Source of the DNA: Pseudodesulfovibrio mercurii
GTDB taxonomy: Bacteria; Desulfobacterota; Desulfovibrionia; Desulfovibrionales; Desulfovibrionaceae
Assembly (NCBI RefSeq): GCF_000189295.2
Contig: NC_016803.1
Location: forward strand, 3,240,001-3,272,000
Reading direction: 5' to 3'
Length of the DNA stretch: 32,000 nucleotides
Part shown: positions 1 to 32,000 of the stretch, piece after piece
Position numbering within the stretch: the first letter of the stretch is position 1
Layout of the letters: every line of letters begins with the position of its first letter
Position numbers and translations under genes: made by a program
Notes under the pieces: model-generated
What the model saw: the letters and a program-made list of their open reading frames with translations, nothing else
The model's database searches: none
Told to the model about the DNA's origin: nothing

Positions 1-1
1 G

Positions 2-1617
2 ACCATCGGCCGCACCGGCCGGGTCTACTGCCTGGACAGCCAGGGCATCATGGTCGTGCACCACAAGCGCAGTCTGGTGGGCGTGGACATGTCCGGCATG
101 GCCTTCGTGCGCGAGCAGATCCGGCGCAGGCAGGGATACATGACCTACGAGTGGAAGGAGCCCCTGGAGGCCGAGACGCGGCCCAAGGCCGTGTACATGA
201 CCTATTTCGAGCCGTGGGACTGGATCATCTCGGCCTCGGCCTACCGCGAGGAGTTCGGCCAGCTGGTCAACATGGAGGACTTCCGCCAGCGCTTCTTCGA
301 GCTCCGCTCGGGCGAGTCGGGCTATCCCTTCGTCCTCGACTACAGCGGGTACCTGCTCCTGCACCCCTACCTGCTCGGGGTGCACTACAACGACTATGAC
401 TCGCCGGGGCTGCGGACCACGGCCGAGCGCATCGTGGCCGAGCGCAACGGGCACTTCGACTACATGTGGCGCAACCCGGGTGAGACCGCGCTGAAGAAGA
501 AGGTGGTCTATTTCAAGGACATCCCGGAACTGGGCTGGGTGGTGGCCTCGTCCAGCTACTACGAGGACTTCCAGAAGCCCCTCGACACCATCGGCTACGT
601 CATGCTCACGGCCCTGGCCGTGGCCGTGCTGCTCATGATCCCGGTCTCCTTCGGCATCGGCGCCCTGATCACCCGGCCCATCGCGACCCTTCAGGAGAGC
701 TTTTCCAGGGCCGCCGACGGCGACTTCTCCGTGCGCATGGAGCAGCACTCCCGCGACGAGCTCGGCCTCATGGCGGGCTATTTCAACGCCTTCATGGAGC
801 GGCTGACCGCCTACAGCAACGACCTGGAAAACGAGATCGCCCACCGCCGGGAGACCGAAAGGGAGCTCATCGCCATGGACCGGACCAAGACCATGTTCTT
901 GGCCTCGGCCTCCCACGAGCTGCGCACGCCGCTGACCTCCATCATCGGCTTCCTGCACCTCATGGAGAAGAATTTTAGGACCCGCTTCCTGCCCGTGCTC
1001 GGCCCCCTGGACCCGGTGGGCCGCCAGGCGCGCACCTTCGAGAAGAACTTGGCCGTCGTCCGCGTGGAGGCGGACCGGCTGGGCCGACTGGTCAACGACC
1101 TCCTGGACCTGAGCAAGATCGAGGCCGGGCGCATGGAGTGGCGCGAGAACATCCTGTCCGTGGACCTGGTCCTGCAACGGGCGGGCGAGGCCTCGGCCTC
1201 CCTGGCCGAGGACCGGCCCGGCGTGCGGCTGGTGGTCGAGCCCCTGACCGAACCCATGGGCATCCTGGCCGACGCGGACAGGGTCCACCAGGTGCTCATC
1301 AACCTGCTCAGCAACGCCTTCAAGAACACCGAGGCGGGCAGCGTGACCCTGTCCGCGGTGAGGACCGGGGCGGGCGCGACCTTTTCGGTCCGCGACACGG
1401 GCCGGGGCATCTCCGAGGACGAGCGGGAGAAGATCTTCGACCTCTTCTACCAGGGGCGGGACGAGAACAACCGCTCCACCCAGGTCCTGGGCACCGGGCT
1501 CGGGCTGTCCATCTGCCGACGGATAGTGGCCCACTACGGCAGTCGGCTGGAGGTGGATTCCGTGGTCGGGGAGGGGAGCTGTTTCCGCTTCACCATCCCT
1601 TTCGGGGAGCGCGAGCT

Positions 1618-1621
<4 letters not shown>
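2..1621 (+). CDS. Sensor histidine kinase with double Cache-like periplasmic region, TM, HAMP, HisKA and HATPase_c (5' end cut by window edge)
   Basis: The frame is open from nt 2 (TIGRTGRVYCLDSQGIMVVHH...), so the listed Met at 50 is internal. Two Cache-like modules are present (YMTYEWKEP...WDWIISASAYREEF and FDYMWRNPGE...GWVVASSSYYEDF). A TM segment (VMLTALAVAVLLMIPVSFGIGALI) and a HAMP domain (DGDFSVRMEQHSRDELGLMAGYFNAFMERL) follow. Kinase motifs: H-box SHELRTPLTSIIGF, N-box LLSNAFKNT, G-boxes DTGRGI and GTGLGLSI. Confidence 0.9.
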
Positions 1622-2820
<1,199 letters not shown>

Positions 2821-2925
2821 CTTTATTGCGGCTCCATGGATTCAGGGACCATTATGCTAGAATTACCGCATTTCGGATTCAGGAGCAAGGGACTCCGCAA
2901 GGTAATCCGGAGGGAGCCGCAGTGA

Positions 2926-3909
2926 TCACAGCCCCTTCCTGGGGTCGAAGTCCTGGCCGAGCGCGGCCGGGGCCTCGATGGACCAGCCTCTGGACAGGGC
3001 CTTGAGGAAGGGGTGGCGCCGGACGATGTCCTGGACCCAGCCCATGCGGCCCATGTTCACGGCCAGCAGGGTCAGGATCATCATGGGGAAGGGGGCCACC
3101 TGGAAGACCGGGGCCGGGATGGACGGGAAGATTTCCTGCAGATAGATGCCGGACACCTGCAGGGCGGCGAAGAAGAACGCGCCGAGCGCGGCCCGCACCG
3201 GGTGCCAGCCGCCGAAGATGACGATGGCCAGGGCGATCCAGCCCGCGCCCTCGCACCCCTGGGGCCGCCCCCAGCCCGGCTTTACGGCCAGGGAGTAGGC
3301 GCCTCCGGCCAAGCCCACCAGGGCTCCGCCCGCCAGGCAGTAATACAGCCGCACCAGGCGGACCCGGATGCCGCGCCCGAAGGCCGCGCGCGGGGATTCG
3401 CCCACGGCGCGCAGGCGCATGCCGCCCTCGGTGCGGTACATCCACCACCAGCAGAAGGCGACGGCCGCCAGGCTCAGGTAGACCACCGGGGACTGGGAGC
3501 CGAAGATCAGCCCCACGAAGGGCGCGTCGCCCAGGCCGGGGATGGTCCACAGGCCGAGGTCCGGTCCGGGCTGGCGCGAGAAGTTGTGGCCCAGGAAGTA
3601 GGCCAGGTCGCGGGAGAGCAGGGTCAGGATGAAGCCCACGGCCAGCTGGGACTGGCCCAGATAGATGCCGATGACGCCGAGCACGCCCGCGATGGCCGCG
3701 CCCACGGCCGCGCCCGCGACCATGCCGAGCCACGGGGAGTCGAAGGTGGCCGAGCAGGCGAAGGCGGCCATGGCGGACAGCAGGATGGAGCCGTCCAGGG
3801 ACAGGTTGATGATGCCCGCCTTCTCGGTCAGGGTCTCGCCCAGGGTGGCCAGCACCAGGGGCGCTCCGGCCATGAGGATGGCGGCGATGGTCAGGGCGAA
3901 GGTGTCCAT
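2926..3909 (-). CDS. ABC transporter permease, BMP/nucleoside-simple sugar type (second permease of the operon)
   Basis: Polytopic hydrophobic protein. The N-terminus (AAILMAGAPLVLATLGETLTEKAGIINLSLDGSILLSAM) is typical of YufQ/NupQ-type permeases. RBS GGAGGAG lies 6 nt upstream of the ATG at 3909. Confidence 0.9.
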   Translation of the reverse strand: MDTFALTIAAILMAGAPLVLATLGETLTEKAGIINLSLDGSILLSAMAAFACSATFDSPWLGMVAGAAVGAAIAGVLGVIGIYLGQSQLAVGFILTLLSRDLAYFLGHNFSRQPGPDLGLWTIPGLGDAPFVGLIFGSQSPVVYLSLAAVAFCWWWMYRTEGGMRLRAVGESPRAAFGRGIRVRLVRLYYCLAGGALVGLAGGAYSLAVKPGWGRPQGCEGAGWIALAIVIFGGWHPVRAALGAFFFAALQVSGIYLQEIFPSIPAPVFQVAPFPMMILTLLAVNMGRMGWVQDIVRRHPFLKALSRGWSIEAPAALGQDFDPRKGL

Positions 3910-4057
3910 CAGCTTCTCCTCCGGGCCGCGCCCTCAAGCTCGCCGTGCTGAAAAACGCGGTTTCCGGCCTGCTCCGCCGCCATCGGCCGCGCATCGGCCC
4001 GTTCCGGCCGCCGTGACGCCGCATTGAAAATGGACGCGATAAAGGATGGATGCGGCA

Positions 4058-5101
4058 TCAATCCGCCTCCTTGCGTTGCTTCAGCCACAACCGCAGCCCC
4101 TGCACGATGAACAGCGACAGGACCATGATGCCCTGGATCACGCCGGACAGGGAGGAGTCCAGGTTGAGTTGCAGGGGCAGCTGGATGGAGCCCACGTTGA
4201 GGATGGCGAAGAACAGGCAGATGAACGGCACGAGCGGCAGGCGGAAGGAGGCCATCATGCCCACCAGCAGGGCGGTGTAGCCGTAGCCGGAGGAGATGTT
4301 CGGCAGCAGGCGGTGGTAGACGCTCAGGACCTGGGTGGCCCCGGCCAGTCCGGCCAGGCCGCCGCAGAGCATGAAGGCCTGGAGCAGGCGGCGGCGCGGG
4401 CCCAGGGCGAACAGGGTGGCGGCCTTGGGGTTCTCGCCCACGGCGCGCATCTTGAGCCCCCATTTGGTGCGGTGGAGCAGGATGTAGACCAGCAGGATGG
4501 CGGCGAGCGCCAGGACCAGCCCCACCCAGCTGACGGACAGGGTGCCGAGCCGGGGCAGCCACAGGGAGACGTCCAGGGGCTCGGTCCCGGACATGGAGGC
4601 CACGCCGGGCCGCTTCCACGGGCCGAAGATGAGCCACAGGATCACGCCCATGGCCACGAAGTTGAGCCCCAGGCCGGAAAAGATCTCGTGCACCCGGCCG
4701 AAGACACGCAGCAGCCCGGAGAGCAGGGCCCAGAAGGCGCCGCCCAGGATGGACGCGGCCAGGGCCAGGAGGATGACCCCCGCGCCGCCGCCGTCGCCGA
4801 AGGGGCGCAGGGCCGCGGTGCAGAAGATGGCCCCCATGATGACCTGGCCCTCCACGCCGATGTTCCACAGCCGGGCCGTGAACGGGATGAGCAGCCCCAC
4901 GGAGCACAGGGTCAGGGGCACCCAGCCCGCGAGCACGCGGCCGACCTTGGACCAGGAGCTCAGGCCGCCCTGGAAGAGCACGTAGATGGTCTTGAACGGC
5001 GGAGCCCCGGCGGGCAGGGCCACGATCACGGTCAGGACCAGGGCCAGGACCAGGGCCAGGGCGAGCCAGCCCATCTGGGTCAGGAGGGAATCGCGGTTCA
5101 C
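4058..5101 (-). CDS. ABC transporter permease, BMP/nucleoside-simple sugar type (first permease)
   Basis: Only the C-terminal ~340 aa of the 746-aa track ORF is membrane-protein-like (WLALALVLALVLTVIV...FTARLWNIGVEGQVIMGAIF...). The rest is the out-of-frame shadow of the ATPase gene. GTG at 5101 overlaps the ATPase stop (GTGA). An alternative ATG lies at 5074. Confidence 0.85.
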   Translation of the reverse strand: MNRDSLLTQMGWLALALVLALVLTVIVALPAGAPPFKTIYVLFQGGLSSWSKVGRVLAGWVPLTLCSVGLLIPFTARLWNIGVEGQVIMGAIFCTAALRPFGDGGGAGVILLALAASILGGAFWALLSGLLRVFGRVHEIFSGLGLNFVAMGVILWLIFGPWKRPGVASMSGTEPLDVSLWLPRLGTLSVSWVGLVLALAAILLVYILLHRTKWGLKMRAVGENPKAATLFALGPRRRLLQAFMLCGGLAGLAGATQVLSVYHRLLPNISSGYGYTALLVGMMASFRLPLVPFICLFFAILNVGSIQLPLQLNLDSSLSGVIQGIMVLSLFIVQGLRLWLKQRKEAD

Positions 5102-6576
5102 GCCCGTTCCTCCTTGAGTTCGTCGTATCGCTTGCCGGCCATGAGCGCGCCGACCACCTCCATGGAGATGTCCGCGCCCTCGACCACGGCGGCCAGGGCC
5201 CGGTCGTAGAAGACGATGACCCGGTGGCTGTGCTCCAGGACCTCCTCGAGGTCCGGGGAGAAGAAGATCAGGGTGGCCCCGTCCGCGCAGCGCCGCTTGA
5301 GGTGGTTCCAGACCTGCCGGGCCGAGCCCGCGTCCAGGCCGCGCGTGGGGTGCTCCATGAGCAGGAGCCGGGTCCGGTCCGGGATGAGCGACAGGAGCAG
5401 CCGCTGCTGGTTGCCGCCGGACAGCTCCACGGCGCGGGTGTCCGGGTGGGCCTGGAGATTGAACTTGTCCACGCACTGGGAGCGGTAGAATTCGGTCAGG
5501 TCGCCGTCCCGGTCGGGGAAGGCCAGGGTGATGTGCTCCATGAGGTTCAGGTCCGGGAACAGGGCCAGGCCCAGGCGGTCGGCGGGTACGAACTGCACCC
5601 CGGCCCGGCGCAGGGCCCTGAAGTCGTTGGCCGCGAAGCGGGTCCCGTCCAGGTCGAAGCCGCCGCCGGGCATGCGGTCCAGGCCGCACAGGCCGCGCAG
5701 GAAGAGTTCCTGGCCCGAGCCGTCGAGTCCGGCCAGGCCGATGCACTCGCCCGGCCGGGCCGTGAAATTCAGTCCACCCATGGAGTACTTGGGCCCGGCG
5801 AAGAGCACGTCGTGCATGGCCAGGCGGGGCGTGTCCGTGGCCGGGGGCAGTTCGGGCAGGGGCTCCACCTCGCCGTCGGCGGCCTCGCCGAACATGAGGT
5901 GGACCAGCTCGTGCTCGTCGTAGGGCGGGGTCAGGGTCCCGACCAGCCGCCCCTGGCGCATGATGAAGATGGAGTCGGCCATCTCGAAGGCCTCGGACAG
6001 CTTGTGGGTCACGAGCACGATGGTGTGGCCCTCTTCGCGGGCCAGCTTCATGAGCAGGTCGAAGAGGTCCTGCTTCTGCTCCGGGGTGATGCCGGTGGTC
6101 GGCTCGTCCAGGATCAGGGTAGTGGCCCCGAGGTCGAGCAGGCGCAGGAGTTCGAGGAGCTGGCGTTCGCCCACGGTCAGGCTGGAGACCGGCTCGTCGG
6201 GCAGGAAGCAGGCGTCCAGGCGGAAGGACAGCTCGCCGATGACGTCCACGACCTCCTTTTTGCTGCGTCTGGGGGCGCCCAGCTGGAAGTTCTCCCACAC
6301 GGGCATGGCCGGGAAGTCCAGCGGGTCCTGGTAGAGCATGCCCACGCCCTTTTCCCGGGCCAGGGCCGGGGTCAGGTGGGTCAGGGTCTCGCCGCCGATG
6401 GTAAGCTCCCCGGACGTGGGCCGGGTGTGTCCGGCGAGCACGCGCATGAGCGTGGACTTGCCCGCGCCGTTCTCGCCGACCAGGGCATAGATGCGGCCGG
6501 GTTCGAGGGTCAGGCTGATGCCGTCGTTGGCCCGAACCCGGCCGTAGTGCTTATGTATGTCGTGTAAGACGATCAT
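5098..6576 (-). CDS. ABC transporter ATP-binding protein with duplicated ATPase domains
   Basis: Walker A GENGAGKST, signature LTVGERQ, and Walker B ILDEPT in domain 1. The second domain has a degenerate P-loop (GLDGSGQ), LSGGNQQ and LLMEHPT. This is the RbsA/NupO-like architecture. Confidence 0.95.
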   Translation of the reverse strand: MIVLHDIHKHYGRVRANDGISLTLEPGRIYALVGENGAGKSTLMRVLAGHTRPTSGELTIGGETLTHLTPALAREKGVGMLYQDPLDFPAMPVWENFQLGAPRRSKKEVVDVIGELSFRLDACFLPDEPVSSLTVGERQLLELLRLLDLGATTLILDEPTTGITPEQKQDLFDLLMKLAREEGHTIVLVTHKLSEAFEMADSIFIMRQGRLVGTLTPPYDEHELVHLMFGEAADGEVEPLPELPPATDTPRLAMHDVLFAGPKYSMGGLNFTARPGECIGLAGLDGSGQELFLRGLCGLDRMPGGGFDLDGTRFAANDFRALRRAGVQFVPADRLGLALFPDLNLMEHITLAFPDRDGDLTEFYRSQCVDKFNLQAHPDTRAVELSGGNQQRLLLSLIPDRTRLLLMEHPTRGLDAGSARQVWNHLKRRCADGATLIFFSPDLEEVLEHSHRVIVFYDRALAAVVEGADISMEVVGALMAGKRYDELKEERA

Positions 6577-6578
6577 CC

Positions 6579-7754
6579 CTATTCGGGGGAGGACAGTCCT
6601 TCCATGCCCTCAAGCAGCTGCTGCATGTACCAGATCTGCTTGTCGGTGGCCTTTTCCCCGGCCTTCAGGAACGGGGTGCCGTCCTGGTAGTTGAGGGGAC
6701 CGGTGAACAGGTCCACTTCGCCGGAGCCGAGCTTGGCGATGAACGCGTCCAGGGCGGCCTTGACCTCGGGGGTCACGCCGGGGCCGGGCATGAAGCCCAC
6801 CGGGGACTCGTCCGGGTTGTTGTAGTCGGCCCAGTAGGGGGCGTCCCACTCGAAGGCGGGCTTGTAGGTCCCGGCGGCCACGGTCTTGGCCAGCTTCAGG
6901 AAGCCGGGGCCCCAGTTGAAGTAGGGCACGCCCAGGCAGATGTCGCCCTGGCCCTCGCAGGCCTTCTCGTAGTCGTAGGGCAGGGCCCAGACCTTCTTGC
7001 CCGCGTCGGCGCGCTGCTTGGCCACGACCACGTTGTCCGGGGTGTCGATGCCGGAGATGACCACGTCGTAACCGGCGTCATACAGGGAACCGGCCACCTG
7101 GGTGGGGTCGGCGGTCACGCCGGGGATGTTGAACCAGAAGCCGATCCACTTGACGTTGAAGGTCAGGTCCTTGGCGTCCTTGCCGCGCACCTCGGTCCAG
7201 GCGTAGCGCGCGCCCAGGTAGGCGGCGGACATGAGGCGGCGGGTCTCCTCGTTGATCAGCGGGCCGACCACGCCGATCTTGCCGGTCTGGGTGGTCATGG
7301 CTGCGGTGAATCCGGCGAGCATCTTGGAGTAGATCATCTTGCCGAACAGGTTGCCCAGGTTGGCCGGGGCCTTGCCGGTCCAGGCGGCGTCGCCGGACAC
7401 GTGCACGAAAATCTTGTCGGGGTGCTGGGCGGCGGCTTCGAGGATGCCGTCCTTCATGTCGTCGGAACCGGCGATGATCAGGTCGGCGCCCTTTTCGATC
7501 AGGTCGTCGGCCACCTGCGGGATGGTCAGTCCGGGCCGGTCGGCCGGGTTGACCTTGTCGAGGTAGATCAGCTTGGCGCCGTCCATGTGGGCCTCGACGT
7601 ACTTGCCGCCCTCATACTGGGCCTGGCTGTAGCCCTTGTCGTTGTAGGGGCCGACCAGGATCAGGCCGATGGTGAAATCCTTGGCGAAAGCCAGTCCGGA
7701 CATGAGCAGGAGCGCGCTCAGGACCAGGGCGGGCAACATGGTGATACGTTTCAT
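6579..7754 (-). CDS. BMP-family ABC transporter substrate-binding protein (exported)
   Basis: The start was moved to ATG 7754 (MKRITMLPALVLSALLLMSGLAFAKD is a signal peptide), preceded by GGAGGAGAGG. The mature protein has BMP/PnrA-like features (FTIGLILVGPYNDKGYSQ..., IIAGSDD, VVGPLINEETRR). The 43 codons upstream in the track ORF are Arg/Pro/His-rich and look non-coding. Confidence 0.9.
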   Translation of the reverse strand: MKRITMLPALVLSALLLMSGLAFAKDFTIGLILVGPYNDKGYSQAQYEGGKYVEAHMDGAKLIYLDKVNPADRPGLTIPQVADDLIEKGADLIIAGSDDMKDGILEAAAQHPDKIFVHVSGDAAWTGKAPANLGNLFGKMIYSKMLAGFTAAMTTQTGKIGVVGPLINEETRRLMSAAYLGARYAWTEVRGKDAKDLTFNVKWIGFWFNIPGVTADPTQVAGSLYDAGYDVVISGIDTPDNVVVAKQRADAGKKVWALPYDYEKACEGQGDICLGVPYFNWGPGFLKLAKTVAAGTYKPAFEWDAPYWADYNNPDESPVGFMPGPGVTPEVKAALDAFIAKLGSGEVDLFTGPLNYQDGTPFLKAGEKATDKQIWYMQQLLEGMEGLSSPE

Positions 7755-7994
7755 CCTCTCCTCCAGATTCGGTGCCCGCCCGTGACGGTGCGCGGCGGTG
7801 TGCTGCGGGCTGTTTCGGTGGCGCGGCCCCGGATGGGGCCCGCAAAAAAAACGGCGGGAACGGTGTAGCCGACGCTCCCGCAAAAGTCTATTCTTGGATT
7901 AGAAGCCGGGGTCGTGTCAACCGCTTGTTGACCGGTCCGCAAGTCGATGCGCCGGCCGCCGGAGGGCCCGGCCCGTCGGCACGACGCGGAATAC

Positions 7995-8023
7995 TTGACC
8001 TCGGCCTTCGGATGTTCTATCTA
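7995..8023 (+). promoter_or_regulatory. Candidate sigma70-type promoter for the greA leader
   Basis: TTGACC (7995-8000), a 17-nt spacer, then TATCTA (8018-8023). It lies in the divergent intergenic region between the ABC operon and greA. Motif match only. Confidence 0.4.
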
Positions 8024-8049
8024 ATGACCCGTCAGCTGGATTGACGAAT

Positions 8050-8096
8050 ATGCAGCCGCGCAGCTTTTCATGGATGCGCGGCCTGTATCTTTTTTT
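8050..8096 (+). terminator. Intrinsic-terminator-like hairpin plus U-tract inside the greA 5' leader (attenuator or short leader RNA)
   Basis: A 13-bp stem pairs 8050-8062 with 8075-8088. It includes a perfect GC-rich 8-bp core (GCCGCGCA/TGCGCGGC), one bulge and a 12-nt loop. It is followed by C plus T7 (8090-8096), 42 nt before the greA ATG. Confidence 0.55.
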
Positions 8097-8138
8097 ACTG
8101 TCCGACTGTGAATTCATTTTTTAGTGAGGTTTTTGAAC

Positions 8139-8633
8139 ATGGATCGCATTCCCATTTCGAAACAGGGATTTGAAAAGATCTCCCAGGAACTTGAGGACCT
8201 CAAGGCCCAGCGTCCGGCCATCATCCAGGCCATCGCCGAGGCGCGCGCGGAAGGCGACCTCTCCGAGAACGCCGGTTACGACGCCGCCCGCGAGCGCCAG
8301 GGCATGCTCGAAGCGCGCATCTCCTACATCAACTCGCACATGCCGTTGTTCGACGTGCTCGACCTGGACGCCCTGTCCGGTGAACGGGCCATATTCGGCG
8401 CCACCGTGGAGGTCGAGGACATCGACACCGAGGAGCGGCGCACCTTCACCCTGCTCGGCCCGGACGACGCGGACCACAAGAAGGGCTCCATCTCCGTGCT
8501 CTCCCCCATGGGCCAGGCGATCCTGGGCAAGGAAGAGGGCGACGAGGTCATCGTGGACGCCCCGCGCGGCCGCATCGAGTACGAGATCGTCTCCGTCCAG
8601 TTCCTCGGCGTCGCCGGACTGGGCTTCAAGTAG
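8139..8633 (+). CDS. greA: Transcription elongation factor GreA
   Basis: MDRIPISKQGFEKISQELEDLKAQRPAIIQAIAEARAEGDLSENAGYDAARERQ is the canonical GreA coiled-coil with the acidic tip. The C-terminal domain carries ISVLSPMGQAILGKEEGDEV. The ATG at 8139 has GAGG 9 nt upstream. The GTG at 8124 in the track is less likely. Confidence 0.95.
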   Translation: MDRIPISKQGFEKISQELEDLKAQRPAIIQAIAEARAEGDLSENAGYDAARERQGMLEARISYINSHMPLFDVLDLDALSGERAIFGATVEVEDIDTEERRTFTLLGPDDADHKKGSISVLSPMGQAILGKEEGDEVIVDAPRGRIEYEIVSVQFLGVAGLGFK

Positions 8634-8661
8634 CGTTCGTCCGCGTTCATCGCACAACCCC

Positions 8662-8692
8662 GCCCCGTCGTCTCCCGGCGACGGGGCGTTTT
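8662..8692 (+). terminator. Weak terminator-like hairpin after greA
   Basis: GCCCCGTCG (8662-8670) pairs with CGACGGGGC (8679-8687) around an 8-nt loop, followed by GTTTTC. The U-tract is short and the hairpin abuts the next ATG at 8697. Confidence 0.3.
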
Positions 8693-8696
8693 CATC

Positions 8697-9473
8697 ATGC
8701 AGCCCACACCCGTCCGCCTTACCGGGGAGTTCGACCCCTCCGCCGCCTGCCGGGGCGGGTGCGCCCGCTGCGGCCGGGAGCACGTTCTGCCCGTGGGCCC
8801 GGCCCGCGCGCCCGCCCTCGACCTGTTCGAGCGGCTGACCCGCGAGAAGCGCATCGATTTCGAGGCGGCCGAGCCCGACCCCAGGTTCTCCACGGACTAC
8901 TTGTTCGGCGAGGCGGGCGGCCAGATGTTCGGCGTGCTCGCGGCCCGCGACCGCTCGGGCGCGACCGTCGTGCTCAAGGCCTTCTCCGGCCAGTACAACT
9001 CGGTCTGGGACGTGGACGGCTGGGCCCCGCCGCTCCTGGACACGGCCCGCTTCCGGGCCGACACCTTCGAGGCCGAACAGCGCATCAAGGCCATGGGGAG
9101 GGAGATCGCCGGGATGCCCCACGGGTCGCCCGCGCGCGACCTGCTGATCTACCGGCGCAGACAGGCGTCCGCCGCCCTGATGCAAGAGATTCACGCCATG
9201 TACCGGCTGCCCAATTTCCGGGGCGAGACCGTGCCCCTGCCCCTGGCCGTGCACCCGGCGGGCAACCCGCCCACGGGCACGGGCGACTGTTGCGCGCCCA
9301 AGCTCCTGGGCTGGGTCGCCACCCACGGGCTGACCCCGCTCGGCCTGGCCGAGTTCTACTTCGGCCGGACCAACCGCTCGGGCTCGAAGGAGCACGGCCG
9401 GTTCTATCCGTCCTGCCTGGACAAGTGCGGCCGCATTCTGGGTTTCATGCTCTGCGGCCTGGAGGGCGCATGA
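8697..9473 (+). CDS. Conserved hypothetical Cys-rich protein, translationally coupled to the RluA-type synthase
   Basis: 258-aa ORF with coding-like GC3. Cys motifs: CRGGCARC near the N-terminus, then GDCCAPKLL and SCLDKCGRILGFMLC near the C-terminus. Its stop overlaps the rluA ATG (ATGA at 9470-9473). I do not recognise a named family with confidence. Confidence 0.75.
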   Translation: MQPTPVRLTGEFDPSAACRGGCARCGREHVLPVGPARAPALDLFERLTREKRIDFEAAEPDPRFSTDYLFGEAGGQMFGVLAARDRSGATVVLKAFSGQYNSVWDVDGWAPPLLDTARFRADTFEAEQRIKAMGREIAGMPHGSPARDLLIYRRRQASAALMQEIHAMYRLPNFRGETVPLPLAVHPAGNPPTGTGDCCAPKLLGWVATHGLTPLGLAEFYFGRTNRSGSKEHGRFYPSCLDKCGRILGFMLCGLEGA

Positions 9474-10114
9474 CCCCGGCCGACGACCTGAGGATCGTCT
9501 ACGAGGACGCGGTCGTCGTGGTCGTGGACAAGCCGTCCGGCCTGCTGTCCGTGCCGGGCAAGGGCGAGGCCAACCAGGACTGCGTGGTCGCCCGGGTCAA
9601 GGCCCGCCACCCCGGCTGCATCGATCAGCCCTCGGTCCACCGCCTGGACCAGGACACCTCGGGCCTGCTCGTCCTGGCATTGAGCGCCGAGGCCCACCGC
9701 GACCTGTCCGGCCAGTTCATGGACCGGCTGGTGGGCAAGCGGTACGTGGCCCTCATCGACGGCGTGGTGGAAGGACAGGGCGGGATCATCGAGCTGAAGT
9801 TCCGCCTGGACCCGGACAACCGCCCGTACCAGGTCTACGACCCGGTGAACGGCAAGCGCGGCGTGACCCGCTGGCGCAAATTGTCCGTGGAGGACGGCCG
9901 CACCCGCGTGGAGTTCATGCCGCACACCGGCCGGACCCACCAGCTGCGCCTGCACTCGGCCCATGAAAAGGGGCTCGGACTGCCCATCGTCGGCGACCGC
10001 CTTTACGGCACCGGCACCGGACCGGGCCAGCTCAAGCTTCACGCCTCGCTGCTGCGCTTCCGCCACCCCGTGACCCGCGCGCCCCTGGAATTCGTCTCCG
10101 CGCCCCCGTTCTGA
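9470..10114 (+). CDS. rluA: RluA-family pseudouridine synthase
   Basis: VVVVDKPSGLLSVPG, the catalytic-Asp motif HRLDQDTSGLLVLA, GRTHQLRLH and IVGDRLYG. Length and motif order parallel E. coli RluA. The real start is the ATG at 9470, not the 451-aa track ORF. Confidence 0.9.
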   Translation: MTPADDLRIVYEDAVVVVVDKPSGLLSVPGKGEANQDCVVARVKARHPGCIDQPSVHRLDQDTSGLLVLALSAEAHRDLSGQFMDRLVGKRYVALIDGVVEGQGGIIELKFRLDPDNRPYQVYDPVNGKRGVTRWRKLSVEDGRTRVEFMPHTGRTHQLRLHSAHEKGLGLPIVGDRLYGTGTGPGQLKLHASLLRFRHPVTRAPLEFVSAPPF

Positions 10115-10418
10115 GCCGCGTCCGCCGGTATCAGGTCGGAGCGCGCGGAATACCATTTTTGTGCTTTTTCTCCGGACCGGATCGCCGGGCCCGTCGCGCC
10201 CCTCGAAGTGTCCCAGGTTACGGCATTTTTTTCTTTGCATTTCCGTCAACCCCTTTCTGAACGATATGACATGGTTGTGAAAAAATATGATTTTTTTTGC
10301 AAAATTGTCATCGCGAAAGACCCAAAAAAGGGTATTAAACTACATTTTCGTAGTAAAATACGCCCCCGCAAGAAATGCGTTCCGCGTATCTGCCTGGATA
10401 TACGCTCTTTTCATTGTT

Positions 10419-10434
10419 TGGCATGTAACTTGGT
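10419..10434 (+). promoter_or_regulatory. Weak sigma54 (-24/-12)-like motif upstream of glnN
   Basis: TGGCAT-GTAAC-TTGGT compared with the consensus TGGCAC-N5-TTGC. The -24 GG is correct, but the -12 element reads GG instead of GC. It lies about 90 nt upstream of the glnN ATG in an AT-rich island. Confidence 0.2.
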
Positions 10435-10522
10435 ATAAACCGCGTCTAGACAACAAGGGTCAGGCGCCCTTTGGCCCGGCCGGACGCCGGAAAACCCATA
10501 TTCATGCCTGAAGGAGAATTAC

Positions 10523-12706
10523 ATGAGCGGATACCAGACTCGTCAGAACGCAATCAATGCGGTGACCAACTACAAACCCAGCATCGAGCCCCTGAATTTC
10601 GCGGAGACCTCCCCGGCGGAGATCTTCGGTTCCAACGTCTTCAACGACAAGGTCATGAAGGCCATGCTGCCCAGGGAGGTCTACAAATCCCTGATGAAGA
10701 CCAAACTGGCCGGCGAGAAGATGGATCCGTCCATCGCCGGACCCGTGGCCGCCGCCATGCGCGAGTGGGCCATGGCCAAGGGTGCGACCCATTACACCCA
10801 CGTCTTCTATCCGCTGACCGGCCTGACCGCCGAGAAGCATGACAGCTTCCTGAACCCCGACGGCGCCGGCGGGGCCATCGCCGAGTTCGAGGGCAAGCTC
10901 CTGATCCAGGGTGAGCCCGACGCCTCCTCCTTCCCGTCCGGCGGCCTGCGCGCCACCTTCGAAGCCCGCGGCTACACCGCCTGGGACGTGACCAACCCGG
11001 CCTACATCCTGGAGAACCCCAACGGCACCTTCCTGTGCATCCCGACCGCCTTCGTCTCCTGGAAAGGCCATGCCCTGGACAAGAAGACCCCGCTGCTGCG
11101 CGCCAACCAGGCCCTGAACAAGGCCGGCCGCCGCTTCCTCAAGCTGTTCGGCTCCGACGACGGCTCCCTGGTCGTGTCCAACGCCGGTCCGGAACAGGAA
11201 TACTTCCTGCTCGACCGCAACTTCTTCTTCGCCCGTCCCGACCTGATGGTCTGCGGCCGGACCCTGTTCGGCGCCAAGCCCTCCAAGGGCCAGGAGCTGG
11301 ACGACCACTACTTCGGCGCCATCCCGCGCCGCGTGCTCTCCTTCATGATGGAGGTCGAGCGTGAACTGTACAAGCTGGGCGTGCCGGTCAAGACCCGCCA
11401 CAACGAAGTGGCCCCCGGCCAGTTCGAGATCGCCCCGGTCTACGAGCAGTCCAACCTGGCCACCGACCACAACCAGATGGTCATGACCACCCTGAAGTCC
11501 GTGGCCAAGAAGCACGGCATGGCCTGCCTGCTGCACGAGAAGCCCTTCGCGGGCATCAACGGCTCCGGCAAGCACCTGAACTACTCCATCTCCACCTCCT
11601 CCCAGGGCTCCCTGTACTCCCCGGGCAACACCCCGCACAAGAACATGCAGTTCCTGGCGGTCACCGCGGCCACCATCCGCGCCGTGGAAAAATACGCCAA
11701 GCTGCTCCGCGCCGTGGTCGCCTCTGCGGGCAACGACCACCGTCTGGGCGCCAACGAAGCGCCCCCGGCCATCATCTCCATCTTCCTGGGCGAAGAACTG
11801 GCCGAGATCTTCAACCAGATCGAACTGGGCGACCTCAAGGGCTGCAAGGCCAAGGGCTGCCTCGAGATGGGCGTCGATTCCCTGCCCCCGCTGCCGCTGG
11901 ATTCCGGCGACCGCAACCGCACCTCTCCCTTCGCCTTCACCGGCAACCGCTTCGAGTTCCGCGCGGTCGGCTCCAACCAGTCCATCGCCGGCGCCCAGGT
12001 GGCCCTGAACACCATCCTGGCCGAGTCCCTGGACTTCATCACCGACGAGATCCTGAAGATCACCGGCGGCAAGAAGGCCGGTCTCAAGGAAGCCTGCCAG
12101 AAGGTCCTGCAGGGCATCATGAAGAAGCACGGCCACGTCATCTTCAACGGTGACGGCTACGCCGACGCATGGCAGAAGGAAGCCGCCAAGCGCGGTCTGC
12201 CCAACCTGAAGACCACCCCGGACGCCCTGCCCGCCATCATCGACAAGGAAGTGGTCGCGGTCTTCGAGAAGTACGGCGTCCTGTCCAAGGACGAGCTGCA
12301 CTCCCGCTACGAGATCTACCACGAGCAGTACTGCCAGCACATCGTCACCGAGTCCCTGCTGACCGTGAAGGTCGCCAAGACCATCATCCTGCCCTCGGCC
12401 ATCCGCTACCAGGGCGAACTGGCCCAGGTCGCCGCGTCCATCAAGGCCATCGGCATCGAGCCCCGGACCATCCTGCTCCAGGAAGTCACCGACAAGCTGC
12501 GTGACCTCCAGCAGAACATCGTGGCCCTGGAGAAGATCATCGCCAAGGACGACTTCAAGACCGTGGAAGAGGATGCCAAGTACAAGGTCGAAAAGACCCT
12601 GCCCGCCATGCTCGCCGTCCGCGAAGTGGTCGACGCCCTCGAAGGCATCGTGGCCGACGATCTGTGGCCCCTGCCCAGCTACCAGGAAATGCTCTTCATT
12701 AAGTAA
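10523..12706 (+). CDS. glnN: Glutamine synthetase type III
   Basis: 727 aa, the GSIII size class. The N-terminus ([23 protein letters not shown]) and the catalytic core ([59 protein letters not shown]) are hallmark GSIII segments. RBS AAGGAG lies 8 nt upstream. Confidence 0.95.
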
Positions 12707-12720
12707 GCGCGCTCCTGCCA

Positions 12721-12768
12721 AACGCAAAAACAAGGGTCCCGGCGATGCCGGGGCCCTTTTTTTGCGTT
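12721..12768 (+). terminator. Bidirectional rho-independent terminator after glnN
   Basis: AACGCAAAAA-CA-AGGGTCCCGGC-GATG-GCCGGGGCCCT-TTTTTGCGTT. It has a GC-rich 11-bp stem, a 4-nt loop, T7 downstream and A5 upstream, so the whole element is palindromic. Confidence 0.8.
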
Positions 12769-12806
12769 TGTCGGAGCGCGCCGCGGCTTCCGATAGCGGG
12801 CCATCC

Positions 12807-12885
12807 GCACATTTTTTCCGGGGGGCTTTCATCCTCACGTATGCCGCAATACGCTGCGGTGAAAGCCCCCCGGAAGAAAATGCAC
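12807..12885. repeat. Long imperfect inverted repeat (about 22-bp stem, 28-nt structured loop) in an intergenic region
   Basis: The left arm GCACATTTTTTCCGGGGGGCTTTCA (12807-12831) pairs with TGAAAGCCCCCCGGAAGAAAATGCAC (12860-12885). The pairing is 16 perfect bp, a 1-nt bulge, then 6 bp. The loop contains its own CGTAT/ATACG mini-hairpin. Confidence 0.7.
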
Positions 12886-12922
12886 GGCTGACCCACTCTC
12901 GAAAGCCTCGCTACATACGGTC

Positions 12923-13148
12923 GCGGGGGAGAGCCGCTGTCGGGTGCCTGTGGCACCCGAATCGCTCCAAAGAGAAGAGGGGGCGGTGCGTGTGGGGAGA
13001 GTTGCTGTCGGGTGGCTGCGCCGCCCGAATCGCCCGAAGGGGAGAGGGGGGGGACACGTGGAAAGCGCTGCTGTCGGGTGCCGGTGGCACCCGAGTCGCT
13101 CCAGGGGGGGAGGAGCCGGTGTGGGGGCCGGTGAAACCCGAGTCGGGG
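12923..13148. repeat. About 3.3 tandem copies of a 66-68 bp hairpin-containing intergenic repeat (REP-like)
   Basis: The GCTGTCGGGTG core starts at 12936, 13004 and 13070. Each unit reads G-rich spacer, GAG..GCTGTCGGGTGCCnGTGGCACCCGA(A/G)TCGC, then a purine-rich tail. Units 1 and 3 contain a perfect CGGGTGCC-N3-GGCACCCG hairpin. A partial fourth CCCGAGTCGGGG sits at 13138-13148, abutting the MscS stop. Confidence 0.8.
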
Positions 13149-14441
13149 CTAGTCCTGTTTGTCCTCGGGGGTGTTCAGCAGGCGGATTTCCCGTTGGGGG
13201 AAGGGGATGGTGATGTTGTTTTCCTTGAAGGAATCCCAGATGTTGAAGAGGACTTCGCTCTTGACGTTGCCCACGCCGCAGTTGGCGTCCGAGATCCAGA
13301 CGCACAGTTCCATGTCGATGGACGAGTCCCCGAATCCGGCCAGGCGGGCCTTGGGCTCGGGAATCTTGAGGATGCGGCTGGTCCGTGAGGCCGCCTCTTC
13401 CAGGAGGGTCTTGACCTGGTGCGGATCGGATTCATACGACACGCCCACCGGGATGATCAGGCGGATGTCCTTGTTGGAATACGTCCAGTTGACCACCTCG
13501 TTGGTGATCATCCGCTCGTTGGGGATGAGGTATTCCTTCCCGTCCCTGGTCAACACCGAGGCGTAGCGGGCGAACATGTGGTGGACCGTGCCGAAGACCC
13601 CGCCCACCTCGATGGTGTCGCCGGGCTTGATGGACTTGTCGGCCAACAGGAGGATGCCCGCTATGTAATTGGAAAAGATGGTTTTCAGCCCGAAGCCGAC
13701 ACCCACGCCCACGGCGCTCGAAAAGATGGCGAAGCTGGTCAGGTCGATGCCCACGCTGGACATGGCCAGCAGCAGTGCGGCGGTGTACAGGACGACGTTG
13801 ACCAACTTGCCGGTGAGCACCTGGAGAGAGGGCGACAGCCCGGTGCTCGTCCGGATCCACCGGGCCACGAGCCGGGAGACGGCCGAGGCGATCTGGAGGC
13901 AGAGGACGGCCAGGAACACGCCCTTGATGGCCCCGTACAGGGAGATGGCCGTGCCGCCCACGGACAGGGTCAGCCCCTGGAGGTAGGCGGTCAGGGGGGC
14001 CTGGAGCCCGCAGACCTGGAGCAGGGCCATGAGCCAGATGAGCACGGCCACGAGCCTGGACAGGACGCGGTTGGGGATGAGCAGGGTCAGCAGCCGGATG
14101 GCCACCCAGGCCAGGGCCAGGTCGCTGGCCGCGAACATCCAGCGCGGAAAGTGATCCAGGAGCACGGACAGGCCGATGCAGACCTGGGCGAAGGCCACGA
14201 AGGCCAGGCTGGCGCCCACCCCGGTGGGGGCGAGAATCAGGGAGCGCACGACCTCGTTGCGCACGGAGCGCCCGATCCAGGCCACGAACCTCGGCCGGGT
14301 GAACCTGCCGAGCACATAGGCCCCGGCCAGGCCCGCGACGATGCACGACCACTCCACGGCCGCGTGGACCGTCAGCAGGTTCACCTGCAACCACTCGATC
14401 ACCTGGTTGTAATAGTATTCGATACCCGGCTCCATGGGCAT
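13149..14441 (-). CDS. Mechanosensitive ion channel, MscS family, with extended N-terminal membrane domain
   Basis: Multiple TM helices are followed by the MscS signature region NYIAGILLLADKSIKPGDTIEVGGVFGTVHHMFARYASVLTRDGKEYLIPNERMITNEVVNWT. RBS spacing favours the ATG at 14435 slightly (GGAAGGA is 6 nt upstream) over 14441. Confidence 0.9.
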   Translation of the reverse strand: MPMEPGIEYYYNQVIEWLQVNLLTVHAAVEWSCIVAGLAGAYVLGRFTRPRFVAWIGRSVRNEVVRSLILAPTGVGASLAFVAFAQVCIGLSVLLDHFPRWMFAASDLALAWVAIRLLTLLIPNRVLSRLVAVLIWLMALLQVCGLQAPLTAYLQGLTLSVGGTAISLYGAIKGVFLAVLCLQIASAVSRLVARWIRTSTGLSPSLQVLTGKLVNVVLYTAALLLAMSSVGIDLTSFAIFSSAVGVGVGFGLKTIFSNYIAGILLLADKSIKPGDTIEVGGVFGTVHHMFARYASVLTRDGKEYLIPNERMITNEVVNWTYSNKDIRLIIPVGVSYESDPHQVKTLLEEAASRTSRILKIPEPKARLAGFGDSSIDMELCVWISDANCGVGNVKSEVLFNIWDSFKENNITIPFPQREIRLLNTPEDKQD

Positions 14442-14457
14442 TCCTTCCGGCGTCAGC

Positions 14458-14955
14458 CTATTGTATCTCGCACAGGTATTCCTGGATGGACTCGTTGCCC
14501 TTGGCGTCCGCGATCTTGATCTCGAGCTTGAACCGGCCCGAGGGGATCTCCACGTTGTCGGCCTTGATGGCGTTCCCTTCGAGATAGGGGGCCAGCCGGT
14601 CGGTCAGGTTCTTGGAGAACCAGCCCTTGCACGCCCGGATGTTAAGGGTCTTCATGTCCACCCGGGCCACGCCGTCCTGGAACAGGATGAGCAGGCGCAG
14701 CCTGGACGGCGACTCGATGACCAGCCCGTTGTCGGTGTCCTTGACCGAGGGCGTCTCGAACACGATCTTCGGGCCCACGCCGAAGCCGATGCCCTTGGAG
14801 GCCACGCCCTGCGCCCATTCGGCGTCGTCCAGGGCGAGGTCCTTGGCCTCTTCCGCCGAGAACAGGGTGAGGGGACCGGCGACGGAGATGGAAGGAAGGG
14901 CCAGCACAACGGCCAGCAGGCTCGCGGCCAGGAAAATATGGATTGCCTTGTTCAT
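14458..14955 (-). CDS. Secreted hypothetical protein (signal peptide, predicted beta-rich)
   Basis: MNKAIHIFLAASLLAVVLALPSISVAGP is a signal peptide. RBS GGAGGG lies 5 nt upstream and overlaps the stop of the preceding gene. GC3 is coding-like. I recognise no family. Confidence 0.7.
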   Translation of the reverse strand: MNKAIHIFLAASLLAVVLALPSISVAGPLTLFSAEEAKDLALDDAEWAQGVASKGIGFGVGPKIVFETPSVKDTDNGLVIESPSRLRLLILFQDGVARVDMKTLNIRACKGWFSKNLTDRLAPYLEGNAIKADNVEIPSGRFKLEIKIADAKGNESIQEYLCEIQ

Positions 14956-14965
14956 GATATCCCTC

Positions 14966-15448
14966 CTAGTTGTCGGATTGGGTCTGTTCCTTGCGCTCGA
15001 AGACCACCTTGTCGATGATCCCGTTGCCCTTCTGGTAGAAGACCAGCGCGTTGTAGTCCTCCACCGGGGAATACAGGGCGATGTCCTTGAGGTAGTCGTA
15101 GGCGGCCACGAGCATGGACAGGACCTCGGAGAAGACGCCCTTGTCCTGGCTCACGGGCACGAGCTTCACGCTCCCGCCGTACTCCGCGACCTTGGAAAAC
15201 CAGTTGTCCAGCCGCTTGGGGATGGAGTTCAGGGTGATGGCCGCCGGAAAGACCAGGGTCACCGCGGGGTAGTCCCCGGCCAGGCTGGCGGACAGCTGCT
15301 TGTCGAAACTCGCGGAGTCGAAGAACTCCACCTGTTCCAGGGGCTCGATGACGGCCGGATGCTTTTTGGGGGCGCAGGCGGCCAGCAGGGCGGCGCAGAG
15401 CAGGACGGCCGCGGCCAGGGACATGAATGTCTTCGTCGTATGGAACAT
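14966..15448 (-). CDS. Hypothetical lipoprotein
   Basis: Lipobox LLAACA (Cys in AALLAAC|APKK) follows a hydrophobic leader. GGAGGAG lies upstream of the ATG at 15448. The gene starts 50 nt downstream of the caspase gene stop. I recognise no family. Confidence 0.7.
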   Translation of the reverse strand: MFHTTKTFMSLAAAVLLCAALLAACAPKKHPAVIEPLEQVEFFDSASFDKQLSASLAGDYPAVTLVFPAAITLNSIPKRLDNWFSKVAEYGGSVKLVPVSQDKGVFSEVLSMLVAAYDYLKDIALYSPVEDYNALVFYQKGNGIIDKVVFERKEQTQSDN

Positions 15449-15498
15449 GGCTCCTCCGTGGGGCTTGGGCGATGTGTCGGTGATGGGCGCCGTGGCGG

Positions 15499-16890
15499 TT
15501 ACCTGATCTTGAGCAGGACGATGCCGGCCCCGTAGGGCTTGCTTTCGGGGCGGGCCGGTTGGGCCGGTTGCGCCGTTTCCGCTTCGGGCTTCTCCTGGGC
15601 GTCGATCACGACGAAGCCGCGCGTGGAGGCCTGGTCCATGGTCCGGAACGCGCCGTCCCCGTACCCCTGACGGTAGAAGTTCACCGGGAACGGGGAGTGG
15701 AAGACCGCGATGAGCGCCTTGCCCGCGGGCGGGGCGGCGGCCAGCTCGAAGGCGTCGCCCTGCGCGGGGATGGCCACGGTCAGGCCCGCCTTGACCAGGT
15801 TCTCGGGATGGAACTTGTTGGGGAAGAGGATGGTGGGCGCCTTGTCGCCGGGCTGGATGGTGACCACGTTGAGGTAGCCGTCGGTCCGGGGGGTGCAGGT
15901 GATGCGTAGCGGATCGCCGACCTTGAAGACCGTGCCGTTGGTCCCGACCTTGACGTCATAGGCGGCGTGGCCCGCGATCTTGCGGATCTGGGTGATCCAG
16001 TCCTCGGGCGCGGCCTCCTTCGGGACGAAGAGATTCTTTTCGTTGTGGGCGGCGTCGCCCACCAGGGCCGGGCTGTAGACCATGGCCGGTTCGGGCACGA
16101 CGTCCGCTATGTACCGGGTGGTCTCGGCGTAGAGCTTGGACATGTCCAGGCGCCGGTCCTTGGCCGCCTGCTCGACCGCCCGCTCGATACCCAGGGTGAA
16201 GAAGCTGCCCTTGGTGGAGGCCTGGGCCCGCTGGTTGTCCTGGGCGGCGCTCAGGGCCGAATAGTTGAGCGGCTCGGCCGTGTCCATGGACTTGTTGAAC
16301 AGGGGCAGGGACCGGCTGGCCCTCGGCATGCCCGGATATTCAAGGAACTTGGGCACGATGCCCGCGTGCCGGGCGGTCAGGCTCCGGGTGGCGGTGCCGC
16401 TGTGGCAGGCGTCGATGAGAATGAAGACGTTGGCGGAACGCATGCGCTTGAGCATGTCGCGGAACATGTCGTCCACCAGGACGTTCTTGAGCGTGTTCAC
16501 CCCGAGGGCCACGTCGTTGCAGACCAGGACCTCGTCCGCGTTGTCGGTTTCGTCCTTGTCCTTATCGTATATCTGCGAGCCGTGCCCGCTGAAATAGAAC
16601 AGGGCGCGTTCGTCGGGGCCCACGCCGGCGATGAGCCACTCGTCCACGGCGGCCTGGATGTTCTTGAGCGTGGCCTGGTCGTCCGTCAGGACCCTGATGT
16701 TTTCCGGCTTGTACCCGAGGGTCAGGGCGACCTTGCGCATGGTCTCGACATCCTTGTCGATACCGGGCAGGTCGATGCCCTTCATCCGGTATTTGCCGAT
16801 GCCGATGAGCAGGGCCTTGTCGGCTGCGTTGGCGGGTGTTGCGGGGAGGATCAGGAGGCAGAGAACAATGAAGAGAAGCAGTCGTTTCAT
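15499..16890 (-). CDS. Exported caspase-like peptidase (C14 family) with C-terminal DUF4384-like domain (paralogue 1)
   Basis: Start reassigned to MKRLLLFIVLCLLILPATPANA (signal peptide). Motifs: ALLIGIGKY, catalytic His in YFSGHGSQ, catalytic Cys in LIDACHSGT. The C-terminal VGDPLRITCTPRTDGYLNVVTIQPGDKAPTILFPNKF...AIPAQGDAFELAAAPPAGKALIAVF fits the DUF4384 pattern as I remember it. Confidence 0.9.
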   Translation of the reverse strand: MKRLLLFIVLCLLILPATPANAADKALLIGIGKYRMKGIDLPGIDKDVETMRKVALTLGYKPENIRVLTDDQATLKNIQAAVDEWLIAGVGPDERALFYFSGHGSQIYDKDKDETDNADEVLVCNDVALGVNTLKNVLVDDMFRDMLKRMRSANVFILIDACHSGTATRSLTARHAGIVPKFLEYPGMPRASRSLPLFNKSMDTAEPLNYSALSAAQDNQRAQASTKGSFFTLGIERAVEQAAKDRRLDMSKLYAETTRYIADVVPEPAMVYSPALVGDAAHNEKNLFVPKEAAPEDWITQIRKIAGHAAYDVKVGTNGTVFKVGDPLRITCTPRTDGYLNVVTIQPGDKAPTILFPNKFHPENLVKAGLTVAIPAQGDAFELAAAPPAGKALIAVFHSPFPVNFYRQGYGDGAFRTMDQASTRGFVVIDAQEKPEAETAQPAQPARPESKPYGAGIVLLKIR

Positions 16891-17087
16891 GGCGTGGTGG
16901 CCCTTTAAAAAATTGTTAACAAAAATAATTTCATAGAATGCATCAATAATCAATACCGCGTTGCTCGTCATAATGAGACGGACAGGTGAGGATTTTTTTC
17001 CGCAGGTGACCTTTTTCCCCACGGGTTGCGTAACGCGAGACAACCCGCTATCTCTACGGACGGGGAAAAACTGTCTGCAAATCAGGG
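16891..17087. promoter_or_regulatory. Divergent control region between the caspase-1 operon and the sigma operon
   Basis: An AT-rich stretch (16905-16960) stands out in a GC-rich genome. A direct repeat CAGGTGA-NN(N)-T5-7 occurs at 16983 and 17003, exactly 20 bp apart. An inverted repeat CGGGTTG-N12-CAACCCG lies at 17022-17047, 41 nt upstream of the sigma ATG. I could not assign any promoter hexamers with confidence. Confidence 0.3.
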
Positions 17088-17939
17088 ATGTTCACGCCTG
17101 TGAAGTGGAAAGACGAGATGTTGGCGAATTGGGAAAGGCTGGCCGCGTTGTCGCGCAGGCGCTTTTCCGACGAGAATCTGGCCGATGAGGCCCTGCTCTA
17201 CGTCTCGGGCGAGCTGGAGCGGGACGACTGGAAGCGGCTCAGGTCCTTCGAGGGGCGGTCCAGCTTCGGTTCGTACCTGCTGCACGTCGCCGCCCGGCTG
17301 CTGGAGGATTTTTCGCGGAAAAAGTTCGGCAGGGTCCGTCCCAACAAGTGGGTCCTTGAGCGGGGCGGCATCTGGCTGACCCTGTTCAGGATGCTCTGCC
17401 TGGAACGGCAGGACGGCGAGCGGGTGGCGGACGTCCTGGCGGCGGGCGCGCCCGGCGGGCGGTCCAGGGACTTTGTGCGCAGGGCCGTGGTGGACATCCG
17501 GGTGCACGTGCCCGACTGCGGCAGGTCCACCCTGCCCCTGGCCGCCGACGGAGTGTCCGTGGACGACCTGCCCGGCGACGGCCAAGCGGCCGGGACCGGC
17601 AATCCGGCAGCAGACCTGAGCGGACGGCAGCGGGAGAGCGTCCTGGCCAGCCTGTCCTGGATGGTGGGCGACGAACTCGCCCCGGAGAACGGGGCGGCCA
17701 CCCGCCTGGCGGACAAGGTCGCGGACGCGGGCCGGACCCTGCGGCTCGACGCGGAGGACCGGCTGTTCCTGAAGATGATCTACCGCGAGGGCATGAACGT
17801 CAGCGCGGCGGGCCGGATGCTCGAATGGTCGGCGTCCCGGTCGCACAGCCGGTTGAAGTCGCTGTTGCGGGAGCTCCGGGAGGCCTTTGACGGCGCGGGC
17901 ATCGGCGAGGAAATTTTCGCCCTGATAACGAATGCATAG
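17088..17939 (+). CDS. Divergent ECF-like sigma-70 family sigma factor with a long insert between regions 2 and 4
   Basis: Region-2-like: FEGRSSFGSYLLHVAARLLEDFSRKKFG. Region-4-like HTH: LDAEDRLFLKMIYREGMNVSAAGRMLEWSASRSHSRLKSLLRELREAF. About 100 aa separate them, making the protein (283 aa) longer than typical ECFs. An anti-sigma gene follows. An alternative start lies at 17118. Confidence 0.65.
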   Translation: MFTPVKWKDEMLANWERLAALSRRRFSDENLADEALLYVSGELERDDWKRLRSFEGRSSFGSYLLHVAARLLEDFSRKKFGRVRPNKWVLERGGIWLTLFRMLCLERQDGERVADVLAAGAPGGRSRDFVRRAVVDIRVHVPDCGRSTLPLAADGVSVDDLPGDGQAAGTGNPAADLSGRQRESVLASLSWMVGDELAPENGAATRLADKVADAGRTLRLDAEDRLFLKMIYREGMNVSAAGRMLEWSASRSHSRLKSLLRELREAFDGAGIGEEIFALITNA

Positions 17940-17946
17940 GACAAAG

Positions 17947-18843
17947 ATGCAGAGGACGAATCGGCATATGGCGCACCATCTGAGCGACGAACAACTGGCC
18001 GAACTGGGTCTGGCCGCGACGGAAGGAACCGGGCATCCCGGCCCCTGCCCGTCCGCCGAGGATCTGGCCGCACTGCGGGAGGGCCGCCTGGACGCGGCCC
18101 GCCGGGCCGAAATCCTGGCCCATCTCGACGGTTGCGCCGAATGCGTGGCCCGGTGGCTGGCCGTGTCGTCGGTGGACGCATCCTCGGAGGACGCGCCGGA
18201 GCGGGCCGTCCCGGCCCCCAGGGCCGTGTCGCCGGTCTTTGTCCGGACCGTGGCCGTGATTGCGGCCGTTGCCGCCTGCGTGTTTTTCGTCATCCGTCTC
18301 TTTCCCCCGAGCGGGGGCGGGCCGGACTTCGCGCGCTCCGTGGACGCCGGGTACCGGCTCGTGCTGGACGATCCCCGGTTGTACGCCGCCCTGAGCGGCC
18401 CGGTCCGGGAGCTGGCCGCGTCCGGCGGGGTGCGGTCCGCCGGGACCCCGGCCGAAGGCGCGTTCGAGGCCGGGTGGGCGGCGGGCCTGGCCGCGCTGGG
18501 CCGGGGCAGGGAAGGGGTTGCCGCGCCTTCCGGCAACGCGCGCGCGGAGTACGTCTTTGCGGCGGGACGGTGGAGCGTCCTGGTTCATGCGGCGCTGGAC
18601 GCGGAGGTCCCGTCCGGCGGGAATTTCTGGAAGGAGCAGGCGCGGACCGCCGGGCTGTTCCAGGAGCGGACGGCCGCGCTCGCGCCTGGGGACGAGACCC
18701 GGCACCGGGCCCTGTGGGGGGACCTGGCGGCGGTCCTGGACCGTCTGGCCGACGGTTCCGCCACGGCGCGGGACCGGGACCGGCTGTGCAGGCTCCTGGG
18801 CGGGCTCGGTCGGGTCATGGGGGAATCGGACCTCGGCGCCTGA
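17947..18843 (+). CDS. Zinc-binding (ZAS-type) anti-sigma factor, single-pass membrane protein with periplasmic domain
   Basis: HLDGCAECV matches the H-x3-C-x2-C motif. It is followed by a TM segment (VFVRTVAVIAAVAACVFFVI) and an Ala/Gly-rich extracytoplasmic domain of about 190 aa. In-frame starts exist at 17932, 17947 (AGGA 5 nt upstream) and 17968, so the exact start is uncertain. Confidence 0.7.
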   Translation: MQRTNRHMAHHLSDEQLAELGLAATEGTGHPGPCPSAEDLAALREGRLDAARRAEILAHLDGCAECVARWLAVSSVDASSEDAPERAVPAPRAVSPVFVRTVAVIAAVAACVFFVIRLFPPSGGGPDFARSVDAGYRLVLDDPRLYAALSGPVRELAASGGVRSAGTPAEGAFEAGWAAGLAALGRGREGVAAPSGNARAEYVFAAGRWSVLVHAALDAEVPSGGNFWKEQARTAGLFQERTAALAPGDETRHRALWGDLAAVLDRLADGSATARDRDRLCRLLGGLGRVMGESDLGA

Positions 18844-18877
18844 CGAAAAAACCGGGCCGCGTCCGTCTGACAATGTC

Positions 18878-21013
18878 ATGAACATCCACTTGCCCATCAT
18901 CCATCGTCCGAGGCCCGTCGCCGGGTGGCTGCCCGCCCTGGTCCCGGCATTGTTCCTGCTGCTGACGTCGGTCGCCTTCGGGGCGCAGAAGTACGCCCTG
19001 CTCATCGGCATCAACGACTATTCCCACACCGGCTTCCGCTCCCTGCGCGGGGCCAGGAACGACATCGACCTCATGCGCGGGGTGCTCGTCTCCCGCTTCG
19101 GGTTCGCGCCCGGGCATATCGTCCAGCTGGTGGACGGCCAGGCCACGCACACGGCCATCCGCGACGCCTTCCACCGCCTGCGGGACACGGTCGGTCCCGG
19201 AGATTTCGTCTACATCCACTATTCCGGCCACGGCTCCTCGGTCTGCGACGTGAGCGGCGACGAGGGACCCGGCGGGCTGGACTCCACCTGGGTCGCCTTC
19301 GGATCGAGGACCGGCGGCAAGGGCAAGGCCGGGCCCGTGGACTGCCGCCTGCTGCGCGAGCGGGCGGGGACCCTCCCCGCCTGGAGCGACGGCATCGACT
19401 CCTACGACATCCTGGACGACGAACTGAATGGCTGGCTGGTGGAGTTGGGCCGCGTCACGGACAACATCGTGTTCGTGTCCGATTCCTGCCACTCCGGCAC
19501 CGTGACCCGGAGCTTCGAGGCTCGGGCCACGCGCGGCCTGCCCCGCGATTTCCGGCCCTACGTGCCCGGCCGGATCGAGACCGGGACCCTGCGGGGCGTC
19601 CGGATCGGGGCCTGCCGGGACGACGAAAAGGCCGGGGAGTACCGCACCGGGGACAAGGTCTACGGCATGTTCACCTGGTTCTGGGCCAATGCCCTGATGG
19701 AGGTCGGGCCGGACGCCACCTGGCAGGACCTGGTCAAGCGGGCCTCCGCGCTCATCGGCTACGAGTACGCCGGGTATTCCAATCAGCACCCGCAGATCGA
19801 GGGCGGCCTGGACCGGGAGGTCTTCGGCGGCGGCGGGCGGGACCTGGACGACAGGGTGTCCGTGGCCGGAGTGGACGACGGCCTGGTGTCCCTCAATGCG
19901 GGCAGCCTGTCCGGAGTGACCGTCAACTCGCTCTACGTGGACACGTCCCGGGGGGGCGGAGCCGGGGAGCGCAGCGTGCGGATCGTCTCGGTGGAGCCGA
20001 CCATGAGCATCGGCGAGACCTCGGCGGACCTGAAGCCGGGGGACCTGCTGTCCCTGAAGCGGTTCTGGCCCGAAGCCTCCTCCCGGTCGATCTTCGTGCG
20101 CGCGGAGCTGCCCGGCGACGCCCTCTACGCGGCCATGGCCCGCGAGGCCGTGCGGAACATGCCGCAGTTCGAGCTCGCCGGGGACGAATCCTCGGCGGAC
20201 CTGATCCTGCACATCTTCCGGCCCGGCAGGGGGGCGGCCAAGGACGCCGCCCGGCAGGAAGGCCCGCCCGCATCGGACGAAAGCGCCCCGGTCCAGTGCT
20301 GGATTCTTTCCCCGGACGGGCGGCCCCTGGCCGAGGGCGGGCGCAGGCTCACCCTGGCCGTGACGCGGGACTGGGAGAAGCCCCTAGAGGATGCCCTGGA
20401 ACGGGTCTCCAGGGTGCGCCATCTGCTGACCCTCAAGTCGCCGCCGGGCGCGGCCCGGCCGGTGATCATGGAGATGACCATCTGGAAGCCCGCCGTTGCC
20501 GGGGCCACGGGCGAGATTCGGGAGATCGGCGGCAGGCGCTACGCCCGCTGGGGCAGCTTCGACACGGACGTTTCCGACACGGCCGTCCTGGCCGTGGGCG
20601 ACGTGCTGACGTTCGGCATGTACAACCAAAGCGATACGCCGTATTACTGCTATCTGATCGATATCACTGACGACGGCAGGATTCTGCCCTTCTACCCGAC
20701 CGAGGAGAAGGGCATGGAATCGGGCAAGGTGCTGCCGGGGCAGACCCTGGACACGGCGGACGACCTTTCCCTGGAAATGGACCGGTCCGGGCGCGAATAC
20801 ATCCAGCTGATCGTCAGCCGGGACCCGGTGGACATCGGCCTGCTCAACCAGCGCCGGGCCGGGTCTTCCGGCAAGGACCTGGGCTTTGCCGGGAGCTTCC
20901 TGCTGCCCGCCTCCGGCCGTGGCAAGGACGTGGACCGGAGCGTCCCCCCGGCGCAGTGGGCAACGGAAAAACTGGTCCTGGACATAGCCGCCCGGGGCGG
21001 GAGCAACTCATGA
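18878..21013 (+). CDS. Exported caspase-like peptidase (C14 family) with middle domain and C-terminal DUF4384-like domain (paralogue 2)
   Basis: The real start is the ATG at 18878 (MNIHLPIIHRPRPVAGWLPALVPALFLLLTSVAFGAQ, a signal/anchor). Motifs: ALLIGINDY, catalytic His in HYSGHGSS, catalytic Cys in VSDSCHSGT. The C-terminal VGDVLTFGMYNQSDTPYYCYLIDITDDGRILPFYPTEE...YIQLIVSRDP is DUF4384-like. The upstream 120 codons of the track ORF are a shadow of the anti-sigma gene. Confidence 0.9.
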   Translation: MNIHLPIIHRPRPVAGWLPALVPALFLLLTSVAFGAQKYALLIGINDYSHTGFRSLRGARNDIDLMRGVLVSRFGFAPGHIVQLVDGQATHTAIRDAFHRLRDTVGPGDFVYIHYSGHGSSVCDVSGDEGPGGLDSTWVAFGSRTGGKGKAGPVDCRLLRERAGTLPAWSDGIDSYDILDDELNGWLVELGRVTDNIVFVSDSCHSGTVTRSFEARATRGLPRDFRPYVPGRIETGTLRGVRIGACRDDEKAGEYRTGDKVYGMFTWFWANALMEVGPDATWQDLVKRASALIGYEYAGYSNQHPQIEGGLDREVFGGGGRDLDDRVSVAGVDDGLVSLNAGSLSGVTVNSLYVDTSRGGGAGERSVRIVSVEPTMSIGETSADLKPGDLLSLKRFWPEASSRSIFVRAELPGDALYAAMAREAVRNMPQFELAGDESSADLILHIFRPGRGAAKDAARQEGPPASDESAPVQCWILSPDGRPLAEGGRRLTLAVTRDWEKPLEDALERVSRVRHLLTLKSPPGAARPVIMEMTIWKPAVAGATGEIREIGGRRYARWGSFDTDVSDTAVLAVGDVLTFGMYNQSDTPYYCYLIDITDDGRILPFYPTEEKGMESGKVLPGQTLDTADDLSLEMDRSGREYIQLIVSRDPVDIGLLNQRRAGSSGKDLGFAGSFLLPASGRGKDVDRSVPPAQWATEKLVLDIAARGGSNS

Positions 21014-21645
21014 ACAGCGTGAAATGGTGTCTTGTCGTCGTATTGAGCCTGTTGTTCGCCGCGCCATGCGGCGCGGGCGAGCGCGTGAACCGCAGCGCCG
21101 AGGACGGGGCCAAGTCGCCCCGGGTGGTGATGATCGAGCAATACGCCCTGTCCGTGTCCATGGCCGACTACGGCGAGAGTTCCGGCAATCCGGTGGTCCT
21201 CCTGGCCGCTGCCCAGATTATGAAGGACGCCGGGCTCGGTGCCGAGGCGGACCGGGACGCGGCGCGCATCCTGGAGTCGGCCATGCGGCGCGCGGGCACG
21301 AACCTCAAGCTGCGCTCCCTGATCACCGCCGAGATGCGGCGGCAGGGCATGCGCGGCAATGTCCAGGGCCCGGCCAAGAACGTCAACCGGCTGGAGCCGA
21401 GCGGCGCGGCCGAGCACGACGTCCGCTTCATGGCCGGGGAACGGGCCGCGGTCTACGTCAAGAGCCGTGGCGGCCGCTTCAAGGTCTCGGTCTACGACGA
21501 AAACGGCGGCCTGGTGGCCGACCGGGACGGCGTGGACAGGGAGTGCATGGTCCAGTGGACGCCCGACTGGGACGGGCTGTTCACCATCAAGGTGGCCAAC
21601 CGGGAACAGGGGGCCGAACTGGCCTACCTCATGCTGACCAACTAG
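21010..21645 (+). CDS. Secreted hypothetical protein with a possible pre-peptidase-C-terminal-like beta-sandwich
   Basis: The ATG overlaps the caspase stop (ATGA at 21010-21013). Signal peptide: MNSVKWCLVVVLSLLFAAPCGAG. The C-terminal FMAGERAAVYVKSRGGRFKVSVYDENGGLVADRDG...WDGLFTIKVANRE resembles PPC-type domains. That resemblance is a low-confidence judgement by eye. Confidence 0.65.
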   Translation: MNSVKWCLVVVLSLLFAAPCGAGERVNRSAEDGAKSPRVVMIEQYALSVSMADYGESSGNPVVLLAAAQIMKDAGLGAEADRDAARILESAMRRAGTNLKLRSLITAEMRRQGMRGNVQGPAKNVNRLEPSGAAEHDVRFMAGERAAVYVKSRGGRFKVSVYDENGGLVADRDGVDRECMVQWTPDWDGLFTIKVANREQGAELAYLMLTN

Positions 21646-21662
21646 CGCCCACGGAGAGAGAC

Positions 21663-22187
21663 ATGTTTCGGAAATTCTGCATCGGGGTTTGTCTGGCATT
21701 CGCGGCGGTCGCCCTGGCCGGGGTCGCCCTGGCCGGGGAGGTGATCGACAGCGACACCCTGGTCCGGCAGCTGGAGGACGGCGGGAGCGGCGGCATGCGC
21801 ACGCGCGGCTTCACGGTCAACAAGGCCGCGGCCGAGACGCCCAGGCCCTCGGCGACCGTCTACATCTATTTCGCCACCAACAGCGCGGTCATCACCGGCG
21901 AGCAATCCTTCAGGCAGCTCGACGAGCTGGGCCGGGCCCTGACCTCAAGCGCCCTGCGCGGGGCGCGCATGGAGATCGGCGGCCATACGGACAGCGTGGG
22001 CAGCGATGCCTACAACCTGCAATTGTCCAGGAAGCGGGCCCAGGCCGTGAGCGACTATCTCAACAAGAAGTATGGGTTCACGGCTGCGGCCGTCACGGGC
22101 TACGGCGAGTCCGCCCCCGTGGCCTCCAACGAGACCGCCGAGGGGCGGGCCGGGAACCGCCGGGTGGTCATCACCCGCCTGGATTAG
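21663..22187 (+). CDS. OmpA/MotB-family peptidoglycan-binding protein (exported)
   Basis: Signal peptide MFRKFCIGVCLAFAAVALAGVALAGE. OmpA_C motifs: IYFATNSAVI, IGGHTDSVGSDAYNLQLSRKRAQAV, GYGESAPV, NRRVVI. Confidence 0.9.
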   Translation: MFRKFCIGVCLAFAAVALAGVALAGEVIDSDTLVRQLEDGGSGGMRTRGFTVNKAAAETPRPSATVYIYFATNSAVITGEQSFRQLDELGRALTSSALRGARMEIGGHTDSVGSDAYNLQLSRKRAQAVSDYLNKKYGFTAAAVTGYGESAPVASNETAEGRAGNRRVVITRLD

Positions 22188-22206
22188 GCTCGGGGAAGTC
22201 TGCGCC

Positions 22207-24279
22207 GTGAAATTCAAGTGGAAGCTCCTGCTGGTCCTGCTGGCCGTGGCCCTGGTGCCCCTGCTGGTCATGCGGGTGGTCATCCAGGACGCGGACGAGG
22301 AGTCCGCCCGTGTCCTGGCAGAGCGGTTCGGCCTGGGCGTGTCCGTGGGCCGGGACGCGGACGACGACCTGTCCATGCCCCTTGAGGACATCCTCGTGGC
22401 CCGGACCGAATCCGAACTGCTCTCCGTGGCCCGACGGTCCGCCCGGACGGCCGGGGACCGCTTCCGGCTGCTCGCCCAGGTGCAGCGGGAACAGCTGCGC
22501 CTGCTGGCCGGAGACGCGCCCCAGGATACGCCGCCCGAGCGGACCGGGGCCGGGAGCGGCTACTGGGCCTGGACCGGGGACGGCAAGCGGTCCCGGCTGG
22601 AGGTGGATCTCTCCTCGCTCACCACGCTCTCCCCGGAAGGCGGCGTCCCTGCGGCCCCGGACGGGTTTCTCGGGACGGCGCTCCCCGCCCTCGAATTCGG
22701 CAAGCGCTCCCTGCCCCGGCTGGTCCTGTGGCAGTGGGCCCGGTCCACGGATGGGACCGTCTGCCTGTATCCCGGACTGCCGGGCAACGGGGGCGCGCTC
22801 GTCCGGGAGTTCGCCGCCGTGGGCAGGGAGGCGGTCGGCACACCGGTTACGGTCCTGGCCAGCCCGGCCACGCACCAGCTGATGCTGCTCTCGACCCTGC
22901 GGGGCCGGACCCTGTCATCCCCCACGGTCACGGTGGCGGCCGCCATGGACGACCTGTTCGACAGCGCGGACGCGGTGGGGTTGCCCGCCGGCATCCAGTG
23001 GTTTTTCGTCCAGGCGGACGGGGAGGTGGTGCGCCTGCTCGCCTCGCGCACGCCCGGCGACGATCCCGGCTCCCTGTACTGGGCCTCGGGCGACCCCCTG
23101 CCCGACCTCGGGCCTGACCGGGGCGGCCCGCTCCGGGCCGGTCTCCGGGACGGCGGCCACGGGTCGTTTCGCCGGGGCGAAGGGGACGCCGACCATCTCT
23201 GGATCTTTGCCGGGCTGGGGGTGCGCGGCCTGGGCGTGGTCCTGCGCCTGTCCGTGTCCTCCCTGCTCGGGCAGTCCCTCCAGGCCGAGCGGTTCGTCGG
23301 CGAGACCATCCGGGTCCGGCACCGGACCATGATGCTGGTCATCGCGGGCCTGGGGCTGCTGACCCTGCTCGCGGCCCTGGCCCTGTCGAGCACCATGACC
23401 CGGCGCATGGAGCGGCTGGCCGAGGCGTTCAGGCAGGTGGCGGCGGGCGATTTTTCGGTCCGGGTGCGGGTGCGCGGCCGGGACGAGCTGGCCCAGCTGG
23501 GCGCGACCTTCGACGAGATGGTCCCGGCCCTGGACGAGCAGGTGCGCATGAAGCGGGACATGGCCGTGGCCCGTGGCATTCAGCAGTGCCTCATGCCCGA
23601 GGACGCGCCGTCCGCGCCGGGGCTGGACGTGGCCGGAATGTCCATCCCGCACGACGAGACCGGCGGGGATTACTATGATTTCTTCCGCTTCGACAACGGC
23701 GAGGTCGGGGCCGTGGTCGGGGACGTCACCGGACACGGCATCCCGGCGGCCCTGCTCATGGCCAGCTCGCGGGCCTTCCTCCGCGCCAACCTCGATGGGG
23801 GGGCGGATGCGGGACAGGTCCTGACCCGCGCCAACGAGCTGCTTTCGCGGGACATCCAGACCACGGGCCGGTCCATGACCGCGTTCCTGTGCGCCGTGGA
23901 CCCTGCCCGCCGGATGATCCGCTGGTCCCGCGCCGGACACGATCCGGCCATCGTCTACCTGCCCGGCAGCGGCGCCTTCGAGGAACTGGCCGGGGACAGC
24001 GGGCTGCCGCTGGGCGTCATGGACGGGATGGAATATGTGGAGGAGCGGCGGGAACTGCCCGAGGGCGCCGTGGTCTTCTTCGGCACGGACGGGGTCTGGG
24101 AGACCCATGGCCGGGACGGGGAGCTGTTCGGCAAGGACCGGGTCAGGGCGATCCTCCGGGAGAACGCGGACCGTTCCGCCGGGGCCATCGCCGACGTGAT
24201 CCTGTCCTCGGTCCGGGCCTTCGCCGGTGACGACGGGGTCGAGGACGACCTGACCCTGATCGTGCTCAGGCTGGTCTAG
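22207..24279 (+). CDS. Membrane sensor PP2C-type (SpoIIE/RsbU-like) serine phosphatase with periplasmic domain and HAMP
   Basis: GTG start at 22207 (VKFKWKLLLVLLAVALVPLLV is TM1). A periplasmic region of about 370 aa leads to TM2 (MMLVIAGLGLLTLLAALALS) and a HAMP domain (FRQVAAGDFSVRVRVRGRDELAQLGATFDEM). PP2C motifs: ARGIQQCLMP, GGDYYDF, VVGDVTGHGIPAALLMA, FGTDGVWE, DDLTLIVL. Confidence 0.9.
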   Translation: MKFKWKLLLVLLAVALVPLLVMRVVIQDADEESARVLAERFGLGVSVGRDADDDLSMPLEDILVARTESELLSVARRSARTAGDRFRLLAQVQREQLRLLAGDAPQDTPPERTGAGSGYWAWTGDGKRSRLEVDLSSLTTLSPEGGVPAAPDGFLGTALPALEFGKRSLPRLVLWQWARSTDGTVCLYPGLPGNGGALVREFAAVGREAVGTPVTVLASPATHQLMLLSTLRGRTLSSPTVTVAAAMDDLFDSADAVGLPAGIQWFFVQADGEVVRLLASRTPGDDPGSLYWASGDPLPDLGPDRGGPLRAGLRDGGHGSFRRGEGDADHLWIFAGLGVRGLGVVLRLSVSSLLGQSLQAERFVGETIRVRHRTMMLVIAGLGLLTLLAALALSSTMTRRMERLAEAFRQVAAGDFSVRVRVRGRDELAQLGATFDEMVPALDEQVRMKRDMAVARGIQQCLMPEDAPSAPGLDVAGMSIPHDETGGDYYDFFRFDNGEVGAVVGDVTGHGIPAALLMASSRAFLRANLDGGADAGQVLTRANELLSRDIQTTGRSMTAFLCAVDPARRMIRWSRAGHDPAIVYLPGSGAFEELAGDSGLPLGVMDGMEYVEERRELPEGAVVFFGTDGVWETHGRDGELFGKDRVRAILRENADRSAGAIADVILSSVRAFAGDDGVEDDLTLIVLRLV

Positions 24280-25941
24280 CTATTTGCCCATGTATTCGTC
24301 CAGCGCCTGGTTCACGCTCTCTTTGAGGAAGAACAGGTAGCGGGTCACCGGATAGTAGCTCCCCCGCGATTCCTTCAGCGTGAAGGTCTTCAACGTGTCC
24401 TTTTTCGCATCGTAGAAGTTGCACAGGACGTATATTTGATTCGAGGTGTTCAGGGTGCTCAGGTAGGTCGACACGGCCATCAGGGTGTCGGCGTGCAGCT
24501 GAACCGCCATCTGCCTGAGGATATTGGTGTCGGGGGGCCGGGAGGCCCCGCCGGACCACAGGATCGCCTCCGCGTTCGGGGACAGGGTATAGGGATGCGC
24601 CGGCGAATCCCCGTCTCCGGCGCAAAAGACGGAAAGGACGTCCTTTCTCTCGGCCAGGACGGAGAGCAGCTTTTCCCGTCCCTTCACCTCCCAGTCGCGC
24701 CGCTTGTATTTGTAGGTCCAGGCAAAGGCCATGGGCGCCACAGAAAGGACGAGCCTGCCGTTGGCGGCGCTCAGGGCTTTTTGCCTGGCGGACAGGGGAT
24801 CGACGTCGGTATGGACGATGTCCGATCCGCCTGAAACGATCCGGTTCTGCTGCAATGCGGCCACCTGTTGCCGCATGGCTTCCAACTGGGCCTTGAGCTC
24901 CTCGTCGGTCTGGCCGGATTGCGGGGCCGGGACGGGCTGCGGCCGGGTCTCGGCCTGTTCCTGCATGGCGGCCATCTGCTGCTGCACGGCCGCGAGCTGG
25001 GCCTTGAGCTCCTCGTTGGAATCGTCGGGCTGCCGCGTCTGGACCAGTTCGGCGTTCTGCCGGGCCTGCTCCTGGAGCGCCGCCATCTGCTGTTGCATGG
25101 CCAGGAGCTGCGCCTTGAGCGCCTCGGTCTCGGGGGTGACGGCCGGGGCGGGCGGGGGCGTCGGCGCGGCGACCGGTTCCGGTTTCTTCTCACGGAAATA
25201 GAACTTGCCGATCAGGGACGAGGATTCCCACGGCGTCTGGCGACCGCCGGTGTCCCGGATCACGCCGCGCCGGACCTGCATGAAGGTGTCGTAGATGTCC
25301 AGGCCGGGGGTGTTCATGGCCGCGAGCAGGTTCTTGGTGTAGACCCCGTTGCGTCCCTCCCCGTCGGCCGCCACCGAGCCCGGAGCCGTGGCGTAGGCCA
25401 TGATGGACCCGGTGGGCGCGTCCATGCGGGCCAGGCCGGTGGTCTCGGAGCGCATGGACCGGGCAAAGGGGTTGTTGCGGCAGGCGTCCAGGATGATGAT
25501 GTTCATCTGGTTGCCCGCCAGCTTCAGGTGATCCAGGATGCGGCCCGCCGAGACCGCCTCATAGGGCACGTCCGCCTCGGTCTCGATGTCCGCGTCCACC
25601 GGGATGAGGTAGTTCTCCCCGTTCACCTGGATGCCGTGCCCGGCGAAATAGAAGAGGCCCACGCCGCCGTCCGCCAGCTGCCTGGACAGCTTGCGCACGG
25701 CGTTCTCCATCTGGCGCCGGGTGCCGTCGGTCAGGAGCGTGACCCGGAAGCCGAGTCCCTCGAGTTCCCTGCCGACGTCCGTGGCGTCGTGGACGGGGTT
25801 GGCCAGGGGCATGCCGGGGTAGGCGGAATTGCCGATGACCAGGGCGGTTTTCTGGGGAGCGGCGGCCCTGGCGGGCGCGAGAAGGAGCAGGGTTGTCGCC
25901 AACAGCGAGACGACGATGGCGATGGGGGTTCTGGTGTGCAC
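24280..25941 (-). CDS. Exported caspase-like peptidase (C14) with Pro-rich linker, 3 x 37-aa coiled-coil repeat and unknown C-terminal domain (paralogue 3)
   Basis: GTG start at 25941 (GGAG 6 nt upstream), with signal peptide TPIAIVVSLLATTLLLLAPARA. Motifs: ALVIGNSAY, catalytic His in YFAGHGIQ, catalytic Cys in ILDACRNNPF. Then a KKPEPVAAPTPPPAPAVTPE linker, three EELKAQLxAxQQQxAAxQEQ repeats, and about 190 aa with no family I recognise. Confidence 0.9.
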   Translation of the reverse strand: MHTRTPIAIVVSLLATTLLLLAPARAAAPQKTALVIGNSAYPGMPLANPVHDATDVGRELEGLGFRVTLLTDGTRRQMENAVRKLSRQLADGGVGLFYFAGHGIQVNGENYLIPVDADIETEADVPYEAVSAGRILDHLKLAGNQMNIIILDACRNNPFARSMRSETTGLARMDAPTGSIMAYATAPGSVAADGEGRNGVYTKNLLAAMNTPGLDIYDTFMQVRRGVIRDTGGRQTPWESSSLIGKFYFREKKPEPVAAPTPPPAPAVTPETEALKAQLLAMQQQMAALQEQARQNAELVQTRQPDDSNEELKAQLAAVQQQMAAMQEQAETRPQPVPAPQSGQTDEELKAQLEAMRQQVAALQQNRIVSGGSDIVHTDVDPLSARQKALSAANGRLVLSVAPMAFAWTYKYKRRDWEVKGREKLLSVLAERKDVLSVFCAGDGDSPAHPYTLSPNAEAILWSGGASRPPDTNILRQMAVQLHADTLMAVSTYLSTLNTSNQIYVLCNFYDAKKDTLKTFTLKESRGSYYPVTRYLFFLKESVNQALDEYMGK

Positions 25942-25991
25942 GGTAAACTCCGGGGACAGGGTGAGACTCGGTGGCTCGGCGGCAGGCCGTG

Positions 25992-26020
25992 AACATATCA
26001 ACAAGCGCCAACTTGTTCAA
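25992..26020 (-). promoter_or_regulatory. Candidate sigma70-type promoter for caspase paralogue 3, overlapping a short palindrome
   Basis: The minus strand reads TTGAAC (26020-26015), a 17-nt spacer, then TATGTT (25997-25992). The spacer contains AACAAG-N8-CTTGTT. This would place the TSS about 45 nt upstream of the GTG at 25941 and downstream of the track's ATG at 26004. Confidence 0.3.
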
Positions 26021-26164
26021 TTCCTAGATAAGGGCCTCCTGATTCCGGCCTCCACAGATACGGGGACGGACACCTCCGGCCGATTTTTCTCCTGTTCGGC
26101 AAAATGGTTTTCCACCGTTCGCGCGGGGCGCGCCGGACGGCCGTCCGTGCGCAACGGACCGGGG

Positions 26165-26207
26165 CGGAAAACGGGCCGGGGCCCCGCACGTCCGCACGGG
26201 GCCCCGG
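26165..26207 (-). terminator. Terminator-like GC hairpin after the amphi-Trp/ParA/GAK operon
   Basis: A perfect 11-bp stem pairs CCGGGGCCCCG (26176-26186) with CGGGGCCCCGG (26197-26207) around a 10-nt loop. On the minus strand it is followed by CCCGUUUUCC. It starts 25 nt after the TAA at 26232-26234. Confidence 0.5.
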
Positions 26208-26231
26208 TTCCGGATGGGTGTCGCGGGCCGG

Positions 26232-26663
26232 TTATTCGCCCGATATCTTGAGGGATTCGGCCTGGGAGCCGTCGTCGAGCCATTCCAGCTCGATCTCGCA
26301 TTTGGCCTTGTCCTTTTTGCGGGCCAGCTTGAGCTCCACCTGCATGGTCTCGGGCACGCCGAGGACCAGGGTGCCGCCCTCGTTCTCGGCGCGGATGACG
26401 CCGGATTCGATGGAGTCGGCCAGGTCCTTGAGGTAGGCGACCACCTGGGCCGTGTCCATGGTCTGTTCGATCTTGATCTTGCCTTTGCCCATCGTGGTCT
26501 CCTCGTTGTCGGTCGCGGCCGGGCGGAACAGGCCGGTGCGCGGTCCGGCCGTGTCCGCCCGCGGGGCGGGTTGCGTGGTTTCGGGGGCCGGGCCGGAGGC
26601 CTCGGGGGTCGCGGCGGGCGTGACCCACTCAAGAGGGTTGGTCCCGAGTCTCTCGTCGCTCAT
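26232..26663 (-). CDS. Amphi-Trp domain protein with Pro/Thr/Ala-rich N-terminal extension
   Basis: KIKIEQTMDTAQVVAYLKDLADSIESGVIRAENEGGTLVLGVPETMQVELKLARKKDKAKCEIELEWLD matches my memory of the amphi-Trp domain: alternating-charge strands and a conserved Trp in an ElEW motif. The ATG at 26663 overlaps the ParA stop (ATGA), and the 57-codon extension has high GC3. An alternative internal ATG at 26492 has a strong GAGGAG RBS. Confidence 0.75.
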   Translation of the reverse strand: MSDERLGTNPLEWVTPAATPEASGPAPETTQPAPRADTAGPRTGLFRPAATDNEETTMGKGKIKIEQTMDTAQVVAYLKDLADSIESGVIRAENEGGTLVLGVPETMQVELKLARKKDKAKCEIELEWLDDGSQAESLKISGE

Positions 26664-27415
26664 GGGGCACCTCTGCGGAGCAGTTCCAGGGCCAGGTTCC
26701 GGTAGTCGGCGGCCCCGTGGCTGCGGGGTTTGTAGGTGAAGATGTCCCGGCCGAAACTGGGGGCCTCGGCCAGGGAGATGTTGTCGCGGATGGTCGTATC
26801 CAGCAGGGCGTCGCCGAAGTGGTCCTTGATCTTGCGCCGGATCTCCCGGTTGAGCTTGCGGGTGCGTTGGTAGCGGGTCATGAGGATGCCGGACAGGGTG
26901 AGATGCGGGTTCCAGCCCTCGCGGATGGCCTTGACCGTCTCCATGAGCTTGCCCAGGGATTGCAGGGCCAGGAATTCCGGCTGCACCGGCACGAGCAGTT
27001 CGTTCGCCGCGACCATGGCGTTCAGTGTGAGCATGCCGAGGTTGGGCGGGCAGTCGATGATGGCGAAGTCGTACCCTCCGGTCCCGGCCAGGGCGTCGCG
27101 CAGCCGGGTCTCGCGGTTCCCGGCCGAAGCCAGGTCCACCTCGGTCCCGGCCAGGGCCACGGAGGCGGGCACCACATGCAGTCCGCCGACCTCCATGGTC
27201 ACGCTGTCCAGGGGACACTCGCGCATCAGGGCCGCGCCCATGGTCCGGGGCAGCTCGTGGGCCATGATGCCCAGGGAATAGGTCAGATGCGCCTGGGGGT
27301 CGAGGTCCAGCAGCAGGACGCGCCGGTCCTGCCGGGCCAGGGCGGCCCCCAGGTTCACGGCGGTGGACGTCTTGCCCACGCCCCCCTTCTGGTTCAGTAC
27401 GGCGATGATGCGCAT
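26660..27415 (-). CDS. ParA/Soj/MinD-family P-loop ATPase (orphan, no ParB seen)
   Basis: Deviant Walker A in IIAVLNQKGGVGKTSTAVNLG, plus LLLDLDPQAHLT, Walker B DFAIIDCPP, and LVPVQPEFLALQSL. Confidence 0.95.
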   Translation of the reverse strand: MRIIAVLNQKGGVGKTSTAVNLGAALARQDRRVLLLDLDPQAHLTYSLGIMAHELPRTMGAALMRECPLDSVTMEVGGLHVVPASVALAGTEVDLASAGNRETRLRDALAGTGGYDFAIIDCPPNLGMLTLNAMVAANELLVPVQPEFLALQSLGKLMETVKAIREGWNPHLTLSGILMTRYQRTRKLNREIRRKIKDHFGDALLDTTIRDNISLAEAPSFGRDIFTYKPRSHGAADYRNLALELLRRGAP

Positions 27416-27427
27416 GCCGGTCCCGGT

Positions 27428-27613
27428 CTAGTGCGTGGTGTGCAGGGTGATCTTCTTGATGACGTACTCCCGGCCGTAGCGGCAGGTCAGGGAGTTGATC
27501 CGTTCGAGAATGCGGTCCCGCTCCTCGTCCACCATGTCGGGGTTCTCCTCTTCGATGCCGAACAGGTCGGCCACCTCATTCCATTCGAAACATTGATCTT
27601 GCGTTTCAGTCAT
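27428..27613 (-). CDS. Small acidic hypothetical protein (61 aa)
   Basis: MTETQDQCFEWNEVADLFGIEEENPDMVDEERDRILERINSLTCRYGREYVIKKITLHTTH. RBS GGAG lies 7 nt upstream of the ATG at 27613. The gene ends 12 nt before the ParA start. I recognise no family, and it is too short for certainty. Confidence 0.5.
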   Translation of the reverse strand: MTETQDQCFEWNEVADLFGIEEENPDMVDEERDRILERINSLTCRYGREYVIKKITLHTTH

Positions 27614-27645
27614 TGTTTTTCTCCGCAATGGGCTCGTGCTCGTTG

Positions 27646-28191
27646 TTATTTCTTGTCGGCGGACTTGGCCGACGTTTTCTTGGCGATGGATTTCTTGGAT
27701 GCCGCCTTTTTTGCCGCTTTTTTCCCGTCCGGGTCCTTTTTGGCCGCCGCCTTTTTCGCTTCGAATTTGGCCTCGGATTTGGCCTCGGATTCGGGCCTGG
27801 CTTCGGTGGTGGCCGGGACCCTGGCCGGTTCGGTGGTGGCCGGGGCCATTGCCGGAATCTTGGCGGCCGGGGCCTGGGCCGCGGGCTTCATGGCCGGGGC
27901 GCCGCCCTCGGGCTGGATCGCCGGTGCGGGCGCGGGCTCGGCGTCGCCGATCCGGAGTTCGTCCCCTCCGGCCTCGGTCCAGCTCAGCTCGAAGCCGATC
28001 TTCTGCTTGTCGTTCTTGACTTTGGCCTCCACCTTGACGGCCACCTGGGCGCCGGGCGTCATGACCACGTGCTCCCCGCCGCTCTCCACCACGATGGTGC
28101 CGGACCGGAAGCTCCTGGCCAGGTCTTCGATGTAGGACACGGCGTCCTTGTACTCCAGGACCTTCTTGACACTGATCTTTTGCTTATCCAC
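27646..28191 (-). CDS. Amphi-Trp domain protein with Pro/Ala-rich linker and Lys/Ala-rich (histone H1-like) C-terminal tail
   Basis: GTG start at 28191 (GGAGG 8 nt upstream). The domain KISVKKVLEYKDAVSYIEDLARSFRSGTIVVESGGEHVVMTPGAQVAVKVEAKVKNDKQKIGFELSWTE parallels the other amphi-Trp protein. The tail reads ESEAKSEAKFEAKKAAAKKDPDGKKAAKKAASKKSIAKKTSAKSADKK. Confidence 0.75.
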   Translation of the reverse strand: MDKQKISVKKVLEYKDAVSYIEDLARSFRSGTIVVESGGEHVVMTPGAQVAVKVEAKVKNDKQKIGFELSWTEAGGDELRIGDAEPAPAPAIQPEGGAPAMKPAAQAPAAKIPAMAPATTEPARVPATTEARPESEAKSEAKFEAKKAAAKKDPDGKKAAKKAASKKSIAKKTSAKSADKK

Positions 28192-28217
28192 GTTCACAAC
28201 CTCCTTTGGGTTGGCCG

Positions 28218-29426
28218 TCAGCAAAGCGACAGCAAAAATTCGCTCAGGACCCGGCCGTCGAGGTGCGGCGCGCTCCGCGCCGTGACCAGGGGGCCGTCTA
28301 TGACCGTGAAGCCGCGCTCCTCGATCCGCTTTCTGTCGATGCCCCCGGCGTACCGCCCGTTTTTCGAGTCCACCAGGACGTAGCCCAGGACCTCGCCGTC
28401 TCCGGTACCGCCGCCGTCCCCGTCGTGGGCCTCGACGTCGGCCCGCAGGTGGCGGCAGAGGATGTCCGCCCGCTCGGCCACGGACACGCCGGGCGTCTCG
28501 GGGTCCGCGCCCGTGGACGGGACGAAGACCTTGGGGCAGGTGTTGGCGGCCACGGCCCGGCCCACGCCGTCGACCAGCAGGTTGGCCACCACGCTGGAAT
28601 AGAAGCTGCCCGGCGGGTAGCAGATCAGGTCCGCCTTGCCGATCCACTCCCGGACCTTCTTGCGGATGGCCGTGCGGACCGGTTCCCGGTCGTCCGGGGA
28701 GCGGGTCAGCCAGATGTCCTCGATGGGCGAGGCGAGCGGGGCGGACTCCTTGCCGGTAATCCGGTGCTGTCCCACGATGGTCTCGCCGTCGGCCAGGCGC
28801 ACGGCCAGGTGCAGGTCCTGGTTCACGGTCGGGCGGACCACGCCGCAGACCTGGACCAGCTTGGAGAAGAGGTAGATGACCGGGTCCAGTTGGCGGCGGT
28901 TAGACAGGTACCCGGCGGTCAGGACCAGGTTGCCGATGGACGCGCCCCGGAGGTCGAAGTCCTCGGGCATGCGTTCCAGGAATTCGTAGAAATGGTTGCG
29001 GATGAGCTTGCGCATGGGGTCCGGGATGCGCCGGACCAGGGGGTGCGCCCCGGCGGCCATGGCGTCCAGGTCGGCGCGCAGGGCGTCGCGCTCCCCGTCC
29101 TTGGGCAGCCGGTGGGTGAACAGGTTGTATATCTCGGGGTTGCCCTGCACGGACTGGTCGGCCAGGGCCATGAGCCGGTTGCGGATGTCGCCCACGGCGG
29201 GCATGCCGAAGGCCTTGCGGATGACCGCCGAGCTGCCCCCCGAGTCGAAGGGGGTGATCAGGTGGATGGAGTTGTGGGTGTAGCGGATGAGCTCCCTGGA
29301 GGTGTCGCGCAGGGCCGAGCCGCCGCTGAAGAAGAGCACGGACGGGCCGAGTTCGGGGGCCCGCCGGAACTGCTCCAGCTTTCGCGGGTCCGGGATGGTG
29401 ACGTCCCTGGTGACTCGAATGCGCAC
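28218..29426 (-). CDS. CofD/YvcK-family protein (CofD-related protein of the GAK system)
   Basis: GTG start at 29426 (GGAG 6 nt upstream), 11 nt after the kinase stop. The N-terminal VLFFSGGSALRDTSRELI and ITPFDSGGSSAVIR resemble the CofD/UPF0052 nucleotide-binding region, and LICYPPGSFYSSVVANLL resembles its C-terminal motif. The upstream 276 codons of the track ORF are a shadow. Confidence 0.85.
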   Translation of the reverse strand: MRIRVTRDVTIPDPRKLEQFRRAPELGPSVLFFSGGSALRDTSRELIRYTHNSIHLITPFDSGGSSAVIRKAFGMPAVGDIRNRLMALADQSVQGNPEIYNLFTHRLPKDGERDALRADLDAMAAGAHPLVRRIPDPMRKLIRNHFYEFLERMPEDFDLRGASIGNLVLTAGYLSNRRQLDPVIYLFSKLVQVCGVVRPTVNQDLHLAVRLADGETIVGQHRITGKESAPLASPIEDIWLTRSPDDREPVRTAIRKKVREWIGKADLICYPPGSFYSSVVANLLVDGVGRAVAANTCPKVFVPSTGADPETPGVSVAERADILCRHLRADVEAHDGDGGGTGDGEVLGYVLVDSKNGRYAGGIDRKRIEERGFTVIDGPLVTARSAPHLDGRVLSEFLLSLC

Positions 29427-29437
29427 TGTCCGCTCCG

Positions 29438-30535
29438 TCAGTCGGCCGGGAGGAGGCCGGTTTGCATGTACCGCAAGCATATCTCGGAAGCGCGGTCGAA
29501 GTCCACGCCTCCGGCGATTTCGATGAGATCGGTCTTGGACAGGAGCGCGGCGTAGGCGTCCTCGTCCGGGTCCGCCCGCCGGGCCGGGTCGTCGGGCAGG
29601 TAGAACAGCCCCGTGGACTTCATGAACGCGGGCAGCAGGTCGCGGCGCTCCCGTGGGTCCACCAGACCGGCGCGCAGGGGGGCGCGGTCCCGGCTCCAGT
29701 TGAGGACGACCAGTGCGTTCATGGGGCAGCGCAGCTCGAATTTGCCCGGTCCGTAGCACTCGTCGATGAGGGCGTCGTACTTGTGCTCCAGCTGCCACAG
29801 CTCGTCCTTGGGCAGGGACAGGAACTTCTCGCGCATGCCCGGCTCCACGATGCAGTGCAGGTCCGGGTTGTGCAGGGCCGTGCCGGGGTTGATGCGCGGC
29901 TGCTTGGCCACCCCGTACATGACCAGGCCGTCGCCGTCCTCCTCGACCATGACCCGGTCGTTGGAGATGAAGGTCGTGCCCCTGCTCATGAGGTGCAGGG
30001 CCAGGGTGGACTTGCCCGCGCCCGAGAATCCGGCCAGGGAGATGCCGCGTTCGCCCGAACGCACCCCGGCGGCGTGGCCCAGGAACCCGCCCCTGTTGAG
30101 CTTCCACTCGATGAACCGGTTGTTGACGAAATTGATGACCTGGTTGGGGTTGTCCAGGCACGGCCCCACGGCCACGTTCTCGCCCCGGCCGAAGAGGAAG
30201 TGCATGCCGGTCAGCCGCTTGCGGACCACGCGGCCGTCGGGCAGGTCGATCCACTCCTCCTTGATCCTGGTCTTGCCGGGATCGGGCTCCTTGACGTTGA
30301 AGGCGAGGTCCGTGTCCACGGCCGGGACCTCGTGGGCCGAGAGGGTGATCTCCGGCTCGCCGTCCCCGGTCAGGAACTCCTTGAAATAGTCGGCCAGGAC
30401 GTCGTGCAGGGCGTCCGTGGAGCTGTCCACCCGGATGCGGCAGCCGCCGAGGTCCAGGTGGAGGGTGTGCCCGGCCGGGCAGGCCGTCTTCACGGCCTCG
30501 GCCAGTTCCCTGCGGGTGGTGCCGGTCAGCTTCAT
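29438..30535 (-). CDS. HprK-related P-loop kinase (HprK-related kinase B type)
   Basis: The ATG at 30535 overlaps the ATP-grasp stop (ATGA). The P-loop GISLAGFSGAGKSTLALHLM followed by FISNDRVMV resembles the C-terminal kinase domain of HPr kinase/phosphorylase. Confidence 0.8.
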   Translation of the reverse strand: MKLTGTTRRELAEAVKTACPAGHTLHLDLGGCRIRVDSSTDALHDVLADYFKEFLTGDGEPEITLSAHEVPAVDTDLAFNVKEPDPGKTRIKEEWIDLPDGRVVRKRLTGMHFLFGRGENVAVGPCLDNPNQVINFVNNRFIEWKLNRGGFLGHAAGVRSGERGISLAGFSGAGKSTLALHLMSRGTTFISNDRVMVEEDGDGLVMYGVAKQPRINPGTALHNPDLHCIVEPGMREKFLSLPKDELWQLEHKYDALIDECYGPGKFELRCPMNALVVLNWSRDRAPLRAGLVDPRERRDLLPAFMKSTGLFYLPDDPARRADPDEDAYAALLSKTDLIEIAGGVDFDRASEICLRYMQTGLLPAD

Positions 30536-31404
30536 TTGAGTTTCTCCATGACGTAGTCCACGTAGCGCGCGGCGGCGTCGATGCCGCTGGTCTCCTGGAT
30601 GCCCCGGAAGCCCCCGAACACGGAGACCTCGAAGACGTAGGGGCCGTCGTCGGTGATGGCCACGTCCACGCAGGTGAAGTCGAGGTTGAAGTCGGCCTGG
30701 GCCTTGCGGGCCAGCTCGATGATCTCGGGCGCGGGCTCGTAGGGCCGGTATTTGCCGCCCGAGGCCGTGGTCGTGTTCCAGGCCCCGTTGGTCTTGCACC
30801 GGGCGTAGGTGGTCAGGTACTCGCCGCCCAGGAAGGCGATGCCCAGGTCCAGATCGCCCAGCTCGATGGTCTTCTGGATGTACAGGATCGGGTTCTCGGC
30901 CTTGTACTCCTCGATGGCCGCCCGGGCGTCCGGGCCGTTCCTCAGCACGAACATGCCGCGCGCCTTGGAGGTGTACAGCGGCTTGAACACGGCCTCGCCG
31001 TATTGCTCCAGCGCCGTCAGGGCCTGGTCCACGGACTCCGTGACGGTCGTGGGCGGCATGGGGATGTCCTTGAGTTGCAGCGAGATGGTGCAGGACAGCC
31101 GGTCCAGGGCGCGCAGGATGGCGTAGGGCGCGCTGAATATCCTGAGCCCCCGCTCGTGCAGGTAGCGCAGGACCTCCAGCCGGTCCAGGAGGTCCGGGGA
31201 ATAGCGCGCGCCGATCTTCTTGATGATCAGGGCGTCGAAATCGTTCAGGGTGTGCCCGTCGTAGAAGGCCCGGCCCGAGGGTAGGTCCAGGCGCACGTCC
31301 TCCATGTCGATGAGCACGCGCTCCCCGCCGGTCTTCTCGGCCACGGTGTCCGCCAGTTTTTCGGAGGACCAGCCGCCCTCGATGCCAATGACTCCTATCT
31401 TCAC
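30532..31404 (-). CDS. RimK-like ATP-grasp ligase (ATP-grasp enzyme of the GAK system)
   Basis: GTG start at 31404 (AAGGAG 7 nt upstream). The 290-aa protein has the ATP-grasp layout: MKIGVIG pre-ATP-grasp region, VFKPLYTSKARGM, ILYIQKTIE, and DFTCVDVAITDDGPYVFEVS (Mg/ATP-binding C-terminal motif). Confidence 0.9.
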   Translation of the reverse strand: MKIGVIGIEGGWSSEKLADTVAEKTGGERVLIDMEDVRLDLPSGRAFYDGHTLNDFDALIIKKIGARYSPDLLDRLEVLRYLHERGLRIFSAPYAILRALDRLSCTISLQLKDIPMPPTTVTESVDQALTALEQYGEAVFKPLYTSKARGMFVLRNGPDARAAIEEYKAENPILYIQKTIELGDLDLGIAFLGGEYLTTYARCKTNGAWNTTTASGGKYRPYEPAPEIIELARKAQADFNLDFTCVDVAITDDGPYVFEVSVFGGFRGIQETSGIDAAARYVDYVMEKLK

Positions 31405-31423
31405 GAAACGGCTCCTTGCTTGC

Positions 31424-32000
31424 CTAGTAGTAGAGGACGTCCTCGGGCAGGGAGAAAAGCTCCCAGTCCCCGCCCCGGTATTGATGAATCTTTTCCAGCA
31501 GGAACATGGACCGGTTGTACATCTCCTTGGCGAACTTGAAGTTCAGCTCGAACCGGGTGGAGGTGTAGAAGCTGCGCGCCAGGGCGAAGGCCAGCCGGGC
31601 CTGGACCGTGGGGTCCTCGTGCCGCTGGGCGAACTCCAGGATGAACCCGTAGAACTGCCGGATGACCGAGTTGATGCGTTTGCGGTGGTCCGAATCGAAC
31701 AGGGGCACGCGGAAGTTGGAGACCAGGAAGACCGAGGCGTCCTGGACGTAGTCGAAGTCCCGCGAGCGGTACAGGTCGATGTAGTGGATCTGCTGGGCCT
31801 CGTGGTTGTAGACCACGTTGTTGATGTTGAAGTCGCCGTGGATGAAGACCGAGAAGGGGGCTTCCAGCTCGTCCTCGATGTCCGCGCAGGCCGACAGCAG
31901 GGCCTCGGTGGACCGGACCTCCGACGGCCCCAGGCTCTTGGGGTCGCGCCAGAACTCGGGGTGGGTCTGGAGCACGCCTTCCAGGCGGGACTGGATCTGC
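31424..32000 (-). CDS. Aminoglycoside-phosphotransferase/choline-kinase-like (APH fold) kinase, C-terminal part (5' end beyond window)
   Basis: Brenner-type catalytic motif FIHGDFNINNVV, followed by IHYIDLYRS (metal-binding Asp). The frame stays open to nt 32000, so the listed GTG at 31975 is internal. The stop lies 19 nt upstream of the ATP-grasp start. Confidence 0.75.
   Translation of the reverse strand, partial: QIQSRLEGVLQTHPEFWRDPKSLGPSEVRSTEALLSACADIEDELEAPFSVFIHGDFNINNVVYNHEAQQIHYIDLYRSRDFDYVQDASVFLVSNFRVPLFDSDHRKRINSVIRQFYGFILEFAQRHEDPTVQARLAFALARSFYTSTRFELNFKFAKEMYNRSMFLLEKIHQYRGGDWELFSLPEDVLYY

Follow-up and report, generated by a model that had tools for sequence, protein, structure and literature searches.

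Three caspase-like peptidases of two C14 branches

The window, as we term the whole 32,000-nucleotide stretch of the Pseudodesulfovibrio mercurii chromosome that was analysed, contains three Peptidase_C14 ORFs, namely caspA (15499-16890, minus strand), caspB (18878-21013, plus strand) and caspC (24280-25941, minus strand). All three exceed the Pfam cut-off for this domain (21.4 bits), scoring 69 bits (E = 6e-19), 50 bits and 146 bits (E = 1.7e-42), respectively, and each retains a complete His/Cys dyad, embedded in the motifs FSGHG and IDACHSG in caspA, YSGHG and SDSCHSG in caspB, and FAGHG and LDACRNN in caspC; the original prediction of three catalytically intact genes is thus borne out. CaspA is a predicted exported metacaspase-like peptidase of 463 aa with a C-terminal DUF4384 domain, caspB one of 711 aa with β-rich middle domains and a DUF4384-like C-terminal region, and caspC a predicted exported paracaspase-like peptidase of 553 aa that combines a coiled coil with a C-terminal domain restricted to its lineage, the lengths of caspB and caspC matching the database gene calls.

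An alignment of the three shows G102, H103, G104, D160, C162 and D47 (caspA numbering) to be invariant, the last being the acidic S1-pocket position of alpha1. In fold and His-Cys dyad, caspA and caspB resemble Yca1, AtMC4, AtMC9, TbMCA2 and Geobacter GSU0716, the best fold matches of caspB being AtMC4, AtMC9, GSU0716 and Yca1, whereas caspC resembles MALT1 (5.7e-14 by sequence and 1e-11 by fold), with the catalytic His/Cys of which its dyad aligns. The caspB family, with a full length of about 700 aa, is found in Desulfobacterota, Beggiatoaceae, Chromatiales, Nitrosomonas and Geobacter; its dyad aligns with the catalytic residues of Yca1 and AtMC4, YSGHGS and SDSCHS are invariant throughout, and an acidic stretch after the catalytic His (D..GDE...D), which also aligns with Yca1 and AtMC4, is kept across the family. 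The metacaspase and MALT1 references share with caspA, caspB and caspC the acidic S1 residues at the alpha1 and L4 positions, D47 and D160 corresponding to Asp95/Asp211 of TbMCA2 and Asp365/Asp462 of MALT1, to which basic P1 specificity has been assigned (PMC4357240). Given the conservation of these residues, all three peptidases should cleave after Arg/Lys. These references are, however, cytoplasmic proteins with other accessory domains (prodomains, death, Ig), unlike the peptidases of this locus, which are predicted to be exported and bear DUF4384, β-sandwich or coiled-coil modules.

The protease cores of caspA and caspB are 30% identical over 199 aa and those of caspA and caspC 26%, while similarity between the cores of caspB and caspC is undetectable by BLASTP (E = 0.13). 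Each of the three has nearer relatives in other phyla than among its neighbours. CaspA and caspB are metacaspase-like and caspC is paracaspase (MALT1)-like, so that two branches of C14 are represented, and sequence comparison indicates that the three cores are anciently diverged. These relationships speak against a recent duplication and against the earlier proposal of a local paralogue expansion with swapped recognition domains.

The C-terminal modules do differ among the three proteins, as had been noted at the outset. The DUF4384 assignment is firm for caspA (64.5 bits, 9e-18 in Pfam) and sub-threshold for caspB (21 bits against a cut-off of 27), the domain being recorded for many homologues of the latter; an AF2 model of caspB (pTM 0.78) shows its middle domains to be β-rich. 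CaspC has, as anticipated, coiled-coil helices, namely three long ones at residues 270-365, followed by an α/β domain (376-553, pLDDT 80-95) for which a search of 1.84 billion representative proteins gave no match beyond its own cluster. In caspA and caspB, conservation of the accessory domains is close to that of the protease domains (76-85%). The caspC C-terminal domain is 43% identical to that of its orthologue in a Pseudodesulfovibrio relative (locus L001) and 25% identical to that in a distant relative (L084), as against 89% and 70% for the respective protease domains. Fast evolution is, by these comparisons, apparently limited to this one domain. The clade of the caspC protease domain also shows fusions to alternative C-terminal modules, including FGE-sulfatase, Sel1, TPR, PF07603 and PEGA.

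In each of the three peptidases the only hydrophobic 19-mer is N-terminal and precedes ANA|A (caspA), AFG|A or ARA|A, and an N-terminal hydrophobic stretch is present in nearly all of 24 aligned members of the caspB family. Export of the three is thereby strongly suggested, in a locus that specifies seven products with signal-like N-termini and two membrane sensors with periplasmic domains. The periplasmic location anticipated by the original prediction is probable, though less distinctive than was assumed there, since a 2012 survey had reported N-terminal TM helices or signal peptides for about 15% of prokaryotic metacaspases (PMC3501461).

Partner genes and conservation of the cluster

Between caspA and caspB lie genes for a putative sigma/anti-sigma pair. 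The first (17088-17939, plus strand) encodes a divergent sigma-70-family protein of 273-283 aa with a long linker between sigma2 and sigma4. Its assignment as an ECF-like factor is below curated cut-offs (TIGR02937, 3.8e-8, 33 bits against 42.9; Sigma70_r4, 0.01; Sigma70_r2, 0.07) and the sigma2 region is barely detectable, but in the PDB a profile of its family matches sigma4 of FliA and SigW (1.7e-4), and some homologues carry PF04545 or bear the name sigma-24. The second gene (17932-18843, plus strand), overlapping the first by 8 nt, encodes a predicted single-pass anti-sigma factor with a cytoplasmic zf-HC2 domain (HxxxCxxC; 6.8e-4 in Pfam, with weak matches to the RsrA and ChrR models), a TM segment at about 103-121, which is its one hydrophobic 19-mer, and a periplasmic domain of about 180 aa. 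It adjoins the sigma gene at every related locus where it is found.

Downstream of caspA and co-oriented with it are p160 (14966-15448, minus strand), a small predicted lipoprotein with an N-terminal hydrophobic segment and Cys25 in an LLAAC lipobox, and p165 (14458-14955, minus strand), a small predicted secreted protein with a signal-like N-terminus; neither belongs to a Pfam or NCBIfam family. p160 is kept downstream of caspA, and p165 is conserved, in both L001 and L083, and a p165 homologue also occurs in a secreted-protease cluster of Geobacter hydrogenophilus that holds a caspB homologue. The start of p211 (21010-21645, plus strand) overlaps the caspB stop (ATGA); its predicted secreted product, with a helical N-terminal and a β-rich C-terminal half, belongs to no Pfam family and matches no PDB sequence significantly. 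Homologues of p211 lie within about 800 nt of a caspB homologue in L001 and nine other lineages, and in Geobacter a shorter relative lies 7 kb away. Next is a gene for a predicted secreted, barrel-less OmpA_C-like peptidoglycan-binding protein of 174 aa (21663-22187, plus strand; Pfam OmpA, 5e-19), which is closest to YfiB, PA1041 and YiaD, yet falls under their cut-offs. It is followed by a gene (22207-24279, plus strand) for a membrane sensor phosphatase with two TM segments flanking a periplasmic domain of about 350 aa, HAMP and a PP2C/SpoIIE domain (Pfam HAMP and SpoIIE; SiaA-like at 4e-21, below cut-off). This gene is present in L001 and absent from L083/L084, and is an accessory gene outside the conserved core.

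The whole cluster is present in L001, where caspB is 77% identical, and the three caspase genes are also linked in L083 and L084, two pieces of one locus from a distant relative (caspB 45% identical). There the order is MscS-p165-p160-caspA, then sigma, anti-sigma, caspB and the OmpA-like gene directly after it in the forward direction, and caspC in reverse; an MscS channel gene is likewise among the neighbours in the window. The caspA orthologues occupy the equivalent place in L001 and L083, and in the relatives housekeeping genes again border the cluster, whose place in the chromosome is unchanged. The paralogues thus stay linked rather than scattered, and the clustering is, to judge from these comparisons, real and old, the conserved partners being the ECF-like sigma factor, the zinc-finger TM anti-sigma factor, the OmpA-like wall-binding protein and the small predicted secreted proteins. 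Housekeeping genes of uniform GC flank the cluster, and the window contains no signs of mobile elements, no nucleases, NTPases, toxins, immunity genes, integrases or GC anomalies, and no cas genes or CRISPR array; PADLOC returned generic caspase-domain and OmpA-domain matches only, and no known defence system fits.

Sigma, anti-sigma and caspB follow one another with almost no spacing in the window, L001, L083 and L044, and the pair is found near caspB homologues in eight further loci (L018, L038, L059, L027, L073, L016, L010 and L060). In most of the deep branches of the caspB tree outside Beggiatoaceae, the pair and/or p211 are next to caspB homologues. The link is facultative, however: of the 33 caspB loci flanked by at least 5 kb on either side, only 5 carry the pair. 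When sampling starts from the sigma side, all four of the distant sigma-family members examined have an anti-sigma-like neighbour and lack a nearby caspase, and in two of them a VWA/YfbK_C gene occupies the caspA position.

A bipartite motif shared by the three caspase genes

A feature reported here as new is a bipartite motif common to all three caspase genes. Defined post hoc, GAAAAA-N6-12-GTCCGTC is matched four times in the window, where 0.01 matches would be expected; three of the four lie upstream of these genes. The first, GAAAAAAATCCTCACCTGTCCGTC (16977-17000, minus strand), is a candidate promoter element in the divergent caspA/sigma intergenic region, about 85 nt before the caspA ATG, and its core is invariant in a three-way alignment of the orthologous regions, L083 included. 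A second, GAAAAAACCGGGCCGCGTCCGTC (18845-18867, plus strand), ends 10 nt before the caspB ATG, with TGTCCGTC at the matching position in L001, and a third, GAAAAATCGGCCGGAGGTGTCCGTC (26065-26089, minus strand), is located some 125 nt before the caspC GTG, the core recurring upstream of the caspC orthologues in L001 (17251, minus) and L084 (5530, plus). The remaining copy (17318-17340, plus strand) is inside the sigma ORF, where it encodes KKFGRVRP and keeps GTC CGT, although CGT makes up only 4% of the Arg codons in the genes of the window; L001 and L083 also have GTC CGT here, in spite of differences at synonymous sites nearby.

In 85 kb around same-family sigma genes there are 12 copies of TGTCCGTC, the frequency elsewhere being 0.36 per 10 kb (Poisson 8.5e-5), and L044 has GAACCGAC-N14-TGTCCGTCTTA twice, both times ahead of a gene. 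The position of the motif before all three caspase genes, together with the enrichment of its core beside this sigma family in other lineages, suggests that the three form one regulon, and the motif may represent the promoter of the cluster sigma factor. For a -35/-10 promoter, however, the variable spacing of the blocks (6-10 nt) and the copy so close to the caspB ATG are odd; the caspB orthologue of L083 is without the motif, and there is no copy upstream of the sigma gene on its own strand.

Comparison with known systems

Multi-metacaspase operons of up to three genes in a deltaproteobacterium, and metacaspase operons with OmpA-domain and sigma-factor genes, were recorded by Asplund-Samuelsson et al. 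in 2012 (PMC3501461), and resemble this locus in these genes, the multiple metacaspases and the N-terminal TM or signal segments. That survey is a domain census without mechanism, and describes neither the set of two metacaspase-DUF4384 proteins, a paracaspase-like protein, a ZAS anti-sigma factor, p211 and an OmpA-like protein nor a shared cis element. In DdvS/DdvA of Myxococcus xanthus, an ECF sigma factor is paired with a TM zinc anti-sigma factor bearing a periplasmic TPR-CHAT caspase-fold domain (PMC6061681, PMC11506125). Both loci thus combine an ECF-type sigma factor, a ZAS-type single-pass anti-sigma factor and a periplasmic (here predicted) caspase-fold protease, and in DdvS/DdvA a proteolytic step is proposed upstream of sigma release. 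Here, in contrast, the proteases are three separate genes of the C14 rather than the CHAT type, without TPR; their canonical motifs are complete, whereas the DdvA dyad lies in an incomplete site, and CBASS or CRISPR regulons are absent from the vicinity. The type III-E craspase (Cas7-11 with the TPR-CHAT protein Csx29, which cleaves the RpoE-holding Csx30) likewise unites a caspase-like protease with an anti-sigma-like protein and an ECF sigma factor, but that system is cytoplasmic and RNA-guided. Some Csx30 C-terminal domains are DUF4384 (bioRxiv 10.1101/2022.08.17.504292), the domain being fused there to the anti-sigma-like protein and here to the protease.

Functional interpretation

We propose that the three peptidases, made with Sec-type signal peptides, would act in the periplasm or at the wall or outer membrane alongside p211, p160, p165 and the OmpA-like peptidoglycan-binding protein. 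The anti-sigma factor would hold the ECF-like sigma factor, with its sensor domain in the periplasm; an envelope signal would release the latter, which would then transcribe the three caspase units from the motif-marked promoters. DUF4384, the β-sandwich domains and the caspC C-terminal domain may serve in substrate selection or in anchoring the enzymes.

The same genes might instead constitute a split version of the DdvA switch, in which caspB, possibly with caspA or caspC, is a signal-activated site-1 protease that clips the periplasmic domain of the anti-sigma factor; RseP-type intramembrane cleavage would then free the sigma factor, and the circuit would amplify itself if the latter drives the caspase genes. 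The recurrent sigma, anti-sigma, caspB order and the further loci with the pair are consistent with this, as are the proposed self-cleavage of DdvA before RseP (PMC11506125) and the cleavage of Csx30 by Csx29. Nevertheless, we consider it unlikely, given that most caspB homologues are without the pair, that no fused anti-sigma-metacaspase is found among the 120 best caspB homologues and that no cleavage site could be found. The caspase-free sigma loci, with the VWA/YfbK_C replacement in two, are better explained by a sigma factor with a variable target gene than by an obligate protease/substrate pair.

Rather less probable still is the conflict or recognition system originally envisaged, in which exported caspases would serve phage defence, antagonism between bacteria or kin recognition as effectors or sensors, their variable C-terminal modules recognising non-self. 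The caspC C-terminal domain, private to its cluster, does fit diversification, alone among the features of the locus; the alternative modules fused to the caspC protease clade, the huge expansion of the caspB family in Beggiatoaceae and Thiomargarita, where its members often have giant TPR proteins as neighbours, and the control of a defence island by DdvS/DdvA point the same way. Yet the PADLOC result, the absence of nucleases, toxins and the other genes listed above from the window, the housekeeping flanks, the stable chromosomal position, the conservation of the caspA and caspB accessory domains and the ancient divergence of the three peptidases leave it with little support. We give an equally low probability to constitutive envelope proteolysis, be it protein turnover, maturation of wall or outer-membrane proteins or peptide scavenging, with the regulators unrelated. 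Degradative secreted clan-CD peptidases such as gingipains are well known (PMC4357240), and the housekeeping flanks, the wall-binding neighbour and the MscS channel would suit general envelope physiology, but the tight conserved order with the sigma pair, the overlapping frames (sigma/anti-sigma and caspB/p211) and the common upstream motif argue for one functional unit, and the preservation of complete multi-domain architectures in different phyla points to specific substrates, not to bulk ones.

Taken as a whole, the reading of the cluster as a vertically inherited chromosomal envelope-proteolysis module, controlled by its sigma factor and composed of Arg/Lys-specific proteases, has in our estimate an even chance of being correct. 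The locus looks like an uncharacterised envelope protease module rather than a recently duplicated arms-race locus.

Catalytic domains, predicted specificity and export

The three ORFs that the original prediction had identified as caspase-like, namely caspA (15499-16890 (-), 463 aa), caspB (18878-21013 (+), 711 aa) and caspC (24280-25941 (-), 553 aa), are present in the window, and their products A, B and C match the Peptidase_C14 family (PF00656) with 69, 50 and 146 bits, respectively, against a Pfam gathering cut-off of 21.4 bits. A three-way alignment confirms that the histidine (xGHG) and cysteine (DxC) motifs are intact in all of them: H103 and C162 in A numbering are shared by A, B and C, and the dyads align with those of Yca1 and AtMC4 as well as with that of MALT1. 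A and B contain the DxCHSG motif, which places them in the metacaspase/orthocaspase branch. Consistent with this, the best solved relatives of the B-family profile in PDB are the metacaspases Yca1 (1e-22), AtMC4 (1e-22), AtMC9, TbMCA2 and Geobacter GSU0716 (2e-15), and an AF2 model of B (pTM 0.78) agrees with the assignment, its best fold match being AtMC4 (2e-11). The best solved relative of C is the paracaspase MALT1, both by sequence (5.7e-14) and by fold (1.1e-11). The death domain and the protease-flanking Ig domains that constitute the type-1 paracaspase architecture are absent from C in the Pfam scan and a structural model, which show a coiled coil and an alpha/beta C-terminal domain of its own in their place, and hence C is paracaspase-like only in its catalytic domain.

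Basic P1 specificity has been assigned to Asp95/Asp211 in TbMCA2 and to Asp365/Asp462/Glu500 in MALT1 (PMC4357240). In the three-way alignment, the acidic residues D47 and D160 (A numbering), which are equivalent to TbMCA2 Asp95 and Asp211, are invariant across A, B and C, while D62 and D202 are invariant throughout the B family and D52 and D152 throughout the C subfamily. C is acidic at the positions of MALT1 Asp365 and Asp462, with the third pocket residue (Glu500) lacking a confident alignment in C. The conservation of these acidic S1-pocket positions suggests a predicted specificity for cleavage after Arg/Lys in all three proteins. An acidic stretch following the catalytic histidine (D..GDE...D / DDE) is conserved in the B family and aligns with Yca1 and AtMC4. 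A and B may be Ca2+-dependent.

As had been predicted, all three proteins begin with a probable signal peptide: each has a single hydrophobic segment, which is N-terminal and ends in an A-x-A-type site (ANA/A in A, AFG/A in B and ARA/A in C). A comparable N-terminal hydrophobic stretch is found in nearly all of 24 aligned members of the B family. Taken together, these features strongly suggest that A, B and C are exported.

Separate origins and distinct C-terminal modules

The view that the three genes arose through a local paralogue expansion was not borne out. In pairwise BLASTP comparisons A and B share 30% identity over 199 residues and A and C share 26%, while B and C show no significant match (E = 0.13). 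This divergence of the cores, in conjunction with the different nearest solved relatives on the metacaspase and paracaspase sides, rules out a recent duplication and indicates that the locus was assembled from three separate, ancient C14 lineages rather than by duplication in place.

The C-terminal modules do differ in the manner originally described. A contains a DUF4384 domain (PF14326) scoring 64.5 bits, well above the gathering cut-off of 27 bits. B has beta-rich middle domains in its AF2 model, together with a DUF4384-like region that scores 21 bits and thus falls under the same cut-off; many full-length B homologues have a precomputed PF14326 match. In C, three long helices are followed by a confidently modelled alpha/beta domain, for which a phmmer search of 1.84 billion representative proteins recovered only its own cluster. 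A fold search with this domain yielded one modest non-caspase match, namely Chlamydia CT253 (6uxc; E 5e-6, TM 0.47), a hypothetical protein on which a literature search found no paper. The protease domain of C belongs to a very large clade with members up to 65% identical to it, in which FGE-sulfatase, Sel1, TPR_19, PF07603 and PEGA occur as alternative fused C-terminal modules. The coiled-coil of C (residues ~251-385; 24786-25190 (-)) contains three diverged copies of a EELKAQLAAMQQQ-type unit. The number of these units ranges from 1 to 3 among relatives, with distant orthologues having one; a tandem repeat at the DNA level was considered as their source and rejected, as none was found.

Conservation of the gene neighborhood

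The window is chromosomal DNA with a GC content of ~67%, and the closest proteins in public data (77-82% identity) carry the name Pseudodesulfovibrio. On the minus strand, caspA is accompanied by the genes for a predicted lipoprotein (p160), a secreted protein (p165) and an MscS channel. The plus strand encodes a divergent sigma-70-family protein (17088-17939), a single-pass zf-HC2 anti-sigma factor (17932-18843) whose gene overlaps that of the sigma factor by 8 nt, caspB, the secreted protein p211, a likewise secreted OmpA_C-only protein, and a HAMP-PP2C phosphatase, which is a membrane protein with a large periplasmic domain and whose gene is convergent with caspC. The p211 ATG overlaps the caspB stop codon (ATGA, 21010-21013), and the same overlap is annotated in the related Pseudodesulfovibrio locus L001 (12145 and 12148), which suggests translational coupling. 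The phosphatase gene and caspC converge so closely that their stop codons adjoin each other directly (24279/24280), with no terminator-like hairpin found in between.

L001, whose B is 77% identical, has the complete arrangement, which also recurs in a far more distant relative whose locus is represented by two pieces, L083 and L084 (B 45%, C 41% identical). The former reads MscS-p165-p160-caspA, followed divergently by sigma-antisigma-caspB and the N-terminal half of the OmpA-like gene; in the latter, the C-terminal half of this gene and the caspC orthologue converge. Thus, the three caspase genes are linked in both relatives rather than scattered, as the original prediction had required of itself. 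The genes for p211 and the phosphatase are absent from L083/L084 and are therefore accessory. The conserved core consists of caspA (with p160 and p165), sigma, anti-sigma, caspB, the OmpA-like gene and caspC. The OmpA-like and HAMP-PP2C proteins were also considered as universal partners of the B family and rejected, as OmpA homologues occur in just 2 other loci and the phosphatase is missing from L083/L084.

Among the less-characterized components, p211 matches no Pfam or NCBIfam family, and a profile of its family against PDB sequences gave only chance-level filamin matches (E 0.23). The N-terminal segment of the OmpA-like protein (21663-21800; 8690-9046 in L083) contains a short conserved …S(D/S)D(T/D)L(V/L)RQL…RTRGF(T/V)V… stretch, preceding a linker that varies widely in length and in L083 is rich in Pro/Ala; that the RTRG stretch might be a site for an Arg-specific protease is pure speculation. 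The long intergenic regions have no Rfam match at gathering score that would point to a structured RNA or riboswitch. Downstream of the cluster, a region syntenic in L001 (26232-31404 (-)) encodes an Amphi-Trp protein, a ParA-like ATPase, a second Amphi-Trp protein with a Lys/Ala-rich tail, and CofD-like, HPr-kinase-C-like and RimK-like ATP-grasp proteins.

The sigma/anti-sigma pair and its facultative link to caspases

The sigma protein matches TIGR02937 with 33.1 bits (curated cut-off 42.9), Sigma70_r4 with E 0.01 and r2 with E 0.07, and with a family profile its sigma4 region matches FliA and SigW at 1.7e-4. It is ~100 aa longer than typical ECFs on account of a long linker. Weak Gasdermin-B entries (E 0.03-0.1) that appeared in the search with the sigma profile are no better than chance. 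The anti-sigma factor (303 aa) matches zf-HC2 at 6.8e-4, just below the Pfam cut-off (20.1 vs 22.2 bits), and has an HLDGCAEC (HxxxCxxC) motif and one TM segment, as is characteristic of a ZAS pair; Pfam and NCBIfam reveal no protease or TPR match in it, and hence no DdvA-like fusion. The sigma family is small, with 62 clusters of 196-315 aa that mostly lack Pfam matches. Four of its distant members have no caspase nearby, which refutes an invariable linkage of the family to caspases, and each has an anti-sigma-like neighbor. In two of these loci the position of caspA, divergent from sigma, is occupied by the gene for a ~580-aa secreted-type vWF_A/VWA/YfbK_C protein (L085 5881-7605 (-) and L088 6088-7845 (-)), suggesting that this sigma family has an exchangeable target gene.

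The B homologues of Desulfobacterota, Beggiatoaceae/Thiomargarita, Chromatiales, Nitrosomonas and Geobacter, which make up a family of ~700-aa proteins, are conserved over their full length. In 79 genome loci with a B homologue, iterated profiles detected sigma and/or anti-sigma in 10 and p211 homologues likewise in 10, nine of the latter lying within ~800 nt of B and a shorter relative 7 kb away in Geobacter; besides the window, at least nine lineages have a p211 homologue adjacent to a B-family caspase gene. Of the 33 loci in which B is flanked by 5 kb or more on each side, five have the sigma pair, five have p211 and eight have a second caspase gene, which is sometimes of the C type and directly adjacent (e.g. 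L061). In a rough neighbor-joining tree, loci with the sigma pair or p211 fill most of the deep non-Beggiatoaceae branches, and the large Beggiatoaceae expansion is mostly devoid of both, its members often lying beside giant TPR proteins. On the whole, the association between this sigma factor and caspases is recurrent but facultative. In Geobacter hydrogenophilus (L002/L004, about 1-16000) a B homologue lies inside a large secreted-protease cluster, together with a p165-like gene, a trypsin-PDZ protein, a short p211-like beta-domain protein, an M48-TPR protein, a second trypsin, two giant TPR proteins, an FGE-sulfatase and a Glucodextran_B-C14 caspase; this cluster and that of the window have three families of small proteins or proteases in common.

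A shared motif upstream of the caspase genes

Alignment of the orthologous caspA/sigma intergenic regions revealed an invariant GAGACGGACA block, which reads TGTCCGTCTC on the caspA strand. The same 8-mer occurs upstream of caspC in both the window and L001. The caspB ATG is preceded at a distance of 10 nt by CGTCCGTC, which differs from the 8-mer by one mismatch, and in L001 TGTCCGTC occupies the identical position. An A-run lies 6-10 nt upstream of the core every time, and the core also precedes the caspC orthologue in L084. The resulting bipartite pattern GAAAAA-N6-12-GTCCGTC, which was defined post hoc and has a variable spacing between its blocks, is matched four times in the 32-kb window, where 0.01 matches would be expected, with no shuffle exceeding one. 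These matches lie upstream of caspA, caspB and caspC and inside the sigma ORF, and all but one of the window's six GTCCGTC 7-mers fall within the cluster. In unrelated lineages with a member of this sigma family, TGTCCGTC shows an approximately four-fold enrichment at distances of up to 3.5 kb from the sigma gene (12 copies in 85 kb vs 0.36 per 10 kb; Poisson 8.5e-5), and 7 copies in 64.5 kb are found when the three motif-defining loci are left out. One compared locus (L044) has two copies of GAACCGAC-N14-TGTCCGTCTTA, both of which precede a gene, and in another (L027) the motif lies ~105 nt upstream of a p211-caspB operon. The caspB orthologue in L083 lacks the motif, and a scan of the cluster for sigma-70 promoter and terminator consensus sequences returned no more than chance. 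The bipartite motif is a candidate promoter or operator that would tie the three caspase genes into one regulon.

The intragenic copy (17318-17340 (+); 8472-8494 in L001 and 5074-5097 in L083) encodes a conserved KKFGRVRP stretch. Its GTC CGT is kept although CGT accounts for 4% of the Arg codons in the window's genes, and it is retained in L083, where the sigma protein is 50% identical, while neighboring synonymous sites have changed. This copy may be an internal promoter or operator.

Functional interpretation and precedents

The observation of three C14 proteases in the original prediction stands, and its interpretation is supported in part. We consider the chances about even that the locus encodes a conserved envelope proteolysis module, probably under sigma control, assembled from three anciently distinct exported C14 peptidases. 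That the exported caspases instead form a conflict or recognition system is improbable. Such a role would fit the C-terminal domain of C, which is 43% identical to that of its orthologue against 89% for the protease domain and has no detectable relative beyond its own cluster, and also the variable number of coiled-coil repeats. However, in comparison with L001 the accessory domains of A and B show a degree of conservation similar to that of the protease domains (76% vs 85% in A; 85% vs 83% in B), and both Pseudodesulfovibrio genomes have the locus between the same chromosomal flanks (GSIII/MscS and ParA/Amphi-Trp/CofD/RimK). Moreover, the window shows no mobile-element genes or compositional anomaly, and a Pfam scan of 31 window ORFs found neither gasdermin nor cas domains. 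A known defence system was rejected, as PADLOC-DB v2 returned only generic domain matches, namely the 'caspase' model and ZorB models via the OmpA/MotB domain. Ordinary envelope or nutritional proteolysis by these enzymes is, in our estimate, just as improbable as a conflict role.

A further alternative, a site-1-protease switch in the manner of DdvA divided between two proteins, is unlikely, if somewhat less so than the preceding two. In its fullest form, to which we give slightly less credence than to the general idea, a cue at the envelope, perhaps Ca2+ or a foreign protein, would cause an exported metacaspase to cleave the periplasmic domain of the adjacent anti-sigma factor; the freed sigma factor would then transcribe the three caspase genes from GAAAAA-N6-12-GTCCGTC promoters. 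The outcome would be a self-amplifying periplasmic proteolytic cascade formally analogous to initiator and executioner caspases, in which the fast-evolving C-terminal domain of caspC could be a specificity or sensor module. The facultative association of sigma and caspases fits a sigma factor with its target genes better than an obligate protease/substrate pair.

According to a 2012 survey, ~15% of prokaryotic metacaspases have N-terminal TM helices or signal peptides, OmpA is present in 14 metacaspase operons, and myxobacteria have conserved metacaspase operons that contain sigma factors; no mechanism was proposed there (PMC3501461). The closest characterized system to the present locus is DdvS/DdvA of Myxococcus, an ECF sigma factor with a zinc-finger TM anti-sigma factor bearing a periplasmic caspase-fold TPR-CHAT module, whose proposed self-cleavage would precede the action of RseP (PMC6061681, PMC11506125). 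Type III-E craspase offers a second parallel combining a caspase-like protease, an anti-sigma and a sigma factor, with a C-terminal DUF4384 in some Csx30 proteins. Unlike in both of these, the protease and the anti-sigma factor are encoded by separate genes in the window, the proteases are of the C14 rather than the CHAT type and three in number, and no defence genes are attached. A three-caspase cluster with a sigma switch and an upstream motif is not described in the literature searched, and the individual proteins are annotated family members.

The characterized orthocaspases, craspase and gasdermin-activating proteases act in the cytoplasm, and to our knowledge almost none of the abundant bacterial caspase homologues has a known substrate or physiological role. 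If the enzymes of this locus are ordinary degradative proteases, the finding reduces to a routine refinement of annotation. If the regulon and Arg/Lys-directed envelope proteolysis hold true, they would provide a first handle on the role of periplasmic caspase-family proteases and would show whether caspase-fold enzymes gate anti-sigma factors beyond the single example of DdvA. Combining three different exported C14 enzymes with a dedicated sigma/anti-sigma pair, conserved secreted partners and a promoter candidate common to the enzymes' genes, the locus constitutes a compact, testable system that makes an obscure class of enzymes experimentally approachable.

Follow-up and report, generated by a model that had tools for sequence, protein, structure and literature searches.

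A divergent sigma factor, a membrane anti-sigma factor and an exported caspase in a candidate cell-envelope signalling module of Pseudodesulfovibrio mercurii

In the genome of the sulfate-reducing bacterium Pseudodesulfovibrio mercurii, genes for a sigma factor and an anti-sigma factor are followed by genes for an exported caspase and further envelope proteins. This arrangement raises the questions of whether the genes form one system and whether the protease controls the transcriptional switch or is one of its products. We analysed a stretch of 32,000 nucleotides that contains the genes, called the window hereafter. The open reading frame listing and direct reading of the junctions place six genes, g1 to g6, on the plus strand between positions 17088 and 24279:

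17088..17939, plus strand: g1 (DND132_2914), divergent sigma-70-family protein (TIGR02937 match below cut-off, alignment, structure model and profile)
17947..18843, plus strand: g2, single-pass ZAS-type anti-sigma factor (zf-HC2, ZAS motif, transmembrane helix)
18878..21013, plus strand: g3, exported caspase (Pfam, catalytic dyad, signal peptide)
21010..21645, plus strand: g4, exported protein with a four-helix bundle and a PPC-type beta-sandwich (structure model, Foldseek)
21663..22187, plus strand: g5, exported OmpA-like peptidoglycan-binding protein (Pfam OmpA, 5e-19)
22207..24279, plus strand: g6, sensor with two transmembrane segments, HAMP and PP2C (SpoIIE-type) phosphatase domains (Pfam)

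The spacers are 7 nt between g1 and g2, 34 nt between g2 and g3, 17 nt between g4 and g5, where GGAGAG precedes the start of g5, and 19 nt between g5 and g6, the start codon of which is GTG. The g3 and g4 genes overlap in an ATGA sequence, with g4 starting at 21010, and an alternative ATG at 17932 would make g2 overlap g1. Because no spacer exceeds 34 nt, one junction is an ATGA overlap, and no terminator-like sites above chance occur within g1–g6, the genes are an operon-like cluster. A previous sequence-only reading of the locus had described the same shared direction and junctions, which were reproduced exactly, and its domain assignments all hold in Pfam and NCBIfam searches, motif reading, and structure models. 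It had also remarked on the absence of a STAS partner, and neither a STAS nor an RsbW-type gene is present among the scanned open reading frames of the window or within ±10 kb at the syntenic locus L084.

The g1 protein is organized into an ECF-like sigma2 region, a conserved helical insert of about 60 residues, a disordered linker, and a sigma4 region. The insert carries two cysteines, C104 and C144, that are invariant in the family alignment A1. Searches of Pfam with g1 returned nothing at E≤0.01, the region 2 and region 4 matches being sub-threshold, and the match to TIGR02937 (E=3.8e-8) scores 33 bits where 42.9 are required. The predicted structure has a pLDDT of 81, and the 50 best Foldseek matches in the PDB are all sigma factors, whereas the best matches of the family profile are FliA/WhiG (2e-4). 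By its predicted fold, g1 is a very divergent sigma factor. It is not a canonical ECF sigma factor, since the protein fails the curated thresholds, contains an extra conserved domain, and is closest to FliA/WhiG by profile.

The g2 protein contains a zf-HC2 domain (7e-4, just under the cut-off) with a complete C34...H59x3Cx2C motif, a single transmembrane helix at residues ~97–118, and a periplasmic sensor domain of ~175 residues with the motifs AF.AG, GRW.VL, and FW.EQ. Profile searches with the sensor converge on one defined subfamily, and no match was found in Pfam or among PDB sequences; the domain appears to represent a new family that previously had no name. Of 80 genome loci, at least 60 have a g2 homologue directly 3′ of the sigma gene, and the g1-g2 pair is kept in about 100 loci.

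The g3 protein bears a signal peptide and can be divided into a Peptidase_C14 domain (Pfam, 4e-13), a middle region of ~230 residues, and a C-terminal DUF4384-like domain. The last scores 21–24.7 bits against a cut-off of 27; many full-length g3 homologues have DUF4384. The catalytic His/Cys dyad is intact (HYSGHG, residue 114; DSCHSG, residue 202). The g4 protein, according to the structure model and Foldseek, combines a signal peptide, a four-helix bundle, and a PPC/collagen-binding-type beta-sandwich, and belongs to a family of 397 representative clusters at E≤1e-30 that has no Pfam model. Judging by the ATGA overlap, g4 is probably translationally coupled to g3, and it appears to be tied to caspases in other lineages, as all four full-length family members in the examined loci adjoin a C14 gene.

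The six-gene order is confined to the genus. The full block is present in a Pseudodesulfovibrio locus (L084), and another locus (L081) has the order sigma, anti-sigma, caspase and lacks g4. The same order is found in Fundidesulfovibrio (L104), with the sigma factor (E=4.9e-80), the anti-sigma factor (1.6e-27), a g3-type caspase, and g4 (4.6e-66), and with trypsin, C14, and TPR-CHAT genes where those for OmpA and HAMP-PP2C would be. In these two lineages, L081 and L104, the g1-g2-g3 order recurs at 35–50% identity. These comparisons suggest that the core conserved across genera is g1-g2-g3, with or without g4. Fundidesulfovibrio and a 50%-identical relative share the sigma, anti-sigma, and caspase core. 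The six-gene composition is not a conserved unit, since OmpA and HAMP-PP2C accompany the core in close relatives only.

The g5 protein contains the motif TD..G...N..LS..RA. It has a counterpart in L084 and an N-terminally similar gene in L081, and is missing from L104. The transmembrane segments of g6 (residues 1–30 and 372–398) enclose a periplasmic domain of ~340 residues, and its HAMP (3e-13) and SpoIIE/PP2C (9e-48) domains include all four metal-binding motifs intact. The HAMP-PP2C gene adjoins the module in Pseudodesulfovibrio only. Both g5 and g6 are probably lineage-specific accessories that are co-transcribed with the core. The proposal that the phosphatase provides a second input to the sigma switch finds no support, as nothing connects PP2C to the switch.

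The cluster could be a composite of unrelated neighbours, in which an ordinary g1-g2 pair merely shares a strand with the independent envelope genes g3–g6. Such an origin would agree with the absence of OmpA and HAMP-PP2C beside the pair outside close relatives, with the lack of g4 in L081, and with the lack of the six-gene order in 80 species-representative loci. However, the recurrence of the g1-g2-g3 order in two further lineages, the g3/g4 overlap together with the adjacency of g4 to a caspase in four of four contexts, and the association of the protease with the sensor type described below make it very improbable, and it is viable for g5 and g6 only.

The main new result concerns the position after the anti-sigma gene. 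An exported protease gene follows anti-sigma factors with a g2-type sensor in 12 of 14 dereplicated lineages, whereas only 3 of the 81 sigma loci that have another sensor possess one (Fisher p=7e-11, a value that overstates independence because the protease-less loci are phylogenetically clustered). Depending on the lineage, the protease is a C14 caspase, M48-TPR, or TPR-CHAT protein, always with a signal peptide. That relatives keep the pair and swap the class of exported protease suggests that the protease is part of the switch. Two lineages (L086 and L003) have the g2-type sensor domain yet no protease nearby, and no C14, CHAT, or M48 genes were found in 1.06 Mb around the other sigma loci. 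In Desulfobulbales, about 60 loci with a sigma factor of this family combine another sensor with a divergent vWA protein in place of a protease; the sigma family therefore does not require a dedicated protease. In one further locus (L106), a second, unrelated zf-HC2 anti-sigma factor has a DUF4384 ectodomain, and its gene overlaps the beginning of one for a g3-type caspase. The suggestion that the caspase acts on the anti-sigma factor gains comparative support, short of proof, from the 12 of 14 lineages and from L106.

Exported caspases are also encoded on both sides of the cluster, by two minus-strand genes that had previously been overlooked:

14458..14955, minus strand: exported 165-residue protein with a signal-like hydrophobic N-terminus, encoded at the end of the divergent caspase operon upstream
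14966..15448, minus strand: 160-residue predicted lipoprotein with an LAAC lipobox (sequence and hydropathy)
15499..16890, minus strand: upstream exported caspase with C14 and DUF4384 domains, divergent from g1 (Pfam)
16891..17087, no strand: A+T-rich divergent intergenic region (alignment of the window, L084, and L081)
24280..26004, minus strand: downstream exported caspase with C14, a coiled coil, and a further C-terminal domain (Pfam C14, 1.9e-42)

The upstream caspase (C14 7.6e-19, DUF4384 1e-17) probably starts with the ATG at 16890; its signal peptide is MKRLLLFIVLCLLILPATPANA, and its dyad, FSGHG / DACHSG, is intact. It is kept in L081 and L084, as are the predicted lipoprotein and, in the same position, the 165-residue protein, neither of which belongs to a Pfam family. 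The downstream caspase has the dyad and a signal peptide, is kept in L084, and is convergent with g6, with adjacent stop codons and zero spacer. The 10-nt element GAGACGGACA (16975–16984) in the intergenic region is invariant across the three syntenic loci and may be a promoter or operator; the motif is not enriched in the rest of the window (5 matches versus 2.7 expected). The three-locus alignment and the motif count in the window established no candidate sigma-dependent promoter motif.

We assign a probability of about 45% to the reading that g1, g2, and a dedicated exported protease (g3 with g4) form the core of a cell-envelope signalling module. At rest, g1 would be held at the membrane by the cytoplasmic ZAS domain of g2. 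An envelope signal would activate or recruit the periplasmic caspase g3, whose DUF4384 domain would serve in binding or regulation, as would g4, the PPC-sandwich protein, and the caspase would clip the periplasmic sensor domain of g2 in a site-1-type cut. Intramembrane proteolysis, by a site-2 protease that would be encoded outside the window, would then release g1, which would transcribe its own operon and probably both flanking caspase operons. The juxtamembrane region shows no common cleavage motif.

Alternatively, the proteases could be outputs, with the pair sensing an envelope cue otherwise, for example through the ZAS zinc site or the sensor alone. The programme switched on would then be one of periplasmic proteolysis and remodelling, comprising the three caspases, the PPC-type protein g4, the peptidoglycan anchor g5, and the phosphatase sensor g6, much as sigmaE induces BepA and DegP in E. 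coli. Proteases downstream of the sigma gene in the same transcription unit are typical for autoregulated ECF-type operons, and such co-transcription is equally expected of an output protease. In sister lineages, the partner found most often is an M48-TPR protein with the same architecture as BepA, an envelope quality-control protease that belongs to the sigmaE regulon, and protease-rich clusters (C14, trypsin, M48, TPR-CHAT) reach well past the +1 slot in L104 and L105. Furthermore, g3-type caspases form at least 576 clusters compared to about 60 for the sigma family, so most of them work without a g1-type sigma factor. However, a role as output leaves unexplained why the protease tracks the type of anti-sigma sensor rather than the whole sigma family, and why DUF4384 is common to the unrelated anti-sigma factor of L106 and its neighbouring caspase. 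We consider a purely downstream role somewhat unlikely, but the two roles are not mutually exclusive, and positive feedback would make the protease both input and output.

The combination of a switch with a protease as input, as we favour, has partial precedents, which the sequence-only reading did not mention: DdvA, the Craspase system Csx29/Csx30/RpoE, and EACC2-caspase systems with ECF sigma factors. In agreement with that reading, no characterised system with the composition of the cluster was found in the literature or by PADLOC. In cascades of the sigmaE-RseA-DegS-RseP type, the membrane anti-sigma factor is removed by a site-1 and then a site-2 protease, and the operon is autoregulated. 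The known site-1 proteases, namely DegS, Prc/CtpA, PrsW, and signal peptidase, belong to the serine or metallo classes, and their genes usually lie elsewhere. The P. mercurii locus likewise has a membrane anti-sigma factor with a periplasmic domain, but the gene that directly follows encodes a caspase-family cysteine protease (in sister lineages, M48 or CHAT). Regulated intramembrane proteolysis of ECF sigma systems has been reviewed (PMC8103513, PMC8999054).

In Myxococcus xanthus, DdvS is an ECF sigma factor, and its transmembrane anti-sigma factor DdvA is of the ZAS type with a fused periplasmic TPR-CHAT part, and is proposed to cleave itself before RseP acts (PMC11506125). DdvS/DdvA and the locus described here have in common a cytoplasmic CHCC/ZAS sigma-binding domain, a single transmembrane helix, and a periplasmic clan-CD (caspase-fold) His/Cys protease. 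The DdvA protease, a CHAT-type domain accompanied by TPR repeats, is fused to the anti-sigma factor, whereas here it is a separate C14 and DUF4384 protein with a signal peptide, encoded by the next gene. In addition, the anti-sigma factor here has its own novel ~175-residue sensor, the sigma factor is not a canonical ECF protein, and no defence genes are nearby. In the type III-E CRISPR Craspase, Csx30 binds RpoE and is cut by the caspase-like protein Csx29; in some Csx30 proteins, the C-terminal domain is DUF4384 (bioRxiv 10.1101/2022.08.17.504292). The Craspase module (Csx29 TPR-CHAT, Csx30, Csx31, RpoE) resembles the mechanism proposed here in that a caspase-like protease cuts the holder of an ECF-type sigma factor, and DUF4384, present in one Csx30 class, occurs here in g3, the upstream caspase, and the L106 anti-sigma factor. 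However, Craspase is cytoplasmic, RNA-guided, and Cas7-11-dependent, whereas the present locus has exported proteins, no cas genes, and a ZAS membrane anti-sigma factor unrelated to Csx30.

Such precedents also serve as models for a conflict or programmed-cell-death function, in which envelope damage or a phage would cause the periplasmic caspases to kill or arrest the cell, or would induce a defence regulon, as in DdvS/DdvA or the caspase-based conflict systems of multicellular bacteria. DdvA/DdvS controls CBASS and CRISPR defence (PMC11506125), and neighbourhoods of caspases and ECF sigma factors have been proposed as conflict systems (PMC8195603). Caspases of the g3 type are common in filamentous or giant bacteria, including Desulfonema, Thiomargarita, and Parabeggiatoa, a sigma factor of the family adjoins TPR-S/MAP3K_TRAF_bd-type genes in L082, and the C14 domains match the PADLOC 'caspase' model. 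However, PADLOC matched generic domains only and no known defence-system composition, and the g1 sigma factor has no relatives in 2.9 million viral contigs. The block lies in chromosomal synteny that is stable in several species (MscS, glutamine synthetase III, GreA), shows no anomaly in the window composition check, and encodes no NTPase, nuclease, or pore-forming effector. Moreover, every protease is exported, in contrast to the cytoplasmic caspase effectors described so far. The cell-death or abortive function entertained in the sequence-only reading has no positive evidence in its favour, and we regard it as improbable.

The EACC2-caspase systems share with the P. mercurii locus the recurrent linkage of caspase and sigma factor and a proposed proteolytic step that leads to a transcriptional response. 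Those are conflict systems in which the caspase is joined to EACC2 and to variable sensor domains, whereas the present locus lacks any EACC, TRADD-N, or DUF1822 component, and its matches to the NCBIfam EACC1-type caspase model fall far below the cut-off. The nearest solved relatives of the g3 catalytic domain are GSU0716 of Geobacter sulfurreducens (PDB: 3bij) and metacaspases/orthocaspases, with which the SGHG / DSCHSG dyad is conserved. GSU0716 is a stand-alone domain of 285 residues, to which g3 adds a signal peptide, a His-Cys insert of ~35 residues, the middle region, and the DUF4384-like domain.

The six-gene cluster is flanked on both sides by genes for exported caspases, which were overlooked in the sequence-only reading. 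Within the cluster, the ORF listing and inspection of the junctions reproduce exactly the six co-directional genes and the spacing described there: in order, 7 nt, 34 nt, an ATGA overlap, 17 nt, and 19 nt. The genes are arranged as follows:

15499-16890, minus strand: upstream caspase with C14 and DUF4384 domains, divergent from g1 and followed by genes for two small exported proteins and an MscS channel
17088-17939, plus strand: g1, predicted sigma-70-family protein
17947-18843, plus strand: g2, predicted ZAS anti-sigma factor
18878-21013, plus strand: g3, exported C14 caspase
21010-21645, plus strand: g4, exported protein with a predicted helical bundle and PPC beta-sandwich
21663-22187, plus strand: g5, OmpA-like protein
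22207-24279, plus strand: g6, HAMP and SpoIIE/PP2C protein
24280-26004, minus strand: downstream caspase, exported, convergent with g6

A terminator scan detected no terminator-like sites above chance inside the cluster. The stop codons of g6 and the downstream caspase abut with a 0-nt spacer (24277-24282), and no terminator-like site is present between them.

The conserved part of the cluster is smaller than six genes. The full block is kept in a Pseudodesulfovibrio metagenome-assembled genome (L084), the g1 of which is 82% identical: MscS, two small genes, and a caspase are located on the first strand, and sigma, anti-sigma, caspase, g4, OmpA, and HAMP-PP2C on the other, followed by a convergent caspase. 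In a 50%-identical relative (L081), everything is retained as far as the caspase, which is followed directly by an OmpA-like gene without g4 before the contig ends. The six-gene order as a conserved unit was rejected, since only the g1-g2 pair is retained around the sigma homologues of 80 species-representative genomes (30-42% identity, mostly Desulfobulbales). The recurring neighbours there are the housekeeping genes pyrF, oadA/G, and purL, and a divergent YfbK-like vWA gene. A search from the caspase side identified a locus of Fundidesulfovibrio magnetotacticus (L104) with the gene order sigma (g1 family, E=4.9e-80), anti-sigma (g2 family, 1.6e-27), g3-type caspase, and g4-family protein (4.6e-66); trypsin, C14, and two TPR-CHAT genes stand downstream, in the place of the OmpA and PP2C genes of the window. 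Judged from these comparisons of gene order, the conserved unit consists of sigma, anti-sigma, and caspase, usually with g4, and g5 and g6 are lineage-specific accessories.

The caspase g3 matches Peptidase_C14 with an E-value of 4e-13 (50 bits, cut-off 21.4) and has a signal peptide; the upstream and downstream caspases score 68.7 and 146 bits against the same cut-off. All three contain SGHG and D[SA]C motifs, which identifies them as C14 peptidases, and the intact His/Cys dyad attributed to g3 is confirmed by the Pfam match together with these motifs. The DUF4384 domain (PF14326) scores 64.4 bits in the upstream caspase, which is a clear member, and 21-24.7 bits in g3, where the cut-off is 27. 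Although sub-threshold, the domain is credible on g3, because many full-length homologues have a precomputed PF14326 match. A relaxed Pfam scan gave no match for the middle region of g3, for the C-terminal part of the downstream caspase, or for either of the small proteins encoded upstream.

The assignment of g1 as a sigma factor was the weak point of the sequence-only list, and it holds for the sigma-70 family and not for the canonical ECF group. The protein is 100% identical to DND132_2914, annotated as hypothetical. The database entry comprises 273 residues, which corresponds to a start at ATG 17118 and not 17088. Because family members share the tryptophan that the longer ORF has at residue 7, the true start probably lies 10 codons upstream of the annotated one. 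No Pfam match at E<=0.01 was found for g1. The scores for Sigma70_r2 (13.3 bits, cut-off 24) and Sigma70_r4 (15.7 bits, cut-off 24.1) miss the curated thresholds that define ECF (group 4) factors, as does TIGR02937 (33.1 bits, curated cut-off 42.9), though with an E-value of 3.8e-8. About 95 extra residues separate the sigma2 and sigma4 matches, and the architecture is not that of a compact two-domain ECF factor. Alignment shows a coherent family of 265-315-residue proteins, in which a conserved helical segment carrying two invariant cysteines separates an ECF-like sigma2 region from a sigma4 region. The best matches of the family profile are the group-3 sigma factors FliA and WhiG (about 2e-4), and region 4 of FliA is matched with an E-value of 1.9e-4. 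Sigma-factor chains make up all 50 of the 50 best Foldseek PDB matches of the predicted structure (pLDDT 81), with weak global scores (E 0.009-1, TM 0.2-0.4), and full-length alignments were obtained with SigB, SigD, and sigma28. The predicted sigma fold and the region-4 helix-turn-helix detected by profile place g1 in the sigma-70 superfamily. The alignment, model, Foldseek results, and FliA/WhiG matches together indicate a sigma-70-family protein that is not a canonical two-domain ECF factor. The invariant cysteines C104 and C144, located in the helical insert between sigma2 and sigma4 in motifs LLCLER and IPxCG, are retained in 28 diverse family members. They could form a redox or metal site within g1 itself, beside the zinc site of its ZAS partner.

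The anti-sigma g2 starts 7 nt after g1, and at least 60 loci retain the sigma/anti-sigma pair. Its ZAS ligands are complete (C34, H59-x3-C63-x2-C66), and the Pfam zf-HC2 score of 20.2 bits is just below the cut-off of 22.2. A single hydrophobic segment (residues 92-123) provides one transmembrane helix, beyond which a periplasmic domain of about 175 residues is predicted. The N-terminal motif, the position directly downstream of the sigma gene, and the membrane anchor are those of a class I/ZAS anti-sigma factor. An iterated profile of the periplasmic sensor domain converges on a distinct subfamily with the conserved motifs AF.AG, GRW.VL, and FW.EQ, for which there is neither a Pfam family nor a PDB sequence match. 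Some members of this subfamily (L087 and L043) do not contain the ZAS ligands.

The sensor domain is accompanied by exported proteases of different classes. Next to sigma/anti-sigma pairs with the g2-type sensor there are C14 caspases (the window, L084, and L081), TPR-CHAT proteins with CHASE2 (L025, L043, and L087/88), or M48-TPR proteins (L012 and L025). In nine further loci, obtained from a metagenome scan with a four-member alignment as the query, the anti-sigma gene is directly followed by an exported M48(-TPR) gene. After dereplication, an exported protease is present in 12 of the 14 groups with this sensor type versus 3 of 81 other sigma loci (Fisher p=7e-11, which is an upper bound on the significance since the comparison set is phylogenetically clustered). 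The 1.06 Mb of sequence surrounding the other sigma loci contained no C14, CHAT, or M48 genes. In Desulfobulbales (L001-L080), the sigma/anti-sigma family has a different periplasmic sensor. The pair is adjoined there by a divergent exported YfbK-like vWA protein of about 590 residues, for example at 8062-9957 of L019 (minus strand), and by no protease.

That the class of the exported protease changes while the sensor domain stays argues for a functional coupling of the protease to the anti-sigma ectodomain. The most economical form of such coupling, to which we give slightly less than an even chance, is the one proposed in the sequence-only reading: the protease would make the site-1 cut in the anti-sigma factor, upon which regulated proteolysis would start and sigma would be released. 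Taken one step further, the gene neighbourhoods may reflect a previously unrecognised class of switches, in which an anti-sigma factor with a new sensor domain is followed by a dedicated, interchangeable exported site-1 protease (C14, TPR-CHAT, or M48-TPR); we assign this reading a probability of about one in three (0.35). The main rival, which we consider somewhat less likely than the site-1 model, is that the proteases are the output of the sigma factor, as in a sigmaE/BepA-like envelope programme. A search for a regulon established no candidate promoter motif in the intergenic alignment or the window scan. The sequence GAGACGGACA is common to the divergent intergenic regions of three syntenic loci and is not enriched in the window (5 matches versus 2.7 expected), and the sigma-70 and terminator scan gave chance-level results. 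The two readings are compatible through feedback, and if the proteases are outputs, the locus would still define a sigma-controlled periplasmic caspase programme.

The cluster had also been suggested to be an abortive or cell-death system, a proposal that found no positive support. PADLOC-DB 2.0 returned only a generic caspase model and ZorB (MotB-like, OmpA-domain); g1, g2, g4, and g6 had no match, and no defined system was recovered. The scan of viral contigs yielded no relatives, the block lies in stable chromosomal synteny, and its composition is not anomalous.

The g4 protein, earlier described as beta-sandwich-like, has this fold in its C-terminal half; according to the predicted structure and Foldseek, it is composed of a signal peptide, a four-helix bundle, and a PPC/collagen-binding-type beta-sandwich. 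Its family comprises 397 clusters at 50% identity (E<=1e-30), does not have a Pfam model, and in four of four contexts examined the full-length member adjoins a C14 gene. Distant homologues contain the motif GDGD.D(L/I)D(L/I).(V/L)YDENG, which resembles the calcium-binding site of PPC-type domains and has degenerated to SRGGRFKVSVYDENG in the Pseudodesulfovibrio proteins. The OmpA-like domain of g5 (PF00691, 5e-19, 68.8 bits, cut-off 27.2) contains the predicted peptidoglycan-binding motif GHTDSVGSDAYNLQLSRKRA. The g6 protein has HAMP and SpoIIE/PP2C domains (the latter 9e-48, 163 bits) with all four metal-binding motifs of the PP2C catalytic domain (GGDYYD, GDVTGHG, TDG, and DDLT). Two transmembrane helices flank its periplasmic domain of about 340 residues, for which a relaxed Pfam scan gave no match. 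As the sequence-only reading had stated, there is no STAS or RsbW-type partner among the window ORFs scanned, and none was called within 10 kb on either side in L084. The idea that the phosphatase provides a second input is weakened by the narrow distribution of g6. A tripartite system similar to YfiB/YfiR/YfiN was considered for g4-g5-g6 and rejected: the helical bundle and PPC sandwich of g4 have no DUF4154/YfiR match. The g5 protein scores 91 bits with the YfiB model (cut-off 128) and lacks a convincing lipobox.

Caspase homologues are common in bacteria. To our knowledge, a substrate or a physiological role has been established for almost none of them, and the exported ones are essentially unstudied. 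In this module the anti-sigma ectodomain is a concrete candidate substrate, and sigma-dependent transcription could serve as the readout; the host is a mercury methylator that can be cultivated and is genetically tractable. A literature search, in agreement with the sequence-only reading, found no characterised system of the six-gene composition and no description of the sigma clade, the sensor domain, or the g4 family. Only seven papers mention DUF4384, each of them in passing, and the main text of the ECF re-classification paper does not mention caspase, CHAT, or M48 contexts.

Three precedents not cited in that reading are related to the module. DdvA of Myxococcus is a ZAS anti-sigma factor with a fused periplasmic TPR-CHAT caspase-like domain, for which self-cleavage ahead of RseP was proposed (PMC11506125). 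In type III-E systems, caspase-like Csx29 cleaves RpoE-binding Csx30, one class of C-terminal domains of which is DUF4384 (bioRxiv 10.1101/2022.08.17.504292). Neighbourhoods of caspase and ECF sigma genes were noted computationally (PMC8195603). With DdvA, the principle that a caspase-fold protease in the periplasm serves a sigma/anti-sigma pair is already established in fused form. Whereas DdvA has TPR-CHAT fused to the anti-sigma factor, g2 has an ectodomain of about 175 residues with no Pfam or PDB sequence match, and the protease is a separate C14 gene. The type III-E Craspase (Cas7-11, Csx29, Csx30, Csx31, and RpoE) is not matched by the window; no cas or TPR-CHAT genes are present among the ORFs scanned, and none were called in L084.

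If the protease slot works as proposed, anti-sigma proteolysis would be wired to dedicated proteases of three catalytic classes, DdvA as a single fused example would be generalised, and three sizeable unannotated families (the sigma clade, the sensor domain, and the g4 family) would gain names and functions. If the switch class is real, a periplasmic caspase pathway would control transcription in Pseudodesulfovibrio and Fundidesulfovibrio, exported C14-DUF4384 caspases and their PPC-sandwich partners of the g4 family would obtain a first function, and the sigma factor would represent a new three-domain clade with a possible cysteine-based redox or metal site.

Several loci have related arrangements. 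Independently of the g2-type sensor, the ectodomain of a zf-HC2 anti-sigma factor in L106 (7079-8011) is itself DUF4384. A gene for a g3-type C14-DUF4384 caspase (8001-10154) begins within the last 11 nt of the anti-sigma gene, and DUF4384 is thus common to anti-sigma factor and protease. The 268-residue protein encoded upstream was rejected as a g1-family member (hhalign probability 5%) and has only a weak generic sigma-70 match. One contig (L025) has two g2-type anti-sigma copies that are 85% identical (3337-4290 and 11205-12158), a CHASE2 gene for each copy, and M48-TPR and TPR-CHAT genes, so the module appears to be locally duplicated. In Fundidesulfovibrio (L104) and Geobacter hydrogenophilus (L105), g3-type caspases are encoded in extended runs of co-directional genes for exported proteases (C14, trypsin, M48-TPR, two TPR-CHAT, and FGE-sulfatase), which suggests that multi-protease periplasmic systems much larger than the window cluster exist. 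In L082 (1-9869 and 10001-12081), a family sigma is followed by a soluble 82-residue zf-HC2 protein, and beside these two a divergent cluster with HD, RyR/TPR-S/MAP3K_TRAF_bd, GAF, Peptidase_S8, DUF4349, TPR-CHAT, and OmpA genes resembles a conflict system.

Further along the window, a ParA/MinD-like ATPase gene is flanked by two genes for Amphi-Trp domain proteins, the ORF calls of which are probably over-extended at the 5' end:

26232-27218, minus strand: Amphi-Trp domain protein
26660-27415, minus strand: ParA/MinD-like ATPase
27646-28647, minus strand: Amphi-Trp domain protein

L084 likewise has an Amphi-Trp gene with a ParA-like gene after it.

Follow-up and report, generated by a model that had tools for sequence, protein, structure and literature searches.

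What does the cluster of ligase, kinase and amphi-Trp genes on the minus strand of the sulfate reducer Pseudodesulfovibrio mercurii comprise, and what could its products do together? In the window (the whole stretch of DNA analysed, 32,000 nt), positions 26176 to 32000 hold the last eight of the 11 genes of a GAK-system operon, together with its terminator (Table 1), and the part inside the window is the downstream two-thirds of this conserved, biochemically uncharacterised operon. The original prediction had taken it as complete and had regarded an APH-like kinase as a local addition. Comparison with 80 related genomes shows that the operon extends further than was then supposed, and supports fairly well a tie to the phosphate-starvation response.

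Table 1. Features of the GAK locus inside the window.
Feature	Position	Strand	Remarks
PhoU-domain/APH-EcKL-fold kinase fusion, 3′ end	31424..32000	-	191 codons and stop, cut by window edge
GAK-system ATP-grasp ligase, 290 aa	30532..31404	-	GTG start; RimK/LysX/MptN superfamily
HprK-related kinase B (HprK_B), P-loop phosphotransferase, 365 aa	29438..30535	-	ATG overlaps ATP-grasp stop
GAK-system CofD-like protein, 402 aa	28218..29426	-	GTG start 11 nt past HprK_B stop
Amphi-Trp protein 1, 181 aa	27646..28191	-	TIGR04354 65 bits (cut-off 31)
61-aa acidic protein	27428..27613	-	no family
ParA/MinD-family ATPase, 251 aa	26660..27415	-	deviant Walker A motif KGGVGKT
Amphi-Trp protein 2, 143 aa	26232..26663	-	TIGR04354 62 bits (cut-off 31); ATG overlaps ParA stop
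GC-rich hairpin, probable intrinsic terminator	26176..26207	-	25 nt past last stop codon

Extent and gene order of the operon

The ORF check returned eight co-directional minus-strand ORFs within the window. ATGA overlaps join the ATP-grasp and HprK_B genes (30532-30535) and the ParA and amphi-Trp-2 genes (26660-26663), and the remaining gaps are 19, 11, 26, 32 and 12 nt, all as originally described. The start of amphi-Trp-1 is probably the GTG at 28191, with AGGAGG 8 nt upstream; use of the alternative GTG at 28197 would shorten the 26-nt gap to 20 nt. The CofD-like gene has an alternative ATG start at 29480. The hairpin proposed to close the operon was confirmed: 14 perfect, GC-rich base pairs enclose a loop of 4 nt, CCCGUUUUCC comes next, and the 72-nt context has a folding energy of -39.5 kcal/mol (z = -1.6). 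A consensus terminator scan made no call at this hairpin because its U-run is short. As the same gene order recurred in 80 loci of other species in the comparison with related genomes, the eight genes were regarded as a real operon rather than a chance arrangement.

Whereas gene layout, hairpin and family calls of the earlier observation stood, its completeness did not: the first gene is cut at 32000, and beyond the window edge, further upstream, come at least three other conserved genes. Across Desulfobacterota and SAR324 the core order is XXXCH, U388, amphi0, PhoU/APH-fold kinase, ATP-grasp, HprK_B and CofD/YvcK-like, often followed by a tailed amphi-Trp gene. XXXCH was found upstream of the kinase in 56/62 loci; U388, an unclassified 388-aa protein with invariant His, Asp and Glu residues, in 67/67; and amphi0, an 88-aa protein encoded by the most conserved amphi-Trp gene, in 66/70, so that a small non-enzymatic protein is encoded beside the enzymes in nearly every locus. 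P. mercurii contigs L081 and L082 carry all three genes, with XXXCH scoring 116 bits against TIGR04358 (cut-off 40) and amphi0 identical to DND132_2929. U388 generated no match in Pfam, NCBIfam, a PDB profile search or hhalign comparison, and its residue pattern makes it a putative hydrolase. Spacing and synteny suggest that all 11 genes are co-transcribed.

Enzymes, amphi-Trp proteins and clade-specific genes

The four in-window GAK families exceeded the curated NCBIfam cut-offs by a wide margin in the NCBIfam/Pfam profile search, as predicted, and with XXXCH they make up the GAK system (TIGR04354-TIGR04358); the names and accession range originally given (TIGR04354-04357) were correct. That no function is assigned to it also held, since a literature search returned no paper on the GAK system, the HprK-related kinase or the TIGR accessions and a single incidental mention of amphi-Trp. 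The ATP-grasp protein, encoded in 78/78 loci, scored 451 bits against TIGR04356 (cut-off 300). Among non-GAK models, MptN was best (149 bits), with rimK_fam at 104 bits (cut-off 143) and LysX at 81 bits (cut-off 276); RimK (5zct, E 1.4e-15) and LysX are its closest relatives of known structure, yet both families score below their model cut-offs. HprK_B, 100% identical to P. mercurii protein P0001, scored 549 bits against TIGR04355 (cut-off 200) and only 28 bits against the HprK-related kinase A model. It carries invariant H154, GFSGxGKST (169-177) and SNDR (191-194). In Foldseek its AF2 model (pLDDT 93) aligned best with the ATP-PEP carboxykinase 1j3b (E 1.6e-8, about 400 columns), and with HprK/P 1kkl through the C-terminal domain only (E 8.5e-7). 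The CofD-like protein (70/73 loci) scored 547 bits against TIGR04357 (cut-off 340) and 140 bits against Pfam CofD. Among solved structures it aligned best with YvcK-type UPF0052 proteins (2ppv, E 1.3e-22), but reached only 125 bits on the YvcK model TIGR01826 (cut-off 196); no solved CofD or FbiA structure was found at E<0.001.

The kinase fragment in the window is the last 191 codons of a gene of ~550 codons and includes the kinase catalytic loop (HGDFNINN) as well as a motif for metal binding (IDL). It scored 26.3 bits against Pfam EcKL (cut-off 22) and 22.0 bits against APH, below the cut-off of 23.2. In a full-length orthologue of 550 aa (L002:7461-9113), two PhoU domains at residues 7-206 precede the kinase; they scored 80 bits against TIGR02135 and 63.5 bits against Pfam PhoU, and a profile matched the solved PhoU 4q25 (E 6e-18). 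The two repeats retain the conserved E/D-xxx-D motifs of PhoU, but the region is not a canonical PhoU, as it scores 80-84 bits against an equivalog cut-off of 130 and is fused to a kinase. All full-length kinases examined show the fusion, and for P. mercurii the N-terminal PhoU part is encoded on the species' own contigs L081/L082. As the gene (~546-550 aa) was found in 77/77 related loci, the claim that this locus adds an APH-like kinase was rejected; judged by gene content, the PhoU-APH-fold kinase is a universal core component of GAK loci. The catalytic residues of both this kinase and HprK_B are invariant.

Amphi-Trp-1 consists of an N-terminal amphi-Trp domain, a Pro/Ala-rich linker and a Lys/Ala-rich, histone-H1-like tail. 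Its counterparts at the post-CofD position, present in 43/69 loci, have highly variable tails, often K/A/P-rich and sometimes acidic; this count is at odds with an amphi-Trp duplication peculiar to this locus. Amphi-Trp-2 is arranged the other way round: the conserved peptide MSDERLGTNPLEWV is N-terminal, and a variable, disordered linker leads to the amphi-Trp domain at the C-terminus, which ends in LKISGE. The AF2 model of this domain (pLDDT 76.8) has the order b1-a1-b2-b3-b4-b5-(b6), with no solved-structure relative in Foldseek (best E 0.17). A post-Trp h-K-I-S strand is common to all three amphi-Trp classes, across which only the Trp and two Lys residues are conserved; there is therefore no universal Ser/Thr/Glu acceptor. 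The C-terminal residue of amphi0 in 118 cluster representatives was Ser in 73, Thr in 17 and Arg in 14, and the P. mercurii protein, ending in FLKVR, lacks the C-terminal Ser. [quoted passage not shown]

Judged by the loci compared, only ParA, amphi-Trp-2 and the 61-aa protein are accessories specific to the Pseudodesulfovibrio clade, in line with their original description as local extras. ParA (Pfam AAA_31, 169 bits; ParA_partition, 118 bits, under the cut-off of 180) was found in 7/62 loci, all of this clade and always followed by an amphi-Trp-2 gene, itself confined to the clade (6/60 loci). No ParB gene is adjacent. The amphi-Trp-2 N-terminal peptide is kept in seven loci as S-x-D/E-K/R-R-L-G-x-N-P-L-x-W-V. 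The ATGA coupling, the strict co-occurrence and this conserved peptide lend support to the earlier idea of ParA as a spatial organiser of an amphi-Trp protein. The 61-aa protein had no Pfam or NCBIfam match; its gene is present in 7/65 loci, all in the Pseudodesulfovibrio clade (40-89% identity) and some without ParA, and among 1.84 billion proteins it had 14 representatives, each of 58-72 aa.

A probable link to phosphate starvation

The strongest functional lead, absent from the original prediction, is phosphate. As in the Pho regulon, GAK loci show Pho-box-like direct repeats and adjacency to pst-phoU: in 25/62 loci the 350 nt before the first gene contain 10-11 bp direct repeats, against a chance expectation of at most 0.009 per upstream window, and pst(S)CAB-phoU is found no more than 10 kb away in about 13 loci, about 10 of which have it immediately upstream and in the same direction. 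The half-sites are of three clade-specific types (TGTGAM/TGTTAC, TGTCAC and TTAACA/CTAACA), and repeats of this kind also stand just upstream of pstS (278 bits), phoU, PPK2 (314 bits) and a gene for an OlsF-like ornithine-lipid synthase. The Pseudodesulfovibrio version occurs seven times in 2.67 Mb, every time at the first-gene position and once in P. mercurii; its period is 10 bp rather than the 11 bp of the others, in a sample without a pst locus of that clade. A gene for MgtE directly follows the operon in 12 loci. Together, the PhoU fusion, the repeats and the gene neighbourhood support fairly well that the operon belongs to the Pho regulon, and the motifs suggest regulation by PhoB. Transcription would start from a promoter that precedes the XXXCH gene, beyond the window edge, and carries tandem 10-11 bp PhoB/PhoP-type direct repeats, and the PhoU domains would couple the kinase to phosphate status.

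Candidate mechanism and alternative explanations

The reading that joins these features, to which we give an even chance, is a Pho-linked 11-gene GAK operon whose enzymes modify amphi-Trp proteins and whose ParA positions them. The enzymes would act on their own amphi-Trp proteins near the C-terminal strand. A Ser/Thr would be phosphorylated by either kinase or by both, after which the CofD-like protein would build a phosphodiester on the phosphate. The ATP-grasp ligase would attach an amino acid (probably Glu) to a carboxylate, and one of the steps would be undone by U388. Such covalent modification is proposed only tentatively, by analogy. Lasso precursors offer a parallel: HPr-kinase homologues place a phosphate on their C-terminal Ser, and this phosphate is then decorated by a second transferase (PMC8498205). 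Like the paeninodin and pseudomycoidin clusters, the latter of which also has a nucleotidyltransferase, the GAK locus places an HprK-fold P-loop kinase beside a small candidate substrate, and amphi0 ends in Ser/Thr in 90/118 representatives; unlike them, it has no lasso cyclase, protease or PqqD genes, and its candidate substrate is a folded domain protein of 88-180 aa rather than a leader-core peptide. RimK and LysX act on protein C-termini: in RimK/S6 and LysX-ArgX/LysW, amino acids are ligated to the C-terminal end of a small protein that is encoded, or acts, close by, and in LysW pathways a kinase also acts on the carrier-bound intermediate. Unlike these substrates, amphi-Trp C-termini are not conserved acidic residues.

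In P. mercurii, ParA may bind the N-terminal peptide of amphi-Trp-2 while the Lys-rich tail of amphi-Trp-1 binds a polyanion (DNA or polyphosphate), an arrangement that would tether and space the amphi-Trp assembly along the nucleoid. This step, too, is suggested only tentatively, from likeness to known systems. ParA proteins position cargo through adaptors such as the ParB N-terminal peptide or, for carboxysomes, McdA/McdB, and histone-H1-like tails tether PhaF, PhaM and AlgP to the nucleoid. Here an orphan ParA is translationally coupled to a partner with a basic/hydrophobic N-terminal peptide, a linker and a putative cargo-binding domain, and the sister protein amphi-Trp-1 has a Lys/Ala/Pro-rich tail; in contrast to those systems, this locus, known from its genes, has no ParB, parS or known cargo.

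In several of the enzymes the likeness to small-molecule enzymes is at least as great as that to enzymes that modify proteins, and YvcK-type proteins may be metabolite sensors; both points argue against a protein substrate. It is possible, though rather unlikely, that the enzymes build or remodel a phosphorylated, phosphodiester-linked, glutamylated metabolite analogous to F420 or methanopterin side chains, or make a phosphate-sparing or -storage compound under phosphate stress, and that the amphi-Trp proteins, instead of being substrates, serve for carriage, chaperoning or binding. Phosphodiester formation by the CofD family is known from F420 synthesis, and CofD/FbiA with CofF/MptN pairs a CofD-fold protein with a RimK-family ligase, as the GAK locus does. 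MptN, the closest non-GAK ATP-grasp model, is a cofactor alpha-Glu ligase; PEP carboxykinase gives the best alignment to the HprK_B model as a whole; APH/EcKL kinases, whose fold the second kinase shares, act mostly on small molecules; the amphi-Trp classes share no acceptor residue; and the other Pho-box-preceded genes, PPK2 and OlsF-like, are metabolic. However, neither a CofC-like nucleotidyltransferase nor a scaffold-forming enzyme is conserved in the cluster, which, unlike F420/methanopterin tail synthesis, has no CofC/CofE or deazaflavin genes; the operon encodes no nucleotidyltransferase to activate a donor for the CofD-like step. The CofD-like protein is also nearer YvcK than CofD/FbiA, and a conserved 88-aa non-enzyme with a conserved C-terminal Ser/Thr would be unusual in a purely metabolic operon.

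That likeness to YvcK fits a complex that senses or regulates without covalent chemistry on the amphi-Trp proteins, which would then be adaptors. The CofD/YvcK-like protein would sense a nucleotide sugar or metabolite, in the manner of B. subtilis GlmR/YvcK, while signals of phosphate or energy status would come from the PhoU-kinase and HprK_B; as its output the complex would control phosphate/Mg uptake or envelope synthesis. PhoU domains are regulatory, the flanking MgtE and pst-phoU genes suit such an output, and B. subtilis yvcK adjoins crh, which encodes an HPr-like substrate of HprK/P. We nevertheless consider this improbable, as real chemistry is favoured by the intact ATP-grasp ligase (78/78), by the putative hydrolase (67/67) and by the catalytic residues of the two kinases, which are invariant. 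The original version, a complete eight-gene operon with a four-family GAK core and a local kinase, ParA, acidic protein and amphi-Trp duplicate, is very improbable: its genes, overlaps and terminator are real, its names, lack of assigned function and clade-restricted extras were confirmed and its ParA idea gained support, but the window-edge cut, the three conserved genes and promoter repeats upstream and the kinase count rule out completeness and an added kinase, and the post-CofD gene speaks against a local duplication.

No function is attached to the GAK name. As named by NCBIfam/TIGRFAMs, the system omits the PhoU-APH-fold kinase and U388, universal partners beyond the named set, to which the Pseudodesulfovibrio clade adds ParA, its coupled amphi-Trp protein and the 61-aa protein; phosphate is a new functional lead for the system.

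Composition and extent of the GAK operon

The locus is a genuine instance of the GAK system named in NCBIfam. The four families named for it in the original prediction all scored above the NCBIfam curated cut-offs in a search with NCBIfam and Pfam models. The ATP-grasp enzyme gave a full-length match to TIGR04356 (451.3 bits vs. a cut-off of 300), HprK-related kinase B (HprK_B) matched TIGR04355 (548.8 bits vs. 200), the CofD-like protein matched TIGR04357 (546.6 bits vs. 340), and the two amphi-Trp proteins of the window matched TIGR04354 (65.0 and 62.1 bits vs. 31), as did a third amphi-Trp protein on an upstream contig of P. mercurii (66 bits). Pfam assignments were concordant (RimK, CofD, Amphi-Trp and AAA_31), with weak EcKL/APH matches on the truncated kinase. 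As the corresponding curated cut-offs were missed, none of the proteins is HprK/P, CofD, RimK or partition ParA in the equivalog sense. A search of the literature for the GAK system, the HprK-related kinase or its family accessions found no publication.

Because the G+C content of the window is about 67%, ORF lists were full of antisense artefacts, and genes were delimited on the minus strand by start codon and Shine-Dalgarno context (see table). Both ATGA overlaps, and gaps of 19, 11, 26, 32 and 12 nt, agree with the earlier reading of this strand. Folding also recovered the GC hairpin proposed at 26176-26207, a perfect 14-bp GC-rich stem 3′ of the last stop codon followed by CCCGUUUUCC; the consensus terminator scan, which missed the hairpin because of its short U-run, called no terminator on the minus strand where the operon ends. 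The consensus promoter scan found no sigma-70 promoter in 25900-32000.

For comparison, 80 loci of other species (Desulfovibrionales, Desulfobacterales, Desulfurivibrionaceae and SAR324) were fetched with HprK_B as the anchor, the window proteins were mapped onto them, neighbouring ORFs were clustered, and amphi-Trp domains were located by iterated HMM; gene counts take in only loci whose contig extends to the expected position. The GAK genes are co-directional and clustered in the same order in these 80 loci, and GAK is a conserved, co-directional module of enzymes and small proteins. It is represented in more than 1,500 protein clusters and, among sulfate reducers and their relatives, in about 300 genomes at species level. 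Some loci depart from this order at the CofD-like gene: one locus (L078:11160-11915) has two tandem amphi-Trp genes directly 3′ of HprK_B and no CofD-like gene, and in another (L028) the CofD-like gene lies about 8 kb away on the opposite strand.

Two short P. mercurii assemblies, L081 and L082, carry genes for an XXXCH protein, an unclassified protein of about 388 aa (U388), an 88-aa amphi-Trp protein (amphi0) and the PhoU N-terminus of the kinase. The XXXCH protein of L081 scored 115.8 bits on TIGR04358 (cut-off 40), and no XXXCH gene is present inside the window; amphi0, which is DND132_2929 (P0235), was recovered by an amphi-Trp profile search. From the identical gene order in the related loci L001 and L002, we infer that these contigs, which share no overlapping sequence with the window, join it at its edge. 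The orthologues in L001 and L002 are mostly 80-93% identical to the window proteins (62-77% for the two amphi-Trp proteins). The window thus holds the 3′ eight of eleven operon genes, and the description of the operon as complete does not stand: the kinase gene runs off the window edge and further conserved genes lie upstream. Among the genes taken as local additions to the core, those for the 61-aa protein, ParA and the second amphi-Trp protein are indeed clade-specific, but the APH-like kinase is a universal component (77/77 loci). The real core also holds the kinase, which is a PhoU fusion, U388 (a probable hydrolase) and the 88-aa amphi-Trp protein. The window instance is a clade-specific variant (ParA, adaptor and 61-aa protein) of a known, functionally uncharacterised system.

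Products of the GAK operon and of the adjacent block in the window, with occurrence among the loci compared
Product	Position	Strand	Occurrence
XXXCH protein			56/62
U388			67/67
Amphi0 (88-aa amphi-Trp protein)			66/70
Kinase (fragment, 191 codons, open to window edge)	31424-32000	-	77/77
ATP-grasp enzyme, 290 aa, GTG start	31404-30532	-	78/78
HprK-related kinase B, 365 aa	30535-29438	-	
CofD-like protein, 402 aa, GTG start	29426-28218	-	70/73
Amphi-Trp protein 1, 181 aa	28191-27646 (alternative start 28197)	-	43/69 (amphi-Trp gene 3′ of CofD-like gene)
61-aa acidic protein	27613-27428	-	7/65
ParA, 251 aa	27415-26660	-	7/62
Amphi-Trp protein 2, 143 aa	26663-26232	-	6/60
Caspase-domain (Peptidase_C14) protein	24280-26004	-	
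HAMP-SpoIIE phosphatase	22072-24279	+	
Caspase-domain (Peptidase_C14) protein	18518-21013	+	
Caspase-domain (Peptidase_C14) protein with DUF4384	15499-17043	-	

Beyond the GAK terminator, a stretch of about 13 kb (12838-26004) separates the operon from a type III glutamine synthetase gene (10523-12706, plus strand), and encodes an OmpA-like protein and an MscS channel in addition to the products in the table. In L002 the GAK operon is followed after about 540 nt by a 727-aa ORF, likened to the type III glutamine synthetase by size and orientation alone; for this reason the caspase-rich block looks like an insertion in P. mercurii.

Enzymes and small proteins of the module

The full-length kinase (about 546 aa) consists of two PhoU repeats (residues 7-206) fused to an APH/EcKL-fold domain, and a 26-sequence kinase profile matched solved PhoU structures at E 6e-18. 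The fusion was present in every full-length kinase examined. Pfam scores for the kinase domain were marginally over the cut-off for EcKL and just under it for APH, and the HxDxxxxN loop, metal-binding Asp and ATP-binding Lys of APH/EcKL-fold kinases are all present: the catalytic loop H413-G-D415-x-N417-x-N419-N420, D434 (metal) and K267 (ATP) are invariant or nearly so in 26 orthologues.

The HprK_B of the window is 100% identical to a P. mercurii protein, which assigns the window to this organism. HprK_B shares with HprK/P the P-loop GxSGxGKS, an upstream His and a catalytic Asp, and its H154, G169-T177 and D193 do not vary among 115 sequences. However, it scored 25 bits on the HprK/P model TIGR00679 (cut-off 240), with sequence likeness confined to the P-loop through the DDR-like Asp segment, and no HPr gene is present in the GAK cluster. 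In a Foldseek search with the AlphaFold model (pLDDT 93), the whole protein came closest to ATP-dependent PEP carboxykinases (E 1.6e-8, TM about 0.48, about 400 aligned columns), and HprK/P was near the C-terminal domain only (E 8.5e-7, TM about 0.6 on the target). Based on this ranking and the restricted similarity to HprK/P, HprK_B is predicted to be a PEPCK/HprK-fold phosphotransferase. PF27840, which may be a new model of the N-terminal domain, appears in the precomputed annotations of many HprK_B homologues.

The CofD-like protein has the CofD domain (PF01933, 140 bits vs. a cut-off of 30) but did not match the CofD equivalog; its nearest models and structures are of the YvcK type, and no F420 genes were found in the 80 neighbourhoods. 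The nearest solved relatives of the ATP-grasp enzyme are RimK and LysX, and its best non-GAK model is MptN; it exceeded the Pfam RimK cut-off (51.6 vs. 21 bits) but not that of rimK_fam (104.2 vs. 143.4 bits).

U388 (L002:6012-7172, orthologue L081:881-2041) had no match in Pfam, NCBIfam or a PDB profile search at E ≤ 10. Its residue pattern had suggested a PHP-type phosphoesterase, which these searches did not support, and comparison with E. coli YcdX gave an hhalign probability of 0.1%. As it contains invariant His/Asp/Glu clusters (HWHPE, H97, E110-x-D112, H127, P-H-P-E at 273-276, D287-x-D289 and D328-D-x-H331), U388 probably belongs to an unmodelled family of metal-dependent hydrolases. 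In the XXXCH protein, the N-terminal half (a helix and a K-I-K-I/x-V-K hairpin) looks like an amphi-Trp domain that lacks the Trp, and the C-terminus of the protein carries a conserved C-H-x-(K/R/Q)-Y-(K/D) (L002:5463-5987 and its ORF cluster).

The amphi-Trp domain was modelled (pLDDT 77) as b1-a1-b2-b3-b4-b5 with a short b6. A fold assignment was dropped, since the best Foldseek match against the PDB had E 0.17 and TM 0.53 and the matches were generic alpha+beta ones (MinE, dodecin, Bet v1-like). Conservation across the amphi-Trp classes is limited to the Trp and two Lys in the basic hairpin, and about 10 residues past the Trp all three classes have a strand of the form hydrophobic-K-I-S. 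At the b1/a1 junction, amphi0 carries F-x-x-E/D-S-h-Q-D almost without variation, and its last residue is Ser (73) or Thr (17) among 118 representatives; that of P. mercurii ends in FLKVR. For amphi-Trp protein 1, whose single-sequence search gave 3 matches, a 48-sequence profile was used instead; its tails are variable, often Pro/Ala-rich and then Lys-rich. Amphi-Trp protein 2 has a conserved N-terminal peptide, S-x-D/E-K/R-R-L-G-x-N-P-L-x-W-V, and then a variable linker; a LysW/S6-like acidic C-terminus, considered from its SGE ending, was rejected because the C-termini have no conserved Glu/Asp.

The window ParA has the KGGVGKT deviant Walker A motif and the ParA/MinD fold (AAA_31, 168.7 bits), but scored 117.7 bits against the ParA/Soj equivalog cut-off of 180, and its partner downstream is an amphi-Trp protein in place of ParB. 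The 61-aa protein matched no NCBIfam or Pfam model and forms a tiny family, with 14 representatives among 1.84 billion proteins. The best reading of the ParA/amphi-Trp protein 2 pair is a positioning ATPase and its adaptor, and that of the Lys-rich tail of amphi-Trp protein 1 a polyanion tether; both readings would make sense if amphi-Trp proteins build a mesoscale assembly. By abundance, an amphi-Trp protein, not necessarily of a GAK cluster, ranks within the top 20 proteins of Dissulfuribacter thermophilus (PMC13490349).

Phosphate-related context of the GAK operon

Three independent observations, the PhoU fusion, pst/phoU neighbours and promoter repeats, point the same way. The pstCAB-phoU genes lie within 10 kb in about 13 loci, and are directly upstream and co-directional in about 10; sometimes an LMW-phosphatase/ArsC-like gene alone intervenes, and in 8 loci this gene separates phoU from the GAK genes. 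A protein of about 834 aa, with a GT4 glycosyltransferase C-terminal half and a His-rich N-terminal domain without a Pfam match, is encoded near the cluster in 12 loci (loci with this or the LMW-phosphatase/ArsC-like gene include L037, L040, L050, L051, L053, L058, L061, L064-L066 and L068). A magnesium transporter gene (MgtE) is directly 3′ of the CofD-like gene and co-directional in 12 loci, about +2.3 to +2.6 kb from the anchor (e.g., L027, L037, L041, L043, L049, L052, L055, L056, L070, L074 and L077), and loci with this downstream MgtE have no tailed amphi-Trp gene.

Upstream of the first GAK gene stand direct repeats in tandem, with a period of 10-11 bp and half-sites specific to each clade. 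The Pseudodesulfovibrio repeat, TGTGAAcaatTGTGACaatt (TGTGAA-N4-TGTGAC, 10-bp period), occurred 7 times in the 2.67 Mb searched, always at this position and once in L081 of P. mercurii, and none was found inside the window. Sites matching TGTKAM-N4-TGTKAC (L081:239-258, L001:5368, L002:5372, L003:5366, L006:362, L008:5366 and L015:5348) precede a conserved CATTGA by about 15 nt, and are probably the operator/promoter of the GAK operon in the Pseudodesulfovibrio clade, outside the window. Among the matches listed in a metagenome scan for TGTNACNAATTGTNACNAT, a repeat of this type, were unrelated contigs and no Pho-gene context. Desulfomicrobium and others have the repeat TGTCACgcaaaTGTCACgcaaaTGTCAC, with the E. 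coli Pho-box half-site, and Desulfobacterales and Desulfurivibrio have TTAACA-N5-CTAACA-N5-CTAACA, of the B. subtilis PhoP type. A strict repeat match was found within 350 nt upstream in 25 of the 62 loci (chance expectation, at most 0.009 per window), and eight of the loci without one have pst-phoU directly upstream instead.

Outside the P. mercurii clade, the GAK operon shares TGTCAC or TTAACA/CTAACA repeats (11-bp period) with pstS, phoU, ppk2 and olsF-like genes. Elsewhere in the same loci, the repeats stand just upstream of genes for PstS (TIGR02136, 278 bits), PhoU (180 bits), PPK2 polyphosphate kinase (314 bits) and an OlsF-like ornithine-lipid synthase (412 bits, under the cut-off of 620). 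Such repeat-preceded genes (in L059:972-2112, L071:12682-14665, L037:668-1637 and L049:4205-5121) could seed a reconstruction of the Desulfobacterota Pho regulon. In phosphate-limited Desulfovibrio, phospholipids are replaced by ornithine lipids (PMC5193443); a D. alaskensis phosphate-limitation study contained no GAK genes. Taking together the PhoU fusion, the pst context and the repeats common to Pho genes, the GAK operon is probably a Pho-regulon member, which in the P. mercurii clade would hold by analogy with the other clades. Control of GAK by phosphate status is an inference with moderate support.

Proposed function and significance

The amphi-Trp proteins may be substrates of the GAK enzymes, a tentative reading suggested by the presence, beside the enzymes almost everywhere, of a gene for a strongly conserved small non-enzyme whose C-terminal Ser/Thr is conserved too. 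RimK and LysX act on protein C-termini. Lasso-peptide precursors are phosphorylated on the C-terminal Ser by HPr-kinase homologues, and a second transferase then decorates the phosphate (PMC8498205). Both precedents favour this reading; the main counter-arguments are that P. mercurii amphi0 has no C-terminal Ser, that no acceptor residue is conserved in all classes, and that several enzymes have a look of small-molecule enzymes (PEPCK-like fold, MptN-like ligase and APH-fold kinase). For these reasons, a small-molecule pathway is given nearly as much weight as protein modification.

If the protein-modification reading is extended, GAK would be a phosphate-starvation-induced maker and controller of a new cytoplasmic assembly of abundant amphi-Trp proteins, perhaps with polyphosphate or Mg-phosphate; as a whole, this proposal is improbable. 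The state of the assembly would depend on a C-terminal phospho, phosphodiester or aminoacyl modification without precedent, which both kinases together with the CofD-like transferase and the ATP-grasp ligase would put on and U388 would take off. In Pseudodesulfovibrio, the dedicated ParA would space the assembly along the nucleoid via the amphi-Trp adaptor and a histone-like tether.

The existing annotation covers neither the larger core nor the fusion of PhoU to the kinase, nor the context of Pho boxes and pst genes; together, these make GAK function directly testable. P. mercurii ND132 is a genetically tractable host and a model organism for mercury methylation. If amphi-Trp proteins bear a new C-terminal modification or form a ParA-positioned body, this would be new biochemistry or cell biology; if neither, GAK would still add a member to the Pho regulon, one that matters for phosphorus cycling in anoxic sediments.

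Follow-up and report, generated by a model that had tools for sequence, protein, structure and literature searches.

A ParA-like ATPase of Pseudodesulfovibrio mercurii and the amphi-Trp protein encoded directly after it, amphi-Trp 2, look from their sequences like an ATPase/partner pair built like known cargo adaptors, and amphi-Trp 2 is very probably the cognate partner of this ParA. We make that call because amphi-Trp 2 begins with a short peptide tag that heads the gene adjoining ParA, whatever the C-terminal domain of that gene. Our best explanation, to which we give a probability of roughly 0.6, is that the two genes form a cognate pair added at the 3' end of a GAK operon, with amphi-Trp 2 as a three-part adaptor through which ParA positions a cargo.

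Many ParA/MinD ATPases are still orphans: their partners differ too much from one another to be recognised (PMC10241942). For one large clade of ParA, the tag supplies a rule that can be read from sequence, by which an N-terminal peptide on the gene adjoining the ParA stop identifies the partner with any cargo domain, and the tag together with its ParA could serve as a compact positioning module that can be transplanted. It would also link an uncharacterised cassette of GAK enzymes to machinery whose normal task is the spacing of DNA or protein bodies in bacterial cells, and provide a first functional handle on the amphi-Trp domain and the GAK system, families known from computational curation only. 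Searching the literature, we found no publication about the GAK system, which was defined in silico (TIGR04354-TIGR04357), and a single passing mention of amphi-Trp, an entry in a proteomics table with nothing mechanistic.

A ParA gene at the tail of a GAK cassette

The stretch of P. mercurii DNA that we analysed (32,000 nt; the window) carries, in order on the minus strand, genes for amphi-Trp protein 1 (27646..28191), an acidic protein of 61 aa (27428..27613), ParA (26660..27415) and amphi-Trp protein 2 (26232..26663). The preliminary description of these genes, including the small acidic protein and second amphi-Trp protein ahead of ParA, was right in every detail, coordinates included. It missed that the four-gene block is the tail of a GAK cassette on the same strand. 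Upstream lie a GAK-system CofD-like protein (28218..29426, start approximate; TIGR04357, 546 bits against a cut-off of 340), an HprK-related kinase B (29438..30535; TIGR04355, 548.7 bits, cut-off 200) and a RimK-like ATP-grasp enzyme (30532..31404; TIGR04356, 451.3 bits, cut-off 300), all on the minus strand. Together with the amphi-Trp model TIGR04354, whose cut-off is 31 bits, these models are all matched above cut-off by adjacent genes on one strand, which places the locus in the GAK system.

The last gene before the window edge (31424..32000, minus strand) encodes the C-terminal part of a PhoU plus EcKL/APH-like kinase-fold protein, the EcKL match being weak, and such a gene precedes the ATP-grasp gene in GAK cassettes. 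Homologues are 544-574 aa at full length in four loci (L134-L136 and L005) and 82-90% identical in three others (L001-L003). Because these homologues are about 550 aa long, the gene probably runs upstream past the window end; the listed ORF starts at a GTG at 31975.

Genes of the operon are separated by 12-32 nt on a single strand, and the ParA TGA overlaps the amphi-Trp 2 ATG as ATGA, an overlap that had been claimed before and that we read in the sequence. Directly after the amphi-Trp 2 stop, a GC-rich hairpin followed by UUUU (26166..26212, minus strand; fold of 26150-26235, -46.9 kcal/mol, z = -2.3) is the likely operon terminator. A terminator consensus scan missed it because its T-run is short, and a promoter scan found none. 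Three related genomes, from P. karagichevae, D. caledoniensis and a Desulfovibrio MAG, keep the order amphi-Trp 1, (61-aa ORF), ParA, amphi-Trp 2, so the juxtaposition is not due to chance.

The P. mercurii locus resembles other GAK loci in having all the signature genes and several amphi-Trp paralogues, which normally trail these cassettes. It differs in having ParA, the 61-aa protein, a tag on amphi-Trp 2 and a basic tail on amphi-Trp 1, which were seen among the loci compared only in those of Pseudodesulfovibrio/Desulfovibrio type. ParA itself was found in L001-L003, a metagenome contig (L069) and our window, and in none of five other GAK loci (L004, L005, L134, L135 and L136) within 7-10 kb. 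Since GAK cassettes outside the Desulfovibrionaceae lack ParA, the GAK system does not need it, and ParA is a lineage-specific addition, not a core GAK gene. A genome-collection scan with the CofD-like protein gave only five loci, since one protein as query reaches no further than close relatives.

Amphi-Trp 1 (181 aa; TIGR04354, 65.1 bits) starts with GTG, 9 nt downstream of AGGAGG, and consists of an amphi-Trp domain, a Pro/Ala linker and a Lys/Ala-rich basic tail (residues 136-181, pI 10.2). A basic K/A/P-rich tail of variable sequence is kept in the orthologues of L001-L003 and in many Desulfovibrionaceae proteins. PhaF and AlgP are granule-associated proteins with histone-H1-like Lys/Ala tails, and amphi-Trp 1 resembles them in joining a folded domain to a C-terminal AKKA-type tail that keeps its composition but not its sequence; it differs in having no sequence homology to them, and no PHA or polyphosphate genes were identified. 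The 61-aa protein (ATG start; 15 D/E against 7 K/R) lies between amphi-Trp 1 and ParA as a lineage-specific insert, found in L001, L002 and L069 and not detected in L003. It has no Pfam or NCBIfam match, and a search of 1.84 billion proteins gave just 14 representative clusters (58-72 aa). Substitutions in its ORF are biased to third codon positions, and its GC3 is 0.82.

The ATPase, its probable tagged partner and the tag rule

The ParA/Soj-like ATPase (251 aa) matches PF13614 at 168.7 bits, PF01656 at 87.3 bits and NF041546 at 117.7 bits, the last below its cut-off of 180; no NCBIfam match is named ParC. The preliminary description had called its Walker A intact and deviant, and the KGGVGKT is indeed present (NQKGGVGKT in the sequence), with the signature lysine. 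Its Walker A and the aspartates of Walker A' and Walker B place it among the ParA/MinD deviant Walker A ATPases, and K10, K15, D37, D39 and D121 are invariant in a 25-sequence alignment of the clade, which is marked by DLDPQAHLTYSLG. The enzyme therefore looks catalytically intact, judged by these residues. Among solved structures, its best matches are ParA of M. xanthus (8RAY, 4.5e-59) and Soj of T. thermophilus (2.4e-57). ParA-like members of the family use the nucleoid as positioning matrix, through basic residues, and MinD-like members the membrane, through an amphipathic helix at the C-terminus. The P. mercurii protein has a pI of 9.2 and a strongly basic stretch, RYQRTRKLNREIRRKIK; by inspection, its C-terminus (...LALELLRRGAP) is unlike a membrane-targeting helix.

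Amphi-Trp 2 (143 aa; 100% identical to P. mercurii DND132_2921) matches TIGR04354 at 62.1 bits and PF20068 at 47.6 bits. Both it and amphi-Trp 1 belong to this family, whose domain of about 70-90 residues has an amphipathic helix, beta-strands and an invariant Trp, and each scores above the cut-offs. The first 16 residues of amphi-Trp 2 form the tag, MSDERLGTNPLEWVTP (26616..26663, minus strand), which we propose as a ParA-binding and ATPase-stimulating peptide. Of 25 database orthologues, 24 carry the N-terminal peptide MSDERLGTNPLEWV unchanged, and the remaining one is annotated from an internal Met. Residues 17-57 (26493..26615, minus strand) make up a linker that is 59% Pro, Ala and Thr, is predicted by AlphaFold2 to be disordered (pLDDT 51-62) and is hypervariable among orthologues in length and sequence, in agreement with the disordered N-terminus described earlier. 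An invariant peptide ahead of freely varying residues 17-55 is the pattern of a short linear motif.

The remaining residues, 58-143 (26235..26492, minus strand), are the amphi-Trp domain, which begins at a conserved internal Met (Met58). Its AlphaFold2 model (mean pLDDT 87.5) has a helix (14-30) packed on a four-stranded sheet, with the invariant Trp after the last strand; that Trp is the only invariant column in 83-sequence amphi-Trp alignments. Foldseek searches of the PDB with the full-length and domain-only models returned nothing below E = 1 (TM <=0.3), and comparing profiles of the tagged partners with PDB sequences gave noise only. As a homology query, amphi-Trp 2 alone reached Pseudodesulfovibrio relatives only, and an alignment query was needed for a wider set.

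Six-frame translation of the window contains the tag once, in amphi-Trp 2; amphi-Trp 1 and the 61-aa protein lack it. Beyond this genome, the motif R-[LM]-G-x-[DN]-P-[LF] stands at the start of the gene directly downstream of 58 of 78 ParA relatives that are at least 43% identical to ours, and of none of nine below 43%. By ParA identity, the tag is found at 7/7 loci at 60% or more, 25/32 at 50-60% and 26/39 at 43-50%. An unbiased metagenome sample gave 47 tagged ORFs among 67 distinct downstream ORFs, against 6 of 454 at control stops. About a quarter of the clade members have no recognisable tagged downstream gene, a fraction that is partly ORF-calling noise. The peptide holds about 24 bits of information, too little for significance in the 1.84-billion-protein library.

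The domain behind the tag varies widely. Most tagged partners in the clade are small ribbon-helix-helix (RHH) proteins, and others carry ParB_N (L041), CheW in ParP-like proteins (L012, L029), a DUF4177-like domain (L008), PAS-like domains in proteins of about 350 aa (L006, L011, L013) or an amphi-Trp domain. ParA relatives 52-62% identical to ours and outside any GAK cassette have tagged proteins of all these kinds directly downstream, and at L007, L010 and L040 that protein is again an amphi-Trp protein; at L006 and L013 the PAS-like gene is followed by an amphi-Trp gene that lacks the tag. Across these comparisons, the tag is associated with the ParA clade and not with the C-terminal domain.

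No ParA in the plasmid collection is more than 47% identical to the P. mercurii protein, and the clade is therefore not a common par type in sequenced plasmids. We inspected the two best plasmid matches: CP026658 encodes a ParA 47% identical to ours and a tagged RHH protein beside a primase gene, and the other match has no tag. The Geobacter plasmid pSD carries a ParA of a neighbouring clade whose partner has a different, ParB-like N-terminus.

Adaptor-type systems and a proposed positioning model

In partners of ParA/MinD ATPases, a short N-terminal peptide touches the ATPase and activates it, and the remainder of the partner binds cargo (PMC10241942; PMC12462528). Comparative evidence suggests that amphi-Trp 2 carries such an ATPase-contact peptide. 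The Pseudodesulfovibrio tag is net acidic (one basic and three acidic residues), whereas the described partner peptides are called positively charged; its single Arg, nearly universal in the clade, is retained.

In layout the pair is close to ParC-ParP (Vibrio, Pseudomonas) and PpfA-TlpT (Rhodobacter), which position chemoreceptor arrays and in which the partner of a ParA-like ATPase is also encoded directly downstream. In ParP, the N-terminal region binds ParC, a long, disordered Pro-rich linker follows, and the C-terminal domain integrates into the array (PMC5706961); amphi-Trp 2 has the same arrangement of tag, Pro/Ala/Thr-rich linker and folded domain. A P. putida preprint reports residue numbers and no sequence motif. 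Within the clade, moreover, ParA proteins 54% identical to ours are paired with tagged CheW-domain proteins of ParP layout, at L012 and L029. The P. mercurii pair differs in having an amphi-Trp rather than a CheW-like (AIF) C-terminal domain and a Soj-like ParA, and Pfam scans of the window found no che genes or CheW domain.

The preliminary description had instead proposed a McdA/McdB-like pair, in which the amphi-Trp proteins would be cargo or adaptors of ParA. The adaptor role gains support for amphi-Trp 2 from the comparative evidence on its tag; the McdB argument from Trp fails. McdA-McdB does resemble our locus in that a ParA-type ATPase gene is followed by a gene for a small, partly disordered adaptor, and in that the expected cargo is protein and not DNA. 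However, the features that define McdB are a Trp among its four final residues, a coiled coil, a region rich in Gln and carboxysome genes nearby (PMC7182216), and we rejected the identification because the first three are absent from the P. mercurii proteins and Pfam scans of the window found no BMC, RuBisCO or Ccm domains. The ELEW and ELSW noted in the two amphi-Trp proteins are present and contain the family's invariant Trp, but W128 of 143 and W71 of 181 lie 16 and 111 residues from the C-termini and are core residues of the beta-strand domain. Amphi-Trp 2 has no coiled coil in its AlphaFold2 model and no Gln-rich stretch evident by eye. ParA itself is much nearer to Soj, which it matches over its full length, than to McdA (6NON), matched over residues 2-165 only at E = 5.5e-15.

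The mechanism that we infer covers ParA binding, ATPase stimulation, nucleoid binding, amphi-Trp self-assembly, the identity of the cargo and a link to GAK chemistry. A tag of 14-16 residues (R-L-G-T-N-P-L-E-W-V) would dock on the ATP-bound ParA dimer and stimulate its ATPase; the disordered linker would join the tag to the acidic amphi-Trp domain (pI 4.8), which would in turn join the cargo. That cargo would most likely be an assembly of amphi-Trp paralogues, several copies of which are always encoded by GAK loci. Amphi-Trp 1 would be one member of the assembly, with a basic tail that could attach to the nucleoid or to some other polyanion. ParA would be held on the nucleoid by non-specific contacts of its basic surface and would distribute or segregate the assembly by the usual gradient (Brownian-ratchet) mechanism. 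Amphi-Trp self-assembly or cargo binding is conjecture, because no PDB structure is significantly similar to the fold, and a cargo that bound DNA directly through the amphi-Trp 1 tail would not be a typical ParA cargo, which counts against the explanation. It predicts that amphi-Trp proteins form something in need of spatial distribution or inheritance.

A bolder version, which we find doubtful, treats R-L-G-x-D/N-P-L-x-W as a portable address tag, repeatedly re-fused to RHH, ParB_N, CheW, PAS, DUF4177 and amphi-Trp domains, by which a new cytoplasmic amphi-Trp body made or modified by the GAK enzymes would be handed to ParA in Pseudodesulfovibrio. If true, it would define a new class of ParA-positioned protein cargo. 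The conserved internal start of amphi-Trp 2 could then co-produce untagged subunits and so set tag density on the body, and the amphi-Trp 1 tail and the PhoU-domain gene of the cassette may point to a polyanionic granule such as polyphosphate.

Alternatives to positioning

ParA/MinD members with non-positioning roles exist, and the P. mercurii ParA might serve the GAK pathway as an ATP-dependent switch for assembly or regulation, in the way of BcsQ, FlhG/FleN or, in its action on DnaA, Soj. All that the tag would then do is connect sensing of the ATP state to the modification or turnover that amphi-Trp proteins would undergo through the ATP-grasp, kinase and CofD-like enzymes. We consider this unlikely. 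ParA does share an operon with those three enzymes, FleN and BcsQ are among its weaker family matches, and the PAS-containing tagged partners suggest signalling inputs; yet the same clade and tag serve DNA-binding and ParP-like CheW partners, which are classic positioning contexts, ParA/amphi-Trp pairs occur without nearby GAK enzymes (L007, L010), and GAK cassettes of other lineages do without ParA.

Less likely again is a DNA-partition module, in which ParA and amphi-Trp 2 would act like a type Ib par system on a chromosome region or integrated element, the amphi-Trp domain binding a centromere, perhaps with help from the amphi-Trp 1 tail. Type Ib systems (ParF-ParG, delta-omega) pair a small ParA with an RHH centromere-binding protein that has a flexible N-terminal ATPase-activating tail, and the mostly small RHH partners in our clade, one of them on a plasmid, carry the same tag as amphi-Trp 2. 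The logic of an N-terminal activating tail in type Ib partners is common to the tagged proteins (PMC12462528). The predominance of tagged RHH or ParB_N DNA-binding proteins, the plasmid case beside a primase gene, the histone-H1-like tail of amphi-Trp 1 and the Soj-like character of ParA all favour partition. Against it, an acidic amphi-Trp domain that matches no DNA-binding fold stands in place of the RHH domain. As first reported, no ParB or HTH partner is seen in Pfam scans of the window ORFs picked as likely genes, and amphi-Trp 1 and 2 match amphi-Trp models only, with no HTH, RHH or ParB domain. The earlier claim that parS-like repeats are missing holds as well: we found no parS-like site with up to three mismatches in the whole 32 kb and no centromere-like repeat array in 25900-28400, just scattered short repeats, mostly in coding sequence. 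The locus is, moreover, chromosomal and syntenic in several species, Pfam scans of likely ORFs found no mobile-element genes in the window, and amphi-Trp domains elsewhere are stand-alone paralogues within enzyme cassettes.

That the adjacency is fortuitous, with ParA an orphan of unlinked function and the amphi-Trp 2 extension an untranslated spacer before a real start at Met58, is hardly credible: a good GAGGAG Shine-Dalgarno sequence does precede that internal ATG and one GenBank annotation (D. caledoniensis, P0143) begins at the internal Met, but 14 in-frame residues invariant in 24 of 25 orthologues are not expected of a non-coding spacer, the motif is common to unrelated proteins in other phyla and always adjoins a ParA stop, and both the open reading frame and the ATGA overlap are kept. 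The internal Shine-Dalgarno-like run is itself conserved in seven of eight tagged genes, and the tag rule also reveals mis-annotated start codons in public records.

A ParA gene at the tail of a GAK cassette

The four genes lie on the minus strand in the order amphi-Trp 1 (27646-28191; it opens with GTG, AGGAGG lying 9 nt before it), an acidic ORF of 61 aa (27428-27613), ParA (26660-27415) and amphi-Trp 2 (DND132_2921, 26232-26663). A GC-rich hairpin and a short run of U come 3' of amphi-Trp 2. The window ParA matches a Pseudodesulfovibrio mercurii protein at 100% identity. The preliminary description had pointed to an intact Walker A motif in ParA, a stop-start overlap with amphi-Trp 2 and two amphi-Trp assignments, all of which were borne out. 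The motif reads KGGVGKT, the ATG of amphi-Trp 2 overlaps the ParA TGA as ATGA, and amphi-Trp 1 and 2 match TIGR04354 at 65 and 62 bits, above the curated cut-off of 31. As it had also stated, there is no ParB/HTH partner among the window ORFs scanned for domains, no parS-like site in the window and no repeat array in 25900-28400.

Directly upstream, on the same strand, is a complete GAK cassette (28218-32000, minus). The gene for the GAK-system CofD-like protein (TIGR04357, 546 bits) lies upstream of amphi-Trp 1 in a cassette that also includes an HprK-related kinase B (TIGR04355, 549 bits) and the GAK ATP-grasp enzyme (TIGR04356, 451 bits), all on the minus strand; past the ATP-grasp gene is the C-terminal part of a minus-strand PhoU and kinase-fold (EcKL-like) gene, which probably extends past the window end. 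GAK cassettes of other lineages (L134-L136, L004 and L005) have a common layout of a leading amphi-Trp gene, PhoU/EcKL, ATP-grasp, kinase B and usually CofD. L134-L136 have between one and three additional amphi-Trp paralogues, which trail the cassette in L134 and L136 and lie close by on the other strand in L135. In L005 there is a single weak trailing amphi-Trp match (E 3.9e-05), and the L004 sequence ends at the CofD gene. Because these cassettes share this layout, two amphi-Trp genes behind the enzymes are the normal GAK arrangement.

None of these five cassettes of other lineages contains a ParA, and we therefore rejected the idea that ParA is a core GAK gene. In Pseudodesulfovibrio and close relatives (L001-L003 and the metagenome contig L069), an inserted ParA separates the trailing pair of amphi-Trp genes, accompanied in the closest relatives by the 61-aa gene. 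The upstream paralogue there has a Lys/Ala-rich basic tail and the downstream one an N-terminal extension.

An N-terminal tag on amphi-Trp 2 and its relatives

The extension of amphi-Trp 2 opens with a conserved peptide, R-[LM]-G-x-[DN]-P-[LF], hereafter the tag. In an alignment, 24 of 25 amphi-Trp 2 orthologues begin with MS[DE]x(K)RLG[TSA]NPLxWV; the remaining one is annotated from an internal Met. Behind the tag, roughly 40 residues vary freely in length and sequence among orthologues before the amphi-Trp domain begins. AlphaFold2 gave pLDDT values of 51-62 for residues 1-55 and 83-95 for the domain, and a domain-only model (mean pLDDT 87.5) has a four-stranded sheet and one amphipathic helix. 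The tag pattern matches once in the six frames of the 32-kb window, at the start of amphi-Trp 2.

A Shine-Dalgarno-like purine run (GAGGAG, CAGGAGG or GCGAGGA; window 26490-26515, minus) lies 6-9 nt before a conserved internal ATG (Met58) at the start of the domain. This run, seen also in L001, L002, L003, L007, L010 and L069, is kept in seven of eight tagged genes despite the hypervariable linker around it. Such a pattern suggests that the same gene may yield a second, untagged product of 86 aa, or that the internal start may be an ancestral remnant.

Each of the inspected ParA relatives at 52-62% identity, on unrelated contigs, has an adjoining gene that opens with the tag, and the C-terminal domains of these partners differ. 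Next to the ParA stop we found tagged amphi-Trp proteins (L007, L010), PAS-containing proteins of ~350-390 aa (L006, L011, L013), a 352-aa CheW-domain protein (L012) and a DUF4177-like protein (L008). To sample partners blindly, metagenome contigs were scanned with the back-translated signature of the ParA clade, DPQAHLTY, taken from the ParA alignment, and the tag was scored as [RK][LMIV]G.[DN]P[LFMI] among the first residues of the ORF downstream of ParA. Among metagenome ParA matches of at least 43% identity, 47 of 67 distinct downstream ORFs carried the tag; when other long ORFs were treated in the same way, the tag turned up after 6 of 454 stops. Across all loci, the tag was present at 7/7 ParA genes of at least 60% identity, 25/32 at 50-60%, 26/39 at 43-50% and 0/9 below 43%. 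Small ribbon-helix-helix (RHH)-like proteins make up the majority of tagged partners, and Pfam assigned 28 representatives to Amphi-Trp, PAS, CheW (E 7e-36), ribbon-helix-helix families, ParB_N and DUF4177. In more general terms, the tag is clade-wide and its cargo domains are interchangeable.

Several loci illustrate this range. On plasmid CP026658 (about 3330-3741), the gene after a ParA 47% identical to that of the window encodes a tagged RHH protein and adjoins a primase gene. The GenBank CDS of this partner starts at VADAPNT, cutting off the tag, although the frame opens at MAAKSKKMGVDPFSG. The D. caledoniensis amphi-Trp 2 (P0143) is likewise annotated from too far downstream, as 86 aa from the internal Met, and loses its tag. 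A ParA of a neighbouring clade, on Geobacter plasmid pSD, is paired with an RHH protein whose N-terminus is different and ParB-like. Downstream of ParA proteins 53-54% identical to the window ParA, L012 (5756-6814) and L029 encode tagged, ParP-like CheW proteins with a second conserved element, GLDALIRDTR; in L012, the one of the two whose neighbourhood was inspected, the gene lies outside any che operon. Finally, a three-gene variant (L006, 8761-10223; L013, 5753-7121) consists of ParA, a tagged PAS protein and an untagged 89-93-aa amphi-Trp protein, so the tag need not be on the same polypeptide as the amphi-Trp domain. By eye only, the C-terminus of these two PAS proteins resembles a histidine-kinase ATPase; Pfam found no such domain.

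A probable cognate partner of ParA and its candidate cargo

Partners of ParA/MinD ATPases bind the ATPase and activate it via a short N-terminal peptide, and the remainder of the protein binds cargo (PMC10241942; PMC12462528). ParP follows this plan: its N-terminal region binds ParC, and a Pro-rich linker connects that region to a CheW-like domain (PMC5706961). Judged from sequence, four features of the tag fit such an ATPase-contact peptide: it is the sole conserved element in an otherwise disordered N-terminus, it follows the ParA clade and not the partner domain, and it is present on DNA-binding partners in partition-like contexts and on ParP-like proteins. Because the tag is conserved, tracks the ParA clade and sits on both DNA-binding and ParP-like partners, we consider amphi-Trp 2 to be very probably the cognate partner of the window ParA, with a probability of about 0.8.

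We considered two other readings. A canonical DNA-partition locus was rejected, as amphi-Trp 2 has no DNA-binding domain, there is no centromere and the amphi-Trp 2 domain is acidic (pI 4.8). The McdA/McdB-like pair proposed in the preliminary description fails because its Trp is a domain-core residue far from the C-terminus, ParA is remote from McdA, the amphi-Trp proteins lack a coiled coil or Gln-rich region, and there are no carboxysome genes. The broader idea of an adaptor holds in outline, given the clade-wide ParA tag on amphi-Trp 2, but the McdB-like Trp offered as the reason for it does not. We conclude that the locus is probably a ParA/partner positioning module in which both the partner domain, amphi-Trp, and the host cassette, GAK, are uncharacterised.

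The ATPase of this module looks catalytically competent. It resembles Soj proteins (E 4.5e-59 to M. xanthus ParA 8RAY, 2.4e-57 to T. thermophilus Soj) and has a very basic stretch at the place where Soj proteins bind DNA, so nucleoid binding is plausible. Its clade and amphi-Trp genes recur together, fused or separate, with or without GAK enzymes. Because of this recurrence, and because GAK loci hold several amphi-Trp paralogues, an amphi-Trp-containing assembly would be the most economical candidate for the cargo. Apart from one mention in a proteomics table, a literature search returned no experimental work on either the amphi-Trp domain or the GAK system. The amphi-Trp protein DITHS69_2464 of Dissulfuribacter thermophilus was in the top 20 by abundance under one growth condition (PMC13490349), an abundance that would suit a structural or stoichiometric function rather than regulation.

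Amphi-Trp 1, the 61-aa protein and neighbouring genes

Amphi-Trp 1 lacks the tag. Its C-terminal 46 residues (27646-27783, minus) form a Lys/Ala-rich, histone-H1-like tail with 17 K/R and a pI of 10.2, which keeps its composition and not its sequence in Desulfovibrionaceae orthologues and is absent from the inspected GAK-associated amphi-Trp proteins of other lineages (L004, L005 and stand-alone family members).

The 61-aa ORF evolves like a real gene, with substitutions mainly at third positions and a GC3 of 0.82. No domain was detected in its product, whose family comprises 14 representative clusters of 58-72 aa among 1.84 billion proteins. It is limited to the closest syntenic loci; in L003, which is syntenic but more distant, it was not detected.

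Beside the locus, three caspase-domain (Peptidase_C14) genes, one of them with DUF4384, cluster with a HAMP-SpoIIE phosphatase gene at 15499-17043 (-), 18518-21013 (+), 24280-26004 (-) and 22072-24279 (+). The closest of the caspase genes shares the strand of amphi-Trp 2 and begins ~230 nt downstream of it.

Follow-up and report, generated by a model that had tools for sequence, protein, structure and literature searches.

An operon-like gene cassette matching the GAK system in Pseudodesulfovibrio mercurii and its putative link to amphi-Trp proteins

Described relatives of the cassette

YvcK/GlmR (UPF0052) is the closest sequence and fold relative of the CofD-like protein studied here. In Bacillus subtilis YvcK/GlmR is a UDP-GlcNAc-binding regulator and not a transferase, and its gene is syntenic with that of the P-loop protein YvcJ, whose binding is UDP-GlcNAc-dependent (PMC7525490). 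Some other members of the YvcK family are reported to be catalytic (PMC10128056). A second described system is CofD/FbiA together with CofF of coenzyme F420 synthesis, which has the CofD superfamily fold and the broad RimK-type ATP-grasp class in common with the cassette; making a phosphodiester and then capping it with glutamate is a conceivable common logic. Among systems studied by experiment, the closest precedent for the logic which we propose below is the tailoring of the lasso peptides paeninodin and pseudomycoidin (PMC8498205). There a P-loop relative of HPr kinase phosphorylates a small gene-encoded substrate and a second enzyme makes a phosphodiester-linked adduct. Characterised HPr-kinase homologues phosphorylate a serine of HPr or of lasso-peptide precursors, and in the case of pseudomycoidin a nucleotidyltransferase then extends the serine phosphate with hexoses (PMC8498205).

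We analyzed a stretch of 32,000 nucleotides from Pseudodesulfovibrio mercurii, hereafter the window. Its cassette genes correspond to the GAK set of NCBIfam/TIGRFAMs, that is, TIGR04354-TIGR04358 for amphi-Trp, HprK-related kinase B, GAK ATP-grasp, GAK CofD-like and the XXXCH domain. These models are graded as hypothetical equivalogs and carry no function. The ATP-grasp enzyme, kinase B and the CofD-like protein each score far over the curated cut-off of their cassette-specific model (300 bits for TIGR04356, 200 for TIGR04355, 340 for TIGR04357; 31 for TIGR04354), and with E-values of 1e-135 to 1e-165 for the family models chance is excluded (Table 1). GenBank entries of close relatives bear the names of these families, and the nearest homologues (84-88% identity) are called "GAK system CofD-like protein". 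The gene order is that of annotated Pseudodesulfovibrio and Nitratidesulfovibrio genomes and the window copy shows no essential difference, its extras being a small open reading frame, a ParA gene and a third amphi-Trp gene found in the clade. Judged by sequence, this is almost certainly an intact GAK system of operon-like organisation. The cassette is not new but a named, curated and biochemically uncharacterised family set. Our literature search found no paper on the GAK system and no report of a modified amphi-Trp protein.

Table 1. Cassette genes in the window and the support for them
Feature	Coordinates	Strand	Support
PhoU-domain + APH/EcKL-like kinase, C-terminal kinase domain	31424..32000	-	Pfam EcKL 26.3 bits, APH 22 bits
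GAK system ATP-grasp enzyme (RimK-like ligase), 290 aa	30532..31404	-	TIGR04356 451 bits
HprK-related kinase B (P-loop kinase), 365 aa	29438..30535	-	TIGR04355 549 bits
GAK system CofD-like protein, 402 aa, GTG start	28218..29426	-	TIGR04357 546 bits
Amphi-Trp protein amphi2	27646..28191	-	TIGR04354 65 bits; Pfam Amphi-Trp 33 bits
Small conserved ORF, 61 aa	27428..27613	-	same-position orthologues in L001, L004, L006
ParA/MinD-type ATPase, clade-specific appendix	26660..27415	-	ParA_partition 117.7 bits
Amphi-Trp protein amphi3, 143 aa	26232..26663	-	TIGR04354 64 bits; Pfam Amphi-Trp 49.4 bits

A preliminary description of positions 28218-31404 had placed a P-loop kinase between a CofD-family protein and a RimK-like ATP-grasp enzyme. 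The family-model scores confirm these assignments, and the two end positions are exactly where the CofD-like gene stops and the ATP-grasp gene starts. The further kinase that it placed upstream was indeed found and is the PhoU + APH/EcKL-type kinase, which runs from 31424 to the window end. The genes are closely packed: the ATG of kinase B and the stop codon of the ATP-grasp gene share 4 nt (ATGA), and 11 nt lie between the kinase B stop and the GTG of the CofD-like gene. Relative to this trio on the minus strand, the amphi-Trp genes are downstream and the second kinase is upstream. The window edge cuts the PhoU-kinase gene and therefore the first three cassette genes are absent from the window. 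The complete cassette becomes visible by synteny with P. methanolicus and Nitratidesulfovibrio. In close relatives the full order is XXXCH-domain protein, 386-aa protein, amphi-Trp protein 1, PhoU-fused APH-like kinase, ATP-grasp enzyme, HprK-related kinase B, CofD-like protein and amphi-Trp protein 2.

The CofD-like protein and the F420 question

The CofD-like protein matches Pfam CofD with 140 bits. Its runner-up NCBIfam model is YvcK (125 bits, cut-off 196) and the true CofD equivalog model gave no match. With a profile of the protein only YvcK/UPF0052 entries were retrieved from the PDB (E 1e-29 to 1e-31; 2ppv, E 6e-31). The AF2 model (pLDDT 90.7) was compared with Foldseek and is nearer to YvcK (TM 0.79-0.85, 24% identity; 2hzb/2o2z, E 1e-20 to 1e-21, TMt 0.84) than to CofD/FbiA (TM 0.52-0.68, 11-15% identity, E 1e-7 to 1e-8; CofD 3c3d, E 9e-9, TMt 0.68). 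By sequence and predicted fold the protein is thus of the YvcK/GlmR type and not an F420-type CofD. The motifs GGS, GD.RN and GS.Y..v..NL are common to it and YvcK/GlmR, and the genomic pairing with a P-loop NTPase known from YvcK/GlmR and YvcJ/RapZ in Firmicutes recurs in the GAK cassette. Unlike YvcK, however, the CofD-like protein carries a helical insertion of some 45 additional residues (roughly residues 97-155). It is encoded beside kinases, an ATP-grasp enzyme and amphi-Trp proteins and not beside yvcJ/yvcL, and it has no link to GlmS or cell-wall genes.

The preliminary description had seen in the cassette a mirror of F420 tail assembly by CofD and CofF. This likeness holds at the superfamily level only, as the protein is YvcK-like and the ATP-grasp enzyme reaches 17.7 bits with the CofF model (cut-off 300), far less than with the MptN and RimK-family models. 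Genuine assembly of the tail of F420 or of an F420-like deazaflavin, with the CofD-like protein as 2-phospho-L-lactate transferase and the ATP-grasp enzyme as a CofF-type glutamate ligase, would draw on the Pfam CofD match and the RimK-type ATP-grasp alone. Against it stand the unmatched CofD equivalog, the low CofF score and the placement with YvcK by predicted fold and PDB profile search. F420 gene context is missing at the cassette; the window genes scanned include nothing resembling cofC/E/G/H. The host phyla are not known for making F420. Desulfovibrio, names beginning with Desulfobacter and Deltaproteobacteria go unmentioned in a comprehensive review of where F420 occurs, which reports CofF from some Euryarchaeota only (PMC8498797). 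This reading is exceedingly improbable and close to refuted, and the cassette is not part of coenzyme F420 synthesis. What does fit the findings, as a hypothesis by analogy, is that part of the preliminary description which proposed phosphate-ester or nucleotide-activated chemistry, perhaps on amphi-Trp proteins.

An alignment shows that the equivalents of D41 and N198 of Listeria monocytogenes GlmR are retained. These are two of the three residues which were mutated together in a variant with about 100-fold lower uridyltransferase activity (PMC10128056). At the position of D40, which opens the DD pair, the CofD-like proteins have an invariant Phe. This replacement, together with the YvcK-like sequence and fold, would suit a non-covalent regulatory module, which we consider unlikely. 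In such a module the CofD-like protein would be a nucleotide(-sugar) sensor like B. subtilis GlmR/YvcK and would partner with a P-loop NTPase, here HprK-B in the place of YvcJ/RapZ, and with small proteins; no phosphodiester adduct would be made, and plain phosphorylation would switch the assembly of the amphi-Trp proteins, or their binding of partners, in step with phosphate status. The synteny and UDP-GlcNAc-dependent binding of YvcJ point in this direction, as do the translational coupling of a ParA-type ATPase to an amphi-Trp protein in the clade of the window and the top-20 rank that an amphi-Trp protein takes by abundance in Dissulfuribacter thermophilus (PMC13490349), which suits a structural or stoichiometric role. 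However, the module gives no role to the highly conserved ligase-type ATP-grasp enzyme (60 columns invariant in 24 aligned orthologues), it leaves the gammaproteobacterial NUDIX, phosphatase and phosphodiesterase genes unexplained, and it sits uneasily with the catalysis reported for other YvcK-family members.

Kinases, ATP-grasp enzyme and amphi-Trp proteins

The catalytic-loop motif HGDFNINN of the PhoU-kinase is readable in the window translation. The full protein has about 550 aa in syntenic relatives; the full-length orthologue at L001:6351-8003 (550 aa) has a complete PhoU domain (TIGR02135 83 bits; PDB PhoU 4q25, E 9e-22) ahead of the kinase domain. Kinase B aligns with HPr kinase (2qmh/1jb1) only in the Walker-A segment GFSGAGKSTLAL..ISNDR (E 0.015). 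In 26 orthologues the residues G169, G172, G174, K175, S176, N192, D193 and R194 are invariant. Kinase B belongs to a family separate from the lasso-peptide HPr-kinase homologues and scores 27.7 bits with the HprK-related kinase A model.

The ATP-grasp enzyme shares its subfamily architecture along the full length with the RimK, LysX-LysW and MptN ligases but remains below the cut-off of each of these models (MptN 149, rimK_fam 104, LysX 81 bits); Pfam RimK gives 51.6 bits. Its nearest PDB sequences are RimK 5zct/4iwx (E 1e-15) and LysX-type enzymes, and a gammaproteobacterial orthologue matches the MptN model with 144 bits. As catalytic-type residues are invariant in the orthologues, the cassette enzymes look active.

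Amphi2 has a GTG start with AAGGAGG just 5' of it and consists of an N-terminal amphi-Trp domain and a Lys/Ala/Pro-rich low-complexity tail. Its AF2 model (pLDDT 83.8) has one helix and four strands and found no fold match in the PDB at E<1. At most loci an amphi-Trp gene occupies this position downstream of the CofD-like gene. A Ser/Thr motif is found by pattern in 112 of 114 short amphi-Trp proteins and in a variant form in the other two. It is also kept where neither the kinase nor the CofD-like gene adjoins, and therefore it is not assignable to one enzyme. The C-termini are not conserved (a Glu/Asp end in 16/114, a Ser end in 43/114). S6 and LysW, in contrast, have a conserved C-terminal Glu acceptor; a C-terminal acceptor in the manner of RimK/LysW is thus unsupported for the amphi-Trp proteins.

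Occurrence across genomes and a possible mark on amphi-Trp proteins

We counted at least 586 stretches encoding a relative in species-representative genomes. Dozens of genomes repeat the gene order, and in the about 80 genomes compared the cassette is kept in Desulfobacterota, Zixibacteria and Gammaproteobacteria. Among the 61 loci with enough upstream sequence the ATP-grasp, HprK-B and PhoU-kinase genes are present in 47, an amphi-Trp gene in 52, the 386-aa gene in 46 and XXXCH in 40. The kinase/ATP-grasp set occurs without the CofD-like gene and vice versa, each nearly always beside an amphi-Trp/XXXCH gene. Minimal modules of XXXCH/amphi1, CofD-like gene and amphi2 are found in unrelated neighbourhoods (L040, L072, L035, L066). 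Two gammaproteobacterial operons (L084, L086) carry the kinases, the ATP-grasp enzyme and amphi-Trp, with the CofD-like gene not in the operon; the gammaproteobacterial version adds NUDIX, SixA-like-NUDIX, His_Phos_1, an ApaH/Pnkp-like metallophosphatase and an EEP enzyme.

We tentatively suggest, as a good possibility rather than a probability, that phosphate-responsive enzymes attach a phospho- or nucleotide-linked mark to small amphi-Trp proteins and do not make a free cofactor. A kinase, most plausibly HprK-related kinase B, whose characterised relatives all act on a serine in small proteins or peptides, would phosphorylate a hydroxyl of an amphi-Trp protein; in the amphi1 type the motif [E/D]-S-[L/I/V]-Q-[D/S] just ahead of the helix offers the strongest candidate, an invariant Ser/Thr. 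The YvcK/CofD-like protein would bind a nucleotide-activated compound and either transfer a phospho-linked group onto the protein or nucleotidylate the phosphate. The RimK-like ATP-grasp enzyme could then extend a carboxylate, either of the adduct or of the protein, by an amino acid (probably glutamate). The PhoU domain might couple the activity to phosphate status. Hydrolases may reverse or edit the mark, in Desulfobacterota the 386-aa protein and in Gammaproteobacteria the NUDIX, histidine-phosphatase and metallophosphatase enzymes. The order of these steps we purely infer.

For a protein target speaks the amphi-Trp/XXXCH gene in full cassettes, minimal modules and gammaproteobacterial operons alike, and so do the serine phosphorylation known from HPr-kinase homologues and the Ser/Thr motif of the short amphi-Trp proteins. 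The PhoU domain on the lead kinase, the gammaproteobacterial hydrolases and the D41/N198 equivalents argue for phospho- or nucleotide chemistry, whereas the invariant Phe at the D40 position and the regulator function of B. subtilis GlmR argue against a transferase role. In comparison with the lasso-peptide systems, the GAK cassette is without cyclase, protease and transporter, its putative substrates are folded proteins of 90-190 aa and not peptides, and the counterpart of the nucleotidyltransferase-type second enzyme has a CofD/YvcK fold.

Alternatively, the enzymes could make or recycle a metabolite with a phosphodiester or pyrophosphate link (a cofactor, nucleotide-X compound or alarmone), which the ATP-grasp enzyme would cap with glutamate as MptN does with tetrahydrosarcinapterin and CofF with F420; the amphi-Trp proteins would then be mere carriers, chaperones or regulators. 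MptN, the nearest characterised ATP-grasp model, acts on a small molecule, APH/EcKL-type kinases mostly phosphorylate small molecules, CofD/FbiA and GlmR work on small nucleotide-activated substrates, and free NDP-X or NpnN compounds are typical substrates of NUDIX/ApaH-like hydrolases. Yet such a pathway leaves unexplained the two to three amphi-Trp-type genes, which accompany the enzymes more constantly than any other partner, and the stand-alone modules of CofD-like and amphi-Trp genes. The cassette also lacks precursor-supply genes, and we know of no HPr-kinase homologue that acts on a small molecule. We therefore give this pathway a low probability.

The genes at the downstream end are restricted to few genomes. 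The 61-aa open reading frame is confined to the Pseudodesulfovibrio clade and found no match in family-model searches. Among the loci compared, ParA after amphi2 is present only in L001, L004, L005, L007, L008 and the window. Other ParA/MinD-family models match this ATPase too, and every score, ParA_partition included, is below the cut-off. The ParA stop and the amphi3 start overlap by 4 nt. Amphi3, with an orthologue at L001:12778-13239, begins with a disordered N-terminal region of 70 aa that opens with MSDERLGTNPLEWV, and the amphi-Trp domain lies behind it.

Gene row, extent and spread of the cassette

A compact row of minus-strand genes spans window positions 26232-32000. The preliminary description had placed a CofD-like transferase gene, a P-loop kinase gene and an ATP-grasp gene at 28218-31404, and these limits fit the three genes exactly. 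The enzyme-family calls stand as well: NCBIfam assigns a CofD-superfamily protein, a P-loop kinase and a RimK-type ATP-grasp enzyme, and Pfam agrees at the superfamily level. The further kinase that had been proposed upstream is present as the 3′ part of a gene which runs to the window end. The gene group is confirmed and a chance arrangement is excluded.

At the level of the cassette the locus is a GAK system, a named gene cluster of kinases, an ATP-grasp enzyme, a CofD-like protein and small amphi-Trp or XXXCH proteins. The window holds the ATP-grasp gene, the HprK-related kinase B (HprK-B), the CofD-like gene, two amphi-Trp genes and the 3′ part of the PhoU-kinase gene. From synteny with Pseudodesulfovibrio methanolicus (L001) and Nitratidesulfovibrio sp. 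HK-II (L002), the complete cassette has the order XXXCH protein, 386-aa protein, amphi-Trp protein of about 88 aa (amphi1), PhoU-kinase of about 550 aa, ATP-grasp, HprK-B, CofD-like protein and a second amphi-Trp protein (amphi2), whose tail is of low complexity. Because the window ends within the PhoU-kinase gene, it does not show the first three genes. In the syntenic loci L001 and L004 they sit past the equivalent of the window end, and by this synteny we infer them for P. mercurii itself.

Positions of the cassette genes, their surroundings and the corresponding genes in relatives (window coordinates unless a locus is named)
Feature	Position	Strand	Remark
PhoU-kinase gene, 3′ part	31424 to window end	minus	
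ATP-grasp	30532-31404	minus	
P-loop kinase (HprK-B)	29438-30535	minus	ATG overlaps ATP-grasp stop (ATGA)
CofD-superfamily protein	28218-29426	minus	GTG start, 11 nt past kinase stop
amphi-Trp protein (amphi2)	27646-28191	minus	Lys/Ala-rich tail
amphi2 tail	27646-27915		
61-aa ORF	27428-27613	minus	
ParA-type ATPase	26660-27415	minus	
Second amphi-Trp protein of the window (amphi3)	26232-26663	minus	4-nt overlap with ParA stop
61-aa ORF/ParA/third amphi-Trp trio	26232-27628	minus	
Caspase-domain protein with near-repeats	24280-26004	minus	
Neighbouring block	13149-26004		about 13 kb
XXXCH protein, P. methanolicus	L001:4353-4877		N-terminal half resembles truncated amphi-Trp domain
386-aa protein, P. 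methanolicus	L001:4902-6062		
Four tandem amphi-Trp paralogues, Desulfatirhabdium MAG	L042:1823-3210		directly 3′ of CofD-like gene
Gammaproteobacterial cassette	L085:1-10279		nearby PHO4 phosphate transporter, PhoU_div protein, two-component system
Gammaproteobacterial cassette	L086:2135-9621		
Gammaproteobacterial cassette	L084:2614-10282		
Gammaproteobacterial cassette	L058:2220-11161		

In a conservation scan with one genome per species at least 586 stretches encode a relative of the CofD-like protein. The best 80 of these loci belong to Zixibacteria, Eisenbacteria, numerous orders of Desulfobacterota, and Gammaproteobacteria such as Halomonas and Hahella. We counted the neighbours with HMMs built from the cassette proteins at the 61 loci with at least 6.5 kb of upstream sequence. 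ATP-grasp, HprK-B and PhoU-kinase occur together in 47 of them, an amphi-Trp gene in 52, the 386-aa gene in 46 and the XXXCH gene in 40, and the gene order is nearly always constant across the loci compared. A sigma-54 promoter pattern upstream of the cassette was found in none of 53 loci.

Two further architectures are instructive. At four loci (L040, L072, L035, L066) the CofD-like gene stands without kinases or ATP-grasp and has an XXXCH or amphi1 gene upstream and amphi2 downstream; such kinase-free modules lie in unrelated surroundings, near rpoC, two-component and sigma-54 regulators, or a GGDEF regulator. Gammaproteobacterial operons keep PhoU-kinase, ATP-grasp, HprK-B and amphi-Trp together, while the CofD-like gene is divergently transcribed (L058, L074, L085) or missing from the locus (L084, L086). 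The XXXCH and 386-aa proteins are absent there, and their place is taken by two phosphatases (His_Phos_1 and an ApaH/Pnkp-like metallophosphatase), a NUDIX hydrolase, a SixA-like-NUDIX fusion and, in some cases, an enzyme of the EEP family. These enzymes and the PhoU domain on the lead kinase suggest that the cassette works on nucleotide-linked groups and on esters or anhydrides of phosphate, and that it has hydrolases of its own for them. The common denominator of all cassette versions is an amphi-Trp gene or the related XXXCH gene.

The locus is an ordinary copy of a catalogued set, as families, cassette and name are already in NCBIfam. A literature search on the GAK system names and gene combinations retrieved no publication on its function. 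The earlier proposal of a phospho-linked modification is thus no new observation, and as an idea it has not been refuted. The weight of the finding lies in the GAK problem as a whole, which is broad and experimentally tractable. The cassette comprises about eight genes with at least four enzymes, it occurs in several phyla of sulfate reducers, in marine and halophilic Gammaproteobacteria and in candidate phyla, and its curated family names have existed for years. Solving it would settle the functions of several "hypothetical equivalog" families together, would probably uncover either a novel modification of proteins or a novel phosphate-linked metabolite, and would show a role of the YvcK/CofD fold beyond the control of cell-wall precursors and F420 synthesis.

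Enzyme families and the F420 question

The CofD-like protein matches the model for the GAK system CofD-like protein (TIGR04357) with 546.4 bits (cut-off 340) over profile positions 1-368 of 368, and the Pfam CofD domain with 140 bits. Its closest homologues share 84-88% identity and occur in P. methanolicus, in Desulfovibrio caledoniensis and in metagenome bins related to these; many of them are already annotated as "GAK system CofD-like protein". A second CofD-like paralogue lies about 7-8 kb downstream of the cassette on the opposite strand in Maridesulfovibrio (L015, L017, L018, L022), and P. cashew also has two paralogues (P0013, P0087).

The preliminary description had read CofD plus a RimK-like ATP-grasp as a mirror of CofD and CofF in the assembly of the F420 tail. 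This analogy fails at the family level. The CofD equivalog model gives no match at E<=0.01, and the second-best model is YvcK/GlmR (TIGR01826), with 125.1 bits in two stretches and below the cut-off of 196. A PDB profile search with 14 orthologues retrieved only YvcK/UPF0052 structures (2ppv with E 6e-31, then 2o2z, 2hzb, 2p0y and 2q7x) and neither CofD nor FbiA at E<=1e-3. The AlphaFold model (pLDDT 90.7, pTM 0.90) agrees: with Foldseek it matches YvcK-type structures at E of about 1e-20 to 1e-21 (TM 0.79-0.85, 24% identity), and CofD (3c3d) and FbiA (6uw1) at E 1e-7 to 1e-8 (TM 0.52-0.68, 11-15% identity). We therefore reject an identity with CofD/FbiA. As judged from the predicted model, YvcK is the nearest solved fold. 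The CofD-like protein differs from it by an inserted helical segment of about 45 residues, located roughly at residues 97-155.

An identity of the ATP-grasp enzyme with CofF, the gamma-F420-2:alpha-L-glutamate ligase (TIGR04443), is likewise rejected, as the score is 17.7 bits against a cut-off of 300. The protein matches the GAK system ATP-grasp model (TIGR04356) with 451.3 bits (cut-off 300) over positions 1-287 of 287, followed by MptN (149 bits), the RimK family (TIGR00768; 104.2 bits, below the cut-off of 143.4) and LysX (81 bits). It passes the Pfam RimK domain (51.6 bits, cut-off 21), and among solved structures RimK and LysX-type enzymes come closest. Among the window genes scanned, which code for histidine kinases, an ABC transporter, GreA, a type III glutamine synthetase, MscS, caspase-domain proteins and a SpoIIE phosphatase, there are no F420 genes, including cofC, cofE and cofG/cofH (fbiB/fbiC). 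A comprehensive review of F420 does not mention the taxa which host the cassette and restricts CofF to some Euryarchaeota (PMC8498797). True F420 synthesis is thus extremely improbable, and the F420 framing should give way to a YvcK/GlmR-like and RimK/MptN-like chemistry.

HprK-B scores 548.7 bits with TIGR04355 (cut-off 200) over positions 1-351 of 351. To HPr kinase/phosphorylase itself (TIGR00679) the score is only 25 bits (cut-off 240), with about 40 residues around the P-loop aligned, and Pfam Hpr_kinase_C is under its cut-off with 27 bits. The PhoU-kinase, as seen in L001 and L002, carries a complete PhoU domain (E 9e-22 to the PhoU structure 4q25) fused to an APH/EcKL-type kinase domain.

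All these proteins look like working enzymes because catalytic-type residues are invariant in each of them. The ATP-grasp alignment has 60 invariant columns, HprK-B keeps the P-loop GxxGxGKS followed by N-D-R, the PhoU-kinase keeps H-G-D-x-N-x-x-N and a downstream Asp, and the CofD-like orthologues share the motifs GGS, GD.R.R and GS...S..A(N). In the GlmR protein of Listeria monocytogenes the joint mutation of D40, D41 and N198 reportedly lowers the uridyltransferase activity about 100-fold (PMC10128056). By sequence alignment to 2ppv and 2o2z, the equivalents of D41 and N198 are the invariant D61 and the nearly invariant N282, and D40 corresponds to an invariant Phe, F60.

The small proteins and a possible protein modification

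The amphi2 domain is predicted by AlphaFold (pLDDT 83.8) as one amphipathic helix packed against a four-stranded sheet. A Foldseek search with this model gave no fold match in the PDB below E 1, and the profile matches of amphi-Trp to Ig-like de novo designs are probably artefacts that reflect beta-hairpin composition. An exhaustive profile search yielded 1950 clusters at 50% identity. Each of the best 150 is a small protein that stands alone, with a length of about 76-200 aa and in most cases near 90 aa, and therefore domain fusions give no clue to the function. An amphi-Trp protein is within the 20 most abundant proteins in the proteome of Dissulfuribacter thermophilus (PMC13490349). The amphi2 tail is Lys/Ala/Pro-rich and histone H1- or AlgP-like in Desulfovibrionaceae and acidic or short in Desulfobacterales and other lineages, so that the domain is kept and the tail charge is not.

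A pattern search among 114 short amphi-Trp proteins found the amphi1-type Ser/Thr motif [E/D]-S-[L/I/V]-Q-[D/S], just N-terminal to the helix, in 112; the remaining two have it in variant form. From this conservation the invariant Ser/Thr is the best candidate for an acceptor or functional site. It is not assignable to one enzyme since it is conserved whichever enzymes adjoin. The amphi3 protein of the window ends with ...SGE, from which the idea of a C-terminal Glu acceptor as in S6 or LysW had arisen. The C-terminal residues of the 114 proteins vary (S in 43, K in 25, E in 14, R in 11, and others), with Glu or Asp in only 16, and for this reason we reject a C-terminal acceptor of the RimK/LysW type.

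In the XXXCH protein (114 bits with TIGR04358) the C-terminal region of about 90 aa opens with a near-invariant Met and closes with a near-invariant Cys beside an invariant His (CH..YK). The profile of this protein weakly matches (E 0.009-0.1) designed porphyrin-binding four-helix bundles and the last helix of cytochrome c', which bears CXXCH, and it aligns to the C-terminus of cytochrome b562 with an hhalign probability of just 3.7%. Judging from these matches, the protein may be a haem- or porphyrin-binding bundle. The 386-aa protein belongs to no Pfam or NCBIfam family, has no sequence relative in the PDB and could not be related by homology to the metallophosphatase-like protein of Gammaproteobacteria. 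It has the invariant stretches HWHPE, IPTQHN, PHPE.FWP, EVWNPQS and MGD(D).H, and we presume that the order of its His/Asp/Glu motifs (HWH...H...E...H...DxH) recalls PHP-type metal phosphoesterases.

The comparative evidence tilts towards a protein substrate. By analogy, the general idea of a phospho-linked modification in the preliminary description is reasonable, and we consider it quite possible, if somewhat short of an even chance, that the enzymes reversibly decorate the amphi-Trp proteins; each single step is less probable than that. First, the HPr-kinase relative could phosphorylate a Ser of amphi-Trp, which we propose since, to our knowledge, the target of all characterised HPr-kinase relatives is a Ser in a peptide or small protein. 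The protein with the YvcK/CofD fold might then carry out a nucleotide-dependent transfer or a nucleotidylation, and the RimK-like ligase would attach an amino acid. The PhoU domain could link the system to the phosphate status, and the hydrolases would take the mark off. All steps past the family assignments are inference, and the nearest demonstrated precedent for such a decoration is the tailoring of lasso peptides. In its full form, that is, abundant small amphi-Trp proteins with a reversible, PhoU-controlled and Ser-linked phosphodiester or nucleotide group, set by the HPr-kinase relative and the YvcK/CofD-fold transferase and capped with an amino acid by the RimK-like ligase, the proposal is doubtful. 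If it is true, this fold would for the first time be shown to act as a transferase on proteins.

A small-molecule pathway would fit the similarity of the ATP-grasp enzyme to MptN and the usual substrates of APH, NUDIX and ApaH enzymes. We regard it as unlikely, as it leaves the constant amphi-Trp partners unexplained. The cassette could also be a non-covalent sensor and switch modelled on GlmR of Bacillus subtilis, which binds UDP-GlcNAc and, so bound, the syntenic P-loop protein YvcJ (PMC7525490). Such a switch has no role for the ligase or the hydrolases and is in our view also unlikely.

Clade-specific appendix and neighbouring block

Among the loci compared, the 61-aa ORF, the ParA gene and the third amphi-Trp gene form an appendix limited to the Pseudodesulfovibrio clade, as the trio is found only in L001, L004, L005, L007, L008 and the window. 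The amphi3 N-terminus is disordered and begins MSDERLGTNPLEWV, and this stretch could be a ParA-interacting peptide. The overlap of the amphi3 start with the ParA stop and the clade-specific trio with this possible peptide hint at a cellular assembly of amphi-Trp proteins whose position is set by ParA. A role in anti-phage defence is unsupported, since PADLOC gave no matches save a weak P-loop match for ParA.

The block that separates the cassette from the type III glutamine synthetase gene has genes for three proteins with a caspase domain (Peptidase_C14), of which two also carry DUF4384, for an MscS channel and for a HAMP-SpoIIE phosphatase, together with an ORF called OmpA-like from a motif alone. 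In P. methanolicus the glutamine synthetase gene directly follows the third amphi-Trp gene, and from this comparison the block looks like an insertion. The caspase-domain protein at 24280-26004 carries three near-repeats EELKAQL.AMQQQMAALQEQ in its C-terminal region, and this region resembles a coiled coil.
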